Source of the DNA: Shigella phage ESh32 | Direction: 5' to 3' (one strand) | DNA: 64,000 bases | Sequence record: ON528742 | In this document: positions 1 to 64,000 of the stretch, piece after piece | Layout of the letters: every line of letters starts with the position of its first letter | Numbering within the stretch: position 1 is the first letter of the stretch | The notes under the pieces: model-generated | What the model was told of the DNA's origin: nothing | Databases searched by the model: none | Seen by the model: the letters and a program-made list of their open reading frames with translations, nothing else | Position numbers and translations under genes: made by a program

Positions 1-456
1 TTTATCACTGAAGCAGCTATTAATTCTCAAATTATTGCTGAATCTTTTACTGATCTTTTGAAATTTAAAAAAGGTCAAAAAATTACTGCTGTATTGGATG
101 ATGGTACAGAAGTTGAGATGGATGTACAGGGATATAATTATGCAGTAGATGGAAAATTGTATAATAAATCTCATGCTAAATTTGATTCATTTGACGACTT
201 TGTTAATGCAGTTGAAGATGAAAAAACTCGTCGATCCATTGCAACTGGTGATGCTAAGGTTCTTATGGCACATGGTCATGAACGCATTCGCGCTAAACAG
301 AATAAAATGGGTGAAGATAATTTTGCATTAGTTGGTTATCAATCTGGTAAACAAACCTATGGTTATCAGCGTACTGCTACCATGTATAATAAAAATGGTA
401 AAATTGCCTTTGTGAATAGTAAGGGTTCTATTCAGTACGTTAAATCGTTCAAATAA
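1..456 (+). CDS. hypothetical protein, 5'-truncated by window edge
   Basis: frame open from position 1 to stop at 454-456; track ORF 58..456 starts at a TTG inside the same frame. Confidence 0.45.
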   Translation, partial: FITEAAINSQIIAESFTDLLKFKKGQKITAVLDDGTEVEMDVQGYNYAVDGKLYNKSHAKFDSFDDFVNAVEDEKTRRSIATGDAKVLMAHGHERIRAKQNKMGEDNFALVGYQSGKQTYGYQRTATMYNKNGKIAFVNSKGSIQYVKSFK

Positions 457-597
457 TATGGGAACAACCTGGACCTCATGATTCTGTGAGGGATTCCCGC
501 CAACCTGTAATAAGGTCGAGCCCAAGTGCGGTAATGGGTAAATACAGAAATGGACAATTCATGCGCCACGGAATGGCCCAAACTTAGAGAGAATAAA

Positions 598-1137
598 ATG
601 AGAACATTTTTAACTGGTCCTTATCTATCCCTGATGAATGCTTTTACACACCATTCTGATGCTAGAGTAGAAGAAATTTGTAAAAACGAATATATCCCGC
701 CATTTGAAGAATTACTTAAACAGTATTGCACACTTCGACTAGATGGTGGACGTCAATCCGGTAAATCAATTGCTGTGACTAACTTTGCTGCTAATTGGTT
801 GTATGATGGCGGAACAGTTATCGTTCTTTCTAATACTTCAGCTTACGCTAAAATTTCTGCAAATAACATTAAAAAGGAATTTTCGCGTTATTCTAATGAT
901 GATATACGTTTTCGTTTATTTACTGATTCTGTGCGCAGTTTTATTGGTAATAAAGGAAGCAAGTTCAGAGGTTTATCGCTTTCGCGAATTTTGTATATAA
1001 TTGATGAGCCTGTCAAATCTCCTGATATGGATAAGATTTATAGTGTCCATATTGAGACTGTACACTACTGCTGTAATAGTAAATGTTGTATTGGTGGTAT
1101 TACTCGTCCACAGTTTTTCGTAATCGGAATGCAATGA
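598..1137 (+). CDS. small P-loop NTPase-like protein
   Basis: Walker A-like GGRQSGKS and Walker B-like ILYIIDEP in ORF 550..1137; ATG at 598 (17th codon) chosen for spacing to purine-rich stretch. Confidence 0.5.
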   Translation: MRTFLTGPYLSLMNAFTHHSDARVEEICKNEYIPPFEELLKQYCTLRLDGGRQSGKSIAVTNFAANWLYDGGTVIVLSNTSAYAKISANNIKKEFSRYSNDDIRFRLFTDSVRSFIGNKGSKFRGLSLSRILYIIDEPVKSPDMDKIYSVHIETVHYCCNSKCCIGGITRPQFFVIGMQ

Positions 1138-1463
1138 TGACAGACACTCAGCTTTTCGAATATCTTTATTTTTCGCCAAAAACTATTAAAAATAAATTGG
1201 TGAATCATTTTGAAATTTTGGCAAATAACAACGTCTTGAGCGAATTTTATCCTAAGAAATACAAATTACAAAAAGGCGTATTCAAAGGATGCAGAGTTTT
1301 ATGTACTGCTCCTAATGCAAGATTAATGAATAAAATTCCATATTTTACCATGGAATTTATTGATGGACCTTTTAAAGGACTAATCACCCAAAGTTTAATG
1401 GCATATGATTCTGAGCCATTTTTAATTAAAGAACAATCTTGGATAAATTTATTTTCTAATTGA
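1134..1463 (+). CDS. hypothetical protein
   Basis: ORF 1083..1463; internal ATG at 1134 overlaps upstream stop (ATGATGA junction). Confidence 0.5.
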   Translation: MMTDTQLFEYLYFSPKTIKNKLVNHFEILANNNVLSEFYPKKYKLQKGVFKGCRVLCTAPNARLMNKIPYFTMEFIDGPFKGLITQSLMAYDSEPFLIKEQSWINLFSN

Positions 1464-1469
1464 GGTTAT

Positions 1470-1832
1470 ATGAAAGCATATCAAATTCTTGAAGGCACAC
1501 ATAAAGGTACTATTTATTTTGAAGATGGTATTCAAGCACGAATTATTGTTTCTAAAACCTTTAAAGAGGACTCTTTTGTAGACCCAGAAATTTTCTACGG
1601 TTTGCACACCCGTGAAATTGAAATTGAATCACAGCCTACAGTTAAAATTGAAGGTGGTCAACACCTGAACGTAAACGTTCTGCGTCGTGAAACTCTGGAA
1701 GATGCAGTTAAGCATCCGGAAAAATATCCGCAGCTGACCATCCGTGTATCCGGATATGCAGTTCGCTTTAACTCTCTGACTCCGGAACAGCAGCGCGACG
1801 TTATCGCTCGTACCTTTACTGAGAGTTTGTAA
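1470..1832 (+). CDS. grcA: autonomous glycyl radical cofactor GrcA (YfiD)-like protein
   Basis: C-terminus [60 protein letters not shown] with RVSGY glycyl-radical motif; GAGG RBS upstream. Confidence 0.75.
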
Positions 1833-2053
1833 TGGCAAAGATAATTATTGAAGGTTCTAAAGATGTGCTAAATGCTTTCGCCGAGTGGTTTAGTAATTCA
1901 GGCGAACAGCAATTTAACGAAGCCTGGAATATGGGTGATATTGATGGAATTTATCCTACGACAGAAATTTCTGTTCAAGGATATGGCATTCATGAACCTA
2001 TTCGTTTAGTTGAATATGATTTATGTACTGGTGAGGAAGTCAAATATGATTGA
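1832..2053 (+). CDS. hypothetical protein
   Basis: 73-codon ORF; ATG overlaps upstream stop (TAATG). Confidence 0.5.
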   Translation: MAKIIIEGSKDVLNAFAEWFSNSGEQQFNEAWNMGDIDGIYPTTEISVQGYGIHEPIRLVEYDLCTGEEVKYD

Positions 2054-2312
2054 AGACATTAAAGGTTATAAGCCGCATACTGAAGAGAAAATCGGTAAAG
2101 TGAATGCTATCAAAGACGCTGAAGTTCGTTTAGGACTTATCTTTGATGCTTTATACGATGAATTTTGGGAAGCATTTGATAGCTGTGAAGACTATGAACT
2201 CGCGAAGAATTATGCTGAAAGCCTCGATCAGTTAACTATTGCTAAAACGAAACTCAAAGAAGCCAGTATGTGGGCTTGTCGTGCAGTGTTCCAACCAGAG
2301 GAAAAATACTAA
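2046..2312 (+). CDS. hypothetical protein
   Basis: ORF 2010..2312; ATG at 2046 preceded by GAGG. Confidence 0.5.
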
Positions 2313-2590
2313 TGGCTCAATTAAGTGCAGGGTTTGGTTATGAGTATTATACTGCACCTCGTCGTGTATCTGCCGCTCCTAAGAAAATTCAAAGTCTTGA
2401 TGACTTCCAGGAAGTAGTCCGTAAAGCTTTTCAGGACTATGCACGTTATCTTAAAGAAGATTCACAGGACTGTCTCGAAGAAGATGAAATTGCTTACTAT
2501 GAGCAGCGTCTTGAACAGCTTAAAAACTTACATGAGGTTCGTGCAGAAGTTTCAAAGTCTATGAATAAATTGATTAGATTTAAAGAATAA
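2312..2590 (+). CDS. hypothetical protein
   Basis: ORF 2270..2590; ATG at 2312 overlaps upstream stop. Confidence 0.5.
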
Positions 2591-2592
2591 CT

Positions 2593-2622
2593 GTTTACTT
2601 TTCCTCTTGACTGTGGTATAAT
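2593..2622 (+). promoter_or_regulatory. T4-type early promoter (GTTTAC -35, TATAAT -10, 18-nt spacer)
   Basis: ctgtttac...ctgtggtataat immediately upstream of regB. Confidence 0.6.
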
Positions 2623-2649
2623 TTTTCTATCAGTTAAGAGGAGAACAAC

Positions 2650-3111
2650 ATGACTATCAATACAGAAGTTTTTATCCGTCGAAATAAGCTTCGTCGTCAC
2701 TTTGAGTCGGAGTTTCGTCAAATTAACAATGAGATTCGTGAAGCATCAAAAGCAGCAGGAGTCTCATCGTTTCATCTAAAATATTCTCAACATCTTCTTG
2801 ATCGTGCAATTCAACGGGAGATTGATGAGACATATGTTTTTGAATTATTCCATAAAATAAAAGACCATGTTTTAGAAGTTAATGAATTCCTGAGTATGCC
2901 TCCGCGTCCTGACATTGACGAGGATTTTATTGATGGGGTTGAATATCGTCCTGGACGTTTAGAAATCACAGATGGAAATCTTTGGCTTGGATTTACGGTT
3001 TGTAAACCTAATGAGAAGTTCAAAGACCCGTCACTTCAATGTAGGATGGCAATTATCAACAGTCGTCGTTTACCAGGAAAGGCTTCTAAAGCAGTAATTA
3101 AAACTCAATGA
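2650..3111 (+). CDS. regB: RegB site-specific endoribonuclease
   Basis: 153-aa ORF matches remembered T4 RegB (MTINTEVFIRRNKLRRHFESEFRQ...); AAGAGGAG RBS. Confidence 0.8.
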   Translation: MTINTEVFIRRNKLRRHFESEFRQINNEIREASKAAGVSSFHLKYSQHLLDRAIQREIDETYVFELFHKIKDHVLEVNEFLSMPPRPDIDEDFIDGVEYRPGRLEITDGNLWLGFTVCKPNEKFKDPSLQCRMAIINSRRLPGKASKAVIKTQ

Positions 3112-3118
3112 GGTAAGC

Positions 3119-3664
3119 ATGAGAAAAGCACTACTCGCTGGTCTATTGGCCATTTCAATGATGGCACATAGCTCCGAGCATACTTTCAGTAATGTCCAAC
3201 TCGATAACATGCGTTACGCGTATCAATTCGGGGAACAATTTTCTAAGGATGGAAAATATAAAACACACAAAAATATCCACAAGAGCGGATTAGGTCATAT
3301 AATGGCTGCTATTTTATGGCAAGAAAGCTCTGGCGGAGTTAATTTAAAATCTAAACCAAAGCATCACGCTTATGGAATGTTCCAAAATTATTTGCCTACT
3401 ATGCGAGCAAGAGTTAAGGAACTTGGTTATAATATGACCGATGCTGAAATAAAAAGAATGTTGAATAAACGGTCCAATTCAGCTTCCTGGGCGTACATTG
3501 AACTTTCTTATTGGTTAAATATACATAAGGGCGATATAAGAAAAGCAATATCCTCTTATAATTCGGGATGGAATGTTAAAGCTGGTTCTAAATATGCTTC
3601 TGAAGTCCTAGAAAAGGCTAATTACCTTAAAAATAATAAACTTTTGGAAATAGTAAATGACTAA
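3119..3664 (+). CDS. secreted lytic transglycosylase-like protein (SLT-like)
   Basis: N-terminal signal peptide MRKALLAGLLAISMMAHS; WQESSGG and YGMFQ motifs resembling SLT catalytic region. Confidence 0.55.
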   Translation: MRKALLAGLLAISMMAHSSEHTFSNVQLDNMRYAYQFGEQFSKDGKYKTHKNIHKSGLGHIMAAILWQESSGGVNLKSKPKHHAYGMFQNYLPTMRARVKELGYNMTDAEIKRMLNKRSNSASWAYIELSYWLNIHKGDIRKAISSYNSGWNVKAGSKYASEVLEKANYLKNNKLLEIVND

Positions 3665-3998
3665 AATTTTGGTTTTATGTATAGGATTAATTTCATTTTC
3701 TGCGTTAGCAGATACATCATATACTGAAATTAGAGAGTATGTAAACCGCACTGCGGCAGATTATTGTGGGAAAAATAAAGCATGCCAAGCTGAATTTGCA
3801 CAGAAATTAATATATGCATACAAAGACGGAGAAAGAGATAAATCAAGCAGATACAAAAACGATACATTATTAAAACGATATGCTAAAAAGTGGAATACCT
3901 TAGAATGTTCAGTTGCGGAGGAGAAAGATAAAGCCGCTTGTCATTCAATGGTTGACCGTTTGGTAGATTCTTATAATCGAGGATTGAGTACTAGATGA
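3657..3998 (+). CDS. hypothetical secreted protein
   Basis: 113-aa ORF with signal peptide MTKILVLCIGLISFSALA; ATG overlaps upstream stop. Confidence 0.5.
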   Translation: MTKILVLCIGLISFSALADTSYTEIREYVNRTAADYCGKNKACQAEFAQKLIYAYKDGERDKSSRYKNDTLLKRYAKKWNTLECSVAEEKDKAACHSMVDRLVDSYNRGLSTR

Positions 3999-4462
3999 TT
4001 GTAAAATATATCAAGGGCGATATTGTCGCCCTTTTCGCTGAAGGTAAAAATATTGCGCATGGATGCAATTGTTTTCATACGATGAAAGCAGGAGTCGCAG
4101 GTCAATTAACTAAAGCTTTTCCTAAAATTTTGGAAGCTGATAAATTACAGACTGAATGGGGTGATGTAACTAAACTTGGTTCTTATTCAGTTTATGAAAA
4201 ATACTTTAGGACTCATAAAGCTTACTGCTTTAATCTTTATACTCAATTTCAACCAGGGCCAAATTTTGAGTATTCCGCTTTAATGAATTGTATGTTAGAA
4301 TTAAATGAGTTTGGTGAAAATAAACTGATTAAACCTACAATCTATATGCCTAGGATTGGTGCAGGCATAGGTAAAGGGAACTGGGATATTATTGAGGGGA
4401 TTTTAGATACATATTCTTCTAAATTAGAAATTGTGATTGTTGATTGGGAACCATTATTATGA
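3995..4462 (+). CDS. macro-domain-like protein (possible ADP-ribose binding/hydrolase)
   Basis: IKGDIVALFAEGKNIAHGCNCFHTMKAGVAGQL and PRIGAGIGKGNW resemble macro-domain glycine-rich motifs. Confidence 0.5.
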   Translation: MIVKYIKGDIVALFAEGKNIAHGCNCFHTMKAGVAGQLTKAFPKILEADKLQTEWGDVTKLGSYSVYEKYFRTHKAYCFNLYTQFQPGPNFEYSALMNCMLELNEFGENKLIKPTIYMPRIGAGIGKGNWDIIEGILDTYSSKLEIVIVDWEPLL

Positions 4463-4671
4463 AAGTACATTATCCACATCCATATGACCCAAAGAATAAG
4501 GCAGTAATTATTCGTCAATGGGAACGCATTTGTCGTACTAAATGTCCAATTAATAGTCCACATGATGTAGATAAAGACTACATTGGAACATTCGTTGAAT
4601 ATACCTTTATTGATAAGAAAGGTCGTAAACAGCATGTAGAAGAATACTGCTTAAAGGTTACATGGTTATGA
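4459..4671 (+). CDS. hypothetical protein
   Basis: ORF 4444..4671; ATG at 4459 overlaps upstream TGA. Confidence 0.5.
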   Translation: MKVHYPHPYDPKNKAVIIRQWERICRTKCPINSPHDVDKDYIGTFVEYTFIDKKGRKQHVEEYCLKVTWL

Positions 4672-4874
4672 GCCAAACTAGTATTCTTAAAAATGCCCAC
4701 TGTGAAAAGTGTAAATGGCCGGTTGTTTTTGCTTTATGTAATGATGAAATGGCTTGTGGTTTCGATTATTGGTGCTATTGTTCTAATAAAGGATGCATCA
4801 ATCATAAAGGTGAAGGATTTTATTCGGGATTTTATCCTTATCCTGATTTCGTTAAAGAAGGTAAACCAAAATGA
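4662..4874 (+). CDS. cysteine-rich small protein
   Basis: 70-aa ORF with CxxC...C...CxC...C pattern. Confidence 0.5.
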   Translation: MVMSQTSILKNAHCEKCKWPVVFALCNDEMACGFDYWCYCSNKGCINHKGEGFYSGFYPYPDFVKEGKPK

Positions 4875-5044
4875 ATAGTTTTGAGTTACAATACGAAGTG
4901 TTACGTGAGCTTGATAATTTAATTGAACTCGCTGTTAATAAAGGTTTTGCCATTGGAATCGGTCAAAAAGATACTGGTCATTTAACTATGGAAATATTTA
5001 AGCAAAAGCGAATTATTTTAAAACTCCTGGAAATTAATATATGA
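4871..5044 (+). CDS. hypothetical small protein
   Basis: 57-codon ORF read from sequence (not in track); ATGA overlaps at both ends. Confidence 0.4.
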   Translation: MNSFELQYEVLRELDNLIELAVNKGFAIGIGQKDTGHLTMEIFKQKRIILKLLEINI

Positions 5045-5226
5045 GTCTGAGTAAAGAACAAAAAGATAAATTATTTGAGCTTATCCATGAACTTCTAGAT
5101 GAGCATACAGAAGCAAACACCTTTTATGATGAATACGGCCCGTTATCTCCCGAACAGCAGGAAGAATTTGCTGATCGGTTTGATAAGAAAGAAAATGAAT
5201 TAATAGCTTATGTGAATACGCTTTAA
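5041..5226 (+). CDS. hypothetical acidic small protein
   Basis: 61-aa ORF, ATG overlaps upstream stop. Confidence 0.5.
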   Translation: MSLSKEQKDKLFELIHELLDEHTEANTFYDEYGPLSPEQQEEFADRFDKKENELIAYVNTL

Positions 5227-5235
5227 GAAGGTGAT

Positions 5236-5817
5236 ATGGCGAGTTTAATTTTTACTTATGCAGCAATGAATGCTGGAAAATCTGCTTCTCTTTTGACTGC
5301 TGCGCATAATTATAAAGAGCGTGGAATGAGTGTATTAGTTCTTAAGCCTGCTATTGATACTCGCGATTCTGTCTGCGAAGTCGTTTCTCGCATTGGAATT
5401 AAACAGGAAGCGAATATTATTACAGATGATATGGATATTTTTGAGTTCTATAAATGGGCTGAAGCACAAAAAGATATTCATTGCGTATTTGTAGATGAAG
5501 CTCAGTTTTTAAAAACTGAACAGGTGCATCAATTAAGTCGAATTGTTGATACATATAATGTTCCTGTTATGGCTTATGGATTAAGGACTGATTTCGCTGG
5601 AAAATTATTTGAAGGTTCTAAAGAACTTTTAGCGATTGCAGATAAACTTATTGAACTAAAGGCAGTTTGTCATTGCGGCAAAAAAGCGATCATGACAGCT
5701 CGATTAATGGAAGATGGAACACCAGTTAAAGAAGGTAATCAAATCTGTATAGGTGATGAAATTTATGTTTCTTTGTGTAGAAAACATTGGAATGAATTAA
5801 CTAAAAAGCTCGGTTAG
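5236..5817 (+). CDS. tk: thymidine kinase
   Basis: P-loop MNAGKSASLL, 193 aa, C-terminal Cys cluster typical of type II TK; matches remembered T4 Tk. Confidence 0.9.
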   Translation: MASLIFTYAAMNAGKSASLLTAAHNYKERGMSVLVLKPAIDTRDSVCEVVSRIGIKQEANIITDDMDIFEFYKWAEAQKDIHCVFVDEAQFLKTEQVHQLSRIVDTYNVPVMAYGLRTDFAGKLFEGSKELLAIADKLIELKAVCHCGKKAIMTARLMEDGTPVKEGNQICIGDEIYVSLCRKHWNELTKKLG

Positions 5818-5826
5818 TGCAAAAGT

Positions 5827-5834
5827 TATAAATA
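5827..5834 (+). promoter_or_regulatory. possible late promoter (TATAAATA)
   Basis: exact TATAAATA about 25 nt upstream of ORF 5860. Confidence 0.35.
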
Positions 5835-5859
5835 GGTTTATCTAACTAAAGGGGTATAT

Positions 5860-6072
5860 ATGCTACAATTAACTGAAAAGCAACTTCGCAATCTTACTGT
5901 GCTTCAATTAGATGAAATTCGTAGGGAAGTTGGAAATATCATTTCAGCTTTGCGTCGAGAAGTATCACTCAACCAATCTCCGGCAGACTATACTAGATTG
6001 CGAAATTTTGAAAAATACCTTGATAAAGTTAAGGCCGTGCATCGGCATAAAGTAAATACAGGACAAAAATGA
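5860..6072 (+). CDS. hypothetical protein
   Basis: 70-aa ORF; AAAGGGG RBS. Confidence 0.5.
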
Positions 6073-6084
6073 TAGGAGGCCTTT

Positions 6085-6378
6085 ATGGCCTTAAAAGCAA
6101 CGGCACTATTTGCCATGCTAGGATTGTCATTTGCTTTATCTCCATCGATTGAAGCGAATGTCGATCCTCATTTTGATAAATTTATGGAATCTGGTATTAG
6201 ACATGTTTATATGCTTTTTGAAAATAAAAGCGTAGAATCATCTGAACAGTTCTATAGTTTTATGAGAACGACCTATAAAAATGACCCGTGCTCTTCTGAT
6301 TTTGAATGTATAGAACGAGGCGCGGAGATGGCACAATCATACGCTAGAATTATGAACATTAAATTGGAGACTGAATGA
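6085..6378 (+). CDS. rI: lysis-inhibition regulator RI
   Basis: 97-aa ORF MALKATALFAMLGLSFALSPSIEANVDPHF... with N-terminal signal-anchor; matches remembered T4 RI. Confidence 0.8.
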   Translation: MALKATALFAMLGLSFALSPSIEANVDPHFDKFMESGIRHVYMLFENKSVESSEQFYSFMRTTYKNDPCSSDFECIERGAEMAQSYARIMNIKLETE

Positions 6379-6761
6379 AATTCAGCGACTTTTCACAAAG
6401 TGGAAAACCTTCAAAGGCAGATGAATACTTAGGTTTATTAATGGCTGCACAAGCTTATTTTCATTCTGCACATTTTGAAACTAAAAGTTATGCTAGACAC
6501 AAAGCATACGATTTTATTTTCTCCGAGTTGCCAGATTTGATTGATAAATTTGGTGAGCAATATTTGGGGTATTCTGGTAGAAAATACACGCCTTCAATTC
6601 CAGATGCCAGTAAACTTCCTACCGACACAATTAAAATGATTGATCGCATACTAGACCAATCTAACAGCATTTACAAAGAAATGCCTCCAGCCATTCAAAG
6701 CACGATAGATGATATTACTGGAATGTTTTACCAGAGTAAATATCTTCTTTCCCTCGAATAA
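6375..6761 (+). CDS. hypothetical protein (rI-adjacent)
   Basis: 128-aa ORF; ATGA overlap with rI stop. Confidence 0.55.
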
Positions 6762-6765
6762 CGTT

Positions 6766-6788
6766 AGTCTCCTTCGGGAGACTTTTTT
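6766..6788 (+). terminator. intrinsic terminator (UUCG-loop hairpin + T-tract)
   Basis: agtctccttcgggagact followed by tttttt. Confidence 0.7.
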
Positions 6789-6798
6789 CATTTTACCG

Positions 6799-6829
6799 GT
6801 TTACTTTCCGTTTGAGCTGTGATACTATA
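6799..6829 (+). promoter_or_regulatory. T4-type early promoter
   Basis: ggtttactttcc ... gatactatac; part of a cassette repeated at 47679-47771. Confidence 0.5.
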
Positions 6830-6856
6830 CAACTATCGGATAAAGAGGAGAACATC

Positions 6857-7045
6857 ATGAAAATTGAAGCACTCAATCAAGAAGGAAATATCTACGTTAT
6901 CATTAATGGTGATTTTTTCGTCGACATGGATGAAGTTACTAGTGAAGAACTTGTAGAACTTCTTAAGAAACGTTATAATATGTGTGATGAAGTTGCAACT
7001 CACATGGCGTGTGCAATATTCTCTCTGTCATATGTGGTGGAATAA
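6857..7045 (+). CDS. hypothetical small protein
   Basis: ORF 6812..7045; ATG at 6857 preceded by AAGAGGAG. Confidence 0.5.
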
Positions 7046-7248
7046 TGATTAGTATAGAGCAAGCAGATAAAATCAAGGAATTAGTGGCTTCAATTCGTAA
7101 AGCAGATGAAGAGCTGATTGACTTTGCTTGGTATTCATCGGGTATTTCGAATAAAGGCATTAAAGACTTTGAAACTAAAGTGGATAATGCTTTAGAAGCG
7201 TTAGATATGTTTCTTGATGAAATTATCGATCATAATACGAGAGTTTAA
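7045..7248 (+). CDS. hypothetical small helical protein (tandem family member)
   Basis: ORF 7009..7248; ATG at 7045. Confidence 0.5.
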   Translation: MISIEQADKIKELVASIRKADEELIDFAWYSSGISNKGIKDFETKVDNALEALDMFLDEIIDHNTRV

Positions 7249-7250
7249 GT

Positions 7251-7445
7251 ATGCTAACACGTGAACAGTTTGAAAAAATCATTAAATTAGCACGTGATAT
7301 TGAAATAGATTCATACCAATTAGCAGTTGAGCATTGTGAAGGATATTCATACGACGGTATAGAAGCAGCTAAAAGAGATTTGGATAAATCCAAAGCTAAG
7401 TTAGTTCAATATCTTGAAATGATTAGGTGGAATAATGAAAACTGA
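7251..7445 (+). CDS. hypothetical small helical protein (tandem family member)
   Basis: 64-aa ORF MLTREQFEKIIKLARD... Confidence 0.5.
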   Translation: MLTREQFEKIIKLARDIEIDSYQLAVEHCEGYSYDGIEAAKRDLDKSKAKLVQYLEMIRWNNEN

Positions 7446-7608
7446 AAAGCAGATGTTTTTAATGAAGCTAATTGAAGAATATGCTAATGCAGTTTCTGAC
7501 TATGAGTATTCTGCTCGGGAAAGAGGTACGGCTTTCGCTAAAGAAGAATTGAAAATCATGGTTGATGCTCATACAAAGCTTCAGAATTTTATCGAAAACG
7601 TCATTTAA
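7435..7608 (+). CDS. hypothetical small helical protein (tandem family member)
   Basis: 57-codon ORF read from sequence: MKTEKQMFLMKLIEEYANAV... Confidence 0.4.
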   Translation: MKTEKQMFLMKLIEEYANAVSDYEYSARERGTAFAKEELKIMVDAHTKLQNFIENVI

Positions 7609-7610
7609 TG

Positions 7611-7640
7611 GTTTACAAGTTGGCAAGGTTATGGTATAGT
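7611..7640 (+). promoter_or_regulatory. T4-type early promoter
   Basis: gtttacaagttggcaaggttatggtatagt. Confidence 0.55.
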
Positions 7641-7668
7641 AATCTTGTCGACTGCCAAGGAGAAGAGA

Positions 7669-7773
7669 ATGAAAGTTTTGTTTGTTGTGTATGTGATGAT
7701 TCAATATAATTACCCAATGTTTACTTATAATTTGGTAAACAACATTATTGATATGATTCAGAGGAGTATGTAA
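7669..7773 (+). CDS. possible small hydrophobic peptide
   Basis: 34 codons with AAGGAG RBS after the promoter. Confidence 0.3.
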   Translation: MKVLFVVYVMIQYNYPMFTYNLVNNIIDMIQRSM

Positions 7774-7940
7774 TGACAAGTGAGCAGGCTTTTAAATTAA
7801 GAGAATTAATTGAGACGTATAGTAAAGCTGTTCATACATCAACAATTATTGATGAATCAGCTTTCTCCGGACATGCTAACAAGATTAAATACAAAACTCT
7901 TATGGAAGAAGCTAAAGTAAATCTTGATTCTTATATTTAA
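7773..7940 (+). CDS. hypothetical small helical protein (tandem family member)
   Basis: 55-codon ORF MTSEQAFKLRELIETYSKAV...; TAATG overlap. Confidence 0.4.
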   Translation: MTSEQAFKLRELIETYSKAVHTSTIIDESAFSGHANKIKYKTLMEEAKVNLDSYI

Positions 7941-7959
7941 ACTTTAATTGGTAAATAAT

Positions 7960-8502
7960 ATGAAAGCTGTAATTGAAACAACTGATTTGTTCGGTGACTT
8001 AGTTATCGAAAAACGCGGTAATGTATACGTTCTGACGCAGGAAGACGATAGTATTACTATTCTTCCTATGGAACTGGCTGCGATTTTATCTTATGCTCCC
8101 TCAGGAGTTACCGGTGTAACTAATATTACAGGTGACCTCCAAGTTCGTTTTTATCGTGGCCTTTACGGCGGTAATATTGAAACTGAATTTATGTGTCTTT
8201 CTATCAGCAATTGGGCAACATTCGTTGTCAAGGTGAAAGAATTCTTAGAATCTGAAACAGTCGAAACACCCGAAAAGGCTAAACTTCAATGGGCTAAAGA
8301 TCGCGGTGCTAACATTATTAATCCAGTAGCTGCAAATTATACTACGACTTTGGATGTCAAGACTTCTTATGAAGATGGCGATGTCGTACTTGTTCGCCAA
8401 AATGATGATTCTCGAGCACATATTGTCACATTTACCAAAGACGAAGCTATTGCGCTAAAGACTTATCTTGATTCTGTCATTCCAACTATGATTTCAAAGT
8501 GA
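7960..8502 (+). CDS. hypothetical protein (paralog of 8509..9030)
   Basis: ORF 7948..8502 (TTG at 7948); ATG at 7960; C-terminus ...EAIALKTYLDSVIPTMISK. Confidence 0.55.
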   Translation: MKAVIETTDLFGDLVIEKRGNVYVLTQEDDSITILPMELAAILSYAPSGVTGVTNITGDLQVRFYRGLYGGNIETEFMCLSISNWATFVVKVKEFLESETVETPEKAKLQWAKDRGANIINPVAANYTTTLDVKTSYEDGDVVLVRQNDDSRAHIVTFTKDEAIALKTYLDSVIPTMISK

Positions 8503-8508
8503 GGAAAT

Positions 8509-9030
8509 ATGTTTATTTCAAGTGGAAGTGGTTTAATTCGTGTTGAATTTAAAAATGATATTTTCCTTATTCAAGGAGATGATATTATTAAAATGAGTTA
8601 TGATGAAATCAAGAAAATTTGTCATACTCTTGAAAGCCGTGGAAACGTAAATGCTGTTATTGACATTGGTGATTTATGGGTAACGCTTTATGAAGTATCC
8701 GAAGGATTTAATATTGAAGATGAAAATAACATTTTAGCTATTGATAAAAGAACTGATTTGTTTGATGTATTAAAAGCCTATGAACAGTCAAATGGTGGAA
8801 GAAAAGCTGTATTGATTTATCAAAAACCACATTCATGCGGAACTGCTTCAATCATTTCAAATATTGAAGGCGAAGCTGATACTTATATGTGTGTTTTAAA
8901 AGCTGGTGGTGACCGTCATCCGGATTTTATTTCTATTCGTCAAAACAATGGAGAAATTTCATTATCAAAATCAGAAGCTGAAGCTATGATTAAGTATTTA
9001 ACAACTGTTACGCCTTCAATGAAAGGATAA
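8509..9030 (+). CDS. hypothetical protein (paralog of 7960..8502)
   Basis: 173 aa; C-terminus ...EAEAMIKYLTTVTPSMKG parallels upstream gene. Confidence 0.55.
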   Translation: MFISSGSGLIRVEFKNDIFLIQGDDIIKMSYDEIKKICHTLESRGNVNAVIDIGDLWVTLYEVSEGFNIEDENNILAIDKRTDLFDVLKAYEQSNGGRKAVLIYQKPHSCGTASIISNIEGEADTYMCVLKAGGDRHPDFISIRQNNGEISLSKSEAEAMIKYLTTVTPSMKG

Positions 9031-9032
9031 TT

Positions 9033-9494
9033 ATGATTATTAATGAAAATTCTTGGCATTATAAATTATTCAAATTGTTTAACGATGAATGGCAACGACC
9101 TAAGACACTATGCGCATATTTTTGGTCTATTGCCATTCCTACATTTTTCGTTTCTATTTTTGGATGTACTATACTCGTAGGGCTAACAATTATTTGTGCA
9201 GAAAGCCTACAACGTTGGCTTATTTTCGGTAGTTTATGGACTCTTCTTCCATCGGCATTTATATTTGCGCTTTTGGCTGTTTTACTTATTATTGGTTCAT
9301 TTGTTATTCCTGTACATTTGCGTGAAAAATATAAAGATTATAAATGGAAAAAGGATTATGCTTTACACGTAGAAAACATTGATAGGAAAAATAAAGGTTT
9401 ACCTCCTATTCAACCCAAGAAATCGATTATCGTTGAATTTTTAAAAGCTCGTAAAGCTAAAGTATGTCCTGTTATTGAATATAAGGCTGAATGA
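9033..9494 (+). CDS. integral membrane protein
   Basis: 153 aa with at least three hydrophobic helices. Confidence 0.55.
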   Translation: MIINENSWHYKLFKLFNDEWQRPKTLCAYFWSIAIPTFFVSIFGCTILVGLTIICAESLQRWLIFGSLWTLLPSAFIFALLAVLLIIGSFVIPVHLREKYKDYKWKKDYALHVENIDRKNKGLPPIQPKKSIIVEFLKARKAKVCPVIEYKAE

Positions 9495-10504
9495 TGAAAA
9501 CAGTAATGAAAAGCTATTTTGGTAGTCATCTTTATGGAACTTCTACTCCAGAATCGGATGTAGATTTTAAAGAAATTTTTGTTCCTCCTGCTCGTGATAT
9601 TCTTATCGGAAACGTTAAAGATCATATGAGCAAAAACACTAACAACACATCATCTAAAAACACTAAAGATGATATTGACCATGAACTATACAGTCTTAAA
9701 TATTTCTTTAAATTAGCAGCAGATGGTGAAACCGTAGCATTAGATATGCTCCACACTCCACCTGAACTAGTAGTTAAATCTGATTTGCCTGATGTGTGGA
9801 AGTTTATTCAAGACAACCGTTCTCGTTTTTATACGACTAACATGAAATCATATTTAGGATATGTCCGCAAGCAAGCTTCTAAATACGGTGTCAAAGGTTC
9901 TCGTTTGGCTGCATTACGTGATGTATTGAAAGTAGTTAATCAAATCCCTGAGCAGTGGATTGATTACCAAGAAGATGGTTCTATTAAGCAGCGTCGCACT
10001 AAAGTTGAAGATATTAAGCATCGTCTTCCAGAAAACGAATTCTGTGAATGGGTGTTCCATAATCATGAGAAAACAGGCCCACAAACGTTCTACACTGTGT
10101 TGGGTCGTAAATATCAGACAACGCTTTCTCTTATTGAGCTTAAGCAGTCACTGAACAGATTAGATGCTGAATATGGTGAACGTGCTCGTAAGGCCGAAGC
10201 CAATGAAGGCATTGACTGGAAAGCTTTGAGTCATGCTTGTCGTGGTGGACTTCAATTATTGGAAATTTACAAAACTGGTGACTTAGTATATCCACTCCAA
10301 GATGCTCCCTTTATTCTCGACGTGAAGTTGGGTAAGCATCCATTTAAAACGGTTCAAGAGTTTTTGGAAGATGTGGTCGATCAAGTAGAAGCAGCATCTA
10401 CTGAAGCTTCTAAGAACGGTATGCAGCAAAAAGTAGACATGAGTTTTTGGGATGACTTCCTTGAGAAGGTCTATCTTGAAAACCACCGAAGTTATTATAA
10501 ATGA
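9491..10504 (+). CDS. Pol-beta-superfamily nucleotidyltransferase-like protein
   Basis: FGSHLYGTSTPESDVDF fits the GS-x9-13-DxD nucleotidyltransferase motif; 337 aa. Confidence 0.55.
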   Translation: MMKTVMKSYFGSHLYGTSTPESDVDFKEIFVPPARDILIGNVKDHMSKNTNNTSSKNTKDDIDHELYSLKYFFKLAADGETVALDMLHTPPELVVKSDLPDVWKFIQDNRSRFYTTNMKSYLGYVRKQASKYGVKGSRLAALRDVLKVVNQIPEQWIDYQEDGSIKQRRTKVEDIKHRLPENEFCEWVFHNHEKTGPQTFYTVLGRKYQTTLSLIELKQSLNRLDAEYGERARKAEANEGIDWKALSHACRGGLQLLEIYKTGDLVYPLQDAPFILDVKLGKHPFKTVQEFLEDVVDQVEAASTEASKNGMQQKVDMSFWDDFLEKVYLENHRSYYK

Positions 10505-10505
10505 T

Positions 10506-10531
10506 AGGGAGCCTTCGGGCTCCCTTTTTTA
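10506..10531 (+). terminator. intrinsic terminator
   Basis: agggagccttcgggctccct + tttttt. Confidence 0.8.
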
Positions 10532-10554
10532 TTTCAAAAATTTTTCACAAAGTT

Positions 10555-10584
10555 GTTTACAAGCATAAAGCTTTATGGTACTAT
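10555..10584 (+). promoter_or_regulatory. T4-type early promoter with A/T-rich upstream element (cassette copy A)
   Basis: aaaaatttttcacaaagttgtttacaag ... atggtactat. Confidence 0.6.
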
Positions 10585-10618
10585 ACAACTATCAACTGAT
10601 ACGGATTTGGAGAATAAA

Positions 10619-11587
10619 ATGAAAACTGTAACTATCAATAAGGGTATCTACTTCGGTAAAGAAATCTCTGGAACTTTTGAGCTCTTAGGCGAATGGTTCC
10701 CAGATAATGCTCCGGTAGATGCACAAGGAGATGGTAAAGTTTTTGTTGAAATTGACGGTAAACGTCGCGGTGTTTGGGTTTACAAATCAGACATTTCATA
10801 TGATGGTGTAAAAGTTGAAGAAGTTAAAGAATCATATGAAGATATGAAAACCCGCATTAATAAAAGATTTAATGTTATGGGAATGATGACGAATGGTATT
10901 ATTAACGGAAACATTCGTTCATTAATTATCTCTGGTGCGGCGGGTATTGGTAAAACGTATTCTTTAGATAAAGCTTTAAATAAAGCAAATGATATTGGAT
11001 ACATTGAATATAAAAGCATTAACGGTAAAATCTCCGGTATCGGTCTTTATGAGCAGCTTTGGAATAATCGTGAAGAGAATTCTGTCCTTTTGATTGATGA
11101 TGTGGATGTTTTCTCTGATATGGACATTCTTAATCTTCTGAAAGCTGCTCTGGACACCGGAGAGACCCGTAAAGTCTGCTGGAGCACCGCATCTTCTTAC
11201 TTAGAAGAAAAAGGCATTGAGCGTGAGTTTGAATTTAAAGGAACGATTGTTTTTATCACAAACGTTGACATTGACCGCGAATTAGACCGTGGTACTAAAC
11301 TTGCTCCACATTTACAAGCATTAGTGTCCCGCTCAGTTTATTTGGATTTGGGTGTTCACACTAATGAAGAAATTATGGTCAGGGTTGAAGATGTTATTCT
11401 TTCAACTGACATGATGCAAAAGCGCGGTCTTTCTGATGAAGAAACTTATAAAGCATTATCATGGATGAAAGTCAATGTTAATCGTTTACGCAATGTTTCA
11501 CTGCGTACTGCTCTTTATCTTGCTGACTTTATTATGACCGACAAAAACGGTTGGGAAGAAATTGCTGAAACGGTATTATTAAAATGA
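10619..11587 (+). CDS. AAA+/P-loop ATPase
   Basis: Walker A GAAGIGKTY, Walker B VLLIDDVD; ATG at 10619 after GGAG in the conserved leader. Confidence 0.65.
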   Translation: MKTVTINKGIYFGKEISGTFELLGEWFPDNAPVDAQGDGKVFVEIDGKRRGVWVYKSDISYDGVKVEEVKESYEDMKTRINKRFNVMGMMTNGIINGNIRSLIISGAAGIGKTYSLDKALNKANDIGYIEYKSINGKISGIGLYEQLWNNREENSVLLIDDVDVFSDMDILNLLKAALDTGETRKVCWSTASSYLEEKGIEREFEFKGTIVFITNVDIDRELDRGTKLAPHLQALVSRSVYLDLGVHTNEEIMVRVEDVILSTDMMQKRGLSDEETYKALSWMKVNVNRLRNVSLRTALYLADFIMTDKNGWEEIAETVLLK

Positions 11588-12303
11588 AAAAATATTTTAC
11601 TATCTATAAAACTGAAATATTAAATTTAAAGACAGGTATTAAGAAATACTATTATGGTCGACATATAACTAATAACATCAATGATTCGTATGTTGGTAGT
11701 GGAAATTATATAGAACGTGTAAAAGTGTCAAATGACCATATATTATCAAAAACGGTTTTAGAAGTTTTTGATAATTATGATAAAATGGTACAAGCCGAAA
11801 TATTATATATCATGGCAGGTAAATTGAAATATGGAAAAAACTGCGTTAACCTGTCATATGGGGGTGAAGGAGGAAAGGTTGCAGATGAAACTAGGATAAA
11901 ATGTAAAAAGCATTCTATAAATTTATGGAAAAATCCTAATCATATAGAGCATATGAAGAAAAAGATGAAAGAGGTCACATCCACGCCGGAAGCTAAATTA
12001 AACACTTCAATAAAAACTTCACAACGATATAAGGACCCAGCTTTTGTTAGAAAAGTTAGTAATATTATTAAAAAGACACTAAGCAATCCTACAGTAAAAG
12101 AAAAGCACATTAATGGAATTAAAGCTGCAAAGCGTTCTCATTTAACTATATGGCAGTATGAAGATGAATTATTCGAGCTTTGGAAAGAAACTAAATACGG
12201 ATGGAGAAAATTTACAAAGGAAGCTATAAAACACGGTTATCCAAATGAACCTTATCGTAGTATGGTATCAACTTTTCAGAAAAGACATTTAGAAGAATCG
12301 TAA
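11584..12303 (+). CDS. GIY-YIG family homing endonuclease-like protein (seg-like)
   Basis: N-terminal FTIYKTEILNLKTGIKKYYYGRH (GIY..YIG-like spacing, following Arg); basic C-terminal region. Confidence 0.6.
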   Translation: MKKYFTIYKTEILNLKTGIKKYYYGRHITNNINDSYVGSGNYIERVKVSNDHILSKTVLEVFDNYDKMVQAEILYIMAGKLKYGKNCVNLSYGGEGGKVADETRIKCKKHSINLWKNPNHIEHMKKKMKEVTSTPEAKLNTSIKTSQRYKDPAFVRKVSNIIKKTLSNPTVKEKHINGIKAAKRSHLTIWQYEDELFELWKETKYGWRKFTKEAIKHGYPNEPYRSMVSTFQKRHLEES

Positions 12304-12385
12304 GACAAAAAGGCAGTTCAGAAATAGATTATATGGACTGCCATCAAAAAGATGACTAGAATTAAACTGGTAAATGGAGGTAATG

Positions 12386-12688
12386 ATGTTATACTCAAAG
12401 GCTCGTGAAATTTACGAAACTAAAATTAAAGAAGCAGTATTTCAGTTCGCAACAACAATGCGATGGACCAATGATTGGGAATATTCAAAAAATCATAAGA
12501 AGCCCCTGGTGACAAGAAAGGCTCATATGTTAGTGTTAATAGACCGTGAGCAGATTAAAGCCCGAGAAGCTCTCCAGAATCATAAAAAGGCTGCCTTTGA
12601 ATGGTTTATGGATAACACTGCTCCTGAGACTAAGAAAGCAGTGAGCGCGTGGTTCAGTGGAAAAAATTGTGAAAGAAGTTTCTTTTAG
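12386..12688 (+). CDS. hypothetical protein
   Basis: ORF 12374..12688; start at 12386 preferred for spacing from GGAGG, 12374 possible. Confidence 0.45.
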   Translation: MLYSKAREIYETKIKEAVFQFATTMRWTNDWEYSKNHKKPLVTRKAHMLVLIDREQIKAREALQNHKKAAFEWFMDNTAPETKKAVSAWFSGKNCERSFF

Positions 12689-12690
12689 TT

Positions 12691-12720
12691 GTTTACAAGA
12701 CCGTTCCTCTGTGGTACTAT
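12691..12720 (+). promoter_or_regulatory. T4-type early promoter (cassette copy B)
   Basis: gtttacaagaccgttcctctgtggtactat. Confidence 0.6.
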
Positions 12721-12748
12721 ACAACTATCAACTACGGAGGAACAGAAA

Positions 12749-13276
12749 ATGAATGCTAAAGATATTTTCAACCTGGTAAATTACAACGATGGTAAATTTA
12801 AATCAGAAGCACAAAGCAAGTTCTTTAATGACATCTCAATCGGAGGTGAAATCACGGTTGACGGAGGACAAATTTACAAATCCCGTTGGAATTGGATCGT
12901 TATTATTGACGAGATCGGTATTGTAGAAATTTACAAAAATACGAATAAAAATCGTACATTACACTGGTCTCGTGATACTAACGAACAGTACAAAAAGGAT
13001 AAAGCATCTAAATTATCTCGTGTAACTCAAGAAGATATTGAGTTCATCAAGAAAGATATTTTGATGTATGATAACTTAATTGCTGAAGAGCAAGCTGTTA
13101 TTGATAAATTTGACGAGATTAAAGCTTCTCGTGAAATTCCTGATTTTATGAAAGAATCAGTAAATGAACGATACACTCTCATTTCAGAGCGTATTGAAAC
13201 TTACAAAAAGCAAAGAGCTGAACGCCAGAATACTCTTCGGAAGTTTGAAGAACGGTTAAAGACGGTACTCGCATAA
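12749..13276 (+). CDS. hypothetical protein with C-terminal coiled coil
   Basis: ORF 12689..13276; ATG at 12749 after GGAGG; C-terminal heptad-like helix. Confidence 0.55.
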   Translation: MNAKDIFNLVNYNDGKFKSEAQSKFFNDISIGGEITVDGGQIYKSRWNWIVIIDEIGIVEIYKNTNKNRTLHWSRDTNEQYKKDKASKLSRVTQEDIEFIKKDILMYDNLIAEEQAVIDKFDEIKASREIPDFMKESVNERYTLISERIETYKKQRAERQNTLRKFEERLKTVLA

Positions 13277-13331
13277 CCGCTTTATACCAAGGATGGTATA
13301 ATGGTTCTAAGCCCTTTTAATTGAGATTATT

Positions 13332-13739
13332 ATGAAACAGTTGATAATTAAAAGATTGAATTTATTGATATGTTGTTTATGCGTAGTAGTTGCATATGGT
13401 TATTACGCAATTAATGATTATATGCATTATAAAGATTATGATGTTACTGTAGTTAATACCCTTACAGGAACTCAAGGAAAGGGGTCTAGTTTATCGTTTA
13501 TTGCCGTATATGAACTCAAAGACGGTTATAGATTTAGTGAATATATTTCACCGGAGATGTATTCTTCAATAGAAAAAGGTGATAATATTACTGTAAGTTT
13601 ACGTCCTTTCGACGTAAAACAGACATTGTTTGATAATATCGTTTGGTTCTTTGGAATGGTATTAGTTCAATCTGTGTGTGGTGCTTATATAGTCTGTTCC
13701 ATCATATTCTGCGTATTTAGTAAAATTGAAATTGAGTGA
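13332..13739 (+). CDS. membrane protein
   Basis: 135 aa, N- and C-terminal hydrophobic helices. Confidence 0.5.
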   Translation: MKQLIIKRLNLLICCLCVVVAYGYYAINDYMHYKDYDVTVVNTLTGTQGKGSSLSFIAVYELKDGYRFSEYISPEMYSSIEKGDNITVSLRPFDVKQTLFDNIVWFFGMVLVQSVCGAYIVCSIIFCVFSKIEIE

Positions 13740-13746
13740 GGAAAAT

Positions 13747-14634
13747 ATGTCAGTAGTAATTAATAATGTCAATGCAGTAATTAAATCTTTAGTTAATAAA
13801 AAATTGAATGAATGGACTGTACTTCGTCGTGGAGAGCCAGATAAATTTTTTCATAGATTTAACCCAACTTTGGATTTGAATGTTATTGACAGAGATGTTC
13901 ATGCTGAAATTTTAGATAAATTTAAAGTTGATATTGGGTTTGGATTAGATAAACATTTACAACGAACAAACGGGTCTGGAATGGGTTTATCTAATCGCAT
14001 CATGAAAGCCCTTAATAAAATTGGAGCGTTGTCTCGTATTAATGCAAGTGAAATTCTTCGCAATTATAATAAAGGCTATGATCTTTACGGTCGACTAATG
14101 CCGAAATTATCATTTGACCAAATGATCGCAGATTTGTGGGAAAATCAACGACGATTATTAGCATTAGGCGCTCGATTAGCTAAAGGTCTAGATAAACAAA
14201 TGATTTTTAAGACCAATAATACAGAAGACCTTAAATGCTTTAAATTTAGTATTCGCGGCGATGATTATTACGTCAGAGCTCGCTCTACAGATTATGTTAA
14301 TATGGGGCATCATCTCTGTTTAGCTTTTGAAGTTTTAAAAGAAGCCGGAACGTTAGAATATTCATCTGGTGCTAAATGCCCGATTGGTTCAAATTGCATT
14401 TTAATTTATCGCCCGGATGAATCCAGTTTAACTAAATTTCCTACAAAACCTGTACCAGTTCGTAGTAACGAAAAACATTCTGAACAAATTGATTATTTTA
14501 ATAAGCAAATTGAAGAGCTGAATATTTCTATTCAACAATATGACGATGAAATCTTTAGACTATCTGGATTGAGTAGTAAAGCTAAATCTGAGCGTGAAAA
14601 GTTAATTAAAATTGTTGATTTACTTAAATCTTAA
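13747..14634 (+). CDS. hypothetical protein with C-terminal coiled coil
   Basis: ORF 13726..14634 (TTG at 13726); ATG at 13747 after GAGGA. Confidence 0.55.
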   Translation: MSVVINNVNAVIKSLVNKKLNEWTVLRRGEPDKFFHRFNPTLDLNVIDRDVHAEILDKFKVDIGFGLDKHLQRTNGSGMGLSNRIMKALNKIGALSRINASEILRNYNKGYDLYGRLMPKLSFDQMIADLWENQRRLLALGARLAKGLDKQMIFKTNNTEDLKCFKFSIRGDDYYVRARSTDYVNMGHHLCLAFEVLKEAGTLEYSSGAKCPIGSNCILIYRPDESSLTKFPTKPVPVRSNEKHSEQIDYFNKQIEELNISIQQYDDEIFRLSGLSSKAKSEREKLIKIVDLLKS

Positions 14635-14642
14635 GGAACACT

Positions 14643-15662
14643 ATGAAAACTCGTTCTCAAATTGAAGATATGGTTCGTAATGCCAGCTATACTCGTGATG
14701 TTATGACATTTTTGTGCCAAAATAATTTAGACCCTGATAGAGTTAATAGTTCCATTCACTTTAAGTATATGAATAGCAGTGAATGGTTACGTCATTTTAG
14801 TAAAGCGGGATATATTACACAAATGACTGCTCGTGAGCAGCTCACCGATTTCTGTAAAACTATTGATTATAAAAATCCTCTATTTGTTCAAGGTGTTGGT
14901 CAGAGTAAGGTTGATTTATCATCTGGATTTTTCAATCCCAATCATTATCGTATTGAATGGAGATTTATTGCTCTATTCCGTAAACAGTTAAAGCAAATTT
15001 TGTCGACAGCTAGTCGATTAAAAGGTTCTGACATTAACTTAAAGAACCTGAAATTTGATGGTTATACTCTTCAGATGGAAGTAAGACCATTAAAAGAAAA
15101 TAATAGAACTGCACGAATTAGCTTTAAACCTAATACAAAAAATTCTCTTTCAATTTGTGAATGCCTTAAATCACAGTTGACAGAAGCATTTAAGTATATG
15201 GATGTTGTTGCCGCTGTTCAGTCTAAGATTTTACCTCGTTTTGAACGATTTAAGTTAGATACAACAACGTATGAACTTGATATGATCGTTTCATTTAAAT
15301 ACGATTTTTTGAGAAAGGACGAAGTCCCGCAAGAGAAAAAGCAGGAAGTACAAGATAACTTAAATTTATCCAATTACTTATCAAACGATCCTAAATTTTG
15401 GATGTATAGTTCAGGTAATAATGATGCATGGAAATTCAATAAAGTGAATTTTCTTCCTGTTGAAAATCCGAGTCTTAAACCTGTTGAAAAATGGCACGCG
15501 GATGCGATTGAGAAGTCTATCAAGGCAGTAGATGATGAACTCGTTAAAGCGACCAATGAAGTGCTAGAAGCTGAAAAGGCGTTAGAACAAGCTCAGTCAA
15601 GGGTTCAAAATCTGACAAAGCAACGTTCTAAACTGAACAATGCATTAAATGCACTGAACTAG
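14643..15662 (+). CDS. hypothetical protein with C-terminal coiled coil
   Basis: 339 aa; AAGGAA RBS. Confidence 0.6.
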   Translation: MKTRSQIEDMVRNASYTRDVMTFLCQNNLDPDRVNSSIHFKYMNSSEWLRHFSKAGYITQMTAREQLTDFCKTIDYKNPLFVQGVGQSKVDLSSGFFNPNHYRIEWRFIALFRKQLKQILSTASRLKGSDINLKNLKFDGYTLQMEVRPLKENNRTARISFKPNTKNSLSICECLKSQLTEAFKYMDVVAAVQSKILPRFERFKLDTTTYELDMIVSFKYDFLRKDEVPQEKKQEVQDNLNLSNYLSNDPKFWMYSSGNNDAWKFNKVNFLPVENPSLKPVEKWHADAIEKSIKAVDDELVKATNEVLEAEKALEQAQSRVQNLTKQRSKLNNALNALN

Positions 15663-15691
15663 TTTACTTTGCCACAAGGATGTGGTATAAT
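15662..15691 (+). promoter_or_regulatory. T4-type early promoter
   Basis: agtttactttgccacaaggatgtggtataat; near-duplicate of promoter at 60182. Confidence 0.6.
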
Positions 15692-15719
15692 GTTCTTACT
15701 TTCTACTGAGGAGATTAAT

Positions 15720-16721
15720 ATGACTCGTAACGAATATATCAAATCATTCAATAGGGTTATTGATGATAAAGTTAAACCCATGTCTAGTCAGAATGCTGTT
15801 CTTTCTATTATCAATCAATGGCTCAGCAGTATTGATGCAAGTATTGTTTCTTCCAGTAAATTTATTCATGAAGTTCGTGAAATTTCTAGCCGTGTAGATA
15901 AAGATGATATTAAGATAATCTTTAAAGGGTCTCGTCTTCTTTCATATTTAGTTAATCGGGATATTCTTGGTAATTTTGGGAAAGAAATTAAACGAACTAA
16001 AGGTGTAATAGGATACAATTGGTTCGGTGATGTTAATTCTTATCATCTTAATATCAAAGAAGACCCTAAGAATATTTTTACTCGTCGTTGGATTAGTAAT
16101 TTCAGACTTTTTAAAGGACAAATTCTAAAATCAGCTTCTAAATTATGTTATGGCGATTATCGTCAAATTCATCCTTTGGCTTCTGATATGATTATCGTAA
16201 AAGAATATGAGCTTGATAAAAATAAAGTAGCTATTTTTGTGAATTATGAATTTTTTACACCAGAAGCTAACCAAAAGAATATTAATAAATTTTTCTCAAT
16301 TGCTAGCACTATAACTCATCAATTAGAGACGGCTTTGGATTGTATGGAAACTGTAAAAAGTATTCATACATATCCTTTCAAAAATATTGGTGGTTGGGAA
16401 GGATATAAAATTGTAATTAGTCTTCGTGAAGTGAAATGTGCTTATTCACTAACTGATAAAGAAATTTACCAACAAAAATGCGAAGAAATTGTGAATACTC
16501 CTAAAGAAGAAACTACCCTTGAGGAACTAATGGATAATCTTGACGATTCACTTGAACCGGTAGAAATTCGTCCAGAAGTTGTTGCATTAGAAAAAGCTTA
16601 TAAAGAAGTTCTAGAAATTTCTAATAAAGCGCAGAAAGAATATGAGAAGGCTAAAAAGATTTGGGAAGAATCTGTTAATCGCTTGGATCGTCTTGAACAA
16701 GCTTTACAGTTAATTAAGTAA
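15720..16721 (+). CDS. hypothetical protein with C-terminal coiled coil
   Basis: ORF 15669..16721; ATG at 15720 after GAGGAG. Confidence 0.6.
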   Translation: MTRNEYIKSFNRVIDDKVKPMSSQNAVLSIINQWLSSIDASIVSSSKFIHEVREISSRVDKDDIKIIFKGSRLLSYLVNRDILGNFGKEIKRTKGVIGYNWFGDVNSYHLNIKEDPKNIFTRRWISNFRLFKGQILKSASKLCYGDYRQIHPLASDMIIVKEYELDKNKVAIFVNYEFFTPEANQKNINKFFSIASTITHQLETALDCMETVKSIHTYPFKNIGGWEGYKIVISLREVKCAYSLTDKEIYQQKCEEIVNTPKEETTLEELMDNLDDSLEPVEIRPEVVALEKAYKEVLEISNKAQKEYEKAKKIWEESVNRLDRLEQALQLIK

Positions 16722-16772
16722 TTTAAAGCCAAGGATGGCTCGGAGTATAAATCATTAACAAGTGAGAAGAAC

Positions 16773-17702
16773 ATGAAAACTCGTAAACATTATATTGATT
16801 ATTTTGACAGTCTTATTACTAAACATCGTAATTATCAGATCGGACACAGAGCAGTAATCAATAATATTCTTCGTGATTTCCTTCAATATGTTGGCCAGGA
16901 AAATCATATCTGTAAAGATACTCAAAACGCTTATTCTCATTCGTTAGGCAATTTGCTTGAATGGTTTAAACGTTCTCGTATGTTATCTTCTACTATAGCT
17001 CGTGATAACATTAAAAACTTTATGAAGCCGAGCTTCATTAAATCTGAGACATCTATAACCGATTTGGTTCAATTTACTATTGTTAACGATGTTAAAAAGA
17101 CCCATTTGGCTGATTGGTTATCTACCATTCCTGAAACTAAATTTGCTGATAAATTTGCTTGTCAATTCAATACCCAAGTGAATATGCTTTTTAAGCATGC
17201 TCGCAAACTGTTTACCGCGGGCGATGATCGTACAAATACAGTTCATGTTAAGGACTGGGTTATTGCTGATGAAGTAACACACAAGCCAGGTGGTTCATCA
17301 GTATTAATTAATATCCAGGTTCCTTATTATTACTCACGTAATCTCGGCACCATGACAGCTAAAGAAATTAATAAGCACAACAAAACTATTCGTTCGTTGT
17401 CTTATAAACTCCGCATGATGTTAAAAATTATGGACGTAGTGGAAATGTATGACGAAACCGAAGATAATGGTTCAATGTTATACAGTTCACGCATTCTAAT
17501 TAAACTGAAGAACCCTAATACATATAAGACAGTTGTAAAAGAGCCTAAAGTAGAAAAGGTTGATAATCTGGGTGAAGAACGTGAATATCTCAATGCCCGT
17601 TTGACTGAAGTTGAAAAACAAATTGAAGAGCATACTAAAGTTCTTAAGGCTTTAACCGCCAAAGCAAATGGTTTACGTAATGCTATTGAGGTATTGAAAT
17701 GA
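16773..17702 (+). CDS. hypothetical protein with C-terminal coiled coil
   Basis: 309 aa. Confidence 0.6.
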   Translation: MKTRKHYIDYFDSLITKHRNYQIGHRAVINNILRDFLQYVGQENHICKDTQNAYSHSLGNLLEWFKRSRMLSSTIARDNIKNFMKPSFIKSETSITDLVQFTIVNDVKKTHLADWLSTIPETKFADKFACQFNTQVNMLFKHARKLFTAGDDRTNTVHVKDWVIADEVTHKPGGSSVLINIQVPYYYSRNLGTMTAKEINKHNKTIRSLSYKLRMMLKIMDVVEMYDETEDNGSMLYSSRILIKLKNPNTYKTVVKEPKVEKVDNLGEEREYLNARLTEVEKQIEEHTKVLKALTAKANGLRNAIEVLK

Positions 17703-18088
17703 AAAAGCGTTTATTAGAAGACATTGCAGCTTCAAGTAATTCCAGTTTAATTAAAATTATTATGGCTGGTGAGGAAGATGATATGGAAATGCGTGGAAAG
17801 ATTCACGGCTGCGACGATTTAGATTTTAAACCTCCAGCATGGGATGCTATTATGGCTATGGTTGAACGACGTGAAAGAGCTTCTAAAAACGTTCCTAATT
17901 GCCCTGAATGCGGTACTGAACAAGTTCAGTTGATTAACTGGCGTAAACCAGAGCTTGAATATAAATGCCGTCAATGTAAACATAAATTCAGTAAGCATGC
18001 TCCGGAAATGGTTAAATTGCCTGACTCTACTGAGTTCTTTAAAGAACTTGTGAGTGTTCAACCAATGCCTAATAATATTTTGGATTAA
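17699..18088 (+). CDS. zinc-ribbon protein
   Basis: CPECGTEQ...CRQCKHKF four-Cys motif; ATGA overlap upstream. Confidence 0.55.
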
Positions 18089-18090
18089 AA

Positions 18091-18333
18091 ATGACCAAGC
18101 GTAAAGAATATATGGAGGCTGCTGAAAAGGCAGTCCGTGAATTAGCAATAGCTTATTATAATGAACATGGTAAATTTCCTGATAGATACAGCGTGCTTAA
18201 ATCTGCTTTAACTCGTTCATATAAAAATATGCTATCAGAAGTAAGTGATATTATATACAAACATAAAGAACAAACGGGCCAAAGTCTTGATTACGACGAG
18301 ACTTTTAAACAAGTACTAGGAATTAAGGAATAA
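18091..18333 (+). CDS. hypothetical protein
   Basis: 80-aa ORF. Confidence 0.5.
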
Positions 18334-18334
18334 T

Positions 18335-18598
18335 ATGTTTAAAGTATATGGTTATGATAGCAGCATCCATAAATGTGTGTATTGCGATAATGCAAAACGT
18401 CTTTTGACTGTAAAGAAACAGCCGTTTGAATTTATCAATATTATGCCGGAAAAAGGTGTTTTTGATGATGAGAAAATCGCTGAGCTTCTGACGAAACTAG
18501 GTCGTGATACTCAAATCGGCTTGACAATGCCACAAGTATTTGCTCCTGATGGAAGTCATATTGGTGGATTTGACCAACTGCGAGAATATTTTAAATGA
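18335..18598 (+). CDS. nrdC: glutaredoxin-type thioredoxin NrdC
   Basis: 87 aa, CVYC active site; matches remembered T4 NrdC. Confidence 0.9.
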   Translation: MFKVYGYDSSIHKCVYCDNAKRLLTVKKQPFEFINIMPEKGVFDDEKIAELLTKLGRDTQIGLTMPQVFAPDGSHIGGFDQLREYFK

Positions 18599-18810
18599 TG
18601 CTCGAAGGAACTGACTATATTCACGATTACCGCGGAAGCGCGGTATATGTAGGTGATGAAGTTGCAGTTTATTATGGGTATGGAACTTTGATGACAGCCA
18701 AGGTTATTCAAATTAAAAATAATCGTGCTAAACTCGAAGTTTATTATTCTAATGGCGAAAAGTCTATTTCTAAGTGGAAATACGGCGATTGCATGGTCAA
18801 ACTGGGGTAA
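18595..18810 (+). CDS. hypothetical protein
   Basis: 71-aa ORF, ATGA overlap. Confidence 0.5.
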   Translation: MMLEGTDYIHDYRGSAVYVGDEVAVYYGYGTLMTAKVIQIKNNRAKLEVYYSNGEKSISKWKYGDCMVKLG

Positions 18811-18812
18811 AT

Positions 18813-18983
18813 ATGATTTACGATATTAATGTAGCAAGAGCTCCGTCAATGGTTACTATTCCTGCTGAAGAACTAGATCGTCTTCAGAAAATTGAAGAAC
18901 TTCTTTGGGAAATTGAATGTGACCTGCCATCAGGACTAGAATCCTGGATTGATGATGAAGAACTTAATAAATTGCGAAATTAA
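18813..18983 (+). CDS. hypothetical acidic small protein
   Basis: ORF 18774..18983; ATG at 18813 just after upstream stop. Confidence 0.45.
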   Translation: MIYDINVARAPSMVTIPAEELDRLQKIEELLWEIECDLPSGLESWIDDEELNKLRN

Positions 18984-18993
18984 TTGGTGAAAA

Positions 18994-19314
18994 ATGACTA
19001 TTAAAAATAAATTAGATGTTGATGCAGTTCTGAGCGAAATCATTGAAGACCATGATGCATTTTCGGAAAACTATGATTTCGATTTTTCCGACTATCTTAA
19101 ACCTATCGAAATAGAAGACTGGGTGCAAGATGGTAAATGTCAATATCGTCAGTGTGTTTACTTTAGTCCAAAACATAATGTACATGTAGCGGTAAATGAA
19201 TCTCGGTCAGGTTCTTATCATTCTGACTGGTATTATGCAGTTCCGACTGTTGAACTAGTCGAGCCCCATGAACGTGTAGTAACTCAGACAGTACGAGAAT
19301 GGATTACGCTATAA
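18994..19314 (+). CDS. hypothetical protein
   Basis: 106-aa ORF. Confidence 0.5.
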   Translation: MTIKNKLDVDAVLSEIIEDHDAFSENYDFDFSDYLKPIEIEDWVQDGKCQYRQCVYFSPKHNVHVAVNESRSGSYHSDWYYAVPTVELVEPHERVVTQTVREWITL

Positions 19315-19437
19315 AACCTTGGTGGGCGGCTAGATGGGAAACTGTAGAGCCAGAGCCGGAAGAACCGGTTTACACTGATGAAGAAACAATATATAATGAA
19401 CCAACGATAAATGACTTAATTGATATGGAGATGGGAC

Positions 19438-19923
19438 ATGATTACAGTAGATAAGTGGTTTAGAATTAATCGTGCTGATACAGGGCTGTGTAATTACTGG
19501 CCGGAACTTAGTGCAGGTACTGTCTTTAAAGTTCGTGAACTTGCAAAAGAATGTGAAGATGATATAGAGCCTGATACTGGAATTATTGAAATTGAACTTT
19601 CTGATGGAAAGATTATTAACATCTACGATAAGCCAATTACGTATTGGTGCTTGTGGAATACTGAATCAGTCGAAAATGGCGAAATTGAAGAAGTTGTAGA
19701 GCGAACTAATCAAGTTGTTCAGAAGCCTAAAGCCGATTTTCAAGGTGAACGTATTTCATACGCATTAGCTAAATTAGCTGCACAAGAAAATAACGATGGT
19801 TATGAAGGAAATTTGATGCAAGCTGCGGCAGAATATATTGAATGGCTTGAAACCCAAATTTCTTTTTCTGACCAAAAGATTCGGCAATATAAGCGATTGA
19901 ATCAAATGTTTTACAATACTTGA
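19438..19923 (+). CDS. hypothetical protein (position and 161-aa length consistent with T4 pin, unverified)
   Basis: ORF 19420..19923; ATG at 19438. Confidence 0.45.
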   Translation: MITVDKWFRINRADTGLCNYWPELSAGTVFKVRELAKECEDDIEPDTGIIEIELSDGKIINIYDKPITYWCLWNTESVENGEIEEVVERTNQVVQKPKADFQGERISYALAKLAAQENNDGYEGNLMQAAAEYIEWLETQISFSDQKIRQYKRLNQMFYNT

Positions 19924-19934
19924 AAATAATAAAT

Positions 19935-19959
19935 ACCCTTATCTATTTAAGGTAAGGGT
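19935..19959 (+). promoter_or_regulatory. stem-loop sequestering the gene 49 ribosome-binding site
   Basis: accctta / taagggt 7-bp inverted repeat, 11-nt loop; 3' arm contains the AGGG Shine-Dalgarno 6 nt from the ATG. Confidence 0.55.
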
Positions 19960-19964
19960 TTATT

Positions 19965-20438
19965 ATGTTATTGACTGGCAAATTATATAAAGAAGAAAAA
20001 CAGAAATTTTATGATGCACAAAATGGTAAATGCTTAATTTGCCAACGAGAACTAAATCCTGATGTTCAAGCTAATCACCTCGACCATGACCATGAATTAA
20101 ATGGACCAAAAGCAGGAAAGGTACGTGGATTGCTTTGTAATCTCTGCAATGCCGCAGAAGGTCAAATGAAGCATAAATTTAATCGTTCTGGCTTAAAGGG
20201 ACAAGGTGTTGATTATCTTGAATGGTTAGAAAATTTACTTACTTATTTAAAATCCGATTACACCCAAAATAATATTCACCCTAACTTTGTTGGAGATAAA
20301 TCAAAGGAATTTTCTCGTTTAGGAAAAGAGGAAATGATGGCTGAGATGCTTCAAAGAGGATTTGAATATAATGAATCTGACACCAAAACACAATTAATAG
20401 CTTCATTCAAGAAGCAGCTTAGAAAGAGTTTAAAATGA
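19965..20438 (+). CDS. 49: endonuclease VII (Holliday-junction resolvase)
   Basis: 157 aa; matches remembered T4 gp49 (MLLTGKLYKEEKQKFYDAQNGKCLICQREL...). Confidence 0.9.
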   Translation: MLLTGKLYKEEKQKFYDAQNGKCLICQRELNPDVQANHLDHDHELNGPKAGKVRGLLCNLCNAAEGQMKHKFNRSGLKGQGVDYLEWLENLLTYLKSDYTQNNIHPNFVGDKSKEFSRLGKEEMMAEMLQRGFEYNESDTKTQLIASFKKQLRKSLK

Positions 20439-22252
20439 CAATTGAAAAAGAAATTGAAGGATTGATTCATAAAACTAATAAAGACCTTTTAAACGAGAAT
20501 GCTAATAAAGATTCTCGTGTTTTTCCAACTCAACGGGACCTTATGGCTGGTATTGTGTCTAAACACATTGCCAAAAATATGGTCCCGTCTTTTATTATGA
20601 AAGCGCATGAAAGCGGAATTATCCATTTCCATGATATTGATTATTCCCCTGCTCTTCCATTTACTAATTGCTGTTTAGTAGATTTAAAAGGAATGCTTGA
20701 AAACGGATTTAAGCTAGGTAATGCGCAGATTGAAACTCCTAAATCAATTGGCGTTGCTACTGCAATTATGGCACAAATTACTGCGCAAGTTGCTTCCCAT
20801 CAATATGGCGGAACGACTTTTGCGAATGTAGATAAAGTACTTTCTCCTTATGTTAAACGCACCTATGCAAAACATATTGAGGATGCAGAAAAATGGCAAA
20901 TCGCTGATGCGTTAAATTATGCTCAATCTAAAACAGAAAAAGATGTATACGATGCATTCCAAGCTTATGAATATGAAGTAAATACTCTCTTTAGTTCAAA
21001 CGGACAAACGCCTTTTGTAACAATTACATTTGGTACGGGAACTGACTGGACTGAACGAATGATTCAGAAAGCAATTCTGAAAAATCGTATTAAAGGTCTT
21101 GGTCGTGATGGGATAACTCCTATTTTCCCTAAGCTTGTTATGTTTGTTGAAGAAGGTGTTAATCTTTATAAAGATGATCCGAACTATGATATTAAACAGC
21201 TTGCTCTAGAGTGCGCAAGCAAAAGGATGTATCCTGATATTATTTCAGCTAAGAACAATAAAGCTATCACTGGTTCATCTGTTCCTGTTTCTCCGATGGG
21301 TTGCCGTAGTTTCTTGAGCGTATGGAAAGATTCGACTGGCAATGAAATTCTTGATGGACGTAATAATCTTGGTGTTGTAACACTGAATCTTCCTCGTATC
21401 GCATTAGATTCTTATATTGGAACACAGTTCAATGAACAGAAATTTATCGAATTGTTCAATGAACGAATGGATTTATGTTTTGAAGCTTTGATGTGTAGAA
21501 TTAGTTCCTTAAAAGGAGTTAAAGCGACTGTTGCTCCTATTCTTTACCAAGAAGGTGCATTCGGGGTTCGTCTTAAACCTGATGACGACATAATTGAGTT
21601 ATTTAAAAACGGTAGAAGTTCAGTGTCTTTAGGATACATTGGTATTCATGAATTGAATATTCTTGTCGGTCGTGATATTGGACAAGAAATTTTAACTAAA
21701 ATGAATGCTCGTCTTAAGCAGTGGACCGAAAGAACCGGTTTTGCTTTTAGCTTGTATTCTACTCCTGCTGAAAACCTTTGCTATCGCTTCTGTAAACTTG
21801 ATACTGAAAAATATGGAAGTGTAAAAGATGTTACTGATAAAGGCTGGTACACTAACAGTTTCCACGTTTCAGTAGAAGAAAATGTTACTCCGTTTGAAAA
21901 GATTTCTCGTGAAGCGCCATATCATTTCATTGCGACAGGTGGTCACATTTCTTATGTTGAACTTCCTGATATGAAAAATAACTTAAAAGGTCTTGAGGCT
22001 GTATGGGATTATGCCGCACAACATTTAGATTATTTTGGTGTTAATATGCCAGTGGATAAATGTTTTACATGTGGAAGTACCCATGAAATGACTCCTACTG
22101 AAAACGGATTTGTTTGTTCTATTTGTGGAGAAACTGATCCTAAAAAGATGAACACAATAAGAAGAACATGTGGTTATTTGGGAAATCCGAACGAACGCGG
22201 ATTTAATCTCGGTAAAAATAAAGAAATCATGCATAGGGTTAAACACCAATGA
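20435..22252 (+). CDS. nrdD: anaerobic ribonucleoside-triphosphate reductase, intronless
   Basis: 605 aa; C-terminal Zn ribbon CxxC...CxxC and glycyl-radical motif RRTCGY. Confidence 0.95.
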   Translation: MTIEKEIEGLIHKTNKDLLNENANKDSRVFPTQRDLMAGIVSKHIAKNMVPSFIMKAHESGIIHFHDIDYSPALPFTNCCLVDLKGMLENGFKLGNAQIETPKSIGVATAIMAQITAQVASHQYGGTTFANVDKVLSPYVKRTYAKHIEDAEKWQIADALNYAQSKTEKDVYDAFQAYEYEVNTLFSSNGQTPFVTITFGTGTDWTERMIQKAILKNRIKGLGRDGITPIFPKLVMFVEEGVNLYKDDPNYDIKQLALECASKRMYPDIISAKNNKAITGSSVPVSPMGCRSFLSVWKDSTGNEILDGRNNLGVVTLNLPRIALDSYIGTQFNEQKFIELFNERMDLCFEALMCRISSLKGVKATVAPILYQEGAFGVRLKPDDDIIELFKNGRSSVSLGYIGIHELNILVGRDIGQEILTKMNARLKQWTERTGFAFSLYSTPAENLCYRFCKLDTEKYGSVKDVTDKGWYTNSFHVSVEENVTPFEKISREAPYHFIATGGHISYVELPDMKNNLKGLEAVWDYAAQHLDYFGVNMPVDKCFTCGSTHEMTPTENGFVCSICGETDPKKMNTIRRTCGYLGNPNERGFNLGKNKEIMHRVKHQ

Positions 22253-22719
22253 ATTACGATAGATTTTATCCTTGCGATTTTGTTAATGGCCCTGGTTGCA
22301 GGGTCGTTCTTTTCGTTACAGGTTGTTTGCATAAATGCGAAGGGTGTTATAATAAATCAACATGGAATGCTAGAAATGGTATTCCATTCACTGGTGAAAC
22401 ACTAGAACAATTAATTGAATGTTTGAATAATGATTATATGGAAGGATTGACTATAACCGGAGGAGACCCTCTCTATCCTGATAACCGAGATGTTATTCAC
22501 TCTGTAGTTCAAACTATTAAAAATCTTTATCCCAATAAAAGCATTTGGTTGTGGACAGGATATAAGTTTGAAGATATTAAACAGCTAGAAATGCTTAAAT
22601 ATGTTGATGTTATTATTGATGGGAAGTATGAGAAAAATCTTCCGACCAAAAAGCTGTGGCGAGGATCAGATAATCAGCGACTTTGGTCAAATACCGATGG
22701 GGTGTGGACACATGATTAA
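22249..22719 (+). CDS. nrdG: anaerobic RNR activating enzyme (radical SAM)
   Basis: CLHKCEGC radical-SAM-type Cys cluster; ATGA overlap with nrdD. Confidence 0.9.
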   Translation: MNYDRFYPCDFVNGPGCRVVLFVTGCLHKCEGCYNKSTWNARNGIPFTGETLEQLIECLNNDYMEGLTITGGDPLYPDNRDVIHSVVQTIKNLYPNKSIWLWTGYKFEDIKQLEMLKYVDVIIDGKYEKNLPTKKLWRGSDNQRLWSNTDGVWTHD

Positions 22720-22833
22720 ATTGAATTACATTATGGATACTATAAATGATATGATTTTTCATTTTGGTCCAGAATTTTATTCGCAATATAGTTTAGTGCT
22801 TATCAATGCTTGGTTAATTAATTAAGGGTAAAT

Positions 22834-23049
22834 ATGTATAAATTTCGTAAAGGTTTAGCTGATTTTCTTACAACTGTAACATTCTTTCTGTTTATGGCAG
22901 TTGGAGCTATTTTCCTTATTCCTTTTATTGCTGTATTTTTTGTGATTAGTTTAATTTCTCCAGAAAAGGGCTTATCTTCTAGTGAGTTCAATGAGCGTCT
23001 GGATAAAATTACTAACAAGCTGAATGCGGTTCTTGATAAAAAGGATTAA
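22834..23049 (+). CDS. small membrane protein
   Basis: 71 aa with one long hydrophobic segment. Confidence 0.5.
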   Translation: MYKFRKGLADFLTTVTFFLFMAVGAIFLIPFIAVFFVISLISPEKGLSSSEFNERLDKITNKLNAVLDKKD

Positions 23050-23051
23050 TT

Positions 23052-23363
23052 ATGATTAGTTTTGAGCGGTATGTAGTAGAGAGTTGGAATGGTTTTGATA
23101 TGTTCGGTAATGACTATTATTTCTATGAATGTAGTCTGAACCCAAGCTTCTGGGCTGGACGTGAACAAGACCTCGAAGAAATCAACGCTCGTGCCGATTT
23201 GTTAGGTGAACTGCCTACGGTTTATTTTACCTTTGATGAATCCGGCTTCGTTATCCAGGTTTATTTTCCTGAAGAAAACTCTGGTGAGGATTCTGTTAAT
23301 CCTCCTTATTGGGCTTACCAAGGAATTATTTCTCGTGGAACAAAACTCGAACTTAAAGAATAA
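23052..23363 (+). CDS. hypothetical acidic protein
   Basis: 103-aa ORF. Confidence 0.55.
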   Translation: MISFERYVVESWNGFDMFGNDYYFYECSLNPSFWAGREQDLEEINARADLLGELPTVYFTFDESGFVIQVYFPEENSGEDSVNPPYWAYQGIISRGTKLELKE

Positions 23364-23364
23364 G

Positions 23365-23658
23365 ATTGAAGTCTATGGAATTCCAGATGAAGTAGGTCGT
23401 TGTCCTGGATGTCAATCAGTTACAAAACTTCTAAAGGAGCTCAATGCTCCTTTTACTTTTTATAAAGTTCTTACTAATAATGGTAAGATTGAGTATGATC
23501 GTCCACTGATTGTATCTCTTGCCAAACGCGCCGGATTCACATCTCTTAATATTCGGTATCCTGTCATTTTCATTAATGATTCTAGACAAAAGAACATTAA
23601 ACACTTCAAAGAAACTCTCATTTCACTTGGATATGATAGAGATATCATAGAAGATTAA
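23365..23658 (+). CDS. nrdH: glutaredoxin-like protein (NrdH-like); start codon uncertain (no in-frame ATG near domain start)
   Basis: KIEVYGIPDEVGRCPGCQSV with CPGC redox motif; frame from track ORF 23206..23658. Confidence 0.5.
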   Translation: MEVYGIPDEVGRCPGCQSVTKLLKELNAPFTFYKVLTNNGKIEYDRPLIVSLAKRAGFTSLNIRYPVIFINDSRQKNIKHFKETLISLGYDRDIIED

Positions 23659-23661
23659 GAC

Positions 23662-23684
23662 GGGCCCTCTGGGCCTTTCTTTCT
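23662..23684 (+). terminator. probable intrinsic terminator
   Basis: ggccc-tct-gggcc hairpin + T-rich tract. Confidence 0.5.
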
Positions 23685-23756
23685 CGCATTCTGTATATTA
23701 CCATTCTAAGCTATCGTTCCCTTCTTGTCATTCCCTAAAATATTTTTCACAAAGTT

Positions 23757-23786
23757 GTTTACAACAAGTTCAAACCGTGGTATTAT
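23757..23786 (+). promoter_or_regulatory. T4-type early promoter with upstream A/T element
   Basis: tatttttcacaaagttgtttacaac ... ccgtggtattat. Confidence 0.6.
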
Positions 23787-23816
23787 TAACATATGAATTG
23801 CCTTTGAGGATTTGAT

Positions 23817-23999
23817 ATGGTTGTGGTTGATAAAGAAATTAAAAAGGGACAGTATTATCTCATTAATGGTAATGCTGTTCGTGTTACTCATGTAAATAGT
23901 TTTGAAGTTTGCTATATTATACTCAAGTTACATAAACGCATGATTTGCGATCGTGCTGCATTTAGTTCAGTTGCTAAGGAAATTAAACTCCATGGGTAA
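23817..23999 (+). CDS. hypothetical protein
   Basis: 60-aa ORF with GAGGA RBS. Confidence 0.45.
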   Translation: MVVVDKEIKKGQYYLINGNAVRVTHVNSFEVCYIILKLHKRMICDRAAFSSVAKEIKLHG

Positions 24000-24285
24000 A
24001 ACGTATCGTCGTAAAGACTTAAAAGTGCGTGATTATGACTATTTTGGAAAGCGTAAAGCTCCAGACGGTGTAAGTCATAAAGATATGGTTGAAAACATTT
24101 TTCGCTCAGATAAATGGCGTAGAATGAAAGGTATTGATTCAGAAGTTAAAGATGAGCTAAATCGCCAATTACGTGGTGAAGTAAGAAAGTTGAAAAAATC
24201 AGTTTACATTGACGATGATTTTGATTATAATACTTCTCAACTAGTTGCTAAGCGTAAATCAAACGAGTGCTATCGTTACAGCTGA
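23992..24285 (+). CDS. hypothetical basic protein
   Basis: ORF 23953..24285; ATG at 23992. Confidence 0.5.
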   Translation: MGKTYRRKDLKVRDYDYFGKRKAPDGVSHKDMVENIFRSDKWRRMKGIDSEVKDELNRQLRGEVRKLKKSVYIDDDFDYNTSQLVAKRKSNECYRYS

Positions 24286-24292
24286 GGAAAAT

Positions 24293-24424
24293 ATGAATAT
24301 CAAACGAATGCTTTTTAAGCAAGGGCTATATACTTTAAATGTTACTCCAAAAGGCGATACAACTAAGTGGTCAGTAAATGACTGGATTAAATTTATTGAT
24401 GAAAACGGTAACTGGAAAATTTAA
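24293..24424 (+). CDS. possible small protein
   Basis: 43 codons read from sequence; GAGGAAAA RBS. Confidence 0.35.
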   Translation: MNIKRMLFKQGLYTLNVTPKGDTTKWSVNDWIKFIDENGNWKI

Positions 24425-24625
24425 ATGAATCCTGAATCTATGTTATCGCAAAAGCTTCGTGAAGAACGCGCCAAATTTTTCCAGAACATGAAACACAATG
24501 GTATTGAGGATGAAGTTTTTCTAAATTGGTTCTGGAATAATAAGTATGCAGCATGCGAAGGAGCTTTGTCATTGTCAGTCGCAATGATGTACGAAGGCTG
24601 GAAGGGTGCCAAACAGTTTAGCTAA
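24425..24625 (+). CDS. hypothetical protein
   Basis: 66-aa ORF. Confidence 0.5.
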   Translation: MNPESMLSQKLREERAKFFQNMKHNGIEDEVFLNWFWNNKYAACEGALSLSVAMMYEGWKGAKQFS

Positions 24626-24642
24626 GGGCTTCGGCCCTTTTT
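24624..24642 (+). terminator. intrinsic terminator (AAGGGCUUCGGCCCUU hairpin)
   Basis: aagggcttcggccctt + ttt. Confidence 0.7.
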
Positions 24643-24677
24643 GGATAATAAAATTTTAACGTAATTGAGGATAATGT

Positions 24678-25004
24678 ATGACTATTCAAATTAAAAACGC
24701 CATCAATTCTTACGCATATGATAAAGTAGTTTCTTTGCTAGAAAAAGGCGATATTGTAACTCCTCAAATTTTGGATAAATGGGAAAAAGAGCTTCATCAG
24801 ACGATGAAACAGAATGATCAGAAAATTGGACGCAATACTGTCCGTGAATTGTTGGTTCAATATATCTTGTCAGAATTTGATGTTAAAGCTTTTGGTGTAG
24901 AATCTAAAGCTTATCAAAAGCATGAAATTTCCGATAAAACTATTCGTCGTATGAAAAATCAACGCAAGAAAAAATTTGCAGACCTGAAAATTACTAAGGT
25001 ATAA
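24678..25004 (+). CDS. hypothetical protein
   Basis: 108 aa; GAGGA RBS. Confidence 0.55.
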   Translation: MTIQIKNAINSYAYDKVVSLLEKGDIVTPQILDKWEKELHQTMKQNDQKIGRNTVRELLVQYILSEFDVKAFGVESKAYQKHEISDKTIRRMKNQRKKKFADLKITKV

Positions 25005-25006
25005 TT

Positions 25007-25222
25007 ATGAACGAAGCTCTTATTAACGATTTACGTCTTGCTGGGTATGAAGTAAATACAAATGGCATTGGTTTAACTCAAATTGAAGGAAATGGATTTA
25101 TCCTTGAGTATGAATTTAGCCAATGGTGGTTATACGCTAATTACGGCAAACTGATTGAATATGTCGATCAATTTGATTCACTAGATGCAGCTCTCGAAGC
25201 GGCTAAGTTGATGAATGTATGA
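25007..25222 (+). CDS. hypothetical protein
   Basis: 71-aa ORF. Confidence 0.5.
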   Translation: MNEALINDLRLAGYEVNTNGIGLTQIEGNGFILEYEFSQWWLYANYGKLIEYVDQFDSLDAALEAAKLMNV

Positions 25223-25488
25223 AATTTATTAATATTTCTATTACTATTGAAAATTATGGCATTTTCTATGTTGACCAATACATGAAAATTTCATTTTTCC
25301 CAAATAAGACTGGTGTTGGATATTGGGAAAGCCATGTTTCTGAATTAAATGAAAGTGAATATGTTAGTACACATGAAAAGTTTTTAGACTTTTTATATCA
25401 TGCTGATCTAACTAGTCATTATATAGATATTCATGAATTTAAAAAGATGATGGAGAAAGTATTCCAAGCATACTGTTTACTTAGATAA
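25219..25488 (+). CDS. hypothetical protein
   Basis: 89-aa ORF. Confidence 0.5.
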   Translation: MKFINISITIENYGIFYVDQYMKISFFPNKTGVGYWESHVSELNESEYVSTHEKFLDFLYHADLTSHYIDIHEFKKMMEKVFQAYCLLR

Positions 25489-25566
25489 CTGATATCCTCT
25501 ATGCTTTAAGATAGATCTTCAAATATTATGATATAATAGATCTATGAATTGAGCTAAGAGGTGAAA

Positions 25567-26124
25567 ATGTCAGAAACTAAGCCTAAATATAATTACGTAA
25601 ACAATAAAGAGCTTTTACAAGCTATTATTGATTGGAAAACAGAATTAGCAAATAATAAAGACCCAAATAAAGTAGTTCGTCAGAATGATACTATCGGATT
25701 AGCCATTATGCTTATTGCAGAAGGCTTATCTAAACGTTTCAACTTTTCAGGATACACCCAGTCTTGGAAACAAGAAATGATTGCAGATGGTATAGAAGCT
25801 TCTATTAAGGGGCTTCATAATTTTGATGAAACGAAATATAAAAACCCACATGCATATATAACTCAAGCTTGTTTTAATGCATTCGTCCAACGTATTAAAA
25901 AAGAACGTAAGGAAGTTGCAAAGAAATATAGTTACTTCGTTCACAATGTCTATGACAGTCGTGACGACGATATGGTTGCGTTAGTAGATGAAACTTTTAT
26001 TCAAGACATCTACGATAAAATGACGCATTACGAAGAATCAACTTATAGAACACCGGGGGCTGAAAAGAAAAGTGTTGTAGACGATTCTCCTAGTTTGGAT
26101 TTTTTATATGAGGCTAACGATTAA
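25567..26124 (+). CDS. 55: late-transcription sigma factor gp55
   Basis: 185 aa from ATG at 25567 (track ORF starts at GTG 25561); matches remembered T4 gp55 [24 protein letters not shown]... Confidence 0.9.
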
Positions 26125-26326
26125 CCTCTCCGGATTCTTGGAAGAAATACCTGAAGTTGAAGCTATTCCCTATTTACTTAAAATGTATCTCAGGGAAGTT
26201 TTAGCTCTTGACATTGATATTGATCCAGAAAATCCGTATGATACCGCTTTTAAATCTAATGGTGTAGAATTAAACTATCGGTATCATTTAACAGATGATG
26301 ATTTTTATTTTATATTAGAGAAATAA
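26108..26326 (+). CDS. hypothetical protein
   Basis: 72-aa ORF overlapping the 3' end of gene 55 by 17 nt. Confidence 0.45.
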
Positions 26327-26327
26327 T

Positions 26328-26645
26328 ATGACTGATAAACCCGAAATTAATGATGAAGTGGAAAAGCTTATTTCTTCTATTGAAGAAAAGAACCGTCTTG
26401 AAGCAGAAAGAAAAGCAAATAAGTTATTGTCTAAAAACAAACGCGAACTGAATCGTCTTTATAAGCATGCTCAGATTGCGGCTGAAAATAATAATTTTGC
26501 TCAATACGAATATGCTATCAAGAAAAGTCGGGATATTCTAAAACAGCCATATAACGATGAACTTATCAGTATTCTTTGGAAGACTACTAGATCGCAGATT
26601 GAGGATATGATTGATGCTTACACACGTAAAATTCAAGCGTCTTAA
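26328..26645 (+). CDS. hypothetical coiled-coil protein
   Basis: 105-aa ORF. Confidence 0.55.
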   Translation: MTDKPEINDEVEKLISSIEEKNRLEAERKANKLLSKNKRELNRLYKHAQIAAENNNFAQYEYAIKKSRDILKQPYNDELISILWKTTRSQIEDMIDAYTRKIQAS

Positions 26646-26817
26646 AATTAATGCAGGATTTACTGAATCTTTGAATGGTCATCTTTGTGTGAAAATTTCT
26701 GAAAAAGAATACCATGATAGTTCAATTAAAGAAGTTAATCCTCCTATTGTAAGAGCAGACCCTAATATGAAAGTGTGGGTTGATTCCTATCAAGTCAAAA
26801 AATGGTGGCAACTATGA
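26611..26817 (+). CDS. possible protein overlapping upstream gene by about 35 nt
   Basis: 68-aa ORF; no alternative downstream start. Confidence 0.35.
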   Translation: MMLTHVKFKRLKINAGFTESLNGHLCVKISEKEYHDSSIKEVNPPIVRADPNMKVWVDSYQVKKWWQL

Positions 26818-27012
26818 AAGATGAACACCCAGACTTCTGAAATAGATTATAATAAAATTCGTTCCTCTAAAGAGGAAATGATGAGACGCTTTAAAGAGTC
26901 TCATGATAAAGCTAAAGCAGAAGGAACTATAACATATAAGCGTATAAAATTTAGAAGCTCTAATGAGCCTCTATACGGTGTATTATGCGGATAGGAGCTT
27001 CAGCTCCTATAT

Positions 27013-27036
27013 TGCTTTATAAATTTTTGGTAAAAT
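27013..27036 (+). promoter_or_regulatory. candidate MotA-dependent middle promoter
   Basis: TGCTTTA box, 11 nt, then TAAAAT, upstream of alpha-gt. Confidence 0.4.
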
Positions 27037-27060
27037 AAACCAAAACAAAGAGGATATTAA

Positions 27061-28263
27061 ATGAAAGTATGTATTTTTATGGCTCGAGGTCTTGAAGGTT
27101 GTGGTGTAACAAAATTCTCACTCGAGCAACGTGATTGGTTTATTAAAAATGGTCATGAAGTGACTTTGGTTTATGCTAAAGATAAATCATTTACTCGTAA
27201 TTGCGCGCATGATTATAAATCATTTTCAATTCCGGTTTTATTGGCAAAAGAATACGATAAAACACTTAAGCTGGTAAATGATTGTGATATTCTAATTATC
27301 AATTCAGTTCCTGCTACTTCGGTTGAAGAAGACACTATTAATAACTATAAAAAAATTATTGATAACATTAAACCTTCTGTTCGTGTTGTAGTTTATCAGC
27401 ATGACCATTCTTCTCTTTCTTTGCGTCGAAATTTGGGATTAGAAGAAACTGTTCGTCGAGCTGATGTTATTTTTAGCCATTCTGATAATGGTGATTTTAA
27501 TAAAGTTCTGATGAAAGAATGGTATCCTGAAACAGTTTCTCTGTTTGATGATATTGAAGAAGCACCGACCGTATATAACTTTCAGCCTCCTATGGATATT
27601 GCGAAAGTTCGATCAACCTATTGGAAAGATGTTTCTGAAATTAATATGAATATCAACCGTTGGATTGGTCGTACGACTACATGGAAAGGTTTTTATCAGA
27701 TGTTTGATTTTCACGAAAAACATCTTAAACCTGCAGGACTAAGTACTATTATGGAAGGTCTGGAACGTTCTCCAGCGTTCATTCCTATTAAAGAAAAAGG
27801 AATTCCATACGAGTATTATCGTCTTCATCAAGTAGACCAAATTAAAATTGCTCCTAATTTGCCAACGCAAATTCTTGACCGTTATGTAAATAGCGAAATG
27901 CTTGAACGTATGAGTAAATCCGGTTTTGGTTATCAGTTGAGTAAGTTGGATAAAAAATATCTACAGCGCTCTTTAGAATATACTCATCTCGAGCTTGGTG
28001 CATGTGGAACAATTCCGGTATTTTGGAAATCTACTGGCGAAAATTTAAAATTCCGTGTTGATAATACTCCTTTGACCTCGCATGATAGCGGTATCATTTG
28101 GTTTGATGAAAATGATATGGAATCAACATTTGAACGTATTAAAGAACTGTCATCTGACCGAGCTCTTTATGACCGTGAGCGAGAAAAAGCATATGAATTT
28201 TTGTATCAGCACCAAGATTCAAGCTTCTGCTTTAAAGAACAGTTTGACATTATTACAAAATAA
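27061..28263 (+). CDS. a-gt: DNA alpha-glucosyltransferase
   Basis: 400 aa; matches remembered T4 alpha-gt (CIFMARGLEGCGVTKFSLEQRDWFIKNGHEVTLVYAKDKSF...). Confidence 0.9.
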   Translation: MKVCIFMARGLEGCGVTKFSLEQRDWFIKNGHEVTLVYAKDKSFTRNCAHDYKSFSIPVLLAKEYDKTLKLVNDCDILIINSVPATSVEEDTINNYKKIIDNIKPSVRVVVYQHDHSSLSLRRNLGLEETVRRADVIFSHSDNGDFNKVLMKEWYPETVSLFDDIEEAPTVYNFQPPMDIAKVRSTYWKDVSEINMNINRWIGRTTTWKGFYQMFDFHEKHLKPAGLSTIMEGLERSPAFIPIKEKGIPYEYYRLHQVDQIKIAPNLPTQILDRYVNSEMLERMSKSGFGYQLSKLDKKYLQRSLEYTHLELGACGTIPVFWKSTGENLKFRVDNTPLTSHDSGIIWFDENDMESTFERIKELSSDRALYDREREKAYEFLYQHQDSSFCFKEQFDIITK

Positions 28264-28280
28264 AGGGCTTCGGCCCTTTA
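28263..28280 (+). terminator. UUCG-loop hairpin terminator
   Basis: aagggcttcggccctt directly after alpha-gt stop. Confidence 0.6.
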
Positions 28281-28302
28281 GCTTTATACGGAGTTTGATA
28301 TA

Positions 28303-28443
28303 ATGATATTTCTTGGATATGTGATACTTTTTCTTGCATTTTATCTATTCACTAGAGCATGTTGGATTGGGTTCTTTAGCACACCAGATGGGTTTATTTC
28401 AATAATTTTATTTTGCATTTCAATGACGGTTCTTGATATATGA
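28303..28443 (+). CDS. possible small membrane peptide
   Basis: 46 codons read from sequence, hydrophobic; ATGA overlap with gene 47 start. Confidence 0.35.
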   Translation: MIFLGYVILFLAFYLFTRACWIGFFSTPDGFISIILFCISMTVLDI

Positions 28444-29459
28444 AAATTTTAAATTTAGGTGATTGGCATTTAGGCGTTAAAGCTGATGATGAGTGGGTTC
28501 AATCCATTCAGTTGGATGGAATTAAACAAGCGATAGAATATTCTAAGAAAAATGGAATTACTACATGGATTCAATATGGTGATATTTTTGATGTGCGAAA
28601 AGCAATCACACATAAAACTATGGAGTTCGCTCGTGAAATAGTTCAAATGCTTGATGATGCTGGTATTACACTGCATACTGTTGTAGGAAACCATGATATG
28701 CACTTTAAAAATACTTTAACTCCAAATGCCTCTACTGAGCTTTTGGCTAAATATCCTAATGTTAAAGTATATGATAAGCCTACTACAGTAGATTTTGACG
28801 GATGTTTAATTGATTTGATTCCTTGGATGTGTGAAGAAAATACTGGTGAAATTCTCGAGCACATAAAAACTTCTTCTGCTTCTTTTTGTGTTGGTCACTG
28901 GGAACTGAATGGATTTTATTTTTATAAAGGAATGAAATCTCACGGTCTTGAACCCGATTTCCTTAAGACTTATAAAGAAGTGTGGTCTGGTCACTTCCAT
29001 ACTATTTCTGAGGCTGCAAACGTCAGATATATTGGGACACCATGGACACTAACTGCAGGTGACGAGAATGACCCTCGTGGGTTCTGGATGTTTGATACAG
29101 AAACAGAACGAATGGAATTTATTCCAAACAATACTACCTGGCATCGTAGAATTCATTATCCATTTAAAGGAAAAATTGACTATAAAGATTTTACAAATCT
29201 ATCAGTACGTGTTATAGTAACTGAAGTAGACAAAAATCTGACGAAGTTCGAATCTGAACTAGAAAAAGTTGTGCATTCATTACGAGTTGTGTCAAAAATT
29301 GATAACTCTGTCGAGTCAGATGACAGTGAAGAAGTTGAAGTTCAATCTCTTCAGACGTTAATGGAAGAATACATTAATGCAATTCCAGACATCACTGATT
29401 CTGACCGTGAAGCACTTATTCAATATGCGAATCAGCTATATGTAGAGGCAACACAATGA
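28440..29459 (+). CDS. 47: recombination endonuclease subunit gp47 (Mre11-like)
   Basis: N-terminal phosphoesterase motifs LNLGDWHLG, GDIFD, GNHD; 339 aa. Confidence 0.9.
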   Translation: MKILNLGDWHLGVKADDEWVQSIQLDGIKQAIEYSKKNGITTWIQYGDIFDVRKAITHKTMEFAREIVQMLDDAGITLHTVVGNHDMHFKNTLTPNASTELLAKYPNVKVYDKPTTVDFDGCLIDLIPWMCEENTGEILEHIKTSSASFCVGHWELNGFYFYKGMKSHGLEPDFLKTYKEVWSGHFHTISEAANVRYIGTPWTLTAGDENDPRGFWMFDTETERMEFIPNNTTWHRRIHYPFKGKIDYKDFTNLSVRVIVTEVDKNLTKFESELEKVVHSLRVVSKIDNSVESDDSEEVEVQSLQTLMEEYINAIPDITDSDREALIQYANQLYVEATQ

Positions 29460-29719
29460 CTTTTGATGAATTTAAAAATGTTATGATGAGTCAGCATTTT
29501 GAATGCGAAGTAAAAGATGATATTGGGCATAAAGAAATTATTGAATATTGGTTTGAACCACTAGAAGTTGAAGATAATTGTATTAAAAAAGTTACGGTCT
29601 GCACTGATTGGGCTGTATCTTTTAACTTCAACATTTTAGATAATGACACACCTAAATCATTACAAGATATGGCTGTATCTTGTATTAAGGATGCATACTG
29701 TGAAGTTTTCGACATTTGA
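29456..29719 (+). CDS. hypothetical protein
   Basis: 87-aa ORF, ATGA overlap. Confidence 0.5.
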   Translation: MTFDEFKNVMMSQHFECEVKDDIGHKEIIEYWFEPLEVEDNCIKKVTVCTDWAVSFNFNILDNDTPKSLQDMAVSCIKDAYCEVFDI

Positions 29720-29906
29720 CATTAATGATGAATTCATAGCAAATATTGATTATACCGAAGAAGATTCTAGATATGTTGGAATAATTTATATCACATCAAA
29801 AGCAGCACAAGGTGTTGTTTGCATGGCTGAATTTGATGAATACTTTTTAGATTATGATGATATGATAGAATGGTCTAAAAGATACATTAAAAGGAATCTT
29901 TTGTGA
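29691..29906 (+). CDS. hypothetical protein (start uncertain)
   Basis: ORF 29643..29906; ATG 29691 or GTG 29700. Confidence 0.4.
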   Translation: MHTVKFSTFDINDEFIANIDYTEEDSRYVGIIYITSKAAQGVVCMAEFDEYFLDYDDMIEWSKRYIKRNLL

Positions 29907-31585
29907 AGAATTTTAAACTAAACCGAGTTAGGTATCAAAATATAATGTCAGTAGGTGGAAATCCTATTGACATTCAACTAGATAAGGTTCAAAAAACTCT
30001 TATTACCGGGCGAAATGGTGGTGGTAAGTCTACTATGTTAGAAGCCATCACATTTGGGCTTTTTGGCAAGCCATTTCGTGATGTAAAGAAAGGTCAATTA
30101 ATAAACAGCACAAATAAGAAAGAACTTTTAGTTGAACTGTGGATGGAATATGATGAGAAAAAGTACTATATCAAAAGAGGACAAAAACCAAACGTTTTCG
30201 AAATCACCGTTAACGGTACACGTCTTAATGAATCTGCCAGCAGTAAAGATTTCCAAGCAGAATTTGAACAGCTTATCGGAATGTCATATGCCAGTTTCAA
30301 GCAGATTGTTGTCCTTGGTACAGCAGGGTATACCCCTTTCATGGGTTTGTCGACCCCTGCACGAAGAAAGCTTGTGGAAGACCTGCTTGAGGTAGGAACA
30401 TTAGCTGAAATGGATAAGCTTAATAAAGCGCTAATACGTGAATTAAATTCACAAAACCAAGTGCTTGATGTTAAAAAAGATAGTATTATCCAACAAATTA
30501 AAATATATAATGATAACGTTGAACGCCAGAAAAAATTGTCTGGTGACAATCTTACTCGTCTGCAGAATATGTACGATGATTTGGCAAAAGAAGCTAGAAC
30601 GCTAAAATCGGAAATAGAAGAAGCTAATGAAAGATTAGTTAATATTGTTTTAGACGAAGACCCGACTGATGCATTTAATAAAATCGGTCAAGAAGCAGTT
30701 TTAATTAAATCAAAAATTGACTCGTATAATAAAGTCATTAATATGTATCACGAAGGTGGATTATGTCCAACCTGCTTGTCACAATTAAGTTCCGGTGATA
30801 AAGTTGTTTCTAAAATTAAAGATAAAGTTTCTGAATGTACGCATTCGTTTGAACAGCTTTCAACGCACCGTGATAATTTAAAAGTTCTTGTTGATGAATA
30901 CCGAGATAATATTAAAACACAGCAGTCGTTGGCAAATGATATTCGCAATAAAAAGCAATCTCTAATCACGACGGTAGATAAAGCTAAAAAGGTTAAAGCA
31001 GCTATAGAAAAAGCATCTTCTGAGTTTATTGACCATGCTGATGAAATAGCACTGCTTCAAGAAGAACTTGATAAAATTGTTAAGACAAAAACTAATTTAG
31101 TAATGGAAAAATACCACCGAGGAATTTTGACTGATATGCTCAAAGATTCTGGTATTAAAGGTGCTATTATTAAAAAGTACATTCCATTATTTAATAAGCA
31201 GATTAACCATTATCTTAAAATAATGGAAGCGGATTATGTGTTTACATTAGATGAAGAATTTAATGAGACAATTAAATCCCGTGGTCGCGAAGATTTTAGT
31301 TATGCTTCATTTAGTGAAGGTGAAAAAGCAAGAATTGATATTGCTCTTTTATTTACTTGGCGTGATATTGCTTCTATTGTATCTGGTGTTAGTATTAGTA
31401 CATTAATACTCGATGAAGTGTTTGATGGGTCATTTGATGCCGAAGGTATTAAAGGTGTAGCTAATATTATAAATTCAATGAAAAACACTAATGTTTTTAT
31501 AATTTCGCATAAAGACCATGACCCGCAAGAATATGGTCAGCATCTTCAAATGAAGAAAGTTGGTCGATTTACTGTAATGGTTTAA
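29903..31585 (+). CDS. 46: recombination endonuclease subunit gp46 (Rad50/SbcC-like ATPase), GTG start
   Basis: Walker A GRNGGGKST; coiled-coil middle with CPTC zinc hook; 560 aa. Confidence 0.9.
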   Translation: MKNFKLNRVRYQNIMSVGGNPIDIQLDKVQKTLITGRNGGGKSTMLEAITFGLFGKPFRDVKKGQLINSTNKKELLVELWMEYDEKKYYIKRGQKPNVFEITVNGTRLNESASSKDFQAEFEQLIGMSYASFKQIVVLGTAGYTPFMGLSTPARRKLVEDLLEVGTLAEMDKLNKALIRELNSQNQVLDVKKDSIIQQIKIYNDNVERQKKLSGDNLTRLQNMYDDLAKEARTLKSEIEEANERLVNIVLDEDPTDAFNKIGQEAVLIKSKIDSYNKVINMYHEGGLCPTCLSQLSSGDKVVSKIKDKVSECTHSFEQLSTHRDNLKVLVDEYRDNIKTQQSLANDIRNKKQSLITTVDKAKKVKAAIEKASSEFIDHADEIALLQEELDKIVKTKTNLVMEKYHRGILTDMLKDSGIKGAIIKKYIPLFNKQINHYLKIMEADYVFTLDEEFNETIKSRGREDFSYASFSEGEKARIDIALLFTWRDIASIVSGVSISTLILDEVFDGSFDAEGIKGVANIINSMKNTNVFIISHKDHDPQEYGQHLQMKKVGRFTVMV

Positions 31586-31599
31586 TTTATAAGAGATTA

Positions 31600-31623
31600 T
31601 GCTTTAATTTATTAGAGTATAAT
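31600..31623 (+). promoter_or_regulatory. candidate MotA-dependent middle promoter inside a 9-bp inverted repeat
   Basis: TGCTTTA, 11 nt, TATAAT; flanked by agagattat / ataatctct. Confidence 0.5.
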
Positions 31624-31640
31624 CTCTATGGAGGAAAAAC

Positions 31641-31829
31641 ATGGAATATTCAACTGGACAGCATCTATTAACTATTCCTGAAATAAAACGATATATTCTG
31701 AGAAATAATTTTTCTAATGAAGAGCATATAGTTACTGAATCTATGCTTAGGAATGCATTTAAAGCAGAATATACAAAAATAATGTCCAATAGAAATGAAG
31801 CTTGGACTGTTACTGATTATTATGACTAA
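31641..31829 (+). CDS. hypothetical protein
   Basis: 62-aa ORF; GGAGGA RBS. Confidence 0.5.
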   Translation: MEYSTGQHLLTIPEIKRYILRNNFSNEEHIVTESMLRNAFKAEYTKIMSNRNEAWTVTDYYD

Positions 31830-31838
31830 AGGTGTATT

Positions 31839-32228
31839 ATGACTAAAATTACTGTGAATTATACTGTTGATGTAAAAGATATTCAGCCAAAACACGTGCG
31901 TTCTGAATCAAATCCACAAAACCAAAATAAAATTCGTCGAGCATGGGTTTTGTCTCTTTCTGATAACGCAATGGAAGTTATTCAGAACAAAATTAAATCT
32001 GCACCTGCTCGTCATGCGTATTATGAAGCTATCGATCGTGAAGTAAGTAATAAATGGATTGAACTAATGCGCAAACATACTGCAGAATCCCTAAACGCCG
32101 GTGCTAAATTTATTATGACTTCATGTGGTGAACGCCTTGAAGATGATTATTGCGGTAATGCAGATGAACGCCTAATTGTTGCTGCTCAAATTGTTGCGGA
32201 AACAATTGCGGCTGATTTTAATCGTTAA
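31839..32228 (+). CDS. rpbA: RNA polymerase-binding protein RpbA
   Basis: 129 aa; position between 46 and 45; matches remembered T4 RpbA. Confidence 0.75.
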
Positions 32229-32229
32229 T

Positions 32230-32254
32230 TGCTTTATTAAATTAGTTATAAAAT
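32230..32254 (+). promoter_or_regulatory. candidate MotA-dependent middle promoter for gene 45
   Basis: TGCTTTA box about 10 nt upstream of TATAAAAT. Confidence 0.45.
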
Positions 32255-32283
32255 TAAATCTCATTTGAATTGAAGGAAATTAC

Positions 32284-32970
32284 ATGAAACTGTCTAAAGA
32301 TACACTGAATATTTTGAAAAATTTCGCTACTATTAACTCCGGTATTATGCTTAAATCCGGTCAATTTATTATGACTCGCGCAGTTAATGGTACAACTTAT
32401 GCGGAAGCAAATATTTCTGACGTTATTGATTTTGATGTAGCAATTTACGATTTGAACGGTTTTCTCGGTATTCTGTCTCTAGTTAATGATGATGCAGAAA
32501 TTTCCCAGTCAGAAGATGGAAATATTAAAATTGCTGATGCTCGCTCAACAATTTTTTGGCCAGCAGCCGATCCGAGTACAGTAGTTGCTCCTAATAAACC
32601 AATTCCATTCCCGGTAGCATCTGTTGTTACTGAAATTAAAGCTGAAGACCTTCAACAGCTGTTGCGTGTATCTCGTGGTCTGCAAATTGATACAATTGCT
32701 ATCACGGTAAAAGAAGGTAAAATCGTAATTAACGGTTTTAATAAAGTAGAAGATTCTGCTTTGACTCGTGTTAAATATTCTTTGACTCTTGGTGATTATG
32801 ATGGTGAAAATACATTTAATTTCATTATCAATATGGCAAATATGAAAATGCAACCAGGAAATTATAAACTTCTGCTCTGGGCAAAAGGTAAACAAGGTGC
32901 TGCTAAATTTGAAGGTGAACACGCGAATTATGTAGTAGCTCTTGAAGCTGATTCTACCCACGATTTTTAA
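32284..32970 (+). CDS. 45: sliding clamp gp45
   Basis: 228 aa; matches remembered T4 gp45. Confidence 0.9.
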   Translation: MKLSKDTLNILKNFATINSGIMLKSGQFIMTRAVNGTTYAEANISDVIDFDVAIYDLNGFLGILSLVNDDAEISQSEDGNIKIADARSTIFWPAADPSTVVAPNKPIPFPVASVVTEIKAEDLQQLLRVSRGLQIDTIAITVKEGKIVINGFNKVEDSALTRVKYSLTLGDYDGENTFNFIINMANMKMQPGNYKLLLWAKGKQGAAKFEGEHANYVVALEADSTHDF

Positions 32971-32973
32971 TAG

Positions 32974-32990
32974 AGGGCTTCGGCCCTTTA
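32974..32990 (+). terminator. UUCG-loop hairpin (terminator or attenuator)
   Basis: agggcttcggccct followed by ttataattt. Confidence 0.5.
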
Positions 32991-33021
32991 TAATTTACAC
33001 TAAAACTTGAATGAGGAAATT

Positions 33022-33981
33022 ATGATTACCGTAAATGAAAAAGAACACATTCTTGAACAGAAATATCGTCCATCTACTATCGATGAATGTATTCTTCCCG
33101 CCTTTGATAAAGAAACCTTTAAATCTATTACAAGTAAAGGTAAGATTCCACATATTATTCTTCATTCTCCTTCTCCAGGAACAGGTAAAACAACTGTAGC
33201 AAAAGCATTGTGTCATGATGTAAATGCTGATATGATGTTTGTGAATGGATCAGATTGTAAAATTGATTTCGTTCGTGGTCCTTTGACTAATTTTGCCAGT
33301 GCAGCTTCATTTGATGGTCGTCAAAAAGTAATCGTTATTGATGAATTTGACCGCTCAGGTTTAGCAGAATCTCAGCGACATCTTCGTTCCTTTATGGAAG
33401 CTTATAGTTCAAACTGTAGTATTATTATTACTGCTAACAATATTGATGGTATTATTAAACCGCTTCAGTCACGCTGCCGAGTTATTACATTCGGTCAACC
33501 GACCGATGAAGATAAAATTGAAATGATGAAGCAGATGATTCGTCGATTGACTGAAATCTGCAAGCATGAAGGAATTGCTATAGCTGATATGAAAGTTGTA
33601 GCAGCTTTGGTTAAAAAGAATTTTCCTGATTTTCGTAAAACTATTGGCGAGCTCGATAGTTATTCATCTAAAGGTGTTTTGGATGCTGGTATTTTATCAC
33701 TGGTTACTAACGATCGTGGTGCTATTGATGATGTTCTTGAGTCTCTCAAAAATAAAGATGTTAAACAACTCAGAGCTTTAGCACCAAAATATGCAGCTGA
33801 TTATTCGTGGTTCGTGGGTAAACTTGCCGAAGAAATCTATTCACGTGTAACTCCACAAAGTATTATTCGTATGTACGAAATTGTTGGTGAAAATAATCAG
33901 TATCATGGTATTGCAGCTAACACTGAATTACATTTAGCTTATCTTTTCATTCAATTAGCATGTGAAATGCAGTGGAAGTGA
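33022..33981 (+). CDS. 44: clamp loader large subunit gp44 (AAA+)
   Basis: Walker A SPGTGKTT; 319 aa from ATG at 33022 (track ORF 33007..33981). Confidence 0.9.
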
Positions 33982-33982
33982 T

Positions 33983-34546
33983 ATGAGCTTATTTGAAGAT
34001 GATATTCAATTAAACGAGCATCAAATTGCTTGGTATTCAAAAGATTGGACAGCTGTCCAATCCGCTGCTGATTCTTTTAAAGAAAAAGCTGAAAATGAGT
34101 TTTTTGAAATAATTGGAGCTATTAATAATAAAACTAAATGCTCTATTGCTCAAAAAGATTATTCAAAATTCATGGTTGAAAATGCATTATCACAATTTCC
34201 AGAGTGCATGCCAGCTGTATATGCTATGAATTTAATTGGATCAGGCTTAAGTGATGAAGCTCATTTTAATTATCTAATGGCTGCAGTTCCTCGTGGTAAA
34301 AGATATGGTAAATGGGCAAAACTAGTTGAAGATTCCACCGAAGTATTGATTATTAAGTTACTTGCTAAGCGGTATCAAGTTAATACAAATGATGCAATTA
34401 ACTATAAATCAATTCTTACTAAAAATGGAAAACTACCTTTAGTATTAAAAGAACTTAAAGGATTAGTCACGGATGATTTTTTGAAAGAAGTGACTAAGAA
34501 CGTAAAAGAACAGAAACAACTCAAAAAACTAGCATTGGAATGGTAA
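33983..34546 (+). CDS. 62: clamp loader small subunit gp62
   Basis: ORF 33962..34546; ATG at 33983 right after gp44 stop. Confidence 0.85.
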
Positions 34547-34547
34547 A

Positions 34548-34916
34548 ATGATTGAAATTACTCTTAAAAAACCTGAAGATTTTCTGAAAGTAAAAGAAAC
34601 TTTGACTCGTATGGGAATTGCTAATAATAAAGATAAAGTTCTGTATCAGTCCTGTCATATTCTTCAGAAAAAAGGACTATACTATATCGTTCATTTTAAA
34701 GAAATGCTTCGTATGGATGGCCGTCAAGTTGAAATGACAGAAGAAGATGAAGTTCGTCGTGATTCAATTGCATGGCTATTAGAAGATTGGGGACTGATTG
34801 AAATCGTCCCTGGTCAAAGAACTTTTATGAAAGATTTAACTAATAACTTCCGAGTTATTTCTTTTAAACAAAAACATGAATGGAAACTCGTTCCTAAATA
34901 TACGATTGGTAATTAA
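34548..34916 (+). CDS. regA: translational repressor RegA
   Basis: 122 aa; matches remembered T4 RegA. Confidence 0.9.
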   Translation: MIEITLKKPEDFLKVKETLTRMGIANNKDKVLYQSCHILQKKGLYYIVHFKEMLRMDGRQVEMTEEDEVRRDSIAWLLEDWGLIEIVPGQRTFMKDLTNNFRVISFKQKHEWKLVPKYTIGN

Positions 34917-34926
34917 GGTAAATTAT

Positions 34927-35163
34927 ATGACACAATCAGAGATTCAGTTTACCGAAGCTTTTCTAATATTCGAAAATCTAAAACAAGCATATGGTCTGTC
35001 TTCTACTCAACTGGTTTTTGACCTCCCGGAAGATAAACAAATAGAATTCCAAAAAGAATTCCAACGATTAGTTTACCCACGCCAACGCGCATTTCATGCG
35101 ATTATCAAAACCACAAATAAAGATGGCAAGTCCGTTATATCGCGTCGTACAATAGAAATTTAA
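34927..35163 (+). CDS. hypothetical protein
   Basis: ORF 34876..35163; ATG at 34927. Confidence 0.5.
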   Translation: MTQSEIQFTEAFLIFENLKQAYGLSSTQLVFDLPEDKQIEFQKEFQRLVYPRQRAFHAIIKTTNKDGKSVISRRTIEI

Positions 35164-35168
35164 AGCAA

Positions 35169-35187
35169 AGGGGCTTCGGCCCCTTAT
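35169..35187 (+). terminator. UUCG-loop hairpin
   Basis: aggggcttcggcccct. Confidence 0.5.
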
Positions 35188-35204
35188 TTGGAGTATAATA
35201 TATC

Positions 35205-35243
35205 AAGAGCCTAATAACTCGGGCTATAAACTAAGGAATATCT
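35205..35243 (+). promoter_or_regulatory. gene 43 translational operator (hairpin + RBS)
   Basis: agccu-aauaacuc-gggcu hairpin (5-bp stem, 8-nt loop) then AAGGA RBS and ATG at 35244. Confidence 0.6.
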
Positions 35244-37940
35244 ATGAAAGAATTTTATATCTCTATCGAAACAGTCGGAAATAATATTGTTGAACGTTAT
35301 ATTGACGAAAATGGAAAGGAACGTACTCGCGAAGTAGAATATCTTCCGACTATGTTTAGACATTGTAAGGAAGAATCAAAATACAAAGACATTTACGGTA
35401 AAAACTGCGCTCCTCAAAAATTTCCATCAATGAAAGATGCACGAGATTGGATGAAGCGAATGGAAGACATCGGTCTCGAAGCCCTCGGTATGAACGATTT
35501 TAAACTCGCTTATATCAGTGATACATATGGTTCAGAAATTGTTTATGACCGAAAATTTGTTCGTGTAGCTAACTGTGACATTGAGGTTACTGGTGATAAA
35601 TTTCCTGACCCAATGAAAGCTGAATATGAAATTGATGCTATCACTCATTACGATTCAATTGATGATCGTTTTTATGTTTTCGACCTTTTGAATTCAATGT
35701 ATGGTTCAGTATCAAAATGGGATGCAAAGTTAGCTGCTAAGCTTGACTGTGAAGGTGGTGATGAAGTTCCTCAAGAAATTCTTGACCGAGTAATTTATAT
35801 GCCATTCGATAATGAGCGTGATATGCTCATGGAATATATCAATCTCTGGGAACAGAAACGACCTGCTATTTTTACTGGTTGGAATATTGAGGGATTTGAC
35901 GTTCCGTATATCATGAATCGCGTTAAAATGGTTCTCGGTGAACGTAGTATGAAACGCTTCTCTCCAATCGGTCGAGTAAAATCTAAACTTATCCAAAATA
36001 TGTACGGTAGCAAAGAAATTTATTCTATTGATGGCGTATCTATTCTTGATTATTTAGATTTGTATAAGAAATTCGCATTTACTAATTTGCCGTCATTCTC
36101 TTTGGAATCAGTTGCTCAGCATGAAACCAAAAAAGGTAAATTACCATACGACGGTCCTATTAATAAACTTCGTGAGACTAATCATCAACGATACATTAGT
36201 TATAACATCATTGACGTAGAATCAGTTCAAGCAATTGATAAAATTCGCGGGTTTATCGATCTAGTTTTAAGTATGTCTTATTACGCTAAAATGCCTTTTT
36301 CTGGTGTAATGAGTCCTATTAAAACCTGGGATGCTATTATTTTTAACTCATTGAAAGGTGAACACAAGGTTATTCCTCAACAAGGTTCGCATGTTAAACA
36401 GAGTTTTCCGGGTGCATTTGTATTTGAACCTAAACCAATTGCTCGTCGATATATTATGAGTTTTGACTTGACGTCTCTGTATCCGAGCATTATTCGTCAG
36501 GTTAACATTAGTCCTGAGACTATTCGTGGTCAGTTTAAAGTTCATCCAATTCATGAATATATCGCAGGAACAGCTCCTAAACCGAGTGATGAATATTCTT
36601 GTTCTCCGAATGGATGGATGTACGATAAGCATCAAGAAGGTATCATTCCAAAGGAAATCGCTAAAGTATTTTTCCAGCGTAAAGATTGGAAAAAGAAAAT
36701 GTTCGCTGAAGAAATGAATGCCGAAGCTATTAAAAAGATTATTATGAAAGGCTCAGGGTCTTGTTCAACTAAACCTGAAGTTGAACGATATGTTAAGTTC
36801 AGTGATGATTTCTTAAATGAACTATCGAATTATACTGAATCTGTTCTCAATAGTTTGATTGAAGAATGTGAAAAAGCGGCTACACTTGCTAATACAAATC
36901 AGCTGAACCGTAAAATTCTTATTAACAGTCTTTATGGTGCTCTTGGTAATATTCATTTCCGTTACTATGATTTGCGAAATGCTACTGCTATCACAATTTT
37001 CGGCCAAGTTGGTATTCAGTGGATTGCTCGTAAAATTAATGAATATCTGAATAAAGTATGCGGAACTAATGGCGAAGATTTCATTGCAGCAGGTGATACT
37101 GATTCGGTATATGTTTGTGTAGATAAAGTTATTGAAAAAGTTGGTCTTGACCGATTCAAAGAGCAGAACGATTTAGTTGAATTCATGAATCAGTTCGGTA
37201 AGAAAAAGATGGAACCTATGATTGATGTTGCATATCGTGAGTTATGTGATTATATGAATAACCGCGAGCATCTGATGCATATGGACCGTGAAGCTATTTC
37301 TTGCCCTCCACTTGGTTCAAAGGGCGTTGGTGGATTTTGGAAAGCGAAAAAGCGTTATGCTCTGAACGTATATGATATGGAAGATAAGCGTTTTGCTGAA
37401 CCGCATCTAAAAATCATGGGTATGGAAACTCAGCAAAGTTCAACGCCTAAAGCAGTTCAAGAAGCTCTTGAAGAAAGTATTCGTCGTATTCTTCAAGAAG
37501 GCGAAGAGTCTGTTCAAGAATATTATAAGAACTTTGAGAAAGAATATCGTCAACTTGACTATAAAGTTATTGCTGAAGTAAAAACTGCGAACGATATAGC
37601 GAAATATGATGATAAAGGTTGGCCAGGATTTAAATGCCCGTTCCATATTCGTGGGGTGCTAACTTATCGTCGAGCTGTTAACGGTTTAGGTGTAGCTCCA
37701 ATTTTGGATGGAAATAAGGTAATGGTTCTTCCATTACGTGAGGGAAATCCATTTGGTGACAAATGCATTGCTTGGCCGTCGGGTACAGAACTTCCAAAAG
37801 AAATTCGTTCTGACGTACTGTCTTGGATTGACTACTCAACTTTGTTCCAAAAATCGTTTGTTAAACCGCTTGCAGGCATGTGTGAATCGGCTGGTATGGA
37901 CTATGAAGAAAAAGCTTCGTTAGACTTCCTGTTTGGCTGA
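35244..37940 (+). CDS. 43: DNA polymerase gp43 (family B, with 3'-5' exonuclease)
   Basis: 898 aa; exo motif DIEV, polymerase motifs SLYPS and DTDS. Confidence 0.95.
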   Translation: MKEFYISIETVGNNIVERYIDENGKERTREVEYLPTMFRHCKEESKYKDIYGKNCAPQKFPSMKDARDWMKRMEDIGLEALGMNDFKLAYISDTYGSEIVYDRKFVRVANCDIEVTGDKFPDPMKAEYEIDAITHYDSIDDRFYVFDLLNSMYGSVSKWDAKLAAKLDCEGGDEVPQEILDRVIYMPFDNERDMLMEYINLWEQKRPAIFTGWNIEGFDVPYIMNRVKMVLGERSMKRFSPIGRVKSKLIQNMYGSKEIYSIDGVSILDYLDLYKKFAFTNLPSFSLESVAQHETKKGKLPYDGPINKLRETNHQRYISYNIIDVESVQAIDKIRGFIDLVLSMSYYAKMPFSGVMSPIKTWDAIIFNSLKGEHKVIPQQGSHVKQSFPGAFVFEPKPIARRYIMSFDLTSLYPSIIRQVNISPETIRGQFKVHPIHEYIAGTAPKPSDEYSCSPNGWMYDKHQEGIIPKEIAKVFFQRKDWKKKMFAEEMNAEAIKKIIMKGSGSCSTKPEVERYVKFSDDFLNELSNYTESVLNSLIEECEKAATLANTNQLNRKILINSLYGALGNIHFRYYDLRNATAITIFGQVGIQWIARKINEYLNKVCGTNGEDFIAAGDTDSVYVCVDKVIEKVGLDRFKEQNDLVEFMNQFGKKKMEPMIDVAYRELCDYMNNREHLMHMDREAISCPPLGSKGVGGFWKAKKRYALNVYDMEDKRFAEPHLKIMGMETQQSSTPKAVQEALEESIRRILQEGEESVQEYYKNFEKEYRQLDYKVIAEVKTANDIAKYDDKGWPGFKCPFHIRGVLTYRRAVNGLGVAPILDGNKVMVLPLREGNPFGDKCIAWPSGTELPKEIRSDVLSWIDYSTLFQKSFVKPLAGMCESAGMDYEEKASLDFLFG

Positions 37941-37952
37941 TAGAATAAATCT

Positions 37953-37975
37953 AGGGACCTCCGGGTCCCTTTTTC
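37953..37975 (+). terminator. intrinsic terminator
   Basis: agggacctccgggtccct + tttt. Confidence 0.75.
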
Positions 37976-38057
37976 ATACAAGTAATATAAATCTATACTT
38001 ATGAAAAACAGATGATTCTGGACCTTTAGAATTCATTAAAAATTTTTTCACAAAACT

Positions 38058-38088
38058 GTTTACAAGACTGTTCTTCCATGGTACTATA
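38058..38088 (+). promoter_or_regulatory. T4-type early promoter (cassette copy C)
   Basis: aattttttcacaaaactgtttacaag ... atggtactat. Confidence 0.6.
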
Positions 38089-38124
38089 TCAATATCAACT
38101 ACTGATACGGATTTGGAGAATGAA

Positions 38125-38505
38125 ATGAAAATCGCTATTTTGGTTATTGCATTAGGTCTTACTGGTTGTGTGGCTCAAGGACCGGTAGTAAATCAGTCTG
38201 ATGTAGGAAAAATTGTAAACTGTTCAAGCAAATTTTATAATCCTAATGTCAAGTGTTATAAAGAAGCTCCAAATCAAACAGTCGAACAAATGCAGGCGAA
38301 TTTTGACGAAGCTATTCGTCCAGATGAATCTGCTCAAGCATATCGTAATTCTGATGTAATTACACGCGAAGAAAAAATTGAAAACTACTGCGCCGAGCTT
38401 TGGGCTAATTGGGCTAATAATTACCAATGGCGTACTGGTAAAAATGCTCCGATGGAGTATGTAGTGAATTCTTATAATTCATGTGTAAAAAATTTGACTA
38501 AGTGA
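38125..38505 (+). CDS. lipoprotein
   Basis: signal peptide with lipobox LTGC; ATG at 38125 (track ORF starts at TTG 38113). Confidence 0.55.
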   Translation: MKIAILVIALGLTGCVAQGPVVNQSDVGKIVNCSSKFYNPNVKCYKEAPNQTVEQMQANFDEAIRPDESAQAYRNSDVITREEKIENYCAELWANWANNYQWRTGKNAPMEYVVNSYNSCVKNLTK

Positions 38506-38512
38506 GGAAAAC

Positions 38513-38764
38513 ATGGAAACTTTAGTAGCAGGTTCAATTTTTATGGTTTTAGTTTCAGGTGTGTTGGCTATTATTATATACATGCTTCCATGGTTCATTG
38601 CCTTGATGCGTGGGTCAAAATCGACAGTAGGAATCTTTTTCACATCTTTACTGTTTAACTGGTCAATTATTGGTTGGTTTATTACATTTATTTGGTCAAT
38701 TGCGGGTGAAACTAAAAAGTCTGCACAACCAAATCAGGTAATTATCATCAGAGAGAAGGAATGA
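38513..38764 (+). CDS. imm: superinfection immunity membrane protein Imm
   Basis: 83 aa, two TM segments, position between 43 and 42. Confidence 0.75.
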   Translation: METLVAGSIFMVLVSGVLAIIIYMLPWFIALMRGSKSTVGIFFTSLLFNWSIIGWFITFIWSIAGETKKSAQPNQVIIIREKE

Positions 38765-38910
38765 AAAGCAAAATTATAGCAGTGTTGCTTTTAATCTTGA
38801 TGATTATAATAAGTATATACTATAGTGTAACGGTTCCTCTTATGATTCCAACTATTATTTTAGGTTGGGGTTTATTACTGTTACAAGTTAAATATGAATG
38901 TATCAATTGA
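38761..38910 (+). CDS. possible small membrane protein
   Basis: 49 codons read from sequence; ATGA overlap with imm stop. Confidence 0.35.
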   Translation: MKSKIIAVLLLILMIIISIYYSVTVPLMIPTIILGWGLLLLQVKYECIN

Positions 38911-38917
38911 GGTTTAA

Positions 38918-39658
38918 ATGATTAGTGACTCTATGACAGTTGAAGAAATCCGTCTTCATTTGGGGCTTGCATTAAAAGAAAAAGATTTCGTAGTTGATAA
39001 AACTGGTGTTAAAACTATTGAAATTATTGGCGCATCATTTGTAGCAGATGAACCGTTTATTTTTGGCGCTCTTAATGATGAATACATTCAGCGTGAACTT
39101 GAATGGTATAAATCTAAGAGCTTGTTTGTTAAAGATATTCCAGGTGAAACACCAAAGATTTGGCAGCAGGTCGCATCTTCTAAAGGCGAAATTAATTCGA
39201 ATTACGGTTGGGCTATTTGGTCAGAAGATAACTACGCCCAGTATGATATGTGTTTAGCTGAACTTGGTCAAAACCCTGATTCTCGACGTGGTATTATGAT
39301 TTATACTCGTCCATCCATGCAATTTGACTACAATAAAGATGGTATGTCAGATTTCATGTGTACTAATACAGTACAGTACCTGATTCGTGATAAGAAAGTC
39401 AATGCAGTAGTAAGCATGCGCTCAAATGACGTGGTCTTCGGATTCCGTAATGATTATGCATGGCAAAAATACGTATTAGATAAATTAGTATTTGATTTGA
39501 ATGCCGGCGATTCAACTCGTCAGTATAAAGCAGGTTCTATTATATGGAATGTCGGAAGTCTTCATGTATATTCTCGTCATTTTTACTTGGTTGATCATTG
39601 GTGGAATACTGGCGAAACTCATATTGTGAAAAAAGACTATAAAGGTGAGTGGAAATGA
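38918..39658 (+). CDS. 42: dCMP hydroxymethylase gp42
   Basis: 246 aa; thymidylate-synthase-like fold; matches remembered T4 gp42. Confidence 0.9.
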   Translation: MISDSMTVEEIRLHLGLALKEKDFVVDKTGVKTIEIIGASFVADEPFIFGALNDEYIQRELEWYKSKSLFVKDIPGETPKIWQQVASSKGEINSNYGWAIWSEDNYAQYDMCLAELGQNPDSRRGIMIYTRPSMQFDYNKDGMSDFMCTNTVQYLIRDKKVNAVVSMRSNDVVFGFRNDYAWQKYVLDKLVFDLNAGDSTRQYKAGSIIWNVGSLHVYSRHFYLVDHWWNTGETHIVKKDYKGEWK

Positions 39659-40497
39659 TTCAATTCGTAATTCCAAGTTATCAGCGTGTCGGGGCAGTTT
39701 CTGCCCTTGATATGTTTCCGACTGATTATGAACCCCATATTGTAGTGCGTGAACATGAAGAAAAAGCTTATTATGATGCCTATGGGTCTAGAGCTAAAAT
39801 TATAACTATTCCTGATGATGTAAACGGAATTGCCGGTACTCGTAAAGCAATTACTGATATGTATGCAGGTCAACGAATCTGGATGATTGACGATGATACT
39901 ACTATTCGTATGAGTTCAATGCGAAAAAGAGATGACCGTCGTTGTGTGGATAAAGTCAATCAATTAACCCGTGAACAGTTCTATGAATTGATTCAATACG
40001 TCGAAGATGCCATGGATTGTGGGTATTATCACGGTCATGCTCGTCTACCTATTTTTAAAATTACTTCATCTTGGGGTAATTATCGTGAAAATTCATATGG
40101 ATTCACGAATACATGGTATGACCTCGGAAAACTTACTACAGAACAAATTGGGTATGGAAAAATTGATTTGTGCGAAGATATGTATGCATTTCTCAATTTA
40201 ATTAATCAAGGTTATCCGCATTTGGCCTTGTTCAAATATCTGGTTGTATCTGGAAAAGCACAAGCTCCTGGCGGGTGCAGTTCAATTCGTAGTAATTCTA
40301 AACATAATAGAGCGCTTGAGCAAATCAATAGAGAGTTTCCAGAGCAAGCTCGTTGGAAAACTTCTAATATTGAAAAACGAAAATCGTTGGGTGAAGAAGA
40401 CGAGCCATTAAAGGTTCTTCGCATGTGTGTTTCGCGCAAAGAAAAATCAGAAGCATTTCATAAGTTTAATGCTATTCATCCGATAGCAGTTGATTAA
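39649..40497 (+). CDS. GT-A fold glycosyltransferase at the beta-gt locus
   Basis: DxD motif WMIDDDT; unrelated to remembered T4 beta-gt sequence. Confidence 0.6.
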   Translation: MEMIQFVIPSYQRVGAVSALDMFPTDYEPHIVVREHEEKAYYDAYGSRAKIITIPDDVNGIAGTRKAITDMYAGQRIWMIDDDTTIRMSSMRKRDDRRCVDKVNQLTREQFYELIQYVEDAMDCGYYHGHARLPIFKITSSWGNYRENSYGFTNTWYDLGKLTTEQIGYGKIDLCEDMYAFLNLINQGYPHLALFKYLVVSGKAQAPGGCSSIRSNSKHNRALEQINREFPEQARWKTSNIEKRKSLGEEDEPLKVLRMCVSRKEKSEAFHKFNAIHPIAVD

Positions 40498-40521
40498 TGC
40501 CTAAATTTATTGTGTTATAAT
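40497..40521 (+). promoter_or_regulatory. weak candidate middle promoter upstream of uvsX
   Basis: TGCCTAA (imperfect MotA box), 12 nt, TATAAT. Confidence 0.3.
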
Positions 40522-40574
40522 TACTCTATCTTTAACCAGTGAGGAAAATATAATGATGCCTATGGAAAAAATGA

Positions 40575-41756
40575 ATGTCTATTGCAGATTTAAAATCCCG
40601 TTTGATTAAAGCTTCAACTTCTAAAATGACTGCTGAACTGACTACATCTAAATTCTTTAATGAAAAGGATGTAATCCGTACAAAAATCCCAATGCTTAAT
40701 ATTGCTATTTCTGGTGCGATTGATGGCGGCATGCAGTCTGGTTTAACTATTTTCGCAGGGCCTTCTAAACACTTTAAATCAAATATGTCTTTGACTATGG
40801 TTGCGGCATATTTGAACAAATATCCTGACGCGGTTTGTCTATTCTATGATAGCGAATTTGGTATCACTCCAGCTTATTTGCGATCTATGGGAGTTGACCC
40901 GGAACGAGTAATTCATACACCAATCCAGTCAGTTGAACAGCTGAAAATTGATATGGTGAACCAGCTTGAAGCTATTGAGCGTGGTGAAAAGGTTATTGTA
41001 TTCATCGACTCAATTGGTAATATGGCTTCTAAGAAAGAAACGGAAGATGCCTTGAATGAAAAATCTGTGGCAGATATGACTCGTGCTAAATCACTGAAGT
41101 CATTATTCCGTATTGTTACTCCTTACTTTAGCATTAAAAATATTCCATGTGTTGCGGTTAACCATACAATTGAAACAATTGAAATGTTTAGTAAAACCGT
41201 GATGACAGGCGGTACAGGCGTAATGTATTCGGCTGATACTGTATTCATTATCGGTAAACGTCAGATTAAAGATGGTTCTGATCTTCAGGGATATCAATTT
41301 GTTCTAAATGTAGAAAAATCTCGTACCGTTAAAGAAAAAAGTAAATTCTTTATTGATGTTAAATTTGACGGTGGTATCGATCCTTATTCTGGATTGTTAG
41401 ATATGGCTCTAGAATTAGGATTTGTAGTAAAACCTAAAAATGGCTGGTATGCTCGTGAATTTCTTGACGAAGAAACCGGTGAGATGATTCGCGAAGAAAA
41501 ATCTTGGCGTGCAAAAGATACCAACTGCACTACATTCTGGGGTCCTTTATTTAAGCATCAACCATTCCGAGATGCTATTAAACGTGCTTATCAGTTAGGT
41601 GCTATTGATAGTAATGAAATTGTTGAAGCTGAAGTTGATGAATTGATTAACTCAAAGGTTGAAAAATTTAAATCTCCAGAAAGTAAAAGTAAATCAGCAG
41701 CTGATTTAGAAACTGACCTCGAGCAGTTAAGTGATATGGAAGAATTTAATGAATAA
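40575..41756 (+). CDS. uvsX: RecA-like recombinase UvsX
   Basis: 393 aa; Walker A GPSKHFKS; matches remembered T4 UvsX. Confidence 0.95.
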   Translation: MSIADLKSRLIKASTSKMTAELTTSKFFNEKDVIRTKIPMLNIAISGAIDGGMQSGLTIFAGPSKHFKSNMSLTMVAAYLNKYPDAVCLFYDSEFGITPAYLRSMGVDPERVIHTPIQSVEQLKIDMVNQLEAIERGEKVIVFIDSIGNMASKKETEDALNEKSVADMTRAKSLKSLFRIVTPYFSIKNIPCVAVNHTIETIEMFSKTVMTGGTGVMYSADTVFIIGKRQIKDGSDLQGYQFVLNVEKSRTVKEKSKFFIDVKFDGGIDPYSGLLDMALELGFVVKPKNGWYAREFLDEETGEMIREEKSWRAKDTNCTTFWGPLFKHQPFRDAIKRAYQLGAIDSNEIVEAEVDELINSKVEKFKSPESKSKSAADLETDLEQLSDMEEFNE

Positions 41757-42093
41757 AGATGATTTAGACTTAGATCTAGAAATTATCGATGAATCCCCCT
41801 CTTCGGAGGGGGAAGAAGAAAGAAAAGAACGTCTTTTTAATGAGTCTCTTAAGATAATTAAATCCGCTATGGAAAATGTTATCCAGGAGATTGTCATTAA
41901 ACTAGAAGATGGTTCTACACACATTGTGTATGTGACAAAATTAGATTGGGTTAATGGAAAAGTCGTAATGGACTTTGCTGTTCTTGACCAAGAAAGAAAA
42001 GCTGAGTTAGCTCCTCATGTAGAAAAATGTATTACAATGCAACTACAAGATGCATTTAATAAAAGGTCAAAGAAAAAGTTTAAATTCTTTTAA
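41749..42093 (+). CDS. 40: head assembly protein gp40-like
   Basis: ORF 41731..42093; ATG at 41749; position between uvsX and 41. Confidence 0.65.
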   Translation: MNKDDLDLDLEIIDESPSSEGEEERKERLFNESLKIIKSAMENVIQEIVIKLEDGSTHIVYVTKLDWVNGKVVMDFAVLDQERKAELAPHVEKCITMQLQDAFNKRSKKKFKFF

Positions 42094-42102
42094 GGAGTAA
42101 GT

Positions 42103-43530
42103 GTGGTAGAAATTATTCTTTCTCATCTCATATTTGATCAAGCTTATTTTTCAAAAGTTTGGCCATATATGGATTCAGAATATTTTGAAAGTGGTCCAGC
42201 TAAAAATACATTCAAATTAATTAAATCTCATGTTAATGAGTACCATAGCGTTCCATCTATTAATGCGTTAAATGTTGCATTAGAAAATAGTTCATTTACT
42301 GAAACAGAATATTCTGGTGTAAAAACACTTATTTCAAAACTAGTTGATTCTCCAGAAGATCACAGTTGGTTAGTAAAAGAAACTGAAAAATATGTTCAGC
42401 AACGAGCAATGTTTAATGCTACGTCTAAAATAATCGAAATTCAAACTAATGCTGAGCTTCCTCCGGAAAAACGAAATAAGAAAATGCCGGATGTTGGTGC
42501 TATTCCTGACATCATGCGTCAAGCATTATCAATTTCATTTGATAGCTACGTTGGTCATGATTGGATGGATGACTACGAAGCACGTTGGCTATCTTATATG
42601 AATAAAGCTCGTAAGGTTCCATTTAAACTCAGAATTCTAAACAAAATTACTAAAGGCGGAGCTGAGACTGGAACACTGAACGTTTTAATGGCTGGTGTTA
42701 ACGTTGGTAAATCATTAGGACTTTGTTCATTAGCAGCAGATTATTTGCAGCTTGGTCATAACGTTCTTTATATCTCCATGGAAATGGCAGAAGAAGTCTG
42801 TGCTAAGCGTATTGATGCTAATATGCTTGATGTTTCTCTTGATGACATTGATGATGGGCATATTTCTTACGCTGAGTATAAAGGAAAAATGGAAAAATGG
42901 CGTGAGAAATCTACTCTCGGTCGTTTAATCGTTAAACAATATCCTACTGGTGGAGCAGACGCTAATACATTCAGGTCTCTCTTGAATGAATTGAAGCTCA
43001 AAAAGAATTTTGTTCCAACAATCATTATTGTCGACTATCTAGGTATTTGTAAATCTTGCCGCATTAGAGTTTATTCAGAAAATAGTTACACAACTGTTAA
43101 AGCTATTGCAGAGGAATTACGTGCTCTGGCTGTTGAAACCGAAACCGTTCTTTGGACTGCAGCACAGGTTGGTAAACAAGCTTGGGACTCTTCCGATGTT
43201 AACATGAGCGATATTGCAGAATCTGCTGGTCTTCCAGCAACAGCTGATTTTATGCTTGCGGTCATTGAAACCGAGGAGCTAGCAGCTGCTGAACAACAAC
43301 TCATTAAGCAAATCAAATCACGATATGGCGATAAGAATAAGTGGAATAAGTTTTTGATGGGTGTTCAAAAAGGAAATCAGAAATGGGTAGAAATTGAACA
43401 AGATTCTACTCCAACCGAAGTGAACGAAGTAGCAGGTTCACAACAGATTCAGGCTGAGCAGAATCGCTATCAAAGAAATGAATCAGCTCGAGCTCAGTTA
43501 GATGCTTTGGCGAATGAATTAAAATTTTAG
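42103..43530 (+). CDS. 41: replicative helicase gp41 (DnaB-like), GTG start
   Basis: 475 aa; Walker A GVNVGKS; no in-frame ATG near N-terminus. Confidence 0.9.
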   Translation: MVEIILSHLIFDQAYFSKVWPYMDSEYFESGPAKNTFKLIKSHVNEYHSVPSINALNVALENSSFTETEYSGVKTLISKLVDSPEDHSWLVKETEKYVQQRAMFNATSKIIEIQTNAELPPEKRNKKMPDVGAIPDIMRQALSISFDSYVGHDWMDDYEARWLSYMNKARKVPFKLRILNKITKGGAETGTLNVLMAGVNVGKSLGLCSLAADYLQLGHNVLYISMEMAEEVCAKRIDANMLDVSLDDIDDGHISYAEYKGKMEKWREKSTLGRLIVKQYPTGGADANTFRSLLNELKLKKNFVPTIIIVDYLGICKSCRIRVYSENSYTTVKAIAEELRALAVETETVLWTAAQVGKQAWDSSDVNMSDIAESAGLPATADFMLAVIETEELAAAEQQLIKQIKSRYGDKNKWNKFLMGVQKGNQKWVEIEQDSTPTEVNEVAGSQQIQAEQNRYQRNESARAQLDALANELKF

Positions 43531-43559
43531 TTTACAAGCTGACAAGACTATGGTATAGT
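43530..43559 (+). promoter_or_regulatory. T4-type early promoter
   Basis: gtttacaagctgacaagactatggtatagt. Confidence 0.6.
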
Positions 43560-43587
43560 AGTCTTGTTGGTTAATGAGGAGATTGTT

Positions 43588-43770
43588 ATGGAATTGGTAA
43601 AGGTAGTTTTTATGGGGTGGTTTAAGAATGAAAGCATGTTTACTAAAGAAACCACAATGATGAAAGATGACGTTCAATGGGCTACTACTCAGTATGCTGA
43701 AGTTAATAAAGCATTAGTTAAAGCTTTCATTGATGACAAGAAAGTATGTGAAGTGGATTGCCGAGGATAA
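43588..43770 (+). CDS. dmd: Dmd antitoxin (discriminator of mRNA degradation)
   Basis: 60 aa MELVKVVFMGWFKNESMF...; GAGGAG RBS; position next to gene 41. Confidence 0.7.
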   Translation: MELVKVVFMGWFKNESMFTKETTMMKDDVQWATTQYAEVNKALVKAFIDDKKVCEVDCRG

Positions 43771-43771
43771 T

Positions 43772-44029
43772 ATGCATATTGTTTTATTTAAACCTACTCC
43801 GTATAACGTCAGGAAAAATACACAATTTAAGGCACTTATTGCGGATACGTGGGAATTGGTGTTAGATATTCCAGCAGAAGAAAGTCCTCCATTTGGTCGA
43901 GTGGAATTTATTAAGTTTGCTGTACGTCCTACGAAGCGACAGATTCGTCAATGCAAAAGATACTTTCGTAAAATCGTCAAGTTAGAGAAACAGTTTGTAA
44001 CATGTGATTATGCAGAAGTTTTAAAATAA
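43772..44029 (+). CDS. hypothetical protein
   Basis: ORF 43730..44029; ATG at 43772. Confidence 0.5.
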   Translation: MHIVLFKPTPYNVRKNTQFKALIADTWELVLDIPAEESPPFGRVEFIKFAVRPTKRQIRQCKRYFRKIVKLEKQFVTCDYAEVLK

Positions 44030-44059
44030 CTGTTTACTTTTGTTGGAAATTGAGATACT
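44030..44059 (+). promoter_or_regulatory. T4-type early promoter
   Basis: gtttacttttgttggaaattgagatactat. Confidence 0.55.
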
Positions 44060-44089
44060 ATATAAACATAAACTACTGAGGAGATTATC

Positions 44090-44383
44090 ATGAAAAAATT
44101 TGTTTTTGCTGCAATTTTTGCTTTAGCTTCTTGTGCTGCTCAGCCTGCTATGGCAGGTTATGATAAAGATTTGTGTGAATGGTCTATGACTGCGGATCAG
44201 ACTGAAGTTGAAACTCAGATTGAAGCAGATATTATGAATATCGTTGAGCGTGATCGCCCTGAAATGAAAGCTGAAGTACAAAAACAGCTTAAGTCTGGTG
44301 GTGTAATGCAGTATAATTATGTTTTGTATTGCGATAAAAACTTTAATAACAAAAATATCGTAACTGAAATCACAGGTGAATAA
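44090..44383 (+). CDS. sp: spackle periplasmic protein Sp
   Basis: 97 aa with signal peptide; position between 41 and 61. Confidence 0.7.
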   Translation: MKKFVFAAIFALASCAAQPAMAGYDKDLCEWSMTADQTEVETQIEADIMNIVERDRPEMKAEVQKQLKSGGVMQYNYVLYCDKNFNNKNIVTEITGE

Positions 44384-44384
44384 T

Positions 44385-45017
44385 ATGATTTATTATATGC
44401 ACAAAAATCCACCGTTTAAATACGGTAAATTTCCTGATGCACAATGTTATAATATAACGCCTGATGAAAATAACCGTGGATATCTTATTGGCACAATTTT
44501 TGTAATTGTTAAAGATAACGAAATCGTTGCCTGGGCAGATTTTAAAGGTACAACACATGATGTTAATCCGGTGCCTTTCACATATTACAATATAATGGAT
44601 TTGGCATATGATTATAATTGGTTTAATCATGACACGTTGGCTCATATTGAAGGTGTAGGATTTGACATCTCTTATTCTAGCTACTCGTTGTGTCCTATGA
44701 GTCGGGCTCATAAAGAACCTGAATATTTTTCATTTAGGAAACGTGTAAACTTTAAACGCAACACAGAGTATGTCGGTGGAATCTTTGTTAAAGATAATCG
44801 AATTATTCGTATTAATTATCCTTTGAGCGTTAGTCAAAAAGATATTGATGTTGATTTAGATTTCACTGAAAATAATATTAATCATATTGCTTCTGTGTAT
44901 TTTGGTATCGATCACAAAATTGTAATATGTGGATATGAATTACCGTTTGAAGAACAGTCTAAAGTAAATGTTTCTATTGACGATCAAATTTTTAATGCTT
45001 TTATGAATAAAGGTTAA
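44385..45017 (+). CDS. hypothetical protein (shares C-terminal motif with next gene)
   Basis: ORF 44376..45017 (GTG 44376); ends ...SIDDQIFNAFMNKG. Confidence 0.55.
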   Translation: MIYYMHKNPPFKYGKFPDAQCYNITPDENNRGYLIGTIFVIVKDNEIVAWADFKGTTHDVNPVPFTYYNIMDLAYDYNWFNHDTLAHIEGVGFDISYSSYSLCPMSRAHKEPEYFSFRKRVNFKRNTEYVGGIFVKDNRIIRINYPLSVSQKDIDVDLDFTENNINHIASVYFGIDHKIVICGYELPFEEQSKVNVSIDDQIFNAFMNKG

Positions 45018-45018
45018 T

Positions 45019-45375
45019 ATGTATAGTTCTGAATTTTCATATTTAAAAATGGAAAAAATTTCATACGATTTTATAGATGAAAAGGTTTATTATAGTTTCC
45101 ATGAACCACGTTTTAATAGTGAGGTTGGGTTTATTGTAGTAAAAGACAATTTCATTTTAAAGATATATTCGGCATTAAAGGATTTTCACTACGAAAATAT
45201 TAACCTAAAATTTGATAAAGAAAACGTTCGTAATTGTGCAGTAACAATTACAGGAAATAAAGGTACGTGTGTTATGTTATCTGATGAAATTAATGATTTG
45301 CTAAATGATGCCGAAAAGGTTGCTATTCCATCTATTGATGACCAAATTTTTAATGCTTTTATGAATAGAGGTTAA
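45019..45375 (+). CDS. hypothetical protein (shares C-terminal motif with previous gene)
   Basis: 118 aa ending ...SIDDQIFNAFMNRG. Confidence 0.55.
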   Translation: MYSSEFSYLKMEKISYDFIDEKVYYSFHEPRFNSEVGFIVVKDNFILKIYSALKDFHYENINLKFDKENVRNCAVTITGNKGTCVMLSDEINDLLNDAEKVAIPSIDDQIFNAFMNRG

Positions 45376-45376
45376 T

Positions 45377-45541
45377 ATGAAAACATATAAAGAATTTATT
45401 AAAGAAGATATGGTAGCTGGAGATTCAGGTGGTAATCCTGAAAATATCTCTACTGGAACAACATCAGGTGCTGTAGTAAATAAAGGTCCTGAACAGATTC
45501 CTAAAAAGAAAAAAGAGGAATCTAAAGAAAAAGAAGAGTAA
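45377..45541 (+). CDS. possible lysine-rich small protein
   Basis: 54 codons read from sequence. Confidence 0.4.
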   Translation: MKTYKEFIKEDMVAGDSGGNPENISTGTTSGAVVNKGPEQIPKKKKEESKEKEE

Positions 45542-45543
45542 AA

Positions 45544-46572
45544 ATGTCATCAATACCTTGGATTGATAATGAGTTTGCATATCGTGCATTAGCTCATTTA
45601 CCTAAATTCACACAAGTAAATAATAGTTCAACTTTTAAATTACGGTTTAGATGCCCTGTTTGTGGAGATTCAAAAACCGATCAGAATAAAGCTCGTGGAT
45701 GGTATTATGGTGATAATAATGAAGGAAATATTCATTGTTATAACTGTAACTATCATGCACCAATCGGAATATATTTAAAGGAGTTTGAACCCGATTTATA
45801 TCGTGAGTATATCTTTGAAATAAGAAAAGAAAAAGGTAAAAGTCGTCCAGTAGAAAAACCTAAAGAACTTCCTAAACAACCTGAGAAGAAAATAATTAAA
45901 TCTCTTCCGTCATGTGTTAGATTAGATAAACTGGCGGAAGACCATCCAATTATAAAATATGTAAAAGCTCGTTGTATTCCAAAGGATAAATGGAAATATC
46001 TTTGGTTTACAACCGAATGGCCTAAATTAGTTAATAGCATAGCACCGGGAACATACAAAAAGGAAATTTCTGAGCCTCGTCTTGTTATTCCAATTTATAA
46101 TGCTAACGGAAAAGCTGAGTCTTTTCAAGGACGTGCATTAAAGAAAGATGCTCCTCAAAAATATATCACCATTAAAGCTTATCCTGAGGCAACAAAAATT
46201 TACGGTGTTGAACGAGTTAAAGATGGTGATGTATATGTTCTAGAAGGACCTATAGATTCACTTTTTATTGAAAATGGTATAGCTATTACAGGTGGTCAAT
46301 TAGACCTAGAAGTTGTTCCATTTAAAGATAGACGAGTGTGGGTTTTAGATAATGAACCTCGTCACCCTGACACTATCAAACGAATGACTAAATTAGTTGA
46401 TGCAGGAGAAAGGGTTATGTTTTGGGATAAATCTCCCTGGAAATCAAAAGATGTCAATGATATGATTAGAAAGGAAGGTGCAACCCCTGAACAAATTATG
46501 GAATATATGAAAAATAATATTGCCCAGGGGTTAATGGCTAAAATGCGGTTATCTAAATATGCTAAGATTTAA
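45544..46572 (+). CDS. 61: DNA primase gp61
   Basis: 342 aa; zinc ribbon CPVCGDS...HCYNC; TOPRIM-like acidic residues. Confidence 0.9.
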   Translation: MSSIPWIDNEFAYRALAHLPKFTQVNNSSTFKLRFRCPVCGDSKTDQNKARGWYYGDNNEGNIHCYNCNYHAPIGIYLKEFEPDLYREYIFEIRKEKGKSRPVEKPKELPKQPEKKIIKSLPSCVRLDKLAEDHPIIKYVKARCIPKDKWKYLWFTTEWPKLVNSIAPGTYKKEISEPRLVIPIYNANGKAESFQGRALKKDAPQKYITIKAYPEATKIYGVERVKDGDVYVLEGPIDSLFIENGIAITGGQLDLEVVPFKDRRVWVLDNEPRHPDTIKRMTKLVDAGERVMFWDKSPWKSKDVNDMIRKEGATPEQIMEYMKNNIAQGLMAKMRLSKYAKI

Positions 46573-46769
46573 ATCAACCCAACTAAAGCAAATGCTAAAT
46601 CTACAAATGTATCAAGAGTAACTACTGGAATATTAACACCATGCGCAATTGCAATTGGTGATAAAATAAAGTTCCAGAGTAAAATTCCTACCATAGCAGA
46701 AATAGTAAAAGCTATACGTTTCTTATTACCTTTTATGGCATTAACAAGTGCCATTAATTTTTGTACCAT
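46569..46769 (-). CDS. candidate small membrane protein on the opposite strand
   Basis: 66-aa ORF, two hydrophobic helices; AAGGAGG 4 nt upstream of ATG on the minus strand. Confidence 0.4.
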   Translation of the reverse strand: MVQKLMALVNAIKGNKKRIAFTISAMVGILLWNFILSPIAIAHGVNIPVVTLDTFVDLAFALVGLI

Positions 46770-46782
46770 ATGTCCTCCTTAT

Positions 46783-46806
46783 TGCTTTATATATTTATTG
46801 TATAAT
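46783..46806 (+). promoter_or_regulatory. candidate MotA-dependent middle promoter for gene 56
   Basis: TGCTTTA, 11 nt, TATAAT. Confidence 0.5.
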
Positions 46807-46840
46807 TAATCTACTAACCCATGAATTGAAAGGAAAAATA

Positions 46841-47359
46841 ATGGCTTACTTTAACGAATGTTCACAACTGATTGAAGGCGCTGATAAAGCTCAAAATGAA
46901 TATTGGGATATTCTCGGTGATGAAAAAGACCCGCTGCAGGTAATGCTCGATATGCAGAAATCTCTGCAAGTTCGTTTAGCTAAAGATAAACCTGAATATA
47001 ATCGTCATCCTGATGACTTGGCTACTGCAGGTGAAGTTGTTGATTGGTTGCGTAATCAGAAAGATTATATTGACGATGAATTCCGTGAACTTCTGACTTC
47101 TCTTGGTGGTATGAGCAATGGTGAAAAAGATGCATCTGCTGTATGGAAACCTTGGAAGTCGCAGCATGGTGAACGTCGTGAAACTCTGATTACTGATTTG
47201 TCTCCACAAGACCAATTGGAAATTAAATTTGAAATGATTGATATTCTCCATTTCGTTCTGAACATGTTCCAAGGTCTTGGTCTTACAGCAGAAGAAATCT
47301 TTAAACTTTATTATCTAAAAAATGCCGAAAACTTTGCTCGTCAAGACCGAGGTTATTAA
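46841..47359 (+). CDS. 56: dCTPase/dCDPase gp56 (MazG-like)
   Basis: ORF 46748..47359; ATG at 46841 gives 172 aa MAYFNECSQLIEGADKAQNEYWDILGDEKDPLQ... Confidence 0.85.
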   Translation: MAYFNECSQLIEGADKAQNEYWDILGDEKDPLQVMLDMQKSLQVRLAKDKPEYNRHPDDLATAGEVVDWLRNQKDYIDDEFRELLTSLGGMSNGEKDASAVWKPWKSQHGERRETLITDLSPQDQLEIKFEMIDILHFVLNMFQGLGLTAEEIFKLYYLKNAENFARQDRGY

Positions 47360-47389
47360 CAGCTCGTCTTAAAAGCCGCGAGAATTTAT

Positions 47390-47397
47390 TATAAATA
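47390..47397 (+). promoter_or_regulatory. late promoter TATAAATA upstream of soc
   Basis: exact TATAAATA about 30 nt upstream of soc ATG. Confidence 0.6.
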
Positions 47398-47427
47398 ATC
47401 ATGTAATTTAAATAAAAGGAGAATTAC

Positions 47428-47673
47428 ATGGCTAGTACTCGCGGTTATGTTAATATCAAAACATTTGAGCAGAAATTAGATGGAAATAAGAAAATTGAAG
47501 GAAAGGAAATTTCAGTAGCTTTCCCTCTTTATTCTGACGTTCACAAAATTTCTGGCGCTCATTACCAGACATTCCCTTCAGAAAAAGCAGCATATACTAC
47601 TGTATATGAAGAAAATCAACGTGCTGCATGGATTGCTGCAAATGAAGATTTGTGGAAAGTAACTGGTGAATAA
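47428..47673 (+). CDS. soc: small outer capsid protein Soc
   Basis: 81 codons MASTRGYVNIKTFEQKLDGNKKIEGKEISVAF...; matches remembered T4 Soc. Confidence 0.85.
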   Translation: MASTRGYVNIKTFEQKLDGNKKIEGKEISVAFPLYSDVHKISGAHYQTFPSEKAAYTTVYEENQRAAWIAANEDLWKVTGE

Positions 47674-47678
47674 ATTCA

Positions 47679-47704
47679 AGGACTCCTTCGGGAGTCCTTT
47701 TTTC
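47679..47704 (+). terminator. intrinsic terminator
   Basis: aggactccttcgggagtcct + tttttt. Confidence 0.8.
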
Positions 47705-47712
47705 ATTTTATG

Positions 47713-47742
47713 GTTTACTTTCCAAAATGAGTATGGTATAAT
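47713..47742 (+). promoter_or_regulatory. T4-type early promoter
   Basis: gtttactttccaaaatgagtatggtataat. Confidence 0.6.
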
Positions 47743-47768
47743 AAAAATATCTTATAGAGGAGAACACC

Positions 47769-47981
47769 ATGTTAAATCGTTGGATTAAACCAAATGAAGA
47801 CCTCCAGAAGGTTCTTGATAAAGCTATCTCTGATAAATGGGGTATGAAAAGCTGGGATTGTGATATCGTCACGCATTCATTCATGATGCATGCAGATGGT
47901 TCAGTCGAGTTCAATGCTGAAATGCGATACACTGACTGGGGTGGATTTCAAAGAGTCGAATTTCAAAGAGGCTTTTTGTAA
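47769..47981 (+). CDS. hypothetical protein
   Basis: 70 aa; AGAGGAG RBS. Confidence 0.5.
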   Translation: MLNRWIKPNEDLQKVLDKAISDKWGMKSWDCDIVTHSFMMHADGSVEFNAEMRYTDWGGFQRVEFQRGFL

Positions 47982-48313
47982 TGTTTATCTTTAATTGGTT
48001 TAAAAGTTTCTTTACGGATTTTTTCTCTACGACTCCTGGAGAAGGTGTAGTTCCTATTTCAAATGACTATCTTCCTTTAACTGTAGTTGAATATGTTTAT
48101 ATGGGAGATGGAACAGTAGAAGCAGTTACTATGACTTATGAAGAAGCCCAAGAATATTATAAAAATCCTTGGCGCTGGTCAGTACCTACTACATCATCTA
48201 ACGCGCAGTCTAGTTCTGATTCATATGACACTAATGTTCCTGTTCATGTATGGGCGGGTGATTCATGTGGAAGTTCTTGTGATTCTAGTTGTTCATCTAC
48301 ATCTTGCGATTGA
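47981..48313 (+). CDS. hypothetical protein with Cys/Ser-rich acidic C-terminal tail
   Basis: 110 aa ending [18 protein letters not shown]. Confidence 0.5.
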
Positions 48314-48321
48314 GGAAAATT

Positions 48322-48807
48322 ATGGAAGCAATTTTGTTTGAAATGTATATTAGCAGTAATAGTATGTCGTTTGCTAAAGACGTTCCAATTACCGTAGCAG
48401 TAATGATTGATAAGGGTTATTGTGACCCAATGTATCTCGTAGAAAATTTCGTTTCAATGCCAGTTCCAGAAGATGCTGAAATAAAACTTAAAAAGATCGG
48501 AATTATTGAAACTGTACCAAATATTCCATTTAGAGCAATTGAAGCATTTACTAAATCCGAATACATTAATGTTAGCGCAGAACAATATAATGATAAACCC
48601 TTATCTTTTTATTCGTACGATTCAATATATAACTGGAAAATAGATAAAGGAAACAAATTTATAATTGCGAGTGAAGATGCGTTATCATACTTTATTTCTT
48701 CTGTATGGAATAGTTTACATCCAAATTTGCTAAAAATTCATGAATTTGACGGTGTCCATACTATTGTTTTAGGTAAAATAAATGAAAGCTCTCAAGAAGA
48801 TTCTTGA
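48322..48807 (+). CDS. hypothetical protein (position and 161-aa length consistent with T4 mrh, unverified)
   Basis: ORF 48289..48807; ATG at 48322 after GAGGAAAA. Confidence 0.5.
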
Positions 48808-48985
48808 ATGGTTCAATAGACCAAACTCAATGTATATTGATGATGGTTGGGTTGAACAAGCAAATAAAGAAATGCAGAACGAGTCAGAAGAATGGATGAA
48901 ATCAATGATTAGTGCTGAGAAAGAAAAGAAATTAGAACGCTCAGTGCTTAAATTGATGAGAGACATCTATGGTGATAAATCATGA
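48782..48985 (+). CDS. hypothetical protein
   Basis: 67-aa ORF overlapping upstream gene by 26 nt. Confidence 0.4.
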
Positions 48986-49146
48986 CCAAAGATATGACGT
49001 TAGAAGAGGCAAAGGCTAAAGCAAATGAAGCTTTGGATTTGCTTCTTAAAATTGGTAGTAAAATGATGGAAGAAAATGAGAAATATATCCAGGAAAACAA
49101 AATTCCTGATGGTCCATTAGTAGGCAAGAGGAAATCACATGATTGA
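48982..49146 (+). CDS. possible small protein
   Basis: 54 codons read from sequence; ATGA overlap. Confidence 0.35.
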
Positions 49147-49609
49147 AGTAGCAAAACTGTATTCAATAGGATTTATGTCTAAAGAAGGTAAATCAGTAAA
49201 TACACTTGATAAAAAATGCTCGTTAATTATTCCTTTAGCAGAAAATCCGGATATTTTAATTAAAGATATAAAAGAAAGAAAATATCCAGAAAATGTTATT
49301 CTAATTATAAAGCATACTGAAGATATTTTGCAGAATACTGATTCACCGTTTTCTTCTTCCGAAGCTTTAACTATTAAAGGCTATAAAAGAGCTCATGAAT
49401 ATGGTCTTTTTGACATGTTTGAAGACGATAAAGTTAAATTAGCGAGTCAACCTTCTAAAAGTAAAACATTCATTATTGAAGATATTAAAGATATAAATGC
49501 ATTTGTTAAGATGGTCTGGGCTCATTTTGATGTTGGACTACGCTGGAGAATGTCCGAAGAAGAAAGAAAGATTATTGAAGCTAATCGTCAATTTGGTTTT
49601 TATCGCTAG
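49139..49609 (+). CDS. hypothetical protein
   Basis: 156 aa; AAGAGGAAA RBS. Confidence 0.5.
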
Positions 49610-49617
49610 GAATTAGT

Positions 49618-49800
49618 ATGGATTTATTTGAGATGTTAGAAGATAATCATTCTACGAATATCCAGAATGATTCTAGTGATTATAAGAAAGAATACCGTAT
49701 AGTATTACAGAATTATGGAATTGAAGCCCCAGATGCTCTTCTAGAAGAACTAGCTTCATACCATCTTGACCCTCCGCCTTGGGCTCCCTGGGCAAAATAA
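49618..49800 (+). CDS. hypothetical acidic small protein
   Basis: 60-aa ORF. Confidence 0.45.
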   Translation: MDLFEMLEDNHSTNIQNDSSDYKKEYRIVLQNYGIEAPDALLEELASYHLDPPPWAPWAK

Positions 49801-49811
49801 TTCAAAAAGTT

Positions 49812-49841
49812 GTTTACTTTCCTTTCTAACGATGATATGAT
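49812..49841 (+). promoter_or_regulatory. T4-type early promoter
   Basis: aaaaagttgtttactttcctttctaacgatgatatgat. Confidence 0.55.
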
Positions 49842-49867
49842 AGCTTCTGAAGTATACGGAGGCTATC

Positions 49868-50491
49868 ATGATTATTAATCCTGCAGATGTTGAACAGTTA
49901 TCTATAAAAGCTGAAAGCGTTGATTTTCAATATGATATGTATAAAAAAGTCTGTGAAAAATTTACTGACTTTGAGCAGTCTGTTCTTTGGCAATGTATGG
50001 AAGCCAAAAAGAATGAAGCTCTTCATCGGCAATTGAATAAAATCATTAAAAAGCATTTAACTAAATCACCTTATCAGTTATATCGCGGTATATCAAAATC
50101 GACAAAAGAACTTATTAAAGATTTACAAGTTGGAGAAGTGTTTTCAACGAACAGGGTAGATTCATTTACTACTAGTTTGCACACAGCATGTTCTTTTTCT
50201 TATGCTGAATATTTCACTGAAACAATACTTCGTTTAAAAACTGATAAAGCTTTTAATTACTCTGACCATATCAGCGATATTATACTTTCTTCTCCTAATA
50301 CTGAGTTTAAGTATACATATGAAGATACTGATGGGCTAGATTCAGAGCGTACTGATAACTTAATGATGATTGTGCATGAACAAGAATGGATGATTCCAAT
50401 TGGAAAGTATAGAATAACTTCTATTTCAAAAGAAAAATTACACGATTCATTTGGAACATTTAAAGTTTATGATATTGAGGTAGTTGAATGA
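49868..50491 (+). CDS. modB: ADP-ribosyltransferase ModB-like
   Basis: R-S-ExE ART triad (LYRG, TTS, EQEWMIP); 207 aa. Confidence 0.65.
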   Translation: MIINPADVEQLSIKAESVDFQYDMYKKVCEKFTDFEQSVLWQCMEAKKNEALHRQLNKIIKKHLTKSPYQLYRGISKSTKELIKDLQVGEVFSTNRVDSFTTSLHTACSFSYAEYFTETILRLKTDKAFNYSDHISDIILSSPNTEFKYTYEDTDGLDSERTDNLMMIVHEQEWMIPIGKYRITSISKEKLHDSFGTFKVYDIEVVE

Positions 50492-51090
50492 AATACTCAG
50501 TAATGCAACTAAAAGATTTTAAAATAAAATCAATGGATGCATCGGTGCGTGCTTCTATTCGTGAAGAATTACTTTTTGAAGGGTTTAATTTATCTGAAAT
50601 TGAACTTTTAATTCATTGTATTACTAATAAGCCAGATGACCATACTTGGTTAAATGAAATAATCAAATCTCGTTTGGTTCCAAACGATAAACCTCTTTGG
50701 AGAGGTGTTCCAGCTGAGACTAAGCAAGCGTTAAATCAAGGAATTGATATTATTACATTTGATAAAGTCGTATCAGCTTCATATGATAAAAATATAGCTC
50801 TACATTTTGCTTCCGGTTTAGAGTATAACACACAGGTTATTTTTGAATTCAAAGCTCCTATAATATTCAATTTCCAGGAGTATGCTATAAAAGCTCTACG
50901 CTGTAAAGAATACAATCCAAACTTTAAGTTTCCGGATAGCCATCGTTATCGTAATATGGAATTAGTTTCAGATGAACAAGAAGTAATGATACCAGCTGGA
51001 AGTGTATTTAGAATTGCAGATAGATATGAGTACAAAAAGTATTCAACATACACTATCTATACTCTTGATTTTGAAGGATTTAATCTATAA
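50488..51090 (+). CDS. modA: ADP-ribosyltransferase ModA-like
   Basis: LWRG, SAS, EQEVMIP; 200 aa; tandem paralog of upstream gene. Confidence 0.65.
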   Translation: MKYSVMQLKDFKIKSMDASVRASIREELLFEGFNLSEIELLIHCITNKPDDHTWLNEIIKSRLVPNDKPLWRGVPAETKQALNQGIDIITFDKVVSASYDKNIALHFASGLEYNTQVIFEFKAPIIFNFQEYAIKALRCKEYNPNFKFPDSHRYRNMELVSDEQEVMIPAGSVFRIADRYEYKKYSTYTIYTLDFEGFNL

Positions 51091-51146
51091 TGGAAGGACT
51101 TAGATTCATTATACCATGAAAGTTTTAAAGCATTTTTCATAAAGTT

Positions 51147-51176
51147 GTTTACAAGTTAAAGTAAAAATGTTATAGT
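51147..51176 (+). promoter_or_regulatory. T4-type early promoter with upstream A/T element
   Basis: catttttcataaagttgtttacaag ... gttatagtat. Confidence 0.6.
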
Positions 51177-51212
51177 ATAGTAGTCAAACCGTCCGTAAGA
51201 TGTGAGAAAAAT

Positions 51213-51959
51213 ATGAAACTGTCTAATAATCAAATTCGTAAAATTAAACGTCGTTTAGAGCATACTCAGGCATCTGCAAAAAGACGTTCTAAAGATTTTA
51301 ACTTAGACTTCAATTACATTAAGAACATTTTAGATCAGAAAGTTTGTGCTTACTCGGGAGAACCTTTTGATAATCGTATTGAAGGAGAGAAATTATCATT
51401 AGAACGTTTTGATAATAACGTTGGATACATTAAAGGGAATGTTATTGCAGTAAAGAAAAAGTATAATACATTTCGTTCTGATTATACTTTAGAGGAGTTA
51501 ATTGAAAAACGTGATTTGTTTGCTTTGCGAATTGGTCGTTCATCTGCGAAAAAAGTTCATAAACTAAATTTAGATGAAAAGAAATGGGCTAAAATCAAAA
51601 AGACTTATAATCAAATTAAAGCTATACAGAAAAAACGTGAAAACCGAATTGAACACATTTCTCAGCTTTCTAAATCAAAACAGACCTCTGACGTTAAGCT
51701 AACGATTATAGCGCTTAAAGCTCGTATTGATGGTTCTCGCATAGCAGAAGGCGCTGAAGTTGTTAAACTGAACGTTCTTCTTAAAGGCTCGGATTGGAAA
51801 ATTGTGAAAAAGTTATCAGAAGCAGAAATGCAATATGATATGTGTGATAAAATTATTCAAGGTGTAGAGCGGTATCAAAACTTGTCTTTTATTGATAAAC
51901 TTAAACTGAAAAGAGGATACCCGCTAAATTGTTCAATTTTTAAACTTATCCGAGGATAA
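51213..51959 (+). CDS. srd: Srd-like protein (position/length consistent with T4 srd)
   Basis: 248 aa basic protein between modA and dda. Confidence 0.55.
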   Translation: MKLSNNQIRKIKRRLEHTQASAKRRSKDFNLDFNYIKNILDQKVCAYSGEPFDNRIEGEKLSLERFDNNVGYIKGNVIAVKKKYNTFRSDYTLEELIEKRDLFALRIGRSSAKKVHKLNLDEKKWAKIKKTYNQIKAIQKKRENRIEHISQLSKSKQTSDVKLTIIALKARIDGSRIAEGAEVVKLNVLLKGSDWKIVKKLSEAEMQYDMCDKIIQGVERYQNLSFIDKLKLKRGYPLNCSIFKLIRG

Positions 51960-51960
51960 T

Positions 51961-52272
51961 ATGGTTTATGTATATGCGATAGTTTACCGAGACAAAGACG
52001 GATTTACTGCGCCAGTTCCGCTTGATGAACATCGTCCTGCTGTATTTTTTGAATGGAAGATTGCTGATAAAGTATTTACCACTCTTAAAGAGCAGTATCA
52101 ACTAGCTTTAGGTAAGGGAATTCCAAGATTAGTTGAGACTCCACGTAAATTTTGGTTTAATAAAATAGAAGTTAAACATGTTAAGCCTGACGTAGACACA
52201 CAAAGATTATATCAGCGAATTTTAGATACTGGGCGTATTGTTAGTATACCAATTGCAGGGAATTTACGATGA
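51961..52272 (+). CDS. hypothetical protein
   Basis: 103-aa ORF. Confidence 0.5.
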   Translation: MVYVYAIVYRDKDGFTAPVPLDEHRPAVFFEWKIADKVFTTLKEQYQLALGKGIPRLVETPRKFWFNKIEVKHVKPDVDTQRLYQRILDTGRIVSIPIAGNLR

Positions 52273-53588
52273 CATTTGATGATTTGACCGAAGGCCAGAA
52301 AAATGCCTTTAACATTGTTATGAGGGCTATTAAAGAAAAGAAACATCATGTAACTATTAATGGACCTGCTGGTACCGGTAAGACTACTCTTACTAAGTTC
52401 ATCATTGAAGCTTTAATATCTACGGGTGAAACTGGTATTATTTTAGCAGCTCCTACACATGCGGCTAAAAAGATTCTTTCAAAACTATCAGGGAAAGAAG
52501 CGAGTACTATTCATAGTATTCTTAAAATTAACCCGGTAACATATGAAGAAAATGTTCTTTTTGAACAAAAAGAAGTACCAGATTTAGCTAAATGCAGGGT
52601 ATTAATCTGCGACGAAGTGTCAATGTATGATAGAAAGCTATTTAAAATTCTGCTTTCAACTATTCCACCTTGGTGTACTATAATTGGAATAGGGGATAAT
52701 AAGCAAATCAGACCTGTTGACCCAGGAGAAAACACTGCTTATATCAGTCCATTCTTTACACATAAAGATTTTTATCAGTGTGAACTCACTGAAGTTAAAC
52801 GCAGTAATGCTCCTATTATTGATGTAGCTACTGACGTTCGTAACGGTAAGTGGATTTATGATAAAGTTGTTGACGGGCATGGAGTACGTGGATTTACTGG
52901 TGATACAGCTTTACGCGATTTTATGGTAAATTATTTTTCAATCGTCAAATCTCTAGATGATTTGTTTGAAAATCGCGTAATGGCATTTACGAATAAATCT
53001 GTTGACAAGTTAAATAGCATTATTCGTAAAAAGATTTTTGAAACTGATAAAGATTTTATTGTCGGTGAAATTATTGTAATGCAGGAACCATTAATTAAAA
53101 CATATAAAATTGATGGAAAGCCTGTGTCAGAAATTATTTTTAATAACGGACAATTAGTTCGTATTATAGAAGCAGAGTATACATCAACCTTTGTTAAAGC
53201 TCGTGGTGTTTCTGGGGAATATCTAATTCGTCATTGGGATTTAACAGTAGAAACTTACGGTGATGATGAATATTATCGTGAAAAGATTAAAATAATTTCA
53301 TCCGATGAAGAGCTATATAAGTTTAACCTATTTTTAGGTAAAACGGCAGAAACTTATAAAAATTGGAATAAAGGCGGAAAAGCTCCGTGGAGTGATTTTT
53401 GGGATGCTAAATCACAGTTTAGTAAAGTGAAAGCGCTTCCTGCATCAACATTCCATAAAGCTCAGGGTATGTCTGTAGACCGTGCTTTCATTTATACGCC
53501 TTGTATTCATTATGCAGATGCTGAACTAGCTCAGCAGCTTCTTTATGTTGGTGTAACACGTGGTCGTTATGATGTGTTTTATGTGTGA
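52269..53588 (+). CDS. dda: Dda DNA helicase (SF1)
   Basis: 439 aa; Walker A GPAGTGKTT, Walker B ICDEVSM; matches remembered T4 Dda. Confidence 0.9.
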   Translation: MTFDDLTEGQKNAFNIVMRAIKEKKHHVTINGPAGTGKTTLTKFIIEALISTGETGIILAAPTHAAKKILSKLSGKEASTIHSILKINPVTYEENVLFEQKEVPDLAKCRVLICDEVSMYDRKLFKILLSTIPPWCTIIGIGDNKQIRPVDPGENTAYISPFFTHKDFYQCELTEVKRSNAPIIDVATDVRNGKWIYDKVVDGHGVRGFTGDTALRDFMVNYFSIVKSLDDLFENRVMAFTNKSVDKLNSIIRKKIFETDKDFIVGEIIVMQEPLIKTYKIDGKPVSEIIFNNGQLVRIIEAEYTSTFVKARGVSGEYLIRHWDLTVETYGDDEYYREKIKIISSDEELYKFNLFLGKTAETYKNWNKGGKAPWSDFWDAKSQFSKVKALPASTFHKAQGMSVDRAFIYTPCIHYADAELAQQLLYVGVTRGRYDVFYV

Positions 53589-53594
53589 GGCTAT

Positions 53595-53855
53595 ATGATT
53601 AACATCAATTCAAAATATTTAAATCGTCTAATAGATGGTATAAGGAAGCATACTAATAAGCAAGATAATCTCGATGTTATGGTAACAGGAGCTGAGCTCC
53701 TTCATAAGCTTTATCTTATAAGTGATACTATATTAGCAATTAAACGAATTGAAAAACAATCATATCACAGTAATACAGATACGGTAATTACACTAGATGA
53801 AAGTGTCTGTAAATTACTAATTAAATTTGAGGAAGCTATTCGTGGAAATAACTAA
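53595..53855 (+). CDS. hypothetical protein (tandem family, divergent member)
   Basis: 86-aa ORF. Confidence 0.5.
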   Translation: MININSKYLNRLIDGIRKHTNKQDNLDVMVTGAELLHKLYLISDTILAIKRIEKQSYHSNTDTVITLDESVCKLLIKFEEAIRGNN

Positions 53856-54087
53856 AGATCAGTTTTATCTGCTTCAAGATAAAGTGAGCGAAATTTATGA
53901 AATAGCTTATAGTAAAAATCGTAGAAATGTAAAAATTGAATCTGGCAAGTTAATGCTTCAATTAGAAGAAATTGAACGAGATTTAATTGCGTTAGAATTC
54001 TTTTGTGGTGAAGTGAAAACTGTCACAATCAGTGATTATGTTTTAGGTGAAATTAGCCATCTTTATAAGGCGGTTATTAATGATTGA
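53842..54087 (+). CDS. hypothetical protein (tandem paralog), probable GTG start
   Basis: ORF 53827..54087 (TTG); GTG at 53842 is 5 nt after GAGGAAG. Confidence 0.45.
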   Translation: MEITKDQFYLLQDKVSEIYEIAYSKNRRNVKIESGKLMLQLEEIERDLIALEFFCGEVKTVTISDYVLGEISHLYKAVIND

Positions 54088-54322
54088 ATTAAGTTTGCAT
54101 CAGTTTAAATCTCTTATGACAAATGTTAAAGCTGTCATTGAGGAAAATTCTAGTCCTGAAAATATTACTATTCGCGAAAAAGCTTTAAAGATAGTATACA
54201 GTCTTGAAGAGATACAAAAAGATATTGAATCTATGGCAAAATTTATTGATGAGCCTATTAATAAAGTTTATATCCAAGATTATACTGTAGGTCAAATTCG
54301 CGATTTAGCAAGGAAAATTTAA
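54080..54322 (+). CDS. hypothetical protein (tandem paralog)
   Basis: ORF 54047..54322; ATG at 54080; ...VYIQDYTVGQIRDLARKI parallels ...VTISDYVLGEISHLYKAV upstream. Confidence 0.45.
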   Translation: MIELSLHQFKSLMTNVKAVIEENSSPENITIREKALKIVYSLEEIQKDIESMAKFIDEPINKVYIQDYTVGQIRDLARKI

Positions 54323-55005
54323 TGTTTGATTTTATTATAGATTTTGAAACAATGGGAAGCGGTGAAAAAGCAGCTGTTATTGATTTGGCTGTAATTGCTT
54401 TTGACCCTAATCCAGAAGTCGTTGAAACATTTGATGAATTAGTTTCACGTGGCATTAAAATCAAATTTGATTTAAAAAGCCAAAAAGGACATCGTCTTTT
54501 TACTAAAAGCACTATCGAATGGTGGAAGAATCAATCTCCTGAAGCTCGAAAAAATATTGCACCATCCGATGAAGATGTAAGCACTATCGATGGTATTGCA
54601 AAATTTAATGATTACATCAATGCACATAATATCGATCCTTGGAAATCTCAAGGCTGGTGCCGTGGAATGTCGTTTGATTTTCCAATTTTAGTCGATCTCA
54701 TTCGTGATATTCAACGTCTTAATGGTGTTTCTGAGAATGAGCTTGACACATTTAAGTTAGAACCATGTAAATTCTGGAATCAGCGTGATATTCGTACCAG
54801 AATTGAAGCACTTCTGCTTGTTCGTGATATGACAACATGTCCTCTTCCAAAGGGAACCTTAGATGGATTCGTTGCGCATGATTCTATTCATGACTGTGCG
54901 AAAGACATCCTGATGATGAAGTATGCTTTGCGATATGCTATGGGTCTTGAAGATGCTCCGTCAGAGGAAGAATGCGATCCTCTATCTCTTCCAACAAAAC
55001 GATAA
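54322..55005 (+). CDS. dexA: exonuclease A (DEDDh 3'-5' exonuclease)
   Basis: 227 aa; IIDFETMG exo motif; matches remembered T4 DexA. Confidence 0.85.
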   Translation: MFDFIIDFETMGSGEKAAVIDLAVIAFDPNPEVVETFDELVSRGIKIKFDLKSQKGHRLFTKSTIEWWKNQSPEARKNIAPSDEDVSTIDGIAKFNDYINAHNIDPWKSQGWCRGMSFDFPILVDLIRDIQRLNGVSENELDTFKLEPCKFWNQRDIRTRIEALLLVRDMTTCPLPKGTLDGFVAHDSIHDCAKDILMMKYALRYAMGLEDAPSEEECDPLSLPTKR

Positions 55006-55011
55006 AAAGTT

Positions 55012-55041
55012 GTTTACTTCCTCGGTTAGTTGTGGTATTAT
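55012..55041 (+). promoter_or_regulatory. T4-type early promoter
   Basis: aaaagttgtttacttcctcggttagttgtggtattat. Confidence 0.6.
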
Positions 55042-55068
55042 AACACCATAGCTACTGAGGATAATAAA

Positions 55069-55581
55069 ATGAAAATTTATCGTGTTGAATCATCGTTTAG
55101 CGCATTAAATGATGATAGTGGTATAATGAAAATTAGGCAAGAGTTATGCGTCCAATCGACTCCTTATCGTGGATTTGATTCTATGAAAACTCGAACTTGG
55201 TTAAAATTTTGTGGTATTAATTCATCATCATTTCATCATCATAGCGATAATTATGAAAGCCATGAAAGTATTCCTATTCCACACGATGATAAGTTATTAG
55301 TTGAAAATGCTAATGATGTTATTAAAACTAAATGGAATAAAGATTATTCACGAATTGAAAATTATATTCCATTGTGGTTTATTGCATTATATCATTTTGC
55401 TTTCGCTAGTGAATATGATATGATGAGATGGTTCACTCGAGAAGAGCGTGAAGACTTAAAAGAACGTGGAATGTACATTGCGATTTATGAAGTGCCAGAT
55501 GACCAAGTTATCATTGGCGGACATCAAGTAATGTTCCGCAAATCGCATGCCGAATTAAAAGGCTTTATTACCTTAGATTAA
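55069..55581 (+). CDS. hypothetical protein
   Basis: ORF 55030..55581; ATG at 55069 after GAGGA. Confidence 0.5.
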   Translation: MKIYRVESSFSALNDDSGIMKIRQELCVQSTPYRGFDSMKTRTWLKFCGINSSSFHHHSDNYESHESIPIPHDDKLLVENANDVIKTKWNKDYSRIENYIPLWFIALYHFAFASEYDMMRWFTREEREDLKERGMYIAIYEVPDDQVIIGGHQVMFRKSHAELKGFITLD

Positions 55582-55591
55582 AGAGAAAATT

Positions 55592-56095
55592 ATGATTAAA
55601 AATAATGCTGTTTATCAATTGAAAAAATTTGATGAAATTAAGAATTTTCCGGTACTGTCTAATACAGCTCATAATAAGTTTTGTGAACTTCTTGCTTTAA
55701 CTGGCGGATATCCTTTTACTGTTATTAGTGTTAATAGCGGAATTCTTATCGGCATGATGTATATTGAAATTAGAAACTATTATGGAATGGTGTCATCGCT
55801 TATTATTTATGAAAAAGATTTTAGTCTATTGACAGAAATTGAAAAAGAAGAACAGGAAAAATCCCATATTGATATGGATTTAGTTTCTATGTATGTGGCA
55901 CCAGTTGAAAAAATTGAAGACCCGACTGATTTGTTGTGTAAGGCAGTTTACATTCGTCGTCCATTCGCGAATCCGGTCGGCGGTTGGGTAACTGACCAGT
56001 GGATTGAAGATGGCGTTGAACTTCTTAATGTAGTTCATGCTGGAGAGTATTCTGTCGTTCCTCGCAGCGCAGTGATTAATGTTCGTGTAAGCTAG
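55592..56095 (+). CDS. hypothetical protein (paralog of 56169..56660)
   Basis: C-terminal ...GGWVTDQWIEDGVELLNVVHAGEYSVVPRS. Confidence 0.5.
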   Translation: MIKNNAVYQLKKFDEIKNFPVLSNTAHNKFCELLALTGGYPFTVISVNSGILIGMMYIEIRNYYGMVSSLIIYEKDFSLLTEIEKEEQEKSHIDMDLVSMYVAPVEKIEDPTDLLCKAVYIRRPFANPVGGWVTDQWIEDGVELLNVVHAGEYSVVPRSAVINVRVS

Positions 56096-56124
56096 TTTAC
56101 AAACTCTTGGGATCAGAGTATAAT
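56095..56124 (+). promoter_or_regulatory. T4-type early promoter
   Basis: gtttacaaactcttgggatcagagtataat. Confidence 0.6.
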
Positions 56125-56168
56125 GGTCCTGTGGAGTATAAAACCTTTTTAACAAGTGAGAGATAATT

Positions 56169-56660
56169 ATGAATATTAATATCGGCGAAATTGCTCGTGT
56201 ATCTGATAAATCCCGTTCTAAAGCAGCAGGAAAATTGGTCGAAGTTGTAAGCATTCAGCTTAAACACGGTGTTAAAGATGAAGATTCTGAAGTAAAAGTA
56301 CGTATCATTGCTAAAGATGGAATGTCTAAGCCCCAGTTTGGTTATGTTCGATGGAAATTTCTTGAGCCTGCGTTTTTGAAAGCTGTTCCTGCTAAAGGAA
56401 TTGAAACGATTGATACTTCGCATGTAGGTGTAGACTTTAAGTGGAAACTTGGTCAAGCTATCAAGTTCATTGCTCCTTATGAGTTTGAATTTACCGAAGG
56501 TGGACAACCACTTCCTCGGCGTACTCGCGCTATGTGTGCATACATTACTGATCAATGGGTAGAAGATGGCGTTAAGTTATACAACGCGGTATTTTTAGGA
56601 ACATACAAAGTCATTCCTGAAAGTTGGATTAAACACTATAGCAAAGCTCGCTATGCATAA
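56169..56660 (+). CDS. hypothetical protein (paralog of 55592..56095)
   Basis: C-terminal ...AYITDQWVEDGVKLYNAVFLGTYKVIPES. Confidence 0.5.
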   Translation: MNINIGEIARVSDKSRSKAAGKLVEVVSIQLKHGVKDEDSEVKVRIIAKDGMSKPQFGYVRWKFLEPAFLKAVPAKGIETIDTSHVGVDFKWKLGQAIKFIAPYEFEFTEGGQPLPRRTRAMCAYITDQWVEDGVKLYNAVFLGTYKVIPESWIKHYSKARYA

Positions 56661-56684
56661 AGTTTAAAATTTTTTCATAAAACT

Positions 56685-56714
56685 ATATACATCAGTAGTT
56701 GATTATGGTACTAT
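56685..56714 (+). promoter_or_regulatory. degenerate copy of the early promoter/leader cassette (copy D)
   Basis: ttttttcataaaactatatacatcag ... atggtactat, with -35 degenerated relative to copies A and C. Confidence 0.4.
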
Positions 56715-56832
56715 ATCAATATCAACTACTGATATAGAAAATAATTTGGAGAATAAAATGGAAAATTTGCCAAAGGTGCTGCTACTCTTCTGAAATGCAT
56801 CGCTCCAATGTTCAATTAACGAGGAAATTGTA

Positions 56833-57048
56833 ATGAAACGTAAAATTGTTCAGAACTGCACTAATGACGAATTTGAAGATGTGTTATTCGATCCAGATTT
56901 GGTAGTAGTTCAAAAGGAACACACTGCTAAGTTTACTCACTTGACTTCGGTTTATGTGTATGAAAAGGTTGGGGATAAACAACCAATTTACGGTGTATTT
57001 CGTGAAATCACTGAAGATGGTACAACTTACTGGAAGGAAATTTATTAA
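56833..57048 (+). CDS. hypothetical protein
   Basis: 71 aa; GAGGAAA RBS. Confidence 0.5.
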
Positions 57049-57473
57049 TGGCTATTAAATTTGAAGTTAATAAATGGTATCAATTTAAAAATAAACAAGC
57101 TCAAGAAGATTTTATCAAGGACCATACTGAAAACGGAATTTATGCACGACGTCTTGGTATGGAACCTTTTAGAGTTACAGATATTGACTATCTTGGTCGT
57201 CCTACTAAACTTGTGACATCTAGTGGAAAATTGGCGTTATCTTCTGGTAAAGATATTTTGGATGAAGATTTTATCTGGCTTTCAACGAGTGAAGCCGTGT
57301 TCTTTGATGAAGTGGAAAATCCATACCAGGCAGCTGAAGAGCAAGAGCAGGAAGAGAAAGAGCAAGAACAAATAGAAGATTTCACAGAATTCCCGGTCAT
57401 GAAAGTTACTATTGAAAATAATGAACAGGCATGGTCTTTGTATCAGATGTTGAAAGCACACTTTAAGGAATAA
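57048..57473 (+). CDS. hypothetical protein with acidic C-terminal segment
   Basis: 141 aa, [12 protein letters not shown] tract. Confidence 0.5.
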
Positions 57474-57475
57474 TT

Positions 57476-57652
57476 ATGCCAATGTATGATTATAAATGCC
57501 AATCCGAAGATTGCGGGCATGAATATGAAAAAATTAAAAAGATTTCTGAACGAGAAAATGATGTTTGCCCTAAATGTCATCGTTTGTCTACTCGTCGGCC
57601 TTCTGCTCCTAAGCATGTGAATGGCGGTTTTTACGATTTACTTAAAGGGTGA
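57476..57652 (+). CDS. small zinc-ribbon protein (FmdB-like)
   Basis: 58 codons read from sequence: YKCQSEDCGH...CPKCH (CxxC-x~20-CxxC). Confidence 0.45.
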   Translation: MPMYDYKCQSEDCGHEYEKIKKISERENDVCPKCHRLSTRRPSAPKHVNGGFYDLLKG

Positions 57653-57654
57653 TT

Positions 57655-58029
57655 ATGTTTAAAATCGGTAAGAAATATCGTGTTCGCGAAGGTGAAGAAA
57701 AGAAATATCTACTTTCTACTAGTAATAGGAGTGGTTCTATTAATGCCGTAATATCTACAAGCGAATTTATCGTTGAAGATATGAAAGGTCATAATGTTAC
57801 AATGATTAGTACAGCAACTAGCAGAAATGCTGGAAAAATTCTTCACAGTTTTCAGAGTAATGTTCTAATTTATGATGAAGAATTTGACTTCTTCGAAGAA
57901 GTTCCTGAAGATTTTGATTTTGAATGCACTATTACTATGAAATCTGGTGACCCTCTTTCTTTTACAGTTAAAGATGAAAGAAGCCGTTTGAGAATTATTA
58001 GTCTCCTTCAAGCCATTAAATTTAAGTGA
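57655..58029 (+). CDS. hypothetical protein
   Basis: ORF 57649..58029 (GTG); ATG at 57655. Confidence 0.5.
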   Translation: MFKIGKKYRVREGEEKKYLLSTSNRSGSINAVISTSEFIVEDMKGHNVTMISTATSRNAGKILHSFQSNVLIYDEEFDFFEEVPEDFDFECTITMKSGDPLSFTVKDERSRLRIISLLQAIKFK

Positions 58030-58034
58030 AAATT

Positions 58035-58295
58035 ATGAAATATGTTAATCGTTCTATCGCAGCATTAGTATTAGCAGTATCTTTAGTAGGATGTACTGAT
58101 GCTGATAATGCAACCAAAGTTTTATCTTCAAGTGGTTTTACTAATATTGAAATCACTGGATATAATTGGTTTGGTTGTTCTGAAAATGATTTCCAACATA
58201 CTGGATTTCGTGCTATTGGACCTACTGGGCAGAAAGTAGAAGGAACCGTGTGTTCTGGTCTATTCTTCAAGGATTCGACTATCCGTTTTAAATAA
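58035..58295 (+). CDS. lipoprotein
   Basis: ORF 58026..58295 (GTG); ATG at 58035; lipobox LVGC. Confidence 0.5.
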   Translation: MKYVNRSIAALVLAVSLVGCTDADNATKVLSSSGFTNIEITGYNWFGCSENDFQHTGFRAIGPTGQKVEGTVCSGLFFKDSTIRFK

Positions 58296-58296
58296 A

Positions 58297-58313
58297 AGGC
58301 CTTCGGGCCTTTA
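58297..58313 (+). terminator. UUCG-loop hairpin
   Basis: aggccttcgggcct followed by ttagcttta. Confidence 0.55.
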
Positions 58314-58364
58314 GCTTTATGATTGCCGGAGTATAATATTCCCGAAACCAAACGAGGATAAGTG

Positions 58365-60182
58365 ATGATTAAGAATGAAATTAAAATTCTGAGCGATATT
58401 GAACATATCAAAAAGCGTAGTGGCATGTATATTGGCTCTTCTGCTAATGAAATGCATGAGCGCTTTCTGTTTGGTAAATGGGAAAGTGTTCAGTATGTAC
58501 CTGGTCTTGTTAAGCTTATTGATGAAATTATCGATAACTCAGTAGATGAAGGTATTCGTACTAAGTTTAAATTCGCAAATAAAATTAATGTTACTATTAA
58601 AAACAATCAAGTAACAGTTGAAGATAACGGTCGCGGTATTCCACAGGCGATGGTTAAAACACCTACCGGTGAAGAAATTCCTGGTCCTGTTGCTGCATGG
58701 ACTATTCCAAAAGCAGGTGGTAACTTTGGTGATGATAAAGAACGTGTCACCGGTGGTATGAATGGTGTTGGTTCTAGTTTAACTAACATTTTTTCTGTGA
58801 TGTTTGTCGGTGAAACTGGCGATGGTCAAAATAATATTGTAGTTCGTTGTTCAAATGGCATGGAAAATAAATCCTGGGAAACTATTCCAGGAAAATGGAA
58901 AGGAACCCGTGTTACTTTCATTCCTGATTTTATGTCATTTGAAACTAATGAGCTGTCCCAAGTTTATCTTGACATTACACTAGATCGTCTCCAGACACTT
59001 GCTGTTGTTTATCCTGATATTCAATTTACTTTTAATGGTAAAAAGGTTCAGGGCAATTTTAAGAAATATGCACGACAGTATGATGAACATGCTATTGTTC
59101 AAGAACAAGAAAATTGTTCTATTGCGGTTGGTCGTTCACCGGATGGTTTTCGTCAATTAACTTACGTGAATAACATTCATACTAAGAATGGTGGCCATCA
59201 CATTGACTGTGTTATGGATGATATTTGCGAAGACCTTATTCCACAAATCAAACGTAAATTCAAAATTGATGTAACTAAAGCACGCGTTAAAGAATGTTTG
59301 ACTATCGTTATGTTTGTTCGTGATATGAAAAACATGCGATTTGATTCTCAAACTAAAGAGCGTTTGACTTCTCCATTTGGCGAAATTCGTAGTCATATTC
59401 AGCTTGATGCTAAAAAGATTTCACGCGCTATTCTAAATAATGAAGCAATTTTAATGCCGATTATTGAAGCTGCTTTAGCACGTAAATTGGCGGCAGAAAA
59501 AGCAGCAGAAACTAAAGCAGCTAAAAAGGCTTCTAAAGCTAAGGTTCATAAACATATCAAAGCGAATCTTTGTGGTAAAGATGCTGACACTACTCTTTTC
59601 TTGACTGAGGGTGATTCTGCTATCGGATATCTTATTGATGTTCGTGATAAAGAACTTCATGGTGGTTATCCATTGCGCGGTAAAGTTCTTAATAGTTGGG
59701 GTATGTCATATGCTGATATGCTTAAAAACAAAGAACTATTTGATATTTGCGCAATCACTGGATTAGTTCTTGGTGAAAAAGCTGAAAACTTGAATTATCA
59801 TAATATTGCTATTATGACCGATGCTGACCATGATGGTTTAGGAAGCATTTATCCTTCTCTGCTCGGATTTTTTAGTAATTGGCCAGAACTGTTTGAACAA
59901 GGAAGAATTCGCTTTGTCAAAACTCCTGTAATCATCGCTCAGGTCGGTAAAAAACAAGAATGGTTTTATACAGTCGCTGAATATGAGAGTGCCAAAGATG
60001 CTCTACCTAAACATAGCATCCGTTATATTAAGGGACTTGGCTCTTTGGAAAAATCTGAATATCGTGAGATGATTCAAAACCCAGTATATGATGTTGTTAA
60101 ACTTCCTGAGAACTGGAAAGAGCTTTTTGAAATGCTCATGGGAGATAATGCTGACCTTCGTAAAGAATGGATGAGCCAGTAG
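58365..60182 (+). CDS. 39: DNA topoisomerase II ATPase subunit gp39, unsplit (T4 gp39 + gp60 equivalent in one ORF)
   Basis: 605 aa from ATG at 58365 (track ORF starts GTG 58362); GHKL ATPase N-terminus; C-terminus continuous through MTDADHDGLGSI...RKEWMSQ. Confidence 0.9.
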   Translation: MIKNEIKILSDIEHIKKRSGMYIGSSANEMHERFLFGKWESVQYVPGLVKLIDEIIDNSVDEGIRTKFKFANKINVTIKNNQVTVEDNGRGIPQAMVKTPTGEEIPGPVAAWTIPKAGGNFGDDKERVTGGMNGVGSSLTNIFSVMFVGETGDGQNNIVVRCSNGMENKSWETIPGKWKGTRVTFIPDFMSFETNELSQVYLDITLDRLQTLAVVYPDIQFTFNGKKVQGNFKKYARQYDEHAIVQEQENCSIAVGRSPDGFRQLTYVNNIHTKNGGHHIDCVMDDICEDLIPQIKRKFKIDVTKARVKECLTIVMFVRDMKNMRFDSQTKERLTSPFGEIRSHIQLDAKKISRAILNNEAILMPIIEAALARKLAAEKAAETKAAKKASKAKVHKHIKANLCGKDADTTLFLTEGDSAIGYLIDVRDKELHGGYPLRGKVLNSWGMSYADMLKNKELFDICAITGLVLGEKAENLNYHNIAIMTDADHDGLGSIYPSLLGFFSNWPELFEQGRIRFVKTPVIIAQVGKKQEWFYTVAEYESAKDALPKHSIRYIKGLGSLEKSEYREMIQNPVYDVVKLPENWKELFEMLMGDNADLRKEWMSQ

Positions 60183-60211
60183 TTTACTTTACCACAAGGA
60201 TGTGGTATAAT
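60182..60211 (+). promoter_or_regulatory. T4-type early promoter
   Basis: agtttactttaccacaaggatgtggtataat. Confidence 0.6.
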
Positions 60212-60236
60212 TAATTGGGCAAATGAGGATATTGGA

Positions 60237-60440
60237 ATGAAATCATATAGAGTAAATTTAGAACTTTTTGATAAAGCAGTTCATCGAGAATATAGAATCA
60301 TTCAACGCTTTTTCGATATGGGAGAAGCCGAAGAATTTAAAAACCGCTTTAAAGATATTAGAGATAAAATTCAATCCGACACCGCAACTAAAGATGAACT
60401 ACTAGAAGTTGCTGAAGTTATTAAGCGTAATATGAATTAA
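60237..60440 (+). CDS. hypothetical protein
   Basis: 67-aa ORF upstream of rIIA. Confidence 0.5.
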
Positions 60441-60450
60441 TGAGGAAATT

Positions 60451-62628
60451 ATGATTATCACCACTGAAAAAGAAACAATTCTTGGTAATGGTTCTAAATC
60501 AAAAGCATTTAGCATCACAGCATCTCCTAAAGTATTTAAAATTCTGTCATCTGATTTGTATACAAACAAGATTCGTGCAGTAGTCCGTGAATTGATTACC
60601 AACATGATTGATGCCCATGCACTCAATGGAAATCCTGAAAAATTTATCATTCAAGTTCCTGGACGTTTAGATCCACGATTTGTTTGCCGAGATTTTGGTC
60701 CGGGTATGAGTGATTTTGATATTCAGGGTGATGATAATTCTCCTGGTCTGTATAATTCATACTTCAGTTCATCTAAGGCTGAATCTAACGATTTCATTGG
60801 CGGATTTGGTTTAGGTTCTAAATCTCCGTTTAGTTATACTGATACATTTAGTATTACTTCGTGTCATAAAGGTGAAATTCGTGGTTATGTAGCTTACATG
60901 GATGGCGATGGTCCACAAATTAAACCTACATTCGTGAAAGAAATGGGTCCAGATGATAAAACTGGTATTGAAATCGTAGTTCCAGTTGAAGAAAAAGACT
61001 TTAGAAACTTTGCTTATGAAGTTTCTTATATCATGCGACCGTTCAAAGATATGGCTATTATTAATGGTCTTGACCGTGAAATTGATTATTTTCCGGATTT
61101 TGATGATTATTACGGTGTAAATCCAGAAAGATACTGGCCTGATCGTGGTGGATTATATGCTATCTATGGCGGTATTGTTTATCCTATCGATGGTGTTATT
61201 AGAGACCGTAACTGGCTAAGCATTCGCAATGAAGTGAATTACATTAAGTTTCCAATGGGTTCACTTGATATTGCTCCATCACGTGAAGCTCTTTCATTGG
61301 ATGATCGTACTCGTAAAAATATTATTGAACGAGTTAAAGAGCTTAGTGAGAAAGCATTTAATGAAGATGTAAAACGATTTAAAGAATCTACATCTCCCCG
61401 TCACACATATCGTGAATTGATGAAGATGGGGTATTCTGCTCGAGATTATATGATTAGTAATTCAGTCAAATTCACGACTAAAAATCTGTCATATAAAAAG
61501 ATGCAGAGCATGTTTGAACCTGACAGTAAGTTATGTAATGCAGGCGTGGTGTATGAAGTAAATCTTGACCCTCGACTGAAACGCATTAAGCAAAGCCATG
61601 AAACTTCAGCCGTTGCATCAAGTTATCGTCTGTTTGGTATTAATACAACAAAAATTAATATCGTTATTGATAATATTAAAAATCGTGTTAATATTGTCCG
61701 TGGATTAGCACATGCGTTAGATGATAGTGAATTTAATAACACTTTAAATATTCATCACAATGAGCGTCTTCTGTTTATTAATCCGGAAGTAGAATCGCAG
61801 ATTGATTTACTACCTGATATTATGGCAATGTTTGAAAGTGATGAAGTTAACATTCATTATTTGTCAGAAATTGAAGCTTTAGTTAAAAGCTATATTCCAA
61901 AGGTAGTTAAAAGTAAAGCTCCTCGTCCTAAAGCTGCTACAGCATTTAAATTTGAAATTAAAGATGGACGATGGGAAAAAGAGGAACTATTTACGCTCAC
62001 ATCAGAAGCAGATGAAATTACTGGTTATGTAGCGTATATGCATCGTTCTGATATTTTCTCTATGGATGGTACTACATCGCTTTGTCATCCATCTATGAAT
62101 ATTTTGATTCGTATGGCTAATCTTATTGGCATTAATGAATTTTATGTTATTCGTCCGCTTTTACAGAAAAAGGTAAAAGAACTCGGTCAGTGCCAATGTA
62201 TTTTTGAAGCTTTGCGTGATTTATATGTAGATGCTTTTGATGATGTAGATTATGATAAGTATGTAGGTTATTCAAGTTCAGCTCAACGATATATTGATAA
62301 AATTATCAAGTATCCTGAGCTAGATTTTATGATGAAGTACTTCAGTACAGATGAAGTTTCTGAAGAATATACACGACTCGCTAATATAGTTAGTTCATTG
62401 CGCGGTGTATATTTTAATGGTGGAAAAGATACCATCGGTCATGATATCTGGACAGTAACTAATCTTTTTGATGTATTATCAAATAATGCTTCAAAAAACA
62501 GTGATAAAATGGTTGCTGAGTTTACCAAGAAATTCCGTATTGTTTCCGACTTCATCGGATATCGCAACTCTTTAAGTGATGATGAAGTTTCCCAAATCGC
62601 TAAAACTATGAAGGCCCTTGCGGCCTAA
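60451..62628 (+). CDS. rIIA: rIIA protein
   Basis: 725 aa; N-terminal GHKL-like ATPase motifs ([19 protein letters not shown]). Confidence 0.9.
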
Positions 62629-62639
62629 TAAGGAAAATT

Positions 62640-63578
62640 ATGTACAATATTAAATGCCTGACCAAAAACGAACAAGCTGAAATTGTTAAACTGTATTCAA
62701 GCGGTAATTATACTCAGCAGGAATTGGCTGATTGGCAAGGTGTATCGGTTGATACAATCCGTCGTGTTTTGAAAAATGCTGAAGAAGCTAAACGCTCTAA
62801 AGTTACTATTAGCGGTGATATTACAGTTAAAGTTAATAGCGATGCAGTTATTGCTCCAGTTACTAAATCTGACATTATTTGGAATGCATCTAAAAAATTC
62901 ATTTCGATTACTGTCGATGGTGTAACTTATAATGCAACACCTAATACTCATTCAAACTTCCAGGAAATTCTCAATCTGCTTGTAGCGGATAAGCTGGAAG
63001 AAGCGGCACAAAAAATTAATGTTCGTCGCGCTGTTGAAAAATATATTTCCGGCGATGTTCGAATTGAAGGTGGAAGCTTATTCTATCAAAATATTGAATT
63101 GCGGTCTGGTTTGGTTGATCGTATTCTTGATTCGATGGAAAAAGGCGAAAACTTTGAATTTTATTTTCCGTTCTTGGAAAATCTGCTGGAAAACCCAAGC
63201 CAGAAAGCGGTATCTCGACTTTTTGATTTCTTGGTAGCAAACGATATTGAAATTACAGAAGATGGTTACTTCTATGCTTGGAAAGTAGTTCGCAATAATT
63301 ACTTTGACTGTCACTCAAATACCTTTGATAACAGTCCTGGTAAAGTAGTTAAAATGCCGCGTACTCGTGTGAATGACGATGATACACAAACTTGTTCTCG
63401 TGGTCTGCATGTGTGTTCTAAATCTTATATTCGTCACTTCGGTGGTTCAACCAGCCGAGTTGTAAAAGTTAAAGTTCATCCTCGTGATGTAGTATCAATT
63501 CCGATTGATTACAACGACGCTAAAATGCGTACCTGCCAATACGAAGTAATTGAAGACGTTACTGAACAATTTAAATAA
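62640..63578 (+). CDS. rIIB: rIIB protein
   Basis: 312 aa immediately downstream of rIIA; matches remembered T4 rIIB. Confidence 0.9.
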   Translation: MYNIKCLTKNEQAEIVKLYSSGNYTQQELADWQGVSVDTIRRVLKNAEEAKRSKVTISGDITVKVNSDAVIAPVTKSDIIWNASKKFISITVDGVTYNATPNTHSNFQEILNLLVADKLEEAAQKINVRRAVEKYISGDVRIEGGSLFYQNIELRSGLVDRILDSMEKGENFEFYFPFLENLLENPSQKAVSRLFDFLVANDIEITEDGYFYAWKVVRNNYFDCHSNTFDNSPGKVVKMPRTRVNDDDTQTCSRGLHVCSKSYIRHFGGSTSRVVKVKVHPRDVVSIPIDYNDAKMRTCQYEVIEDVTEQFK

Positions 63579-63592
63579 GGGCTTCGGCCCTT
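63577..63592 (+). terminator. UUCG-loop hairpin (no clear T-tract)
   Basis: aagggcttcggccctt overlapping rIIB stop. Confidence 0.4.
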
Positions 63593-63606
63593 AACTAAGG
63601 AAAATT

Positions 63607-63801
63607 ATGTTAGGTTATCAAGCACGAGTAAAAGAAGAATACGATCAATTAATGCTCAAAATTAATGCACTGAGCAAATTTTTAGAAAGCGCAAAGTTTC
63701 TAACGGTTAGTGCAGTTGAGCAAGAACTGCTGCTTTCACAGTTCATCTCAATGAAATCTTATGCTGAGTGTCTAGAGAAAAGAATCGCACAATTCAAATA
63801 A
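63607..63801 (+). CDS. hypothetical protein
   Basis: 64-aa ORF. Confidence 0.5.
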   Translation: MLGYQARVKEEYDQLMLKINALSKFLESAKFLTVSAVEQELLLSQFISMKSYAECLEKRIAQFK

Positions 63802-63804
63802 AAT

Positions 63805-63827
63805 AAGGGCTTCGGCCCTTTTGTTTT
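63805..63827 (+). terminator. intrinsic terminator
   Basis: aagggcttcggccctt + ttgtttt. Confidence 0.7.
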
Positions 63828-63864
63828 AAGAGAAATTATGATTCCGACATAAAGGAAAGTCTAA

Positions 63865-64000
63865 ATGCAGAAAACGAATCCAGGTTTACAGAGACTATTT
63901 CAGATTCCGTCATTTACCCTATCGAACGGTGACTTGACCAATGAAATGAAGGTCAAAATTGCTGATACTGCAAGATACTCTTTAAAACAAAACCCGAACC
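63865..64000 (+). CDS. hypothetical protein, 3'-truncated by window edge
   Basis: ATG at 63865 after AAGGAAA; frame open to window end. Confidence 0.45.
   Translation, partial: MQKTNPGLQRLFQIPSFTLSNGDLTNEMKVKIADTARYSLKQNPN

Follow-up and report, generated by a model that had tools for sequence, protein, structure and literature searches.

Two intergenic segments of Shigella phage ESh32, at positions 6766-6859 (copy A) and 47679-47771 (copy B) of the 64,000-nt stretch of DNA that was analyzed (sequence record ON528742; hereafter, the window), are known regulatory junctions of T4, each made up of a terminator, a strong early promoter, and a ribosome-binding site (RBS) and each at its own conserved site. 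An earlier note, made from the letters of the window alone, had described them as a duplicated and portable terminator-promoter-RBS cassette that marks a transcription-unit boundary. The boundary is well supported and had been documented previously for T4, but "duplicated" is too strong a word for a resemblance that is owed largely to a common grammar at two sites, both ancient and fixed. We consider it very probable that each segment is a compact transcription-unit junction of the PeSL (promoter-early stem-loop) type and that the likeness between the two comes from a shared blueprint together with probable old kinship, possibly with exchange. The architecture of such junctions, and the recombination-linker role proposed for them, were published in 2010 and 2014, and the pair is of small value as a discovery, both being textbook examples of regulatory junctions in a T4-type phage. 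What the analysis does bring out is the extent to which an apparent duplication in a T-even genome can be promoter and terminator grammar and not recent copying.

Setting and parts of the two junctions

The window is from a Tequatrovirus (T4-like), with 99.6% identity to phage NBEco003 over the 2 kb tested, and its orientation is reversed with respect to the T4 map. Mapped to T4, copy A is the intergenic region between rI.-1 and mobD.5, and copy B is that between soc and mrh.2, these neighboring genes having been identified with BLAST and Pfam. They are separated by 40.9 kb, with essential replication genes between them. Both segments start 5 nt past the upstream stop codon, and the distance from stop codon to ATG is 99 nt in each case (from 6759-6761 to 6857 in A and from 47671-47673 to 47769 in B). 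The sequence blocks quoted in the earlier note lie where it placed them and in the same order in both segments. The parts are as follows.

6759-6761, + strand: TAA stop codon of rI.-1 (a DUF5856 protein), upstream edge of cassette A
6766-6783, + strand: terminator hairpin of cassette A, AGTCTCC-UUCG-GGAGACT, 7 bp stem with a C(UUCG)G tetraloop (fold, terminator scan, compensatory stem changes in orthologs)
6783-6788, + strand: T-run of cassette A, putatively both U-tract and T-rich promoter upstream element, positions -52 to -47
6799-6804, + strand: -35 region of cassette A, GTTTAC, of the T4 early-promoter type
6820-6828, + strand: extended -10 of cassette A, TG-A-TACTAT
6844-6850, + strand: Shine-Dalgarno sequence (SD) of cassette A, AGAGGAG
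6857-7045, + strand: mobD.5, 62 aa, no Pfam family, first gene of the transcription unit begun by cassette A
47671-47673, + strand: TAA stop codon of soc (small outer capsid protein), upstream edge of cassette B
47678-47699, + strand: terminator hairpin of cassette B, AAGGACUCC-UUCG-GGAGUCCUU, 9 bp stem (fold, terminator scan, compensatory changes in orthologs)
47698-47703, + strand: T-run of cassette B, putatively both U-tract and promoter upstream element, positions -51 to -46 (exactly the register of the family consensus TTTTTCA)
47713-47718, + strand: -35 region of cassette B, GTTTAC (-35 of P(E) 14.98 in the T4 annotation)
47734-47742, + strand: extended -10 of cassette B, TGG-TATAAT (-10 of P(E) 14.98 in the T4 annotation)
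47756-47762, + strand: SD of cassette B, AGAGGAG
47769-47981, + strand: mrh.2, 70 aa, no Pfam family, first gene after cassette B

Architecture and proposed working

The order of elements is the same in A and B: a GC-rich C(UUCG)G hairpin, six Ts, GTTTAC, a spacer of 17 nt (counted from TTTACT), TGn, and the -10. GAGGAG lies about 15 nt past the -10, and AGAGGAG stands 6 nt before the ATG. Each hairpin has the makings of an intrinsic terminator, with a stem of 7 bp in A and 9 bp in B followed by T6, and both were picked by a terminator scan. The folds amount to -10.8 kcal/mol (z = -2.4) for A and -15.1 kcal/mol (z = -3.6) for B. Among 10 distinct hairpins, 95% of the cells of the stem pair and 7 of the 9 pairs have changed on both sides. 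The covariation score is 0.81, while shuffles score 0.21 and slid partners no more than 0.30. At locus B alone, GGACUCC/GGAGUCC is replaced by GGAAUCC/GGAUUCC. A search of Rfam returned no family at gathering score anywhere in the window.

The promoters carry the elements by which a T4 early promoter (Pe) is known, namely GTTTAC, TGn, TAnnnT, and a T/A-rich upstream region, and lie on the early-transcribed strand. The -10 of cassette A is weak in this isolate, in which TACTAT follows TGA, not the TGG of most relatives (T4 and most relatives have TGGTACTAT here); this is a minor allelic difference from T4, as is TTTTATGG in place of TTTAAATGG in the linker of B. The T4 deposit X01416, dating from 1984, labels the palindrome of B "put. 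transcription termination t 15.02" and assigns its -35 and -10 hexamers to a putative promoter, P(E) 14.98, and at the position of B, the record of Yersinia phage fPS-2 lists a terminator together with a predicted early promoter. The T4 records AF158101 and NC_000866, in the copies examined, contain CDS features only, without regulatory annotation, and a literature search found no genome-wide mapping of T4 transcription start sites or terminators. For the mobD.5 promoter, reverse-transcriptase stops have been obtained by primer extension on T4-infected cells (Durand et al., PMC1702504).

The distance from loop to -35 is 21-23 nt in 12 cassettes drawn from both loci and at least five lineages. 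In those 12 hairpin cassettes, a T-run at -53 to -46 is followed by C(A/G), and this T-run is in register (±1) with TTTTTCA, the consensus at -50 to -44 of the hairpin-less early promoters of the window. The analysis thereby documents that the U-tract of the terminator and the T-rich upstream element of the promoter are the same bases; the coincidence suggests dual use of the T-run, which would explain the fixed spacing and much of the identity of the second block.

On this basis, the junctions may be envisaged as working in the following way. Beyond rI.-1 or soc, the UUCG hairpin and its U-tract would terminate incoming transcription, and the T-run would double as the T-rich upstream element of a strong σ70 T4 early promoter. 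That promoter would begin a new early transcript, with a short leader that brings GAGGAG and the ATG of mobD.5 or mrh.2. The likeness of A to B would have two causes: a single, tightly constrained blueprint (early-promoter consensus, UUCG hairpin, and overlapping T-run) and, probably, the descent of both from old relatives within the early-promoter cassette family, possibly with occasional sequence exchange. The sequence features, the predicted fold, the covariation of the stems, the conservation at orthologous sites, and the earlier annotation and primer extension in T4 are observations. Termination and initiation at A and B are expected by analogy with T4, and the efficiency of termination, the dual use of the T-run, and the source of the residual similarity between A and B are what we infer. 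A more elaborate proposal, in which the junctions are coupled, such that polymerase released at the terminator is handed to the adjacent promoter, and A and B are homogenized by short-tract gene conversion, strikes us as quite unlikely.

Extent of the likeness between A and B

In a global gapped alignment, 75 of 97 columns are identical (77%), compared with 49.5% (S.D. 2.8, maximum 57%) for mononucleotide shuffles; the resemblance is beyond chance. A and B are each other's best match among the cassettes of the window, the other 14 early-promoter cassettes having 49-63% identity to one or the other. Generic elements supply 33 of the 75 identical columns (hand count). When the generic positions are masked (CUUCGG, T-run, -35, TGn/-10, GAGGAG, and ATG, 36 columns in all, counted by hand on the global alignment), identity is 42 of 61, or 69%, and stays above the 60% that the earlier note had set as the floor for its reading. 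In an ungapped promoter register, A and B are 56% identical at non-consensus positions, second among 120 pairs. The residual similarity is not fully explained by the generic blueprint and, given the masked identity and this rank, some shared history or exchange between A and B is likely.

The likeness is uneven from one end of the segments to the other. The near-identical blocks are the hairpin core, the T-run with CATTTTA, the -35 block, and the RBS block. CTCCTTCGGGAG occurs at 6769 and 47683 only (0.06 occurrences expected by chance in the window), and GGTTTACTTTCC is found in exact form at 6798 and 47712 only, whereas AGAGGAGAACAnCATG, present at 6844 and 47756, has a third copy at 2637, before regB. 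The spacer between -35 and -10 is only 25% identical, the family mean being 43%, and the -10 and leader of cassette A (TACTATACAACTATC) are the same as those of the promoters at 10555 and 12691 and unlike those of copy B. Within the stem, CUCC/GGAG is common to the inner part of both, where most other copies in the window have GGGC/GCCC; the outer bases differ between A and B and are locus-specific throughout. The genes downstream are unrelated, as had been claimed, with no BLASTP alignment between the mobD.5 and mrh.2 proteins.

The early-promoter family of the window

Early promoters of the extended consensus number at least 16 in the window, all on the + strand and each followed by an SD and an ATG. 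The promoter part of A and B is a member of this family of at least 16 and not a two-copy repeat. Indeed, the direct repeats of the window are mostly sub-families of early promoters and UUCG hairpins, the A/B pair being family D17. UUCG hairpins with a stem of at least 5 bp number 15 on the + (transcribed) strand and three, all weak, on the - strand, and within the window, a hairpin lies directly upstream of a promoter in A, B, and 10506-10584 only. The other members to which we refer are as follows.

2593-2652, + strand: family member before regB, with early promoter GTTTACTTTTCC...TATAAT and RBS block AGAGGAGAACAACATG (2637-2652)
10506-10584, + strand: sole other composite of terminator and early promoter, with hairpin AGGGAGCC-UUCG-GGCUCCCU at 10506-10525 and -35 at 10555
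12691-12751, + strand: family member with the -10 and leader TACTATACAACTATC of cassette A
49812-49870, + strand: family member with GTTTACTTTCC in common with A and B; modB by T4 coordinates

In the composite at 10506-10584, the distance from loop to -35 is 37 nt and the promoter has a separate TTTTTCA element. Leaders fall into sub-families, each shared by two to four otherwise different promoters: ACTGATACGGATTTGGAGAAT-AAATG is found at 10595-10625, 38101-38131, and 56734-56764, and TACTATACAACTATC is found at 6823, 10579, and 12715. The existence of such discrete sub-families suggests that promoter, leader, and RBS have been mixed as modules within the early-promoter family.

Two further observations concern hairpins. 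At least seven near-identical ones have the form AAGGGC-UUCG-GCCCUU (24630, 28269, 32979, 35175, 58302, 63583, and 63811). Another, with a stem of 14 bp at 49836-49870, spans everything from the -10 hexamer of the 49812 early promoter to the SD and the ATG at 49868 (modB by T4 coordinates). It would form in read-through transcripts only, hiding the ribosome-binding site, and the hiding of an RBS in this manner is a known T4 device.

The shared RBS block (GGAGAACA...) might be thought a target of the RegB/S1 endoribonuclease, through which early mRNAs are inactivated: the third copy lies before regB, and positions 1-8 fit the consensus of single-stranded sites, GGAGRAYARAA (PMC1702504). We judge this most improbable. 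Cleaved RegB sites of T4 never have C at position 7 or 9 (PMC1702504), whereas C occupies position 7 in all three copies and, in B, the excluded position 9 as well (A is GGAGAACAUCA, with C7; B is GGAGAACACCA, with C7 and C9). Moreover, the mobD.5 transcript is insensitive to RegB in T4 (PMC1702504), and published primer extension thereby refutes a RegB/S1 site in copy A.

Recent copying, separate origins, or exchange

Cassettes A and B are both found at orthologous positions in Tequatrovirus, Dhakavirus (JS98), and Gaprivervirus (VR7), and B is found also in Mosigvirus (RB69). The flanking proteins of those phages of other genera are about 45-57% identical to those of the window, and neither copy can therefore be recent. 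This bears directly on the reading that A and B are a recently duplicated, portable unit of terminator, promoter, and RBS that is copied or moved between sites and travels with genes. The exact core (CTCCTTCGGGAG...TTTTTTCATTTTA...GGTTTACTTTCC) is likewise confined to two loci, since all seven of the viral-collection (IMG/VR) matches lie at locus A or B, and none of those matches places it in a third context. The spacers (25% identical), -10 elements, and leaders of A and B are unrelated, and their outer stem bases are unlike and locus-specific. A recent duplication would fit with the 77% identity of A and B (at most 63% for any other cassette of the window), with a 27-nt exact run common to B and to A in some relatives, and with gene differences at locus A, where the cassette of JS98 is followed by an unrelated gene and RB69 lacks four genes. 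We nevertheless rate it very unlikely, and a recent A/B duplication is largely refuted. A duplicated, portable cassette is weakly supported; fixed orthologous positions and a core found in no third context tell against it. A looser form of the core pattern retrieved from IMG/VR the orthologs together with generic look-alikes in an unrelated 183-kb phage. A mobile cassette was rejected as a class, as contexts other than the A and B loci share generic architecture only.

At the other extreme, the two junctions could have had entirely separate origins and have come to look alike because each has to combine a UUCG terminator with an overlapping T4 early promoter and a strong SD. The window abounds in UUCG hairpins, GTTTAC promoters, and GAGGAG SDs, generic elements make up 33 of the 75 identical columns, and the RBS block is found again at regB. 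Furthermore, the unrelated 183-kb phage and a Klebsiella phage have very similar composites of hairpin, T-run, and GTTTAC in other contexts. Convergence of this pure kind is doubtful, given the 69% identity left after masking, the standing of A and B as top match for one another, and their rank of 2 among 120 at non-consensus promoter positions. In addition, the non-generic details that they have in common (inner stem CTC/GAG, CATTTTA, TTTCC, and AGAGGAGAACA) exceed what the blueprint needs.

The composites outside the T-even group can be described more closely. In IMG/VR contigs L031 (the 183-kb phage, 3504-3534) and L035 (5835-5865), AAGAGGCC-TTCG-GG(T/C)CTCTT precedes TTTTTCATTTATTAT, GTTTAC, and a -10 of sequence TACTAT. 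The flanks hold no homologs of the window, and neither an SD nor an ATG is obvious downstream. The terminator-promoter grammar of A and B therefore extends beyond the T-even group.

Between these extremes lies concerted evolution, in which A and B are old paralogous sites subject to occasional short-tract ectopic homologous recombination (gene conversion). Identity between A and B within a genome (0.73-0.74 in the window and 0.68-0.70 in JS98) is as high as that between orthologs across genera (0.63-0.75), and there are tracts specific to a lineage, TTTTTTCATTTTA..GGTTTACTTTCC in Tequatrovirus and CCTTTTTTCGTTTTAGTA in JS98. A minority allele of B (phage G8) resembles the B of the outgroup, whereas the majority allele resembles A. 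In VR7, though, A-B identity (0.62) is lower than the identity of A to its ortholog (0.75), and the B-specific outer stem lies inside the putative converted tract, which does not fit a single simple tract. Differences of 5-10 nt in about 100 nt of strongly constrained sequence are weak evidence, and parallel A/G transitions could mimic the pattern; a comparison of orthology with paralogy over four genera gave no clean split, the sequences being short and constrained. Concerted evolution is rather unlikely, although the alignments hold hints of occasional exchange between sites A and B. Our preferred reading remains that of one blueprint at two old and probably related sites.

The soc/mrh.2 region of VR7 (L044; 14755-14831 of the record) departs from this pattern. 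The UUCG hairpin and T-run are kept without GTTTAC, and TTTGCTTTT is located 11-13 nt before TGGTATAAT. Judged by its motifs, this site looks like a MotA-box middle promoter, which would amount to a change of promoter class at a conserved site.

Reshuffling and breakpoints

The earlier note had held the pair to be consistent with cassette-mediated reshuffling, a hypothesis that was already in print. It fits locus B. Both soc and mrh.2 have two alleles, 35-60% identical in 50-nt bins, all four combinations exist, and between the divergent alleles cassette B is an island of 88-98% identity. The alleles of cassette B are themselves mosaic and, taken with the four combinations, this indicates that crossovers resolve inside the cassette. 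Of mrh.2, the window has the minority allele. It is matched at 95% identity or more by 120 phage records, and 602 fall below 60%, among them the T4 type (about 59%). The first 12 codons are the same in both alleles. At locus A, the JS98 cassette is followed by a 78-aa ORF unrelated to mobD.5, and RB69 is without rI.-1, mobD.5, mobD.4, and mobD.3. The reassortment of soc and mrh.2 and these gene differences agree with the published PeSL idea but are not specific to it.

Other observations point away from the cassettes. A breakpoint also lies at the opposite edge of the mrh.2 module (about 47969-47981), where there is no cassette. The flanks of locus A are 94-100% conserved within Tequatrovirus. 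Over the whole window compared with T4, 24 of 38 sharp identity transitions fall at gene junctions, none of the 38 falls inside any cassette, and two are located about 30 nt into the gene that follows one. Cassettes are borne by 15 of 112 gene junctions, and no enrichment of breakpoints at cassettes was found between window and T4. Most of the large breaks relative to T4 mark homing-endonuclease genes and an intron that T4 alone has. For this pair of genomes, this is a small negative result for PeSL reshuffling, with breakpoints favoring plain gene junctions and homing-endonuclease insertions. Cassette-mediated reshuffling is, then, partly supported: allele combinations at soc/mrh.2 and the gene swap in JS98 speak for it, and the window itself, with its cassette-less mrh.2 edge and lack of transitions in cassettes, provides no specific support.

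The homing-endonuclease genes that are missing or replaced in comparison with T4 are mobD, mobC, mobB, segA (with the b-gt region), segF, and mobA, and the I-TevII intron of T4 nrdD is also missing or replaced. The sites involved are 7784-9490, 20970, 22269, 27045-27070, 39640-40587, 47359-47390, and 59782-59834. T4 segment 2806-3911, comprising mobA, 60.1, and part of gene 60, is absent from the window, and the topoisomerase subunit is therefore probably unsplit and without the gene-60 bypass element. At 46780-46801, T4 16825-17725 (containing the dam methyltransferase gene) has no counterpart, and the homologous blocks on either side are about 20 bp apart. Elsewhere, direct repeats of 49 nt that are 94% identical (44973-45021 and 45331-45379), each with a gene 3' end, an SD, and an ATG, flank some 310 bp missing in T4, and in T4 coordinates the two adjoining blocks share 19128-19176. 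As an example of an insertion, deletion, or tandem gene duplication bounded by repeats, this is cleaner than the A/B pair.

Comparison with known systems

PeSLs are motifs of T4-like phages in which a terminator and a promoter are combined (Arbiol et al. 2010, PMC2839356; Comeau et al. 2014, PMC4122927). Like A and B, they consist of an AT-rich region and a stem-loop just upstream of a σ70-type early promoter, followed by an SD and a start codon. The stable stem-loop adjoining the promoter, in PeSLs a terminator or attenuator, is present in A and B on the evidence of fold and covariation, its terminator activity being a prediction, and AT-rich sequence (TTTTTTCATTTTA) lies upstream of the -35 in both copies, with SD and ATG in place. 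The promoter consensus of T4/PST PeSLs is TTTACW-N17-TAYWAT (PMC4122927), and both promoters fit it (TTTACT-17-TACTAT in A and TTTACT-17-TATAAT in B). PeSLs of RB49/phi1 differ in having GGGG...CCCC stems in place of UUCG-tetraloop hairpins. PeSLs in general have been proposed to act as linkers for homologous exchange between modules (PMC2839356; PMC4122927), with which the reassortment of alleles around cassette B agrees. The route by excision of a mini-circle is not viable between A and B, since a crossover between sites 40.9 kb apart would remove the essential genes between them.

T4 early promoters have GTTTAC at -36 to -31 (PMC1524935) and have been described in terms of UP, -35, TGn, and -10 (PMC2988021). 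The T4 counterparts of the two promoters (P(E) 14.98 and the mobD.5 promoter) have the same elements at the same genomic positions as A and B.

Tuerk et al. are said to have described, in 1988, C(UUCG)G tetraloop hairpins in T4 intercistronic regions and intrinsic terminators. The T4 hairpins and those of A and B are alike in their UUCG loop closed by C-G, their GC-rich stem, their U-run, and their restriction to the transcribed strand.

The morons of lambdoid phages also resemble the present case, being small genes bracketed by their own transcription signals. Their insertion is attributed to illegitimate recombination, and they often have the opposite orientation and a deviant GC content (PMC2839356; PMC1524935). 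Unlike those of morons, the signals of A and B are conserved as a family, point the same way as the early transcription units, and occupy fixed orthologous sites.

Follow-up and report, generated by a model that had tools for sequence, protein, structure and literature searches.

Organization of the mobD region

The DNA under study, referred to here as the window, is a stretch of 64,000 nucleotides of Shigella phage ESh32 (ON528742), and harbors on its + strand, between positions 7045 and 7940, four consecutive small ORFs (A through D) that code for proteins of 55-67 aa. The original prediction had drawn attention to this tandem array, and the four reading frames are present with the coordinates and N-terminal sequences that it quoted. 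Database comparison of the 1.9 kb around the array reveals 97-99% identity to many Tequatrovirus (T4-like) genomes and, as judged by sequence, the window is itself a Tequatrovirus genome. The gene order is collinear with that of T4, with all genes on the + strand (tk - rI.1 - rI - rI.-1 - mobD.5 - mobD.4 - mobD.3 - mobD.2a - mobD.2 - mobD.1 - nrdC.11), and A, B, and C lie in exact synteny with T4 mobD.4, mobD.3, and mobD.2a.

The upstream transcription unit, that of rI.-1, is closed by an intrinsic terminator after this gene (6766..6783, + strand; a T-run preceded by a 7-bp stem, 4 of whose pairs are GC), and the annotation of phage SA21RB places a terminator at the equivalent site. The T4-type early promoter that follows at 6799..6828 (+ strand), read from the sequence as GTTTAC-N14-gtgaTActaT, serves the mobD.5 operon, whose first gene is an ortholog of mobD.5 (6857..7045, + strand; phrog_3024, E 2e-44). 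The start of A overlaps the stop of mobD.5 (TAATG), C overlaps B by 11 nt, and the stop of a gene for a 34-aa peptide overlaps the start of D. Translational coupling is suggested by this close packing, in which neighbors abut or overlap from mobD.5 through A and B to C and again from the peptide gene to D. An Rfam scan of positions 6500-8500 gave no match.

A second promoter, which had been claimed to be embedded in the array, is indeed found at 7611..7640 (+ strand), between C and the peptide gene. Its sequence (GTTTAC-N14-atggTAtagT) carries 10/12 matches to the sigma-70-type consensus of T4 early promoters, GTTTAC-N14-gtggTAttaT, plus a TG extension. For both promoters, the SA21RB annotation has an early promoter at the corresponding position, and the region of the internal one retains ~70% DNA identity in Mosigvirus. 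In T4, primer extension has located the mobD.5 early promoter (PMC1702504), and time-resolved omics experiments (PMC9697503 supplement) assign early RNA to mobD.2, mobD.2a, mobD.3, mobD.4, mobD.5, Tk.1, and Tk.2, with early protein for mobD.3 and mobD.4, middle protein for Tk.1 and Tk.2, and no protein detected for mobD.2, mobD.2a, and mobD.5. Taken together, the predicted promoters and the expression of the T4 orthologs suggest that the array belongs to the early (immediate-early) gene class of T4, in keeping with the location in an early region that had been proposed for it.

The 34-aa peptide, initially described as a possible product of positions 7669..7773 (+ strand), is encoded by a real gene: it corresponds to T4 mobD.2 (phrog_3515, E 2.8e-22), is preceded by a strong AAGGAG ribosome-binding site, has 62% identity in Mosigvirus, and evolves under purifying selection (dN 0.012, dS 0.12-0.28). 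Smith-Waterman comparisons with shuffled sequences detected no similarity between this peptide and A, B, C, or D.

A family of five small paralogs

All four ORFs match a family that is curated in Pfam as DUF7438 (PF24219), whose model has 57 positions and a gathering threshold of 25 bits. Paralog A (7045..7248, + strand; 67 aa, net charge -7; E 6.5e-16, 58.9 bits) is the ortholog of T4 mobD.4, and B (7251..7445, + strand; 64 aa; E 2.7e-17, 63.3 bits) is that of T4 mobD.3. C (7435..7608, + strand; 57 aa; E 1.8e-15, 57.5 bits) corresponds to T4 mobD.2a in full-length form; the copy of the T4 reference is annotated at 38 aa only and is returned by HMM and tblastn searches as two pieces, thus indicating a frameshift. 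D (7773..7940, + strand; 55 aa; E 6.2e-14, 52.5 bits) is an accessory copy not found in T4; in the window it has been shortened by 6 residues through a GAA->TAA change at 7938, the D of relatives being 61 aa long.

A fifth DUF7438 paralog, of the Tk.2 type, is located directly upstream of tk (5041..5226, + strand; PF24219 E 2.9e-19, 69.6 bits). This copy was absent from the original prediction. It is identical to T4 Tk.2 at 33/61 positions (z 26.9) and, on sequence grounds, is the ortholog of that protein. The T4 proteins that match DUF7438 are MobD.4, MobD.3, MobD.2a, Tk.1, and Tk.2, and T4, with its MobD.2a truncated, thus has the same family count of five as the window. Since the fifth copy lies beside tk and both Tk.1 and Tk.2 are members, T-even genomes have two small clusters of these genes, one on the tk side and one in the mobD region. 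The five copies of the window differ in net charge (-10 for the tk-side copy, -7 for A, and -3, -2, and, for D, -1), with pI values of 4.3-6.0.

The homology of these proteins, which had been proposed from a common N-terminal pattern, is borne out by several lines of evidence. All five whole-protein PF24219 scores exceed the threshold, with model coverage of 1-54/57 or better, and the four members of the array match the family over its full length at 52-63 bits each (E 6e-14 to 3e-17). Pairwise alignment, for which similarity beyond shuffled controls had been anticipated, separates three pairs from 2000 shuffles: A-D (Smith-Waterman z 6.8, 0/2000 shuffles reaching the score), A-B (z 3.6, 13/2000), and C-D (z 3.5, 17/2000). 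The remaining three pairs among A-D are not significant singly in this comparison. As these very subfamilies may already be part of the Pfam model, an independent leave-one-subfamily-out test was performed, in which home-made profiles, including sequences from other genera, were built with each subfamily dropped in turn and searched against the 1190 ORFs of the window. Each dropped protein ranked 5th of 1190, right behind the other four members (E 4e-4 to 4e-11), while the best ORF from outside the family had an E value of at least 0.08; the copy at 5041-5226 was thus found again even with all Tk sequences left out of the profile. Comparison by hhalign of shallow, subfamily-only ortholog alignments was weaker, with probabilities of 83% for A-B, 42% for C-D, and 43% for Tk-B, and no significant result for any other pair. 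From this combined sequence evidence, it is very nearly certain that the four ORFs are real genes of a T4-like phage, that they are paralogs, and that they have the identities given above. At the DNA level, the sole repeat is a 13-nt junction of ribosome-binding site and start codon that is common to A and C, which indicates that the duplications are old and that none occurred recently.

Three neighboring ORFs were considered as further members, namely mobD.5, the 34-aa peptide, and the ORF at 4871-5044, and were rejected on the basis of the Pfam and shuffle comparisons; the mobD.5 ORF (6857-7045) has no PF24219 match and a shuffle z of at most -0.2 against every paralog.

Predicted fold and conserved positions

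The helical character attributed to the array proteins finds support in AlphaFold2 models, calculated with a 24-sequence family alignment for two of the five copies, B and D, as monomers. B is predicted to form an antiparallel helical hairpin (H4-30 / H34-63) with a pLDDT of 95, and D, the most divergent copy, yields the same arrangement (H3-28 / H34-54) with a pLDDT of 88. Each modelled copy would therefore be an acidic-to-neutral protein of ~6-7.6 kDa composed of one two-helix hairpin, and it is highly probable, on the strength of these models, that a single antiparallel hairpin is the fold of DUF7438 as a whole.

Column statistics of the family reveal two conserved elements. The first is a heptad-like a/d hydrophobic seam at positions 10, 13, 14, 17, 20, and 24 and positions 40, 44, 47, 51, 54, 55, and 58; the second is a polar N-terminal motif composed of T/S3, E5, Q6, and K9 (T/S-x-E-Q-x-x-K). 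Positions outside the seam and the motif are variable and charged, and the paralogs diverge in their exposed faces as well as at the hairpin tip. Fold searches were uninformative and brought up nothing beyond generic hairpins: Foldseek found no match in the PDB at E <= 0.001, and the matches in BFVD are exclusively uncharacterised proteins of other T4-like phages (Tevenvirinae), such as Merlin, PM2, EcS1, and IME523. The family profile matched none of the sequences of solved structures (PDB) below E 0.1, and NCBIfam holds no family for any member.

Distribution and selection

When 1.84 billion representative proteins were searched with the family profile, only 23 hits were obtained at E <= 1e-3, 16 of which are small (38-76 aa); the other 7 are multi-stretch matches within proteins of 522-1729 aa and were taken as noise. 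Every source of family hits that could be traced is a T4-like phage or a phage-sized record. DUF7438 is a phage-restricted family, confined to T4-like phages.

Comparison of T-even genomes, recommended at the outset as a check on presence and absence, reveals clear differences in copy number. Among 50,697 phage records, A, the most variable copy, occurs in 504, B in 588, C in 642, and the tk-side copy in 741, while D is found in 192, including T6, RB3, and RB18. By these counts, nearly all Tequatrovirus genomes carry A, B, and C, and D is accessory. The tk-side copy exists as two deep alleles, which are 54% identical, as opposed to 98-100% otherwise. Beyond the genus, the arrays vary in content and order (a locus search with B alone recovered 7 loci): Gaprivervirus RZ carries A'-B'; VR25 has B' only in its array, together with a pair of tk-side copies; in TH54, a DksA/TraR zinc-finger gene comes after D'-A'-B'; and Mosigvirus has C', an unrelated ORF, the peptide, and D'. 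The paralog subfamilies are older than the split between Tequatrovirus, Gaprivervirus, and Mosigvirus. The family would have originated by old tandem duplication, with copies gained and lost between genera.

The array had also been described as diversifying, a notion that the selection estimates do not support. These were obtained by the pairwise Nei-Gojobori method on a small sample, and the dN/dS ratio of orthologs, ~0.04-0.15, corresponds to purifying selection (dN/dS values of 0.08/0.55 for A, 0.006/0.12 for B, and 0.007/0.17 for C). The hairpin tip of A (codons 22-41), in which T4 mobD.4 carries a 7-residue deletion, has a dN of 0.14-0.26 versus a dS that is 1.1-1.8 or saturated; this saturation points to old, recombining alleles and not to positive selection. 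Neither gene-wide nor in the segment of the A tip did dN/dS exceed 1 in these pairwise, small-sample estimates. The age of the subfamilies, which predate the split of the genera, likewise lends the term no support.

Possible function and alternative explanations

T4 is among the most intensively studied of phages, and many of its early genes are still without a function. A literature search retrieved no paper that names DUF7438 or gives a function for mobD.2a, mobD.3, mobD.4, tk.1, or tk.2. Since the family is already curated in Pfam and the T4 genes have been annotated for decades, the novelty of the genes themselves is low, and no new kind of system is revealed here; the interest lies in a five-member early family of a model phage that has no known role. 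Recognizing that the five small tk-mobD ORFs of the window form one family with one simple predicted fold turns several unknown genes into one question.

The explanation that we favor begins with transcription of the genes by the host RNA polymerase from the two sigma-70-type T4 early promoters, after which A, B, and C would be translated as a coupled block. Their products, and the other DUF7438 proteins, would be non-enzymatic binding modules built on one common scaffold, each of which may dock during the first minutes of infection on a separate macromolecule of host or phage origin, with an effect that could be modulating or inhibitory. Distinct partners are suggested by the fact that the paralogs have only the hydrophobic seam and the N-terminal motif in common, with surfaces that differ. 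Laboratory hosts would not require the copies, whose benefit would be limited to certain hosts or conditions. In this regard, a T4 genome-reduction study found a nrdC.11-mobD.3 deletion to be viable (PMC9825161), and the databases hold matching B::nrdC.11 fusion proteins, P0079 and P0085. As a whole, this explanation, in which early hairpin proteins serve as binding modules for different partners, stands at about even chances of being correct; the binding mechanism taken by itself, for which size, fold, timing, and the pattern of conservation are the grounds, is put forward more tentatively, as somewhat likelier to be wrong than right. Two observations count against the explanation: the conserved polar motif at the N-terminus could reflect a single contact common to all copies, which would speak against different partners, and the gene-wide dN/dS shows no sign of an arms race. 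The proposal that the array proteins are inhibitors of host factors, with which the locus was originally presented, is a reasonable guess.

A more specific version of this idea would see DUF7438 as a family that evolves by birth and death of its copies and consists of early binders for counter-defence or host takeover, each neutralising a different host protein, with accessory copies such as D, or the two deep alleles of Tk.2, acting as host-range determinants. Such a role is conceivable, if rather doubtful; were it true, it would account for the variation in copy number and allele type among otherwise near-identical T-even genomes in the face of purifying selection on each copy.

The paralogs could also cooperate, with neighboring hairpins pairing, mutually or with themselves, into four-helix bundles, in the way known from ROP-like hairpins, so that the array would encode the components of a single small complex, or of a few, and not independent binders. 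This possibility, which we consider unlikely, has in its favor that A, B, and C are coupled, but the other genera possess one, two, or three copies in varied combinations and orders, D is optional, and C is frameshifted in T4; an obligatory hetero-complex is unlikely for these same reasons.

Nucleic acid binding or mimicry appears less plausible still, and to be distinctly improbable. Here, the hairpins would bind RNA like the four-helix bundle of ROP, or the acidic copies (the Tk.2-type protein, with a charge of -10, and mobD.4, with -7) would act as DNA mimics, a strategy known from acidic early proteins of phages elsewhere. The ROP-like predicted fold, the negative net charges, with the low pI values given above, and early expression are compatible with such a role. 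The hairpin, however, is a generic fold, the searches of Pfam and of solved structures provided no Rop match and no sequence match, respectively, and the negative charge that would suit a mimic speaks against direct binding to RNA or DNA. In addition, mimicry cannot be a property of the whole family, since charge is not conserved across paralogs, with D at -1.

It could be argued that the ORFs are not functional, being either chance reading frames or decaying remnants in a plastic region: the region is deletable in T4, mobD.2a is frameshifted there, D is truncated in the window, and MobD.2a, MobD.2, and MobD.5 went undetected in T4 proteomics. This explanation has very little chance of being correct, and for A, B, and C it is already contradicted by ortholog dN/dS ratios of 0.04-0.15, by the maintenance of these genes in ~500-640 genomes and across genera, by the detection of the MobD.3 and MobD.4 proteins, and by the confident structure predictions.

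Finally, the product names attached to many GenBank and RefSeq records and to PHROG 4859, which make the homologs of mobD.4 and mobD.3 a [quoted passage not shown] and D a "helicase loader" (the label of PHROG 4859), have practically no prospect of being right, given that the proteins are predicted hairpins of 55-67 aa and that the MobD label most likely derives from the T4 gene name, mobD being a mobile HNH endonuclease. The molybdopterin label was rejected upon finding no match to a molybdenum-cofactor family in Pfam or NCBIfam. A relationship of D to gp59-type helicase loaders was rejected as well, since its comparison with gp59 of Mosigvirus AV110, a relative of T4, gave a score of 34 and a z of 1.4, equalled by 294/3000 shuffles, for proteins of 55 aa and 217 aa. 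At the level of sequence, both labels are refuted, and two erroneous names now propagating through hundreds of phage records can thus be flagged.

Comparison with known systems

The closest comparison is with the DUF7438 set of T4 itself, from which the window differs in three respects: D has no T4 counterpart, although the 192 records that have it include T6 and RB3; C is full length in the window and frameshifted in the T4 reference; and on the tk side, the window has a single copy as against two in T4, Tk.1 and Tk.2.

In terms of architecture, ROP/Rom of ColE1, D-63 of SSV1, and designed hairpin oligomers are also antiparallel helical hairpins of ~60 aa, to which DUF7438 has no sequence relationship. 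The ROP-like match is no better than that to hundreds of unrelated coiled coils, and the DUF7438 proteins are acidic; regarding membership in the ROP/Rom family, no Pfam Rop match was found down to E = 1, nor was there one among PDB sequences.

Parallels may also be offered by small early proteins of T4-like phages for which a target has been demonstrated. T4 55.2, a small, non-essential early protein of T-even phages, is an inhibitor of topoisomerase I (PMC4396842), and Emp of Mosigvirus AV110 targets MreBCD (bioRxiv 10.64898/2026.09.14.751387). The same 2026 preprint reports a screen of 45 early proteins of AV110 for growth inhibition, with hits that include gp135, gp204, and gp208. The gp94 of that work corresponds to the 91st GenBank CDS, and no constant offset fits the hits consistently; since the gp numbers can thus not be mapped consistently onto GenBank CDSs, the screen is not usable as evidence on DUF7438. 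Both 55.2 and Emp are unrelated to DUF7438 in sequence and in fold, Emp being an alpha/beta protein of 109 aa, and, unlike DUF7438, both have demonstrated targets and toxicity. All three are nevertheless small, dispensable early proteins that occur only in T4-like phages, and by analogy the DUF7438 hairpins may belong to the same functional class.

Shared features of the DUF7438 paralogs

The small helical-hairpin proteins of the DUF7438 family carry, at the start of helix 1, a polar T/S-x-E-Q-x-x-K motif (family alignment columns 3, 5, 6 and 9; window 7257-7277 in B, the mobD.3 ortholog) that is present in nearly all paralogs, while the remainder of the surface is variable. Within the family alignment (n=30), the glutamate is found in 28 of 30 sequences and the glutamine in 24 of 30, and the motif could serve as a helix cap or as a contact site common to the paralogs. 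At the DNA level, the sole repeat within the array is an identical 13-nt junction, GGTGGAATAATGA, located upstream of both A (the mobD.4 ortholog) and C (full-length mobD.2a), at window 7036-7048 and 7426-7438, which combines a Shine-Dalgarno-like sequence, the upstream stop and the overlapping ATG.

Variation among array members and the tk-side copy

Individual members of the array differ from their counterparts in relatives in distinct ways. The 38-aa mobD.2a of the T4 reference is a frameshifted form of a gene that most relatives retain intact, at 57 aa; in the T4 copy, one reading frame matches the N-terminal half of the family profile and another matches the C-terminal half (5497-5678 of the T4 comparison locus, corresponding to T4 NC_000866 57996-58165). 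In mobD.4, very high synonymous divergence is confined to a local patch at the hairpin tip (window 7108-7167, codons 22-41), where dS reaches 1.1-1.8, as opposed to 0.3-0.4 in the remainder of the gene and approximately 0.1 in flanking genes, and where T4 mobD.4 also carries a 7-residue deletion; this patch looks like an old polymorphism spread via recombination. Accessory copy D of the window genome lacks the final six residues (ETLIGK/E) because a TAA at 7938-7940 replaces the GAA of near-identical relatives (NBEco003 and an IMG/VR locus), and where D would otherwise closely abut the following gene (TAATATG), a 19-nt gap now separates the two.

The tk-proximal, Tk.2-type DUF7438 gene (5041-5226) exists in Tequatroviruses as two deep alleles (approximately 54% versus 98-100% identity). 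It is adjoined by a 57-aa ORF (4871-5044) that sits in the slot of the second T4 tk-side copy, and for which no similarity to the DUF7438 family or to any Pfam model was detected.

Database annotation

Erroneous product names for window 7045-7445, 7773-7940 and their orthologs are spreading across many GenBank/RefSeq records. The name [quoted passage not shown], attached to mobD.4 and mobD.3 homologs, is wrong and most likely stems from a mix-up with the T4 gene name, while "helicase loader" (PHROG 4859) was rejected for D, which does not resemble gp59, the helicase loader, of the T4 relative Mosigvirus AV110. The widespread label "starvation-inducible transcriptional regulator" for rI.-1 (6375-6761) also looks unsupported, its sole Pfam match being DUF5856.

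Comparison with T4 and other relatives

Downstream of the array lie two side-by-side paralogs of T4 mobD.1 (7960-8502 and 8509-9030), in both of which Pfam recognises T4_y05I_N and T4_y05I_C domains, described as "putative transcription factor"; identity to T4 mobD.1 is only approximately 47% for the first paralog. The mobD HNH homing endonuclease of T4 is absent from the window, its slot being occupied by the second mobD.1 paralog and, 3' of it, a 153-aa membrane protein (9033-9494). In Gaprivervirus-like phages, an 85-aa DksA/TraR-type C4 zinc-finger protein replaces mobD.2a after the DUF7438 copies (locus positions 3409-3663 in phage RZ and 4562-4819 in phage TH54), and adds to the DUF7438 locus another type of small early protein, one that is likely connected to RNA polymerase.

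Follow-up and report, generated by a model that had tools for sequence, protein, structure and literature searches.

The adjacent ORFs A (7960..8502, + strand) and B (8509..9030, + strand) of Shigella phage ESh32 are, as their sequences indicate, real and ancient tandem paralogs of the MobD.1 / T4_y05I family. All positions refer to the window, i.e., the whole stretch of 64,000 nucleotides of sequence record ON528742 that was analyzed. In the overall explanation that we favor, with a confidence only a little above even, these paralogs form a dispensable accessory module. The pair itself is already known: it is common, annotated, represented in curated Pfam families, and dispensable in the laboratory. 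It is not specific to ESh32, being the standard Tequatrovirus arrangement that was already annotated as mobD.1a/mobD.1 in phage ime09, and the duplication in itself is therefore of little weight. What the analysis adds is a concrete structural idea for a “dark-matter” family, namely three predicted PUR-like repeats, an acidic character, and an obligatory-looking membrane-protein partner. The locus also offers a compact example of T-even accessory-region evolution, in which repeat duplication, gene duplication, inter-genus allele swapping, paralog fusion, and the replacement of two genes by a homing endonuclease (leaving a 19-nt remnant) appear side by side.

Similarity and domain architecture of ORFs A and B

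Both ORFs lie exactly where a preliminary description of this DNA had placed them, with ATG codons at 7960 and 8509 and stop codons at 8500-8502 and 9028-9030. They are encoded on the same strand and separated by a spacer of 6 nt, and a strong GAGGAAA ribosome-binding site precedes B. ORF A (180 aa) is the slot-1 paralog of the MobD.1 family, with an N domain at residues 4-100 and a C domain at residues 108-177. ORF B (173 aa) is the slot-2 paralog, with the corresponding domains at residues 2-95 and 102-171.

The preliminary description had proposed, from shared N- and C-terminal segments, that the two genes arose by local duplication followed by divergence, and had named pairwise alignment and synteny comparison as checks. 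The alignment was significant: BLASTP aligned A and B colinearly over 173 columns, nearly the full length of both proteins, at 29% identity (E=2e-8), and the four terminal peptide segments cited as shared indeed paired up within it. The Smith-Waterman score of 96 compared with 30.1 +/- 5.0 (maximum 65) across 2000 composition-preserving shuffles (z=13). Both proteins matched the same two curated Pfam domains, PF24449 T4_y05I_N (A, 107.5 bits, E 6e-31; B, 115.6 bits, E 2e-33; gathering score 24.9) and PF24448 T4_y05I_C (A, 63.3 bits, E 3e-17; B, 82.7 bits, E 2e-23; gathering score 27), and both matched PHROG 1502 over its full length (A, E 4e-66; B, E 8e-67). A and B are thus adjacent, on the same strand, similar and colinear over their full length, and identical in domain order, as tandem paralogs should be. 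A chance or compositional artefact of AT-rich phage genes, for which only the low identity speaks, is practically eliminated by the shuffle test, the full-length colinearity, and the two shared domains, with E values around or below 1e-17.

At the DNA level, comparison of A with B revealed nothing significant beyond a single in-register remnant of 16 nt at the NIExE motif (8172-8187 versus 8709-8724). Given this loss of DNA similarity and the 29% amino acid identity, the duplication is old. The head-to-tail arrangement of two genes with the same two domains is supported as the residue expected from a local duplication and long divergence.

Genomic context and transcription unit

The window belongs to a Tequatrovirus and, over positions 7000-10500, shares 97.7% identity with phage NBEco003. 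The map of this region in T4 reads tk - rI.1 - rI - rI.-1 - mobD.5...mobD.2 - mobD.1 - mobD - nrdC.11, and the order in the window is mobD.2, ORF A, ORF B, ORF C, nrdC.11. The A/B pair therefore occupies the T4-like family position, between the rI/mobD.2-5 genes and nrdC.11, within the non-essential tk-rI-nrdC.11 accessory region. The synteny comparison with related phages confirmed that the pair is the usual arrangement in Tequatrovirus and revealed that the slot varies between genera. Both genes lie on what we take to be the prereplicative strand of T4.

Directly upstream of A lies the mobD.2-position gene (7773..7940, + strand; 55 aa, Pfam DUF7438, E 6e-14), which is part of a variable cassette described below. 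Downstream of B, ORF C (9033..9494, + strand) encodes a small basic membrane protein of 153 aa (PHROG 944; 2-3 hydrophobic segments, pI 9.5). It is followed by the nrdC.11 homolog (9491..10504, + strand), a RlaP-type nucleotidyltransferase (NTase) of 337 aa (PF10127 RlaP, E 2e-11; PHROG 388), whose start overlaps the ORF C stop.

The five genes from mobD.2 through A, B, and C to nrdC.11 are apparently transcribed as one unit, of which nrdC.11 is the last gene; stop-to-start distances within it are 2-6 nt or overlapping. A candidate sigma-70 / T4-early-like promoter (7612..7640, + strand; TTTACA-17-TATAGT with an extended -10 TG) lies upstream of all five genes. It agrees with the consensus at 10 of 12 positions, as a pattern match only, in a region where the number of such sites is not above that in shuffles. 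A terminator-like hairpin (10506..10525, + strand; 8 bp stem with 6 GC pairs and a T-run, a pattern match) follows nrdC.11, at a position equivalent to that of an annotated terminator in phage WFL6982. Together with a second terminator-like hairpin at 6766-6783, again a pattern match only, it brackets the unit. Rfam returned no matches across the whole window.

Family range and the adjacent membrane protein

The MobD.1 / T4_y05I family is, by profile search, confined to T4-like phages (Straboviridae). Across 1.84 billion representative proteins, the search recovered only 29 family matches, of which a few were full-length and about a dozen were stand-alone C-domain proteins of 65-87 aa. The contexts examined for these matches all belonged to T4-like phages, at the same locus, and a word-index homolog search recovered close relatives only.

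Gene order around the family is regular. All 16 loci that a motif-based scan recovered from IMG/VR have an ORF C homolog directly after the family ORF, be this ORF short or full length, and the nrdC.11 NTase lies downstream in 15 of them. Similarly, ORF C was found directly 3' of the family ORF in every examined annotated locus that retains ORF C, which T4 does not.

Copy number and gene replacement at the locus

The number of copies at this slot varies among genera, with one in Mosigvirus and Dhakavirus and two in most Tequatrovirus phages. About 430 Tequatrovirus records carry both A and B. Some 430 phage records contain ORF B at 92% identity or more, and 426 contain an ORF C of the type found in the window at 80% or more; MobD, at 95% identity or more, occurs in only 47. 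Dhakavirus (JS10, Bp7, VR5, SHP1) and Mosigvirus (WFL6982, LF82-8) have a single full-length copy, behind which come the membrane-protein gene and nrdC.11. Homology between Mosigvirus and the window runs through A to 8491 and returns at 9023, a jump from which it follows that ORF B is absent from Mosigvirus as a precise unit. B-type sequences were found in slot 2 of Tequatrovirus only.

In T4, the MobD homing-endonuclease gene evidently displaced B and C, and A alone was kept. Past the mobD.1 stop, homology between T4 and the window continues through the ribosome-binding site of B and the first 19 nt of B (ATGTTTATTTCAAGTGGAA). The mobD cassette follows this remnant, and homology returns at 9490, one base before the start codon of nrdC.11. 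The retention of B's ribosome-binding site and 19 nt implies that the A+B+C state is ancestral to T4 and that the endonuclease gene replaced B and C.

Further rearrangements were detected elsewhere. P0011 and phage SP21535 carry an A/B fusion gene that joins the N domain of a T4-type A to the C domain of B, and the T2 record contains only fragments of the genes, despite DNA that is 96% identical. In the Citrobacter phages CF1 and Moon, two C-domain genes of 78 and 76-77 aa stand in tandem and match each other at E 7e-8. Their close relative Merlin, which is 91-95% identical to them in DNA across the locus, lacks exactly the second of these genes. Moonvirus thus doubled a short, C-domain-only version independently, and the comparison of the CF1/Moon pair with the single Merlin gene indicates that tandem doubling ahead of the membrane gene occurred at least twice.

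Allele exchange in slot 1 and selection on both paralogs

A hypervariable cassette (7785..8367, + strand) spans most of mobD.2 and the first ~136 codons of ORF A, and is represented by unrelated alleles among Tequatrovirus genomes that are otherwise ~95% identical. In blastn comparisons with T4, T2, and ime09, homology was lost at 7784 and regained at 8368, with flanks 92-96% identical. In tblastn searches, ORF A homologs fell into identity classes of about 100, 76, 67, 47, and 35%. The class at 60-80% identity corresponds to the Mosigvirus gene, to whose single copy A is 67-76% identical. Compared with Mosigvirus LF82-8, dS was 0.52 for ORF A versus 1.26-2.4 for the flanking ORF C, nrdC.11, and rI. 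This difference indicates that the cassette was exchanged between genera relatively recently.

A recombination boundary also lies between the two paralogs, since ORF A is 100% identical in nucleotides to its NBEco003 counterpart, while ORF B is 94.6% identical. Both paralogs are kept by purifying selection, with dN/dS estimates of 0.11-0.15 for ORF B and 0.26-0.31 for ORF A.

Origin of the duplication

Neighbor-joining trees of the full-length proteins, the N domains, and the C domains revealed three well-supported clades: A, B, and Dhakavirus together with P0051. The A clade consists of a subclade uniting the window with Mosigvirus and a T4-type subclade. The simplest reading of these data is that the duplication would have occurred in situ, in the Tequatrovirus stem, and was followed by fast divergence.

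The main alternative is that B is a diverged homolog that recombined in from another T4-like lineage, or that the duplication predates the split of Tequatrovirus, Mosigvirus, and Dhakavirus, with later loss of B. We regard this as a serious possibility, although not the likelier course. While the three clades are well supported, their branching order received bootstrap values of only 9-48%, whether the trees were built from full-length proteins or from single domains, and B shows much the same identity (25-31%) to A as to the Dhakavirus copy. The locus is, moreover, a recombination hot spot, as the unequal identities of A and B to NBEco003 attest, and the A cassette has evidently moved between genera. 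Against insertion, no donor with a B-like single copy was found among the 1.84 billion representatives or 50,697 phage records; the tandem, same-strand, unit-length layout is the simplest signature of duplication; and Moonvirus, with a tandem doubling of its own, demonstrates that such events happen at this slot. The preliminary description therefore holds as far as true head-to-tail paralogs of the same two-domain architecture are concerned, and its “local” origin is the part that the low bootstrap values leave less secure.

Dispensability and a possible role in counter-defense

In transposon sequencing, T4 mobD.1 and the Bas37 genes 0207, 0208, and 0209 were classed as non-essential (10.1101/2025.11.20.689424, supplement). 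By coordinates and lengths, bas37_0209, 0208, and 0207 correspond to A, B, and C, respectively. In agreement, the block from nrdC.11 to mobD.3 can be deleted in T4 (PMC9825161). Several neighbors in the same island counteract host defenses: nrdC.5 counters Dsr1 (PMC9391042), and nrdC.1 and a homolog of nrdC.8 are reported to counter Septu and Druantia III, respectively (10.1101/2025.11.20.689424). Since the island holds three recently found counter-defense genes, A, B, and C are reasonable candidates for a host-range screen.

It is conceivable, though we consider it somewhat improbable, that A and B themselves constitute a counter-defense (anti-immunity) or inter-phage competition module, with diverged copies and alleles tracking host defense variants. 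Beyond the company of nrdC.5, nrdC.1, and nrdC.8, this possibility draws on the dispensability of both genes in laboratory hosts, on the allelic hypervariability of the N-terminal cassette within near-identical genomes, and on the small size and acidity of the proteins, which resemble those of many phage decoys. It is weakened by the HIDEN-SEQ study, whose main text names no conditional phenotype for bas37_0207-0209 or mobD.1 and in one of whose comparisons the log2 fold change of these genes was near 0 (10.1101/2025.11.20.689424). Similarly, dN/dS stays below 0.35, with no positive selection at the whole-gene level, and neither protein resembles any known anti-defense protein. None of the PADLOC defense-system models matched A, B, C, or nrdC.11, even with E values up to 1 admitted.

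The counter-defense proposal overlaps with the accessory module that we favor and adds a specific functional claim to it. The anti-Druantia gene bas37_0203 was considered as a homolog of A or B and rejected, as its coordinates are those of the gene at the nrdC.8 position. In the literature, MobD.1 was found in a single paper and only as a map landmark, and searches for “y05I” and the Pfam accessions retrieved no relevant paper.

Predicted structure and the nucleic-acid-binding alternative

AF2 models of both proteins predict three bbbb-alpha repeats, the first two making up the N domain and the third the C domain, in a bbbb-alpha-linker-bbbb-alpha topology. The pLDDT of the ORF A model is 74 overall (about 88 in the N domain and about 55 in the C domain), and that of ORF B, which has the same three-repeat topology, is 86. 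Profile-profile comparison (hhalign) matched repeat 1 to repeat 3 with a probability of 92.5% (E 4.7e-7) and detected no sequence similarity between repeat 2 and the other repeats. Comparing the N- and C-terminal halves by plain Smith-Waterman was not significant (p=0.01 for A and no signal for B or T4 MobD.1). This internal repeat qualifies the use of the shared terminal motifs as a trace of gene duplication: they do align from A to B, but part of their likeness stems from the resemblance between repeats 1 and 3. Searches of all six-frame ORFs with HMMs for the N domain and for repeats 1 and 3 retrieved no additional repeat copies in the 64-kb window.

Among PDB structures, the highest-probability Foldseek matches were PUR repeat III (5fgo, 8chw; probability 1.0), PURA repeats I-II (3k44, 8chv), and SsgA/SsgB (3cm1, 6slc). 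For both models, the best E values against the PDB were 0.02-0.07 and none fell below 1e-3; PUR and SsgB probabilities were 0.5-1.0, and TM-scores were at most 0.65, on small targets only. Foldseek against BFVD returned only family members and uncharacterised Bacillus-phage proteins, and a sequence search of the PDB with the family profile yielded two irrelevant matches only (E above 0.5).

The predicted layout of A and B matches that of Pur-alpha, in which a two-repeat PC4/Whirly-like domain is joined by one further repeat that would fold only by pairing with another copy. Pur-alpha is the sole known protein in which an intramolecular two-repeat domain occurs alongside a third repeat that dimerises, and a lone repeat of this PC4-like kind is considered unlikely to fold by itself (PMC7549692). 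From these two considerations, the C domain and the stand-alone C-domain proteins may be expected to dimerise.

The same resemblance invites a different functional interpretation, in which A and B are PUR/Whirly/PC4-like factors that bind ssDNA or RNA and act on phage or host nucleic acids, perhaps with the RlaP-type RNA-repair NTase. The predicted topology, bbbb-alpha-linker-bbbb-alpha followed by a third repeat, is that of Pur-alpha, PUR entries rank with the Foldseek matches of highest probability, the Pfam label reads “putative transcription factor”, and the genes are apparently co-transcribed, with overlapping stop and start codons, with a RlaP-family NTase. We nevertheless consider this interpretation unlikely. 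Every protein of the family is acidic overall, and its two-repeat N domain, the part that binds nucleic acids in Pur-alpha, has a pI of 4.2-5.2 and a net charge of -5 to -13 in every lineage; by this charge proxy alone, the N domains do not present a basic nucleic-acid-binding surface. None of the structural matches is statistically significant, and the PurA, Whirly, and PC4 families gave no Pfam match even at E up to 10. Furthermore, SsgA and SsgB, which share the fold, bind protein rather than nucleic acid. SsgB uses its PC4-like fold for protein-protein recruitment, and its localisation is controlled by the membrane protein SepG (PMC8061694).

A possible mechanism for the accessory module

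Within the dispensable accessory module that we favor, our best guess at a mechanism, which we offer tentatively, is that A and B are dimerising, protein-binding components that act with the membrane protein. The C-terminal repeat would be the ancestral unit and is predicted to dimerise, forming homodimers or, where both genes occur, A-B heterodimers. Its invariant TKxEA...YLxxVIPTM end may act together with the always-adjacent membrane protein. The acidic and fast-swapping N domain could provide a protein-binding or decoy surface for a variable host or competitor target, rather than a surface for binding nucleic acids. Two diverged copies would then widen the range of targets, as in other phage accessory and counter-defense islands. 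We infer dimerisation, A-B heterodimers, and the membrane-protein contact; the genetics and the anatomy of the locus are what we observed. T4 gets by with A as its only copy and lacks the membrane protein, and cooperation among A, B, and C is thus not obligatory. The HIDEN-SEQ results, the Foldseek scores short of significance, the missing sequence link to the PUR, Whirly, and PC4 families, and the low confidence of the C domain in the ORF A model count against this scheme as well.

In its most elaborate form, which we rate as a long shot, this scheme would describe an acidic, phage-specific version of the Pur-alpha architecture, in which the C repeat docks on a dedicated membrane protein and paralog heterodimers extend recognition across a variable target in the host, for instance a defense or envelope component. 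If true, it would represent a new two-component, soluble-plus-membrane module for host interaction, conserved across Tevenvirinae.

Comparison with known systems

The Pur-alpha / PC4-like / Whirly superfold offers the closest structural parallel, through the three bbbb-alpha repeats, i.e., a two-repeat N domain and one C-terminal repeat, predicted in A and B. The Borrelia Pur-alpha homodimer parallels the stand-alone single-repeat relatives of the MobD.1 family, and the paralogs Pur-alpha and Pur-beta have been described as heterodimerising. In contrast to Pur-alpha, the phage proteins are acidic rather than basic, and their repeat 3 has five predicted strands. We thus treat the PUR/PC4-like resemblance as an analogy rather than a demonstrated membership.

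A second likeness concerns the Pfam family DUF7189, which comprises T4-like phage proteins of ~55-68 aa. Of its 32 members, 14 match the MobD.1 family weakly (best E 1.6e-5), the matching segment being the beta-hairpin-plus-helix motif of either repeat 1 or repeat 3, and a distant T4-like contig (L012) has DUF7189 genes immediately 5' of its y05I gene. The matches are under the Pfam gathering score, and DUF7189 proteins differ in having a single short unit each. No DUF7189 member was identified among the neighboring ORFs of the window that were scanned against Pfam.

Among the closest relatives is T4 MobD.1 (Y05I_BPT4), which shares the two-domain architecture, the length of ~175-185 aa, and the place between mobD.2 and nrdC.11. 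ORF A is 46% identical to it over the full length (E 2e-55), with an identical 18-residue C-terminus, and is its ortholog; ORF B is 26% identical. The allele class of ORF A is nearer to the Mosigvirus gene than to T4 MobD.1, and T4 carries one copy, the mobD endonuclease cassette having taken the place of ORF B and the membrane-protein gene. The closest match in organization is provided by mobD.1a/mobD.1 of ime09 and bas37_0209/bas37_0208 of the BASEL phage Bas37. In both phages the two genes keep the order seen here, and the same membrane-protein gene and then nrdC.11 come after them. The ime09 counterpart of ORF B shares 92% identity with it, whereas the slot-1 gene of ime09 and Bas37 is a T4-type allele, only 49% identical to ORF A.

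Replacement and loss around the ORF A/ORF B slot

In phage T4, which keeps the ORF A ortholog mobD.1, we found that the stop codon of this gene is followed by the ORF B ribosome-binding site and the first 19 nt of ORF B, after which the mobD homing-endonuclease cassette starts. Homology with the window returns at position 9490, one base 5' of the nrdC.11 start codon (remnant and junction at window 8503-8527 and 9490; T4 locus L004, 1809-1884). The remnant, together with the point at which homology returns, shows that MobD replaced both ORF B and ORF C, as opposed to having been cleanly inserted between genes. ORF C (9033-9494) encodes a membrane protein that is small and basic and has conserved ends (N-terminus MIINxNSWHYK, C-terminus KxCPxIEYK), and at all examined loci retaining ORF C, it lies 3' of a y05I-family gene, the family to which ORFs A and B belong. 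In the phage T2 record (LC348380), both family genes are annotated as fragments only (97, 57, and 63 aa; locus L005, 2052-3019), although T2 and the window share ~96% identity at the DNA level from 8368 onward. Either the genes have truly become pseudogenes in T2, or frameshift errors in LC348380 account for the fragments.

Recombination and copy-number changes

Shigella phage SP21535 carries a natural chimera, in which a T4-type ORF A N domain is joined to an ORF B C domain and the pair is collapsed into one gene (locus L008, 2480-3019; protein P0011). P0011 provides evidence for recombination between the two paralogs. Copy number also varies among Citrobacter phages: in CF1 and Moon, the membrane-protein gene is preceded by two stand-alone C-domain genes in tandem (L016 and L018, each 3001-3457), and Merlin (L017, 3001-3237) is without exactly the second of these. 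This difference is a copy-number polymorphism that arose independently at the slot where ORF A/B lie in the window.

A hypervariable cassette comprising mobD.2 and about three-quarters of ORF A spans 7785-8367, within surrounding DNA that is ~95% identical among Tequatrovirus. The dS relative to Mosigvirus is 0.52 for the window's cassette allele, whereas it is 1.26-2.4 for the flanking genes; this lower divergence suggests that the cassette was exchanged between genera.

We also observed a 29-nt direct repeat, 76% identical between its copies (7921-7949 and 8465-8493), located at the 3' ends of mobD.2 (..NLDSYI*) and ORF A (..YLDSVIPTM), which may reflect chance or the trace of an old recombination joint.

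Neighboring genes and promoter patterns

Directly upstream of the ORF A/B pair lies a second tandem paralog array (7045-7940), composed of four consecutive ~55-67 aa paralogs that all match Pfam DUF7438 (E 6e-14 to 3e-17) and occupy the mobD.4 (7045-7248), mobD.3 (7251-7445), mobD.2a (7435-7608), and mobD.2 (7773-7940) positions. Further downstream, the nrdC.10 homolog (10553-11587; 344 aa as listed from a TTG start) gave sub-threshold matches only, to AAA/STAND-type NTPase families (best E 6.5e-5). Several phage records label it "thioredoxin", which looks like an annotation error propagated by copying.

Across the whole window, MotA-box-like middle-promoter patterns (TGCTTNA, 11-13 nt, TANNNT) were enriched, with 17 matches compared with 4.9 expected, and the late-promoter core TATAAATA was rare (2 matches, 10.4 expected). 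The excess of the former and scarcity of the latter fit a part of a T-even genome that holds early and middle genes.

Follow-up and report, generated by a model that had tools for sequence, protein, structure and literature searches.

The window analysed here is a stretch of 64,000 nucleotides of the genome of Shigella phage ESh32 (ON528742), which sequence comparison identifies as a Tequatrovirus closely related to T4. For the greater part of the window, identity to AR1, T6, RB32 and T4 is 96-99%, and the + strand is the equivalent of the T4 early strand. An earlier note on this DNA had pointed to four repeated cassettes, each composed of an early promoter, a 5' leader and a ribosome-binding site. 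All four were found on the + strand where that note had placed them. Copy 1 is located between nrdC.11 and nrdC.10, copy 2 between nrdC.9 and nrdC.8, copy 3 between gene 43 and imm.1 and copy 4 between a motB homologue and cef. By position and sequence, the four are orthologues of the T4 early promoters lying 5' of nrdC.10, nrdC.8, imm.1 and cef. The T4 record U76612 carries annotated -35 and -10 signals for the orthologues of copies 1 and 2; the former bears the label 'early promoter 54.4' and follows a terminator that is annotated as well.

The proteins encoded downstream are unrelated, as the earlier note had claimed: nrdC.10 encodes an AAA-like NTPase, the nrdC.8 product is without a Pfam match, the imm.1 product is a DUF5481 protein with a lipoprotein-like N-terminus and the neighbour of copy 4 is Cef. 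The claim is overstated for copy 4, the ATG of which opens an ORF of only 11 codons, upstream of cef (56833-57048). A search of the whole window against Rfam gave zero matches to known RNA families. The features considered below are collected in Table 1.

Table 1. Positions of the cassettes and associated features in the ESh32 window
Feature	Position	Strand	Particulars
regB	2650-3111	+	153-aa ORF, collinear with T4 regB; predicted cutter of the cassette leaders at GGAG
mobD.5 promoter	6799-6860	+	Looser member of the subfamily; TACTATACAACTATCGG
Terminator after nrdC.11	10506-10531	+	Intrinsic; stem AGGGAGCC-TTCG-GGCTCCCT (10506-10525), then T run
Cassette copy 1, nrdC.10 promoter	10532-10621	+	UP region 10532-10554; -35 GTTTAC 10555-10560
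Copy 1 core		+	TGG 10576-10578; -10 TACTAT 10579-10584; predicted +1 ~10591
Copy 1 leader		+	28 nt; ATG 10619-10621
Copy 1 RegB/S1 site	10609-10619	+	GGAGAATAAAA; SD inside perfect site
Cassette copy 2, nrdC.8 promoter	12661-12751	+	Upstream part overlaps 3' end of nrdC.9
Copy 2 core		+	-35 12691-12696; -10 12715-12720; predicted +1 ~12727
Copy 2 leader		+	SD GGAGG 12736-12740; ATG 12749-12751
Copy 2 inverted repeat	12703-12743	+	13 bp; -19.4 kcal/mol, z -3.7; encloses -10
Terminator after gene 43	37953-37975	+	Intrinsic
Cassette copy 3, imm.1 promoter	38036-38127	+	-35 38058-38063; -10 38082-38087; predicted +1 ~38094
Copy 3 initial transcribed block		+	ATCAATATCAACT; same as copy-4 allele
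Copy 3 leader		+	GGAGAATGAAA 38115-38125 (RegB consensus, 1 mismatch); ATG 38125-38127
sp promoter	44032-44095	+	Looser member of the subfamily; GATACTATATAAACATAAACT
Cassette copy 4, motB-cef intergenic	56663-56760	+	UP region 56663-56684; degenerate -35 ATATAC 56685-56690
Copy 4 core and leader		+	-10 56709-56714; predicted +1 ~56721; GGAGAATAAAA 56748-56758; ATG 56758-56760
Copy 4 inverted repeat	56691-56733	+	13 bp, perfect; ATCAGTAGTTGAT / ATCAACTACTGAT; -21.1 kcal/mol, z -5.6; encloses -10
ORF remnant	56758-56793	+	11 codons

Anatomy of the cassettes and the sequence they share

The elements of each cassette follow the same order: an A/T-rich upstream region, a -35 element, a 17-bp spacer ending in TGG, the -10 element TACTAT, a predicted A start 7 nt past the -10 and a leader, the length of which is 22-37 nt across the copies. 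The 3' end of every cassette is formed by the Shine-Dalgarno (SD) sequence and the start codon of the downstream ORF. The extended -10, with TGG and TACTAT, is present in 4/4 copies, in agreement with the (G)GTACTAT reported previously. Other elements are less uniform than had been described. The hexamer GTTTAC, said to occur in each copy, is found in copies 1-3, which read TTTACA, N17, TACTAT, but copy 4 has ATATAC and hence TATACA, with one more mismatch. With this weakened -35, copy 4 scores 8/12 in a generic sigma-70 scan, one point under the threshold, and it was therefore not listed by that scan. Similarly, an A/T-rich upstream element is present in copies 1, 3 and 4, all of which also carry AAAATTTTTTCA(C/T)AAA upstream, whereas copy 2 has nrdC.9 coding sequence (stop codon at 12686-12688) in this position, with a lower A/T content.

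The copies resemble each other far more than a generic promoter consensus would require. A block of 21 nt, GGTACTATAYMANTATCAACT, which spans the extended -10 and continues into the transcribed region, has four exact matches in the window (10577, 12713, 38080 and 56707), against 0.04 expected from shuffled sequences, and an unbiased repeat search returned the same family (repeats D1, D2, D3 and D10). A script-based scan of the + strand of the window detected 17 convincing early promoters of the T4 type. Comparison of these 17 promoters showed that the -10 block TGGTACTAT is 100% identical among the four copies, against 74-76% otherwise, and that the identity in the 20 nt 3' of the -10 is 71% among the four, against 34-44% otherwise; the four copies are thus mutually closer than they are to the 13 other early promoters. 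To call them near-identical would nevertheless be an overstatement, the mean column identity in the full multiple alignment being 74%. Likewise, the leader thought to be identical in three copies, the 24-nt GATACGGATTTGGAGAATRAAATG, is common to two only (10598-10621 and 38104-38127). Copy 4 retains CTGATA and ATTTGGAGAATAAAATG with a 9-nt insert between them, and the leader of copy 2 is a different one, ACGGAGGAACAGAAAATG.

The four copies belong to a wider family. In T4, the 21-nt core occurs in 7 exact copies and in 13 copies with up to 5 mismatches, all on the early strand, where it precedes ndd.6, ndd.4, motA, frd.3, trna.4, e.8, denV and mobD.5 as well as nrdC.10, nrdC.8, imm.1, sp and cef. 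The 50-nt block from the -10 to the ATG was found at 1410 places in 532 phage records, nearly all of them Tequatrovirus.

Given numerous dispersed copies, each about 90 nt long and all in one orientation, one might also think of a small mobile element that settles in front of genes, either of the MITE type or mobilised by a site-specific recombinase. However, the four-copy alignment reveals no terminal inverted repeats, target-site duplications or fixed ends, and a MITE or transposon was rejected on this account. The similarity decays differently in each copy, the copies occupy orthologous positions in T4 and hundreds of relatives, and they have neither a transposase nor a recombinase associated with them; moreover, no pair of empty and filled sites differing by exactly the cassette and a target duplication was seen. 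An origin of this kind is extremely improbable.

Predicted RegB targets and hairpins around the promoters

The phage endoribonuclease RegB cuts within the SD of early mRNAs and thereby inactivates them (PMC3014915), and its optimal target in the presence of ribosomal protein S1 has the consensus GGAGRAYARAA (Durand 2006, PMC1702504). In its conserved 3' part, the leader carries GGAGAATAAAA, which corresponds letter for letter to this published optimal site. Only two perfect matches to the consensus exist in the window, those of copies 1 and 4; copy 3 agrees at 10/11 positions and copy 2 at 8/11 (counted by eye for copy 2). Folding of the leaders from the predicted +1 gave 0 to -2.1 kcal/mol with z >= 0, which indicates that they are unstructured, a state that RegB needs. 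The sites are intergenic and lie in single-stranded leaders of predicted early transcripts, as is characteristic of RegB sites, and folding suggests that the site of copy 2 would be paired in read-through RNA. The arrangement resembles that of the RegB targets of T4 early mRNAs (PMC1702504) in that the site doubles as the SD, the leader is unstructured and regB is encoded by the same genome. It departs from them in the one mismatch of copy 3 and the 8/11 agreement of copy 2, the T4 orthologue of which, the nrdC.8 site, is reported to be only 'moderately cleaved' by RegB (PMC1702504); cleavage in ESh32 is predicted from sequence. We infer both the start sites and the RegB cuts of ESh32 from T4; a literature search found no T4 start-site maps covering these four promoters.

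The short palindrome TATCA..TGATA, previously taken for the stem-loop, could not be sustained as such. It has no significant RNA fold in the leaders, the arm spacing varies between the copies, and the hairpin was rejected. Other stem-loops lie close to three of the cassettes. The G+C-rich intrinsic terminator after nrdC.11 has its end some 25 nt ahead of the copy 1 -35 (its T4 orthologue is the terminator annotated in U76612) and is the stem-loop of copy 1 in the sense of the promoter-early stem-loop (PeSL) cassettes discussed below. In copy 2, the inverted repeat has one arm, GTTCCTCTGTGGT, in the promoter spacer and the other, ACTACGGAGGAAC, in the leader, including the SD; such a hairpin would form solely in read-through transcripts arriving from upstream. 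Among the few sequences compared by eye, the copy 2 stem shows zero two-sided compensatory covariation, the changes being between Watson-Crick and wobble pairs only. The inverted repeat of copy 4 is unchanged in T4, in Shigella phage A2 and in five IMG/VR loci. Copy 3 has no significant fold and no adjoining stem-loop, the nearest being the terminator that follows gene 43 and lies 88 nt ahead of the copy 3 -35.

A tentative proposal for the promoter-enclosing hairpins, and one that is rather unlikely to prove correct, is that they act as a switch at the RNA level. Read-through RNA would fold and hide the ribosome-binding site together with the RegB site, while RNA initiated at the cassette's own promoter, containing the 3' arm only, would be translated and then cut. 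If true, each cassette would be insulated at the level of translation in addition to that of transcription.

Approximately one-third of the early promoters in both ESh32 and T4, copies 2 and 4 included, lie inside a strong hairpin whose 5' arm coincides with the promoter spacer; its 3' arm corresponds to the initial transcribed region or the SD. Orthologous promoters of three other genera show this layout again, with unrelated stem sequences. In the window, the promoters of regB and motB.2 have the 5' arm ahead of the predicted start and the SD within the 3' arm, and there, as in copy 2, folding would be confined to read-through RNA. In the first 50 kb of RB69, the promoter pattern yielded 7 candidates, too few for a statistic on spacer/leader inverted repeats.

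A promoter inside a hairpin with the SD in the 3' arm, as in copy 2, regB and motB.2, is known from the T4 late genes e, soc, 49 and I-TevI (PMC3014915, PMC2988022). The published cases are all late promoters, whereas those of ESh32 are early and their effect is predicted. Since the reviews describe the layout for late promoters only, the early-promoter hairpins may go further than the literature.

Probable exchange between copies and gene turnover behind them

The spacer, the initial transcribed block and the leader are combined differently from locus to locus, so that the promoters are mosaics. In T4, the promoters of nrdC.10 and frd.3 are the same for 39 nt, counted from the -35, and have different leaders; the imm.1 and ndd.4 promoters have the spacer in common and the leader not; one leader is common to nrdC.8, ndd.4 and an ORF of RB68; and copies 2 and 3 of the window agree at 12/16 spacer positions. 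Copy 3 further carries three clustered substitutions which reproduce the copy-4 sequence and create a 30-nt block identical between the two. These substitutions are absent from the post-gene-43 cassette in 7/7 other genomes compared (T4, RB68 and five IMG/VR loci), and the copy 3 version of the window is matched at an identity of at least 99% in 2/499 records only. From the sequence comparison, we read the patch as the product of a recent ectopic conversion with copy 4 as the donor and copy 3 as the recipient; it could in principle also stem from a local templated mutation, by which TATCAA becomes a tandem repeat.

These observations bear on the possibility that the copies are alike through convergence alone, by selection on promoter, translation and RegB recognition, without common descent or exchange. 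Functional elements (UP, -35, TGn, -10, SD and the 11-nt RegB site) do cover much of the shared sequence. Yet the identity also covers parts of the spacers and of the initial transcribed region, for which no sequence requirement is known, and is mosaic across non-orthologous loci. A remnant at the ndd.6 locus of T4 contains codons 1-4 of imm.1, and a rare allele with three substitutions in copy 3 equals the sequence of copy 4. Pure convergence is therefore most unlikely, and homology between the copies is the preferred reading.

The earlier note had suggested checking whether the flanked genes are variably present in related phages; at two of the four loci, relatives do have different or additional ORFs immediately behind the cassette. 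Behind gene 43, three states were distinguished. In the window and in T4, the cassette is joined straight to imm.1; in RB68, T2 and others (31 records at >=95% identity), a leader of the nrdC.8 type and an 83-aa ORF intervene; and in the third state, a leader of the nrdC.10 type is followed by a membrane ORF of 78-85 aa. The swapped modules of leader and ORF start within the cassette, just past ATCAACTAC, and the state of the window would follow from the third through loss of the sequence separating two copies of ATGAAAAT, located at start codons. In the slot between motB and cef, Shigella phage A2, T2 and 261 records have an intact 89-aa ORF behind the cassette, of which the window and T4 retain the 11-codon remnant, the deletion joint being the microhomology GAAAATT inside the ORF. 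In contrast to these two loci, nrdC.10 and nrdC.8 are retained in about 460 related records, in which only the homing-endonuclease gene between them varies. In the Gelderlandvirus STML-198, 45/47 nt of the copy-1 block are kept in front of a 59-aa ORF inserted ahead of nrdC.10, and the coding flanks showed no detectable megablast similarity to the window.

Cassettes of comparable composition have been described as PeSLs in RB49 and phi1 (PMC2839356) and in PST/T4 and nt-1/KVP40 (PMC4122927). The variable ORFs behind the imm.1 and cef cassettes, together with the conversion patch, fit the published model of PeSL-mediated shuffling. A stronger form of this model would regard the cassettes as the vehicles of shuffling, with recombination between copies, perhaps through mini-circles, as the main source of gene content at these loci. 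Mini-circles between PeSLs were shown in RB49 and phi1 (Arbiol 2010) and have been proposed for T4/PST (Comeau 2014). Copies 1 and 2 form a pair of direct repeats at a distance of 2136 bp and have identical blocks of 13 nt and 22 nt, and the start of the post-gene-43 modules inside the cassette and the patch between copies 3 and 4 point in the same direction. However, a comparison of one genome pair, the window and T4, located 0/38 boundaries of homology breaks inside the 17 cassettes (1.2 expected) and 1 within 100 bp of a cassette (3.2 expected), most of the indels between the two being homing-endonuclease genes or introns. Furthermore, both deletions that produced the state of the window made use of microhomologies of 7-8 nt and not of cassette pairs, and the nrdC.10 and nrdC.8 loci are stable. 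The stronger form thus has a real though lesser chance of being right for these loci.

Relation to known promoter cassettes and probable function

The most probable explanation, to which we assign a probability of about 0.85, is that the four sites constitute one subfamily of T4-type early promoters fused to a leader and a ribosome-binding site, homologous to one another, exchanging patches of sequence and edging slots in which the ORFs are variable. Promoter activity in ESh32 itself is deduced from the likeness to T4. The host sigma-70 RNA polymerase would recognise the A/T-rich UP region, the GTTTAC -35, the TGn extended -10 and TACTAT, each promoter being fused to a short, presumably unstructured 5' leader. 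Since the SD of copies 1, 3 and 4 sits within the optimal RegB/S1 target, each cassette most likely gives an immediate burst of expression, which RegB would shut off within minutes by cutting the ribosome-binding site. The likeness of the copies would be due partly to functional constraint and partly to true homology. They probably arose by duplication, and the exchange of patches would continue through the phage recombination system. On the same reading, the cassettes would mark the upstream edge of slots where small accessory ORFs are gained, lost and swapped.

The T4 early promoters are known to follow a 'UP/-35/TGn/-10' design and to possess 'additional regions of consensus' beyond the elements contacted by RNA polymerase (Hinton 2010, PMC2988021). 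The ESh32 promoters have the same elements, spacing and strand, and nothing essential differs, apart from the imm.1 promoter, where the initial transcribed region is represented by a rare allele. The PeSLs of T4/PST consist of an A/T-rich region, TTTACW N17 TAYWAT, an SD and an ATG (Comeau 2014, PMC4122927), and the PeSL subclasses include those with the stem-loop upstream of the -35 or overlapping the -10 (Arbiol 2010, PMC2839356). The ESh32 cassettes are similar composites of about 100 bp, the -35 and -10 elements of which fit the PST/T4 consensus, with a stem-loop upstream (copy 1) or over the -10 (copies 2 and 4) and variable small ORFs at two loci. They differ from PeSLs in that copy 3 lacks an adjoining stem-loop and the stems in copies 2 and 4, being rich in A/T and having no T run, are not canonical terminators. 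In addition, the events at the four loci require no recombination between cassette pairs. The match to PeSL shuffling cassettes suggested in the earlier note is accordingly a partial one, which holds for the composite of promoter, SD and ATG and for the variable ORFs at two loci but not for the palindrome, nor is there enrichment of boundaries relative to T4.

As all the elements have been published and the sites are orthologous to T4 promoters, the earlier note amounts to a rediscovery with some details wrong. The repeats are real, well explained and already known as members of a familiar group of very strong T4-type early promoters, and contain nothing new of principle. Their significance lies in showing that T4-like phages can carry their expression signals as a portable module of some 90 nt, in which a strong promoter and a short leader are joined to a ribosome-binding site and to a built-in site at which the message can be cut for shut-off, and in the small accessory genes that come and go right behind such modules. 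Cassettes of this type can be of use in annotating early transcription units and in locating the variable, probably host-adaptive ORFs in new Tequatrovirus genomes.

Hairpins around the early promoters

Early promoters of the window are found inside strong hairpins whose loop contains the -10; the promoters concerned, as judged by folding 66 nt from each -35, are listed in the table. Among the 17 T4-type early promoters detected by a script scan of the + strand, 7 of the 66-nt segments have an MFE of -18 kcal/mol or lower, as compared with 1.8% of random 66-nt windows, and the -10 is enclosed by the fold in 6 of these 7. Exact inverted repeats of at least 7 nt between the spacer of a promoter and its own leader were also counted, with cross pairs serving as the control; they occur in 9 of 30 promoters in T4 and in 4 of 17 in the window, the rate among the cross pairs being 4-5.5%. 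The SD lies within the 3' arm of the hairpin in the regB (2593), nrdC.8 (12691) and motB.2 (55012) promoters. When the aligned sequences of two stems were inspected by eye, every position at which the window departs from T4 was seen to change a Watson-Crick pair into a G.U pair on the mRNA strand.

Orthologues of the nrdC.8 and nrdC.10 promoters in three other genera likewise carry the -10 inside a stem of 10-13 bp, but the stem sequences are unrelated.

Coordinates of the features (window positions unless a locus is named)
Feature	Position	Remarks
Hairpin-embedded promoters	2593, 7611, 12691, 43530, 55012, 56685	66 nt folded from each -35
Stem enclosing -10, Mosigvirus SF	L040 646-711	MFE -14.2 kcal/mol
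Stem enclosing -10, Gaprivervirus SP18	L041 509-580	MFE -18.4 kcal/mol
Stem enclosing -10, Gelderlandvirus STML-198	L039 1749-1822	MFE -13.7 kcal/mol
GGGCTTCGGCCC stem-loops	28257-28287, 32967-32997, 58290-58320, 63799-63829, and others	
239-aa ORF	11584-12303	Between nrdC.10 and nrdC.9
167-aa ORF	55592-56095	Upstream of copy 4
163-aa ORF, full-length MotB-family protein	56169-56660	Upstream of copy 4; adjoins the 167-aa ORF
Sites of segments missing relative to T4	46780-46801, 47359-47390, 59782-59834, 20970-20973, 22249-22269, 27045-27070	

Other repeated elements of the window

The repeat search recovered further early-promoter pairs at distant loci, one near-identical (15660-15691 and 60180-60211, 31/32 nt) and the other with 77% identity over 53 nt (7611-7663 and 43530-43582); copies 1-4, the cassettes preceding nrdC.10, nrdC.8, imm.1 and an 11-codon remnant upstream of cef, are therefore not the sole promoter subfamily in the window.

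Terminator-like stem-loops of one GGGCTTCGGCCC family, whose flanks resemble each other (repeats D7, D9 and D11), are also scattered over the window.

Segments differing from T4 and its relatives

The 239-aa ORF is absent from T4 and most relatives and is annotated in AR1 and RB32 as a segE-like homing endonuclease; a Pfam search with it gave no match. Between regA and gene 43 the window carries a segment of 246 bp (34918-35162) that is lacking in T4 and, among the five IMG/VR loci covering the region, in four. A 49-nt direct repeat with 94% identity (44973-45021 and 45331-45379, spacing 358 bp) corresponds to 310 bp that are extra relative to T4, and its appearance suggests that a small gene near 61.1 was duplicated in tandem. 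Upstream of copy 4 (motB-cef intergenic region) lie the adjacent 167-aa and 163-aa ORFs; in Shigella phage A2 the tandem comprises three such paralogues.

Conversely, the window is without the T4 segments holding dam, segF, mobA/60.1 and the gene 60 split, the nrdD intron with I-TevII, mobC and mobB. The window's gene 39 is not split; at 606 aa (58362-60182) it equals that of RB69 in length.

The cassette at T4 ndd.6

The cassette that precedes ndd.6 in T4 (NC_000866, ~167064, not part of the window) is followed by ATGAAAATCGCT, corresponding to imm.1 codons 1-4, and then by an 8-codon dead end; at this locus other relatives carry an 87-93-aa ORF. Judged from the sequences, the imm.1 codons behind this cassette look like the footprint of an exchange between cassette copies.
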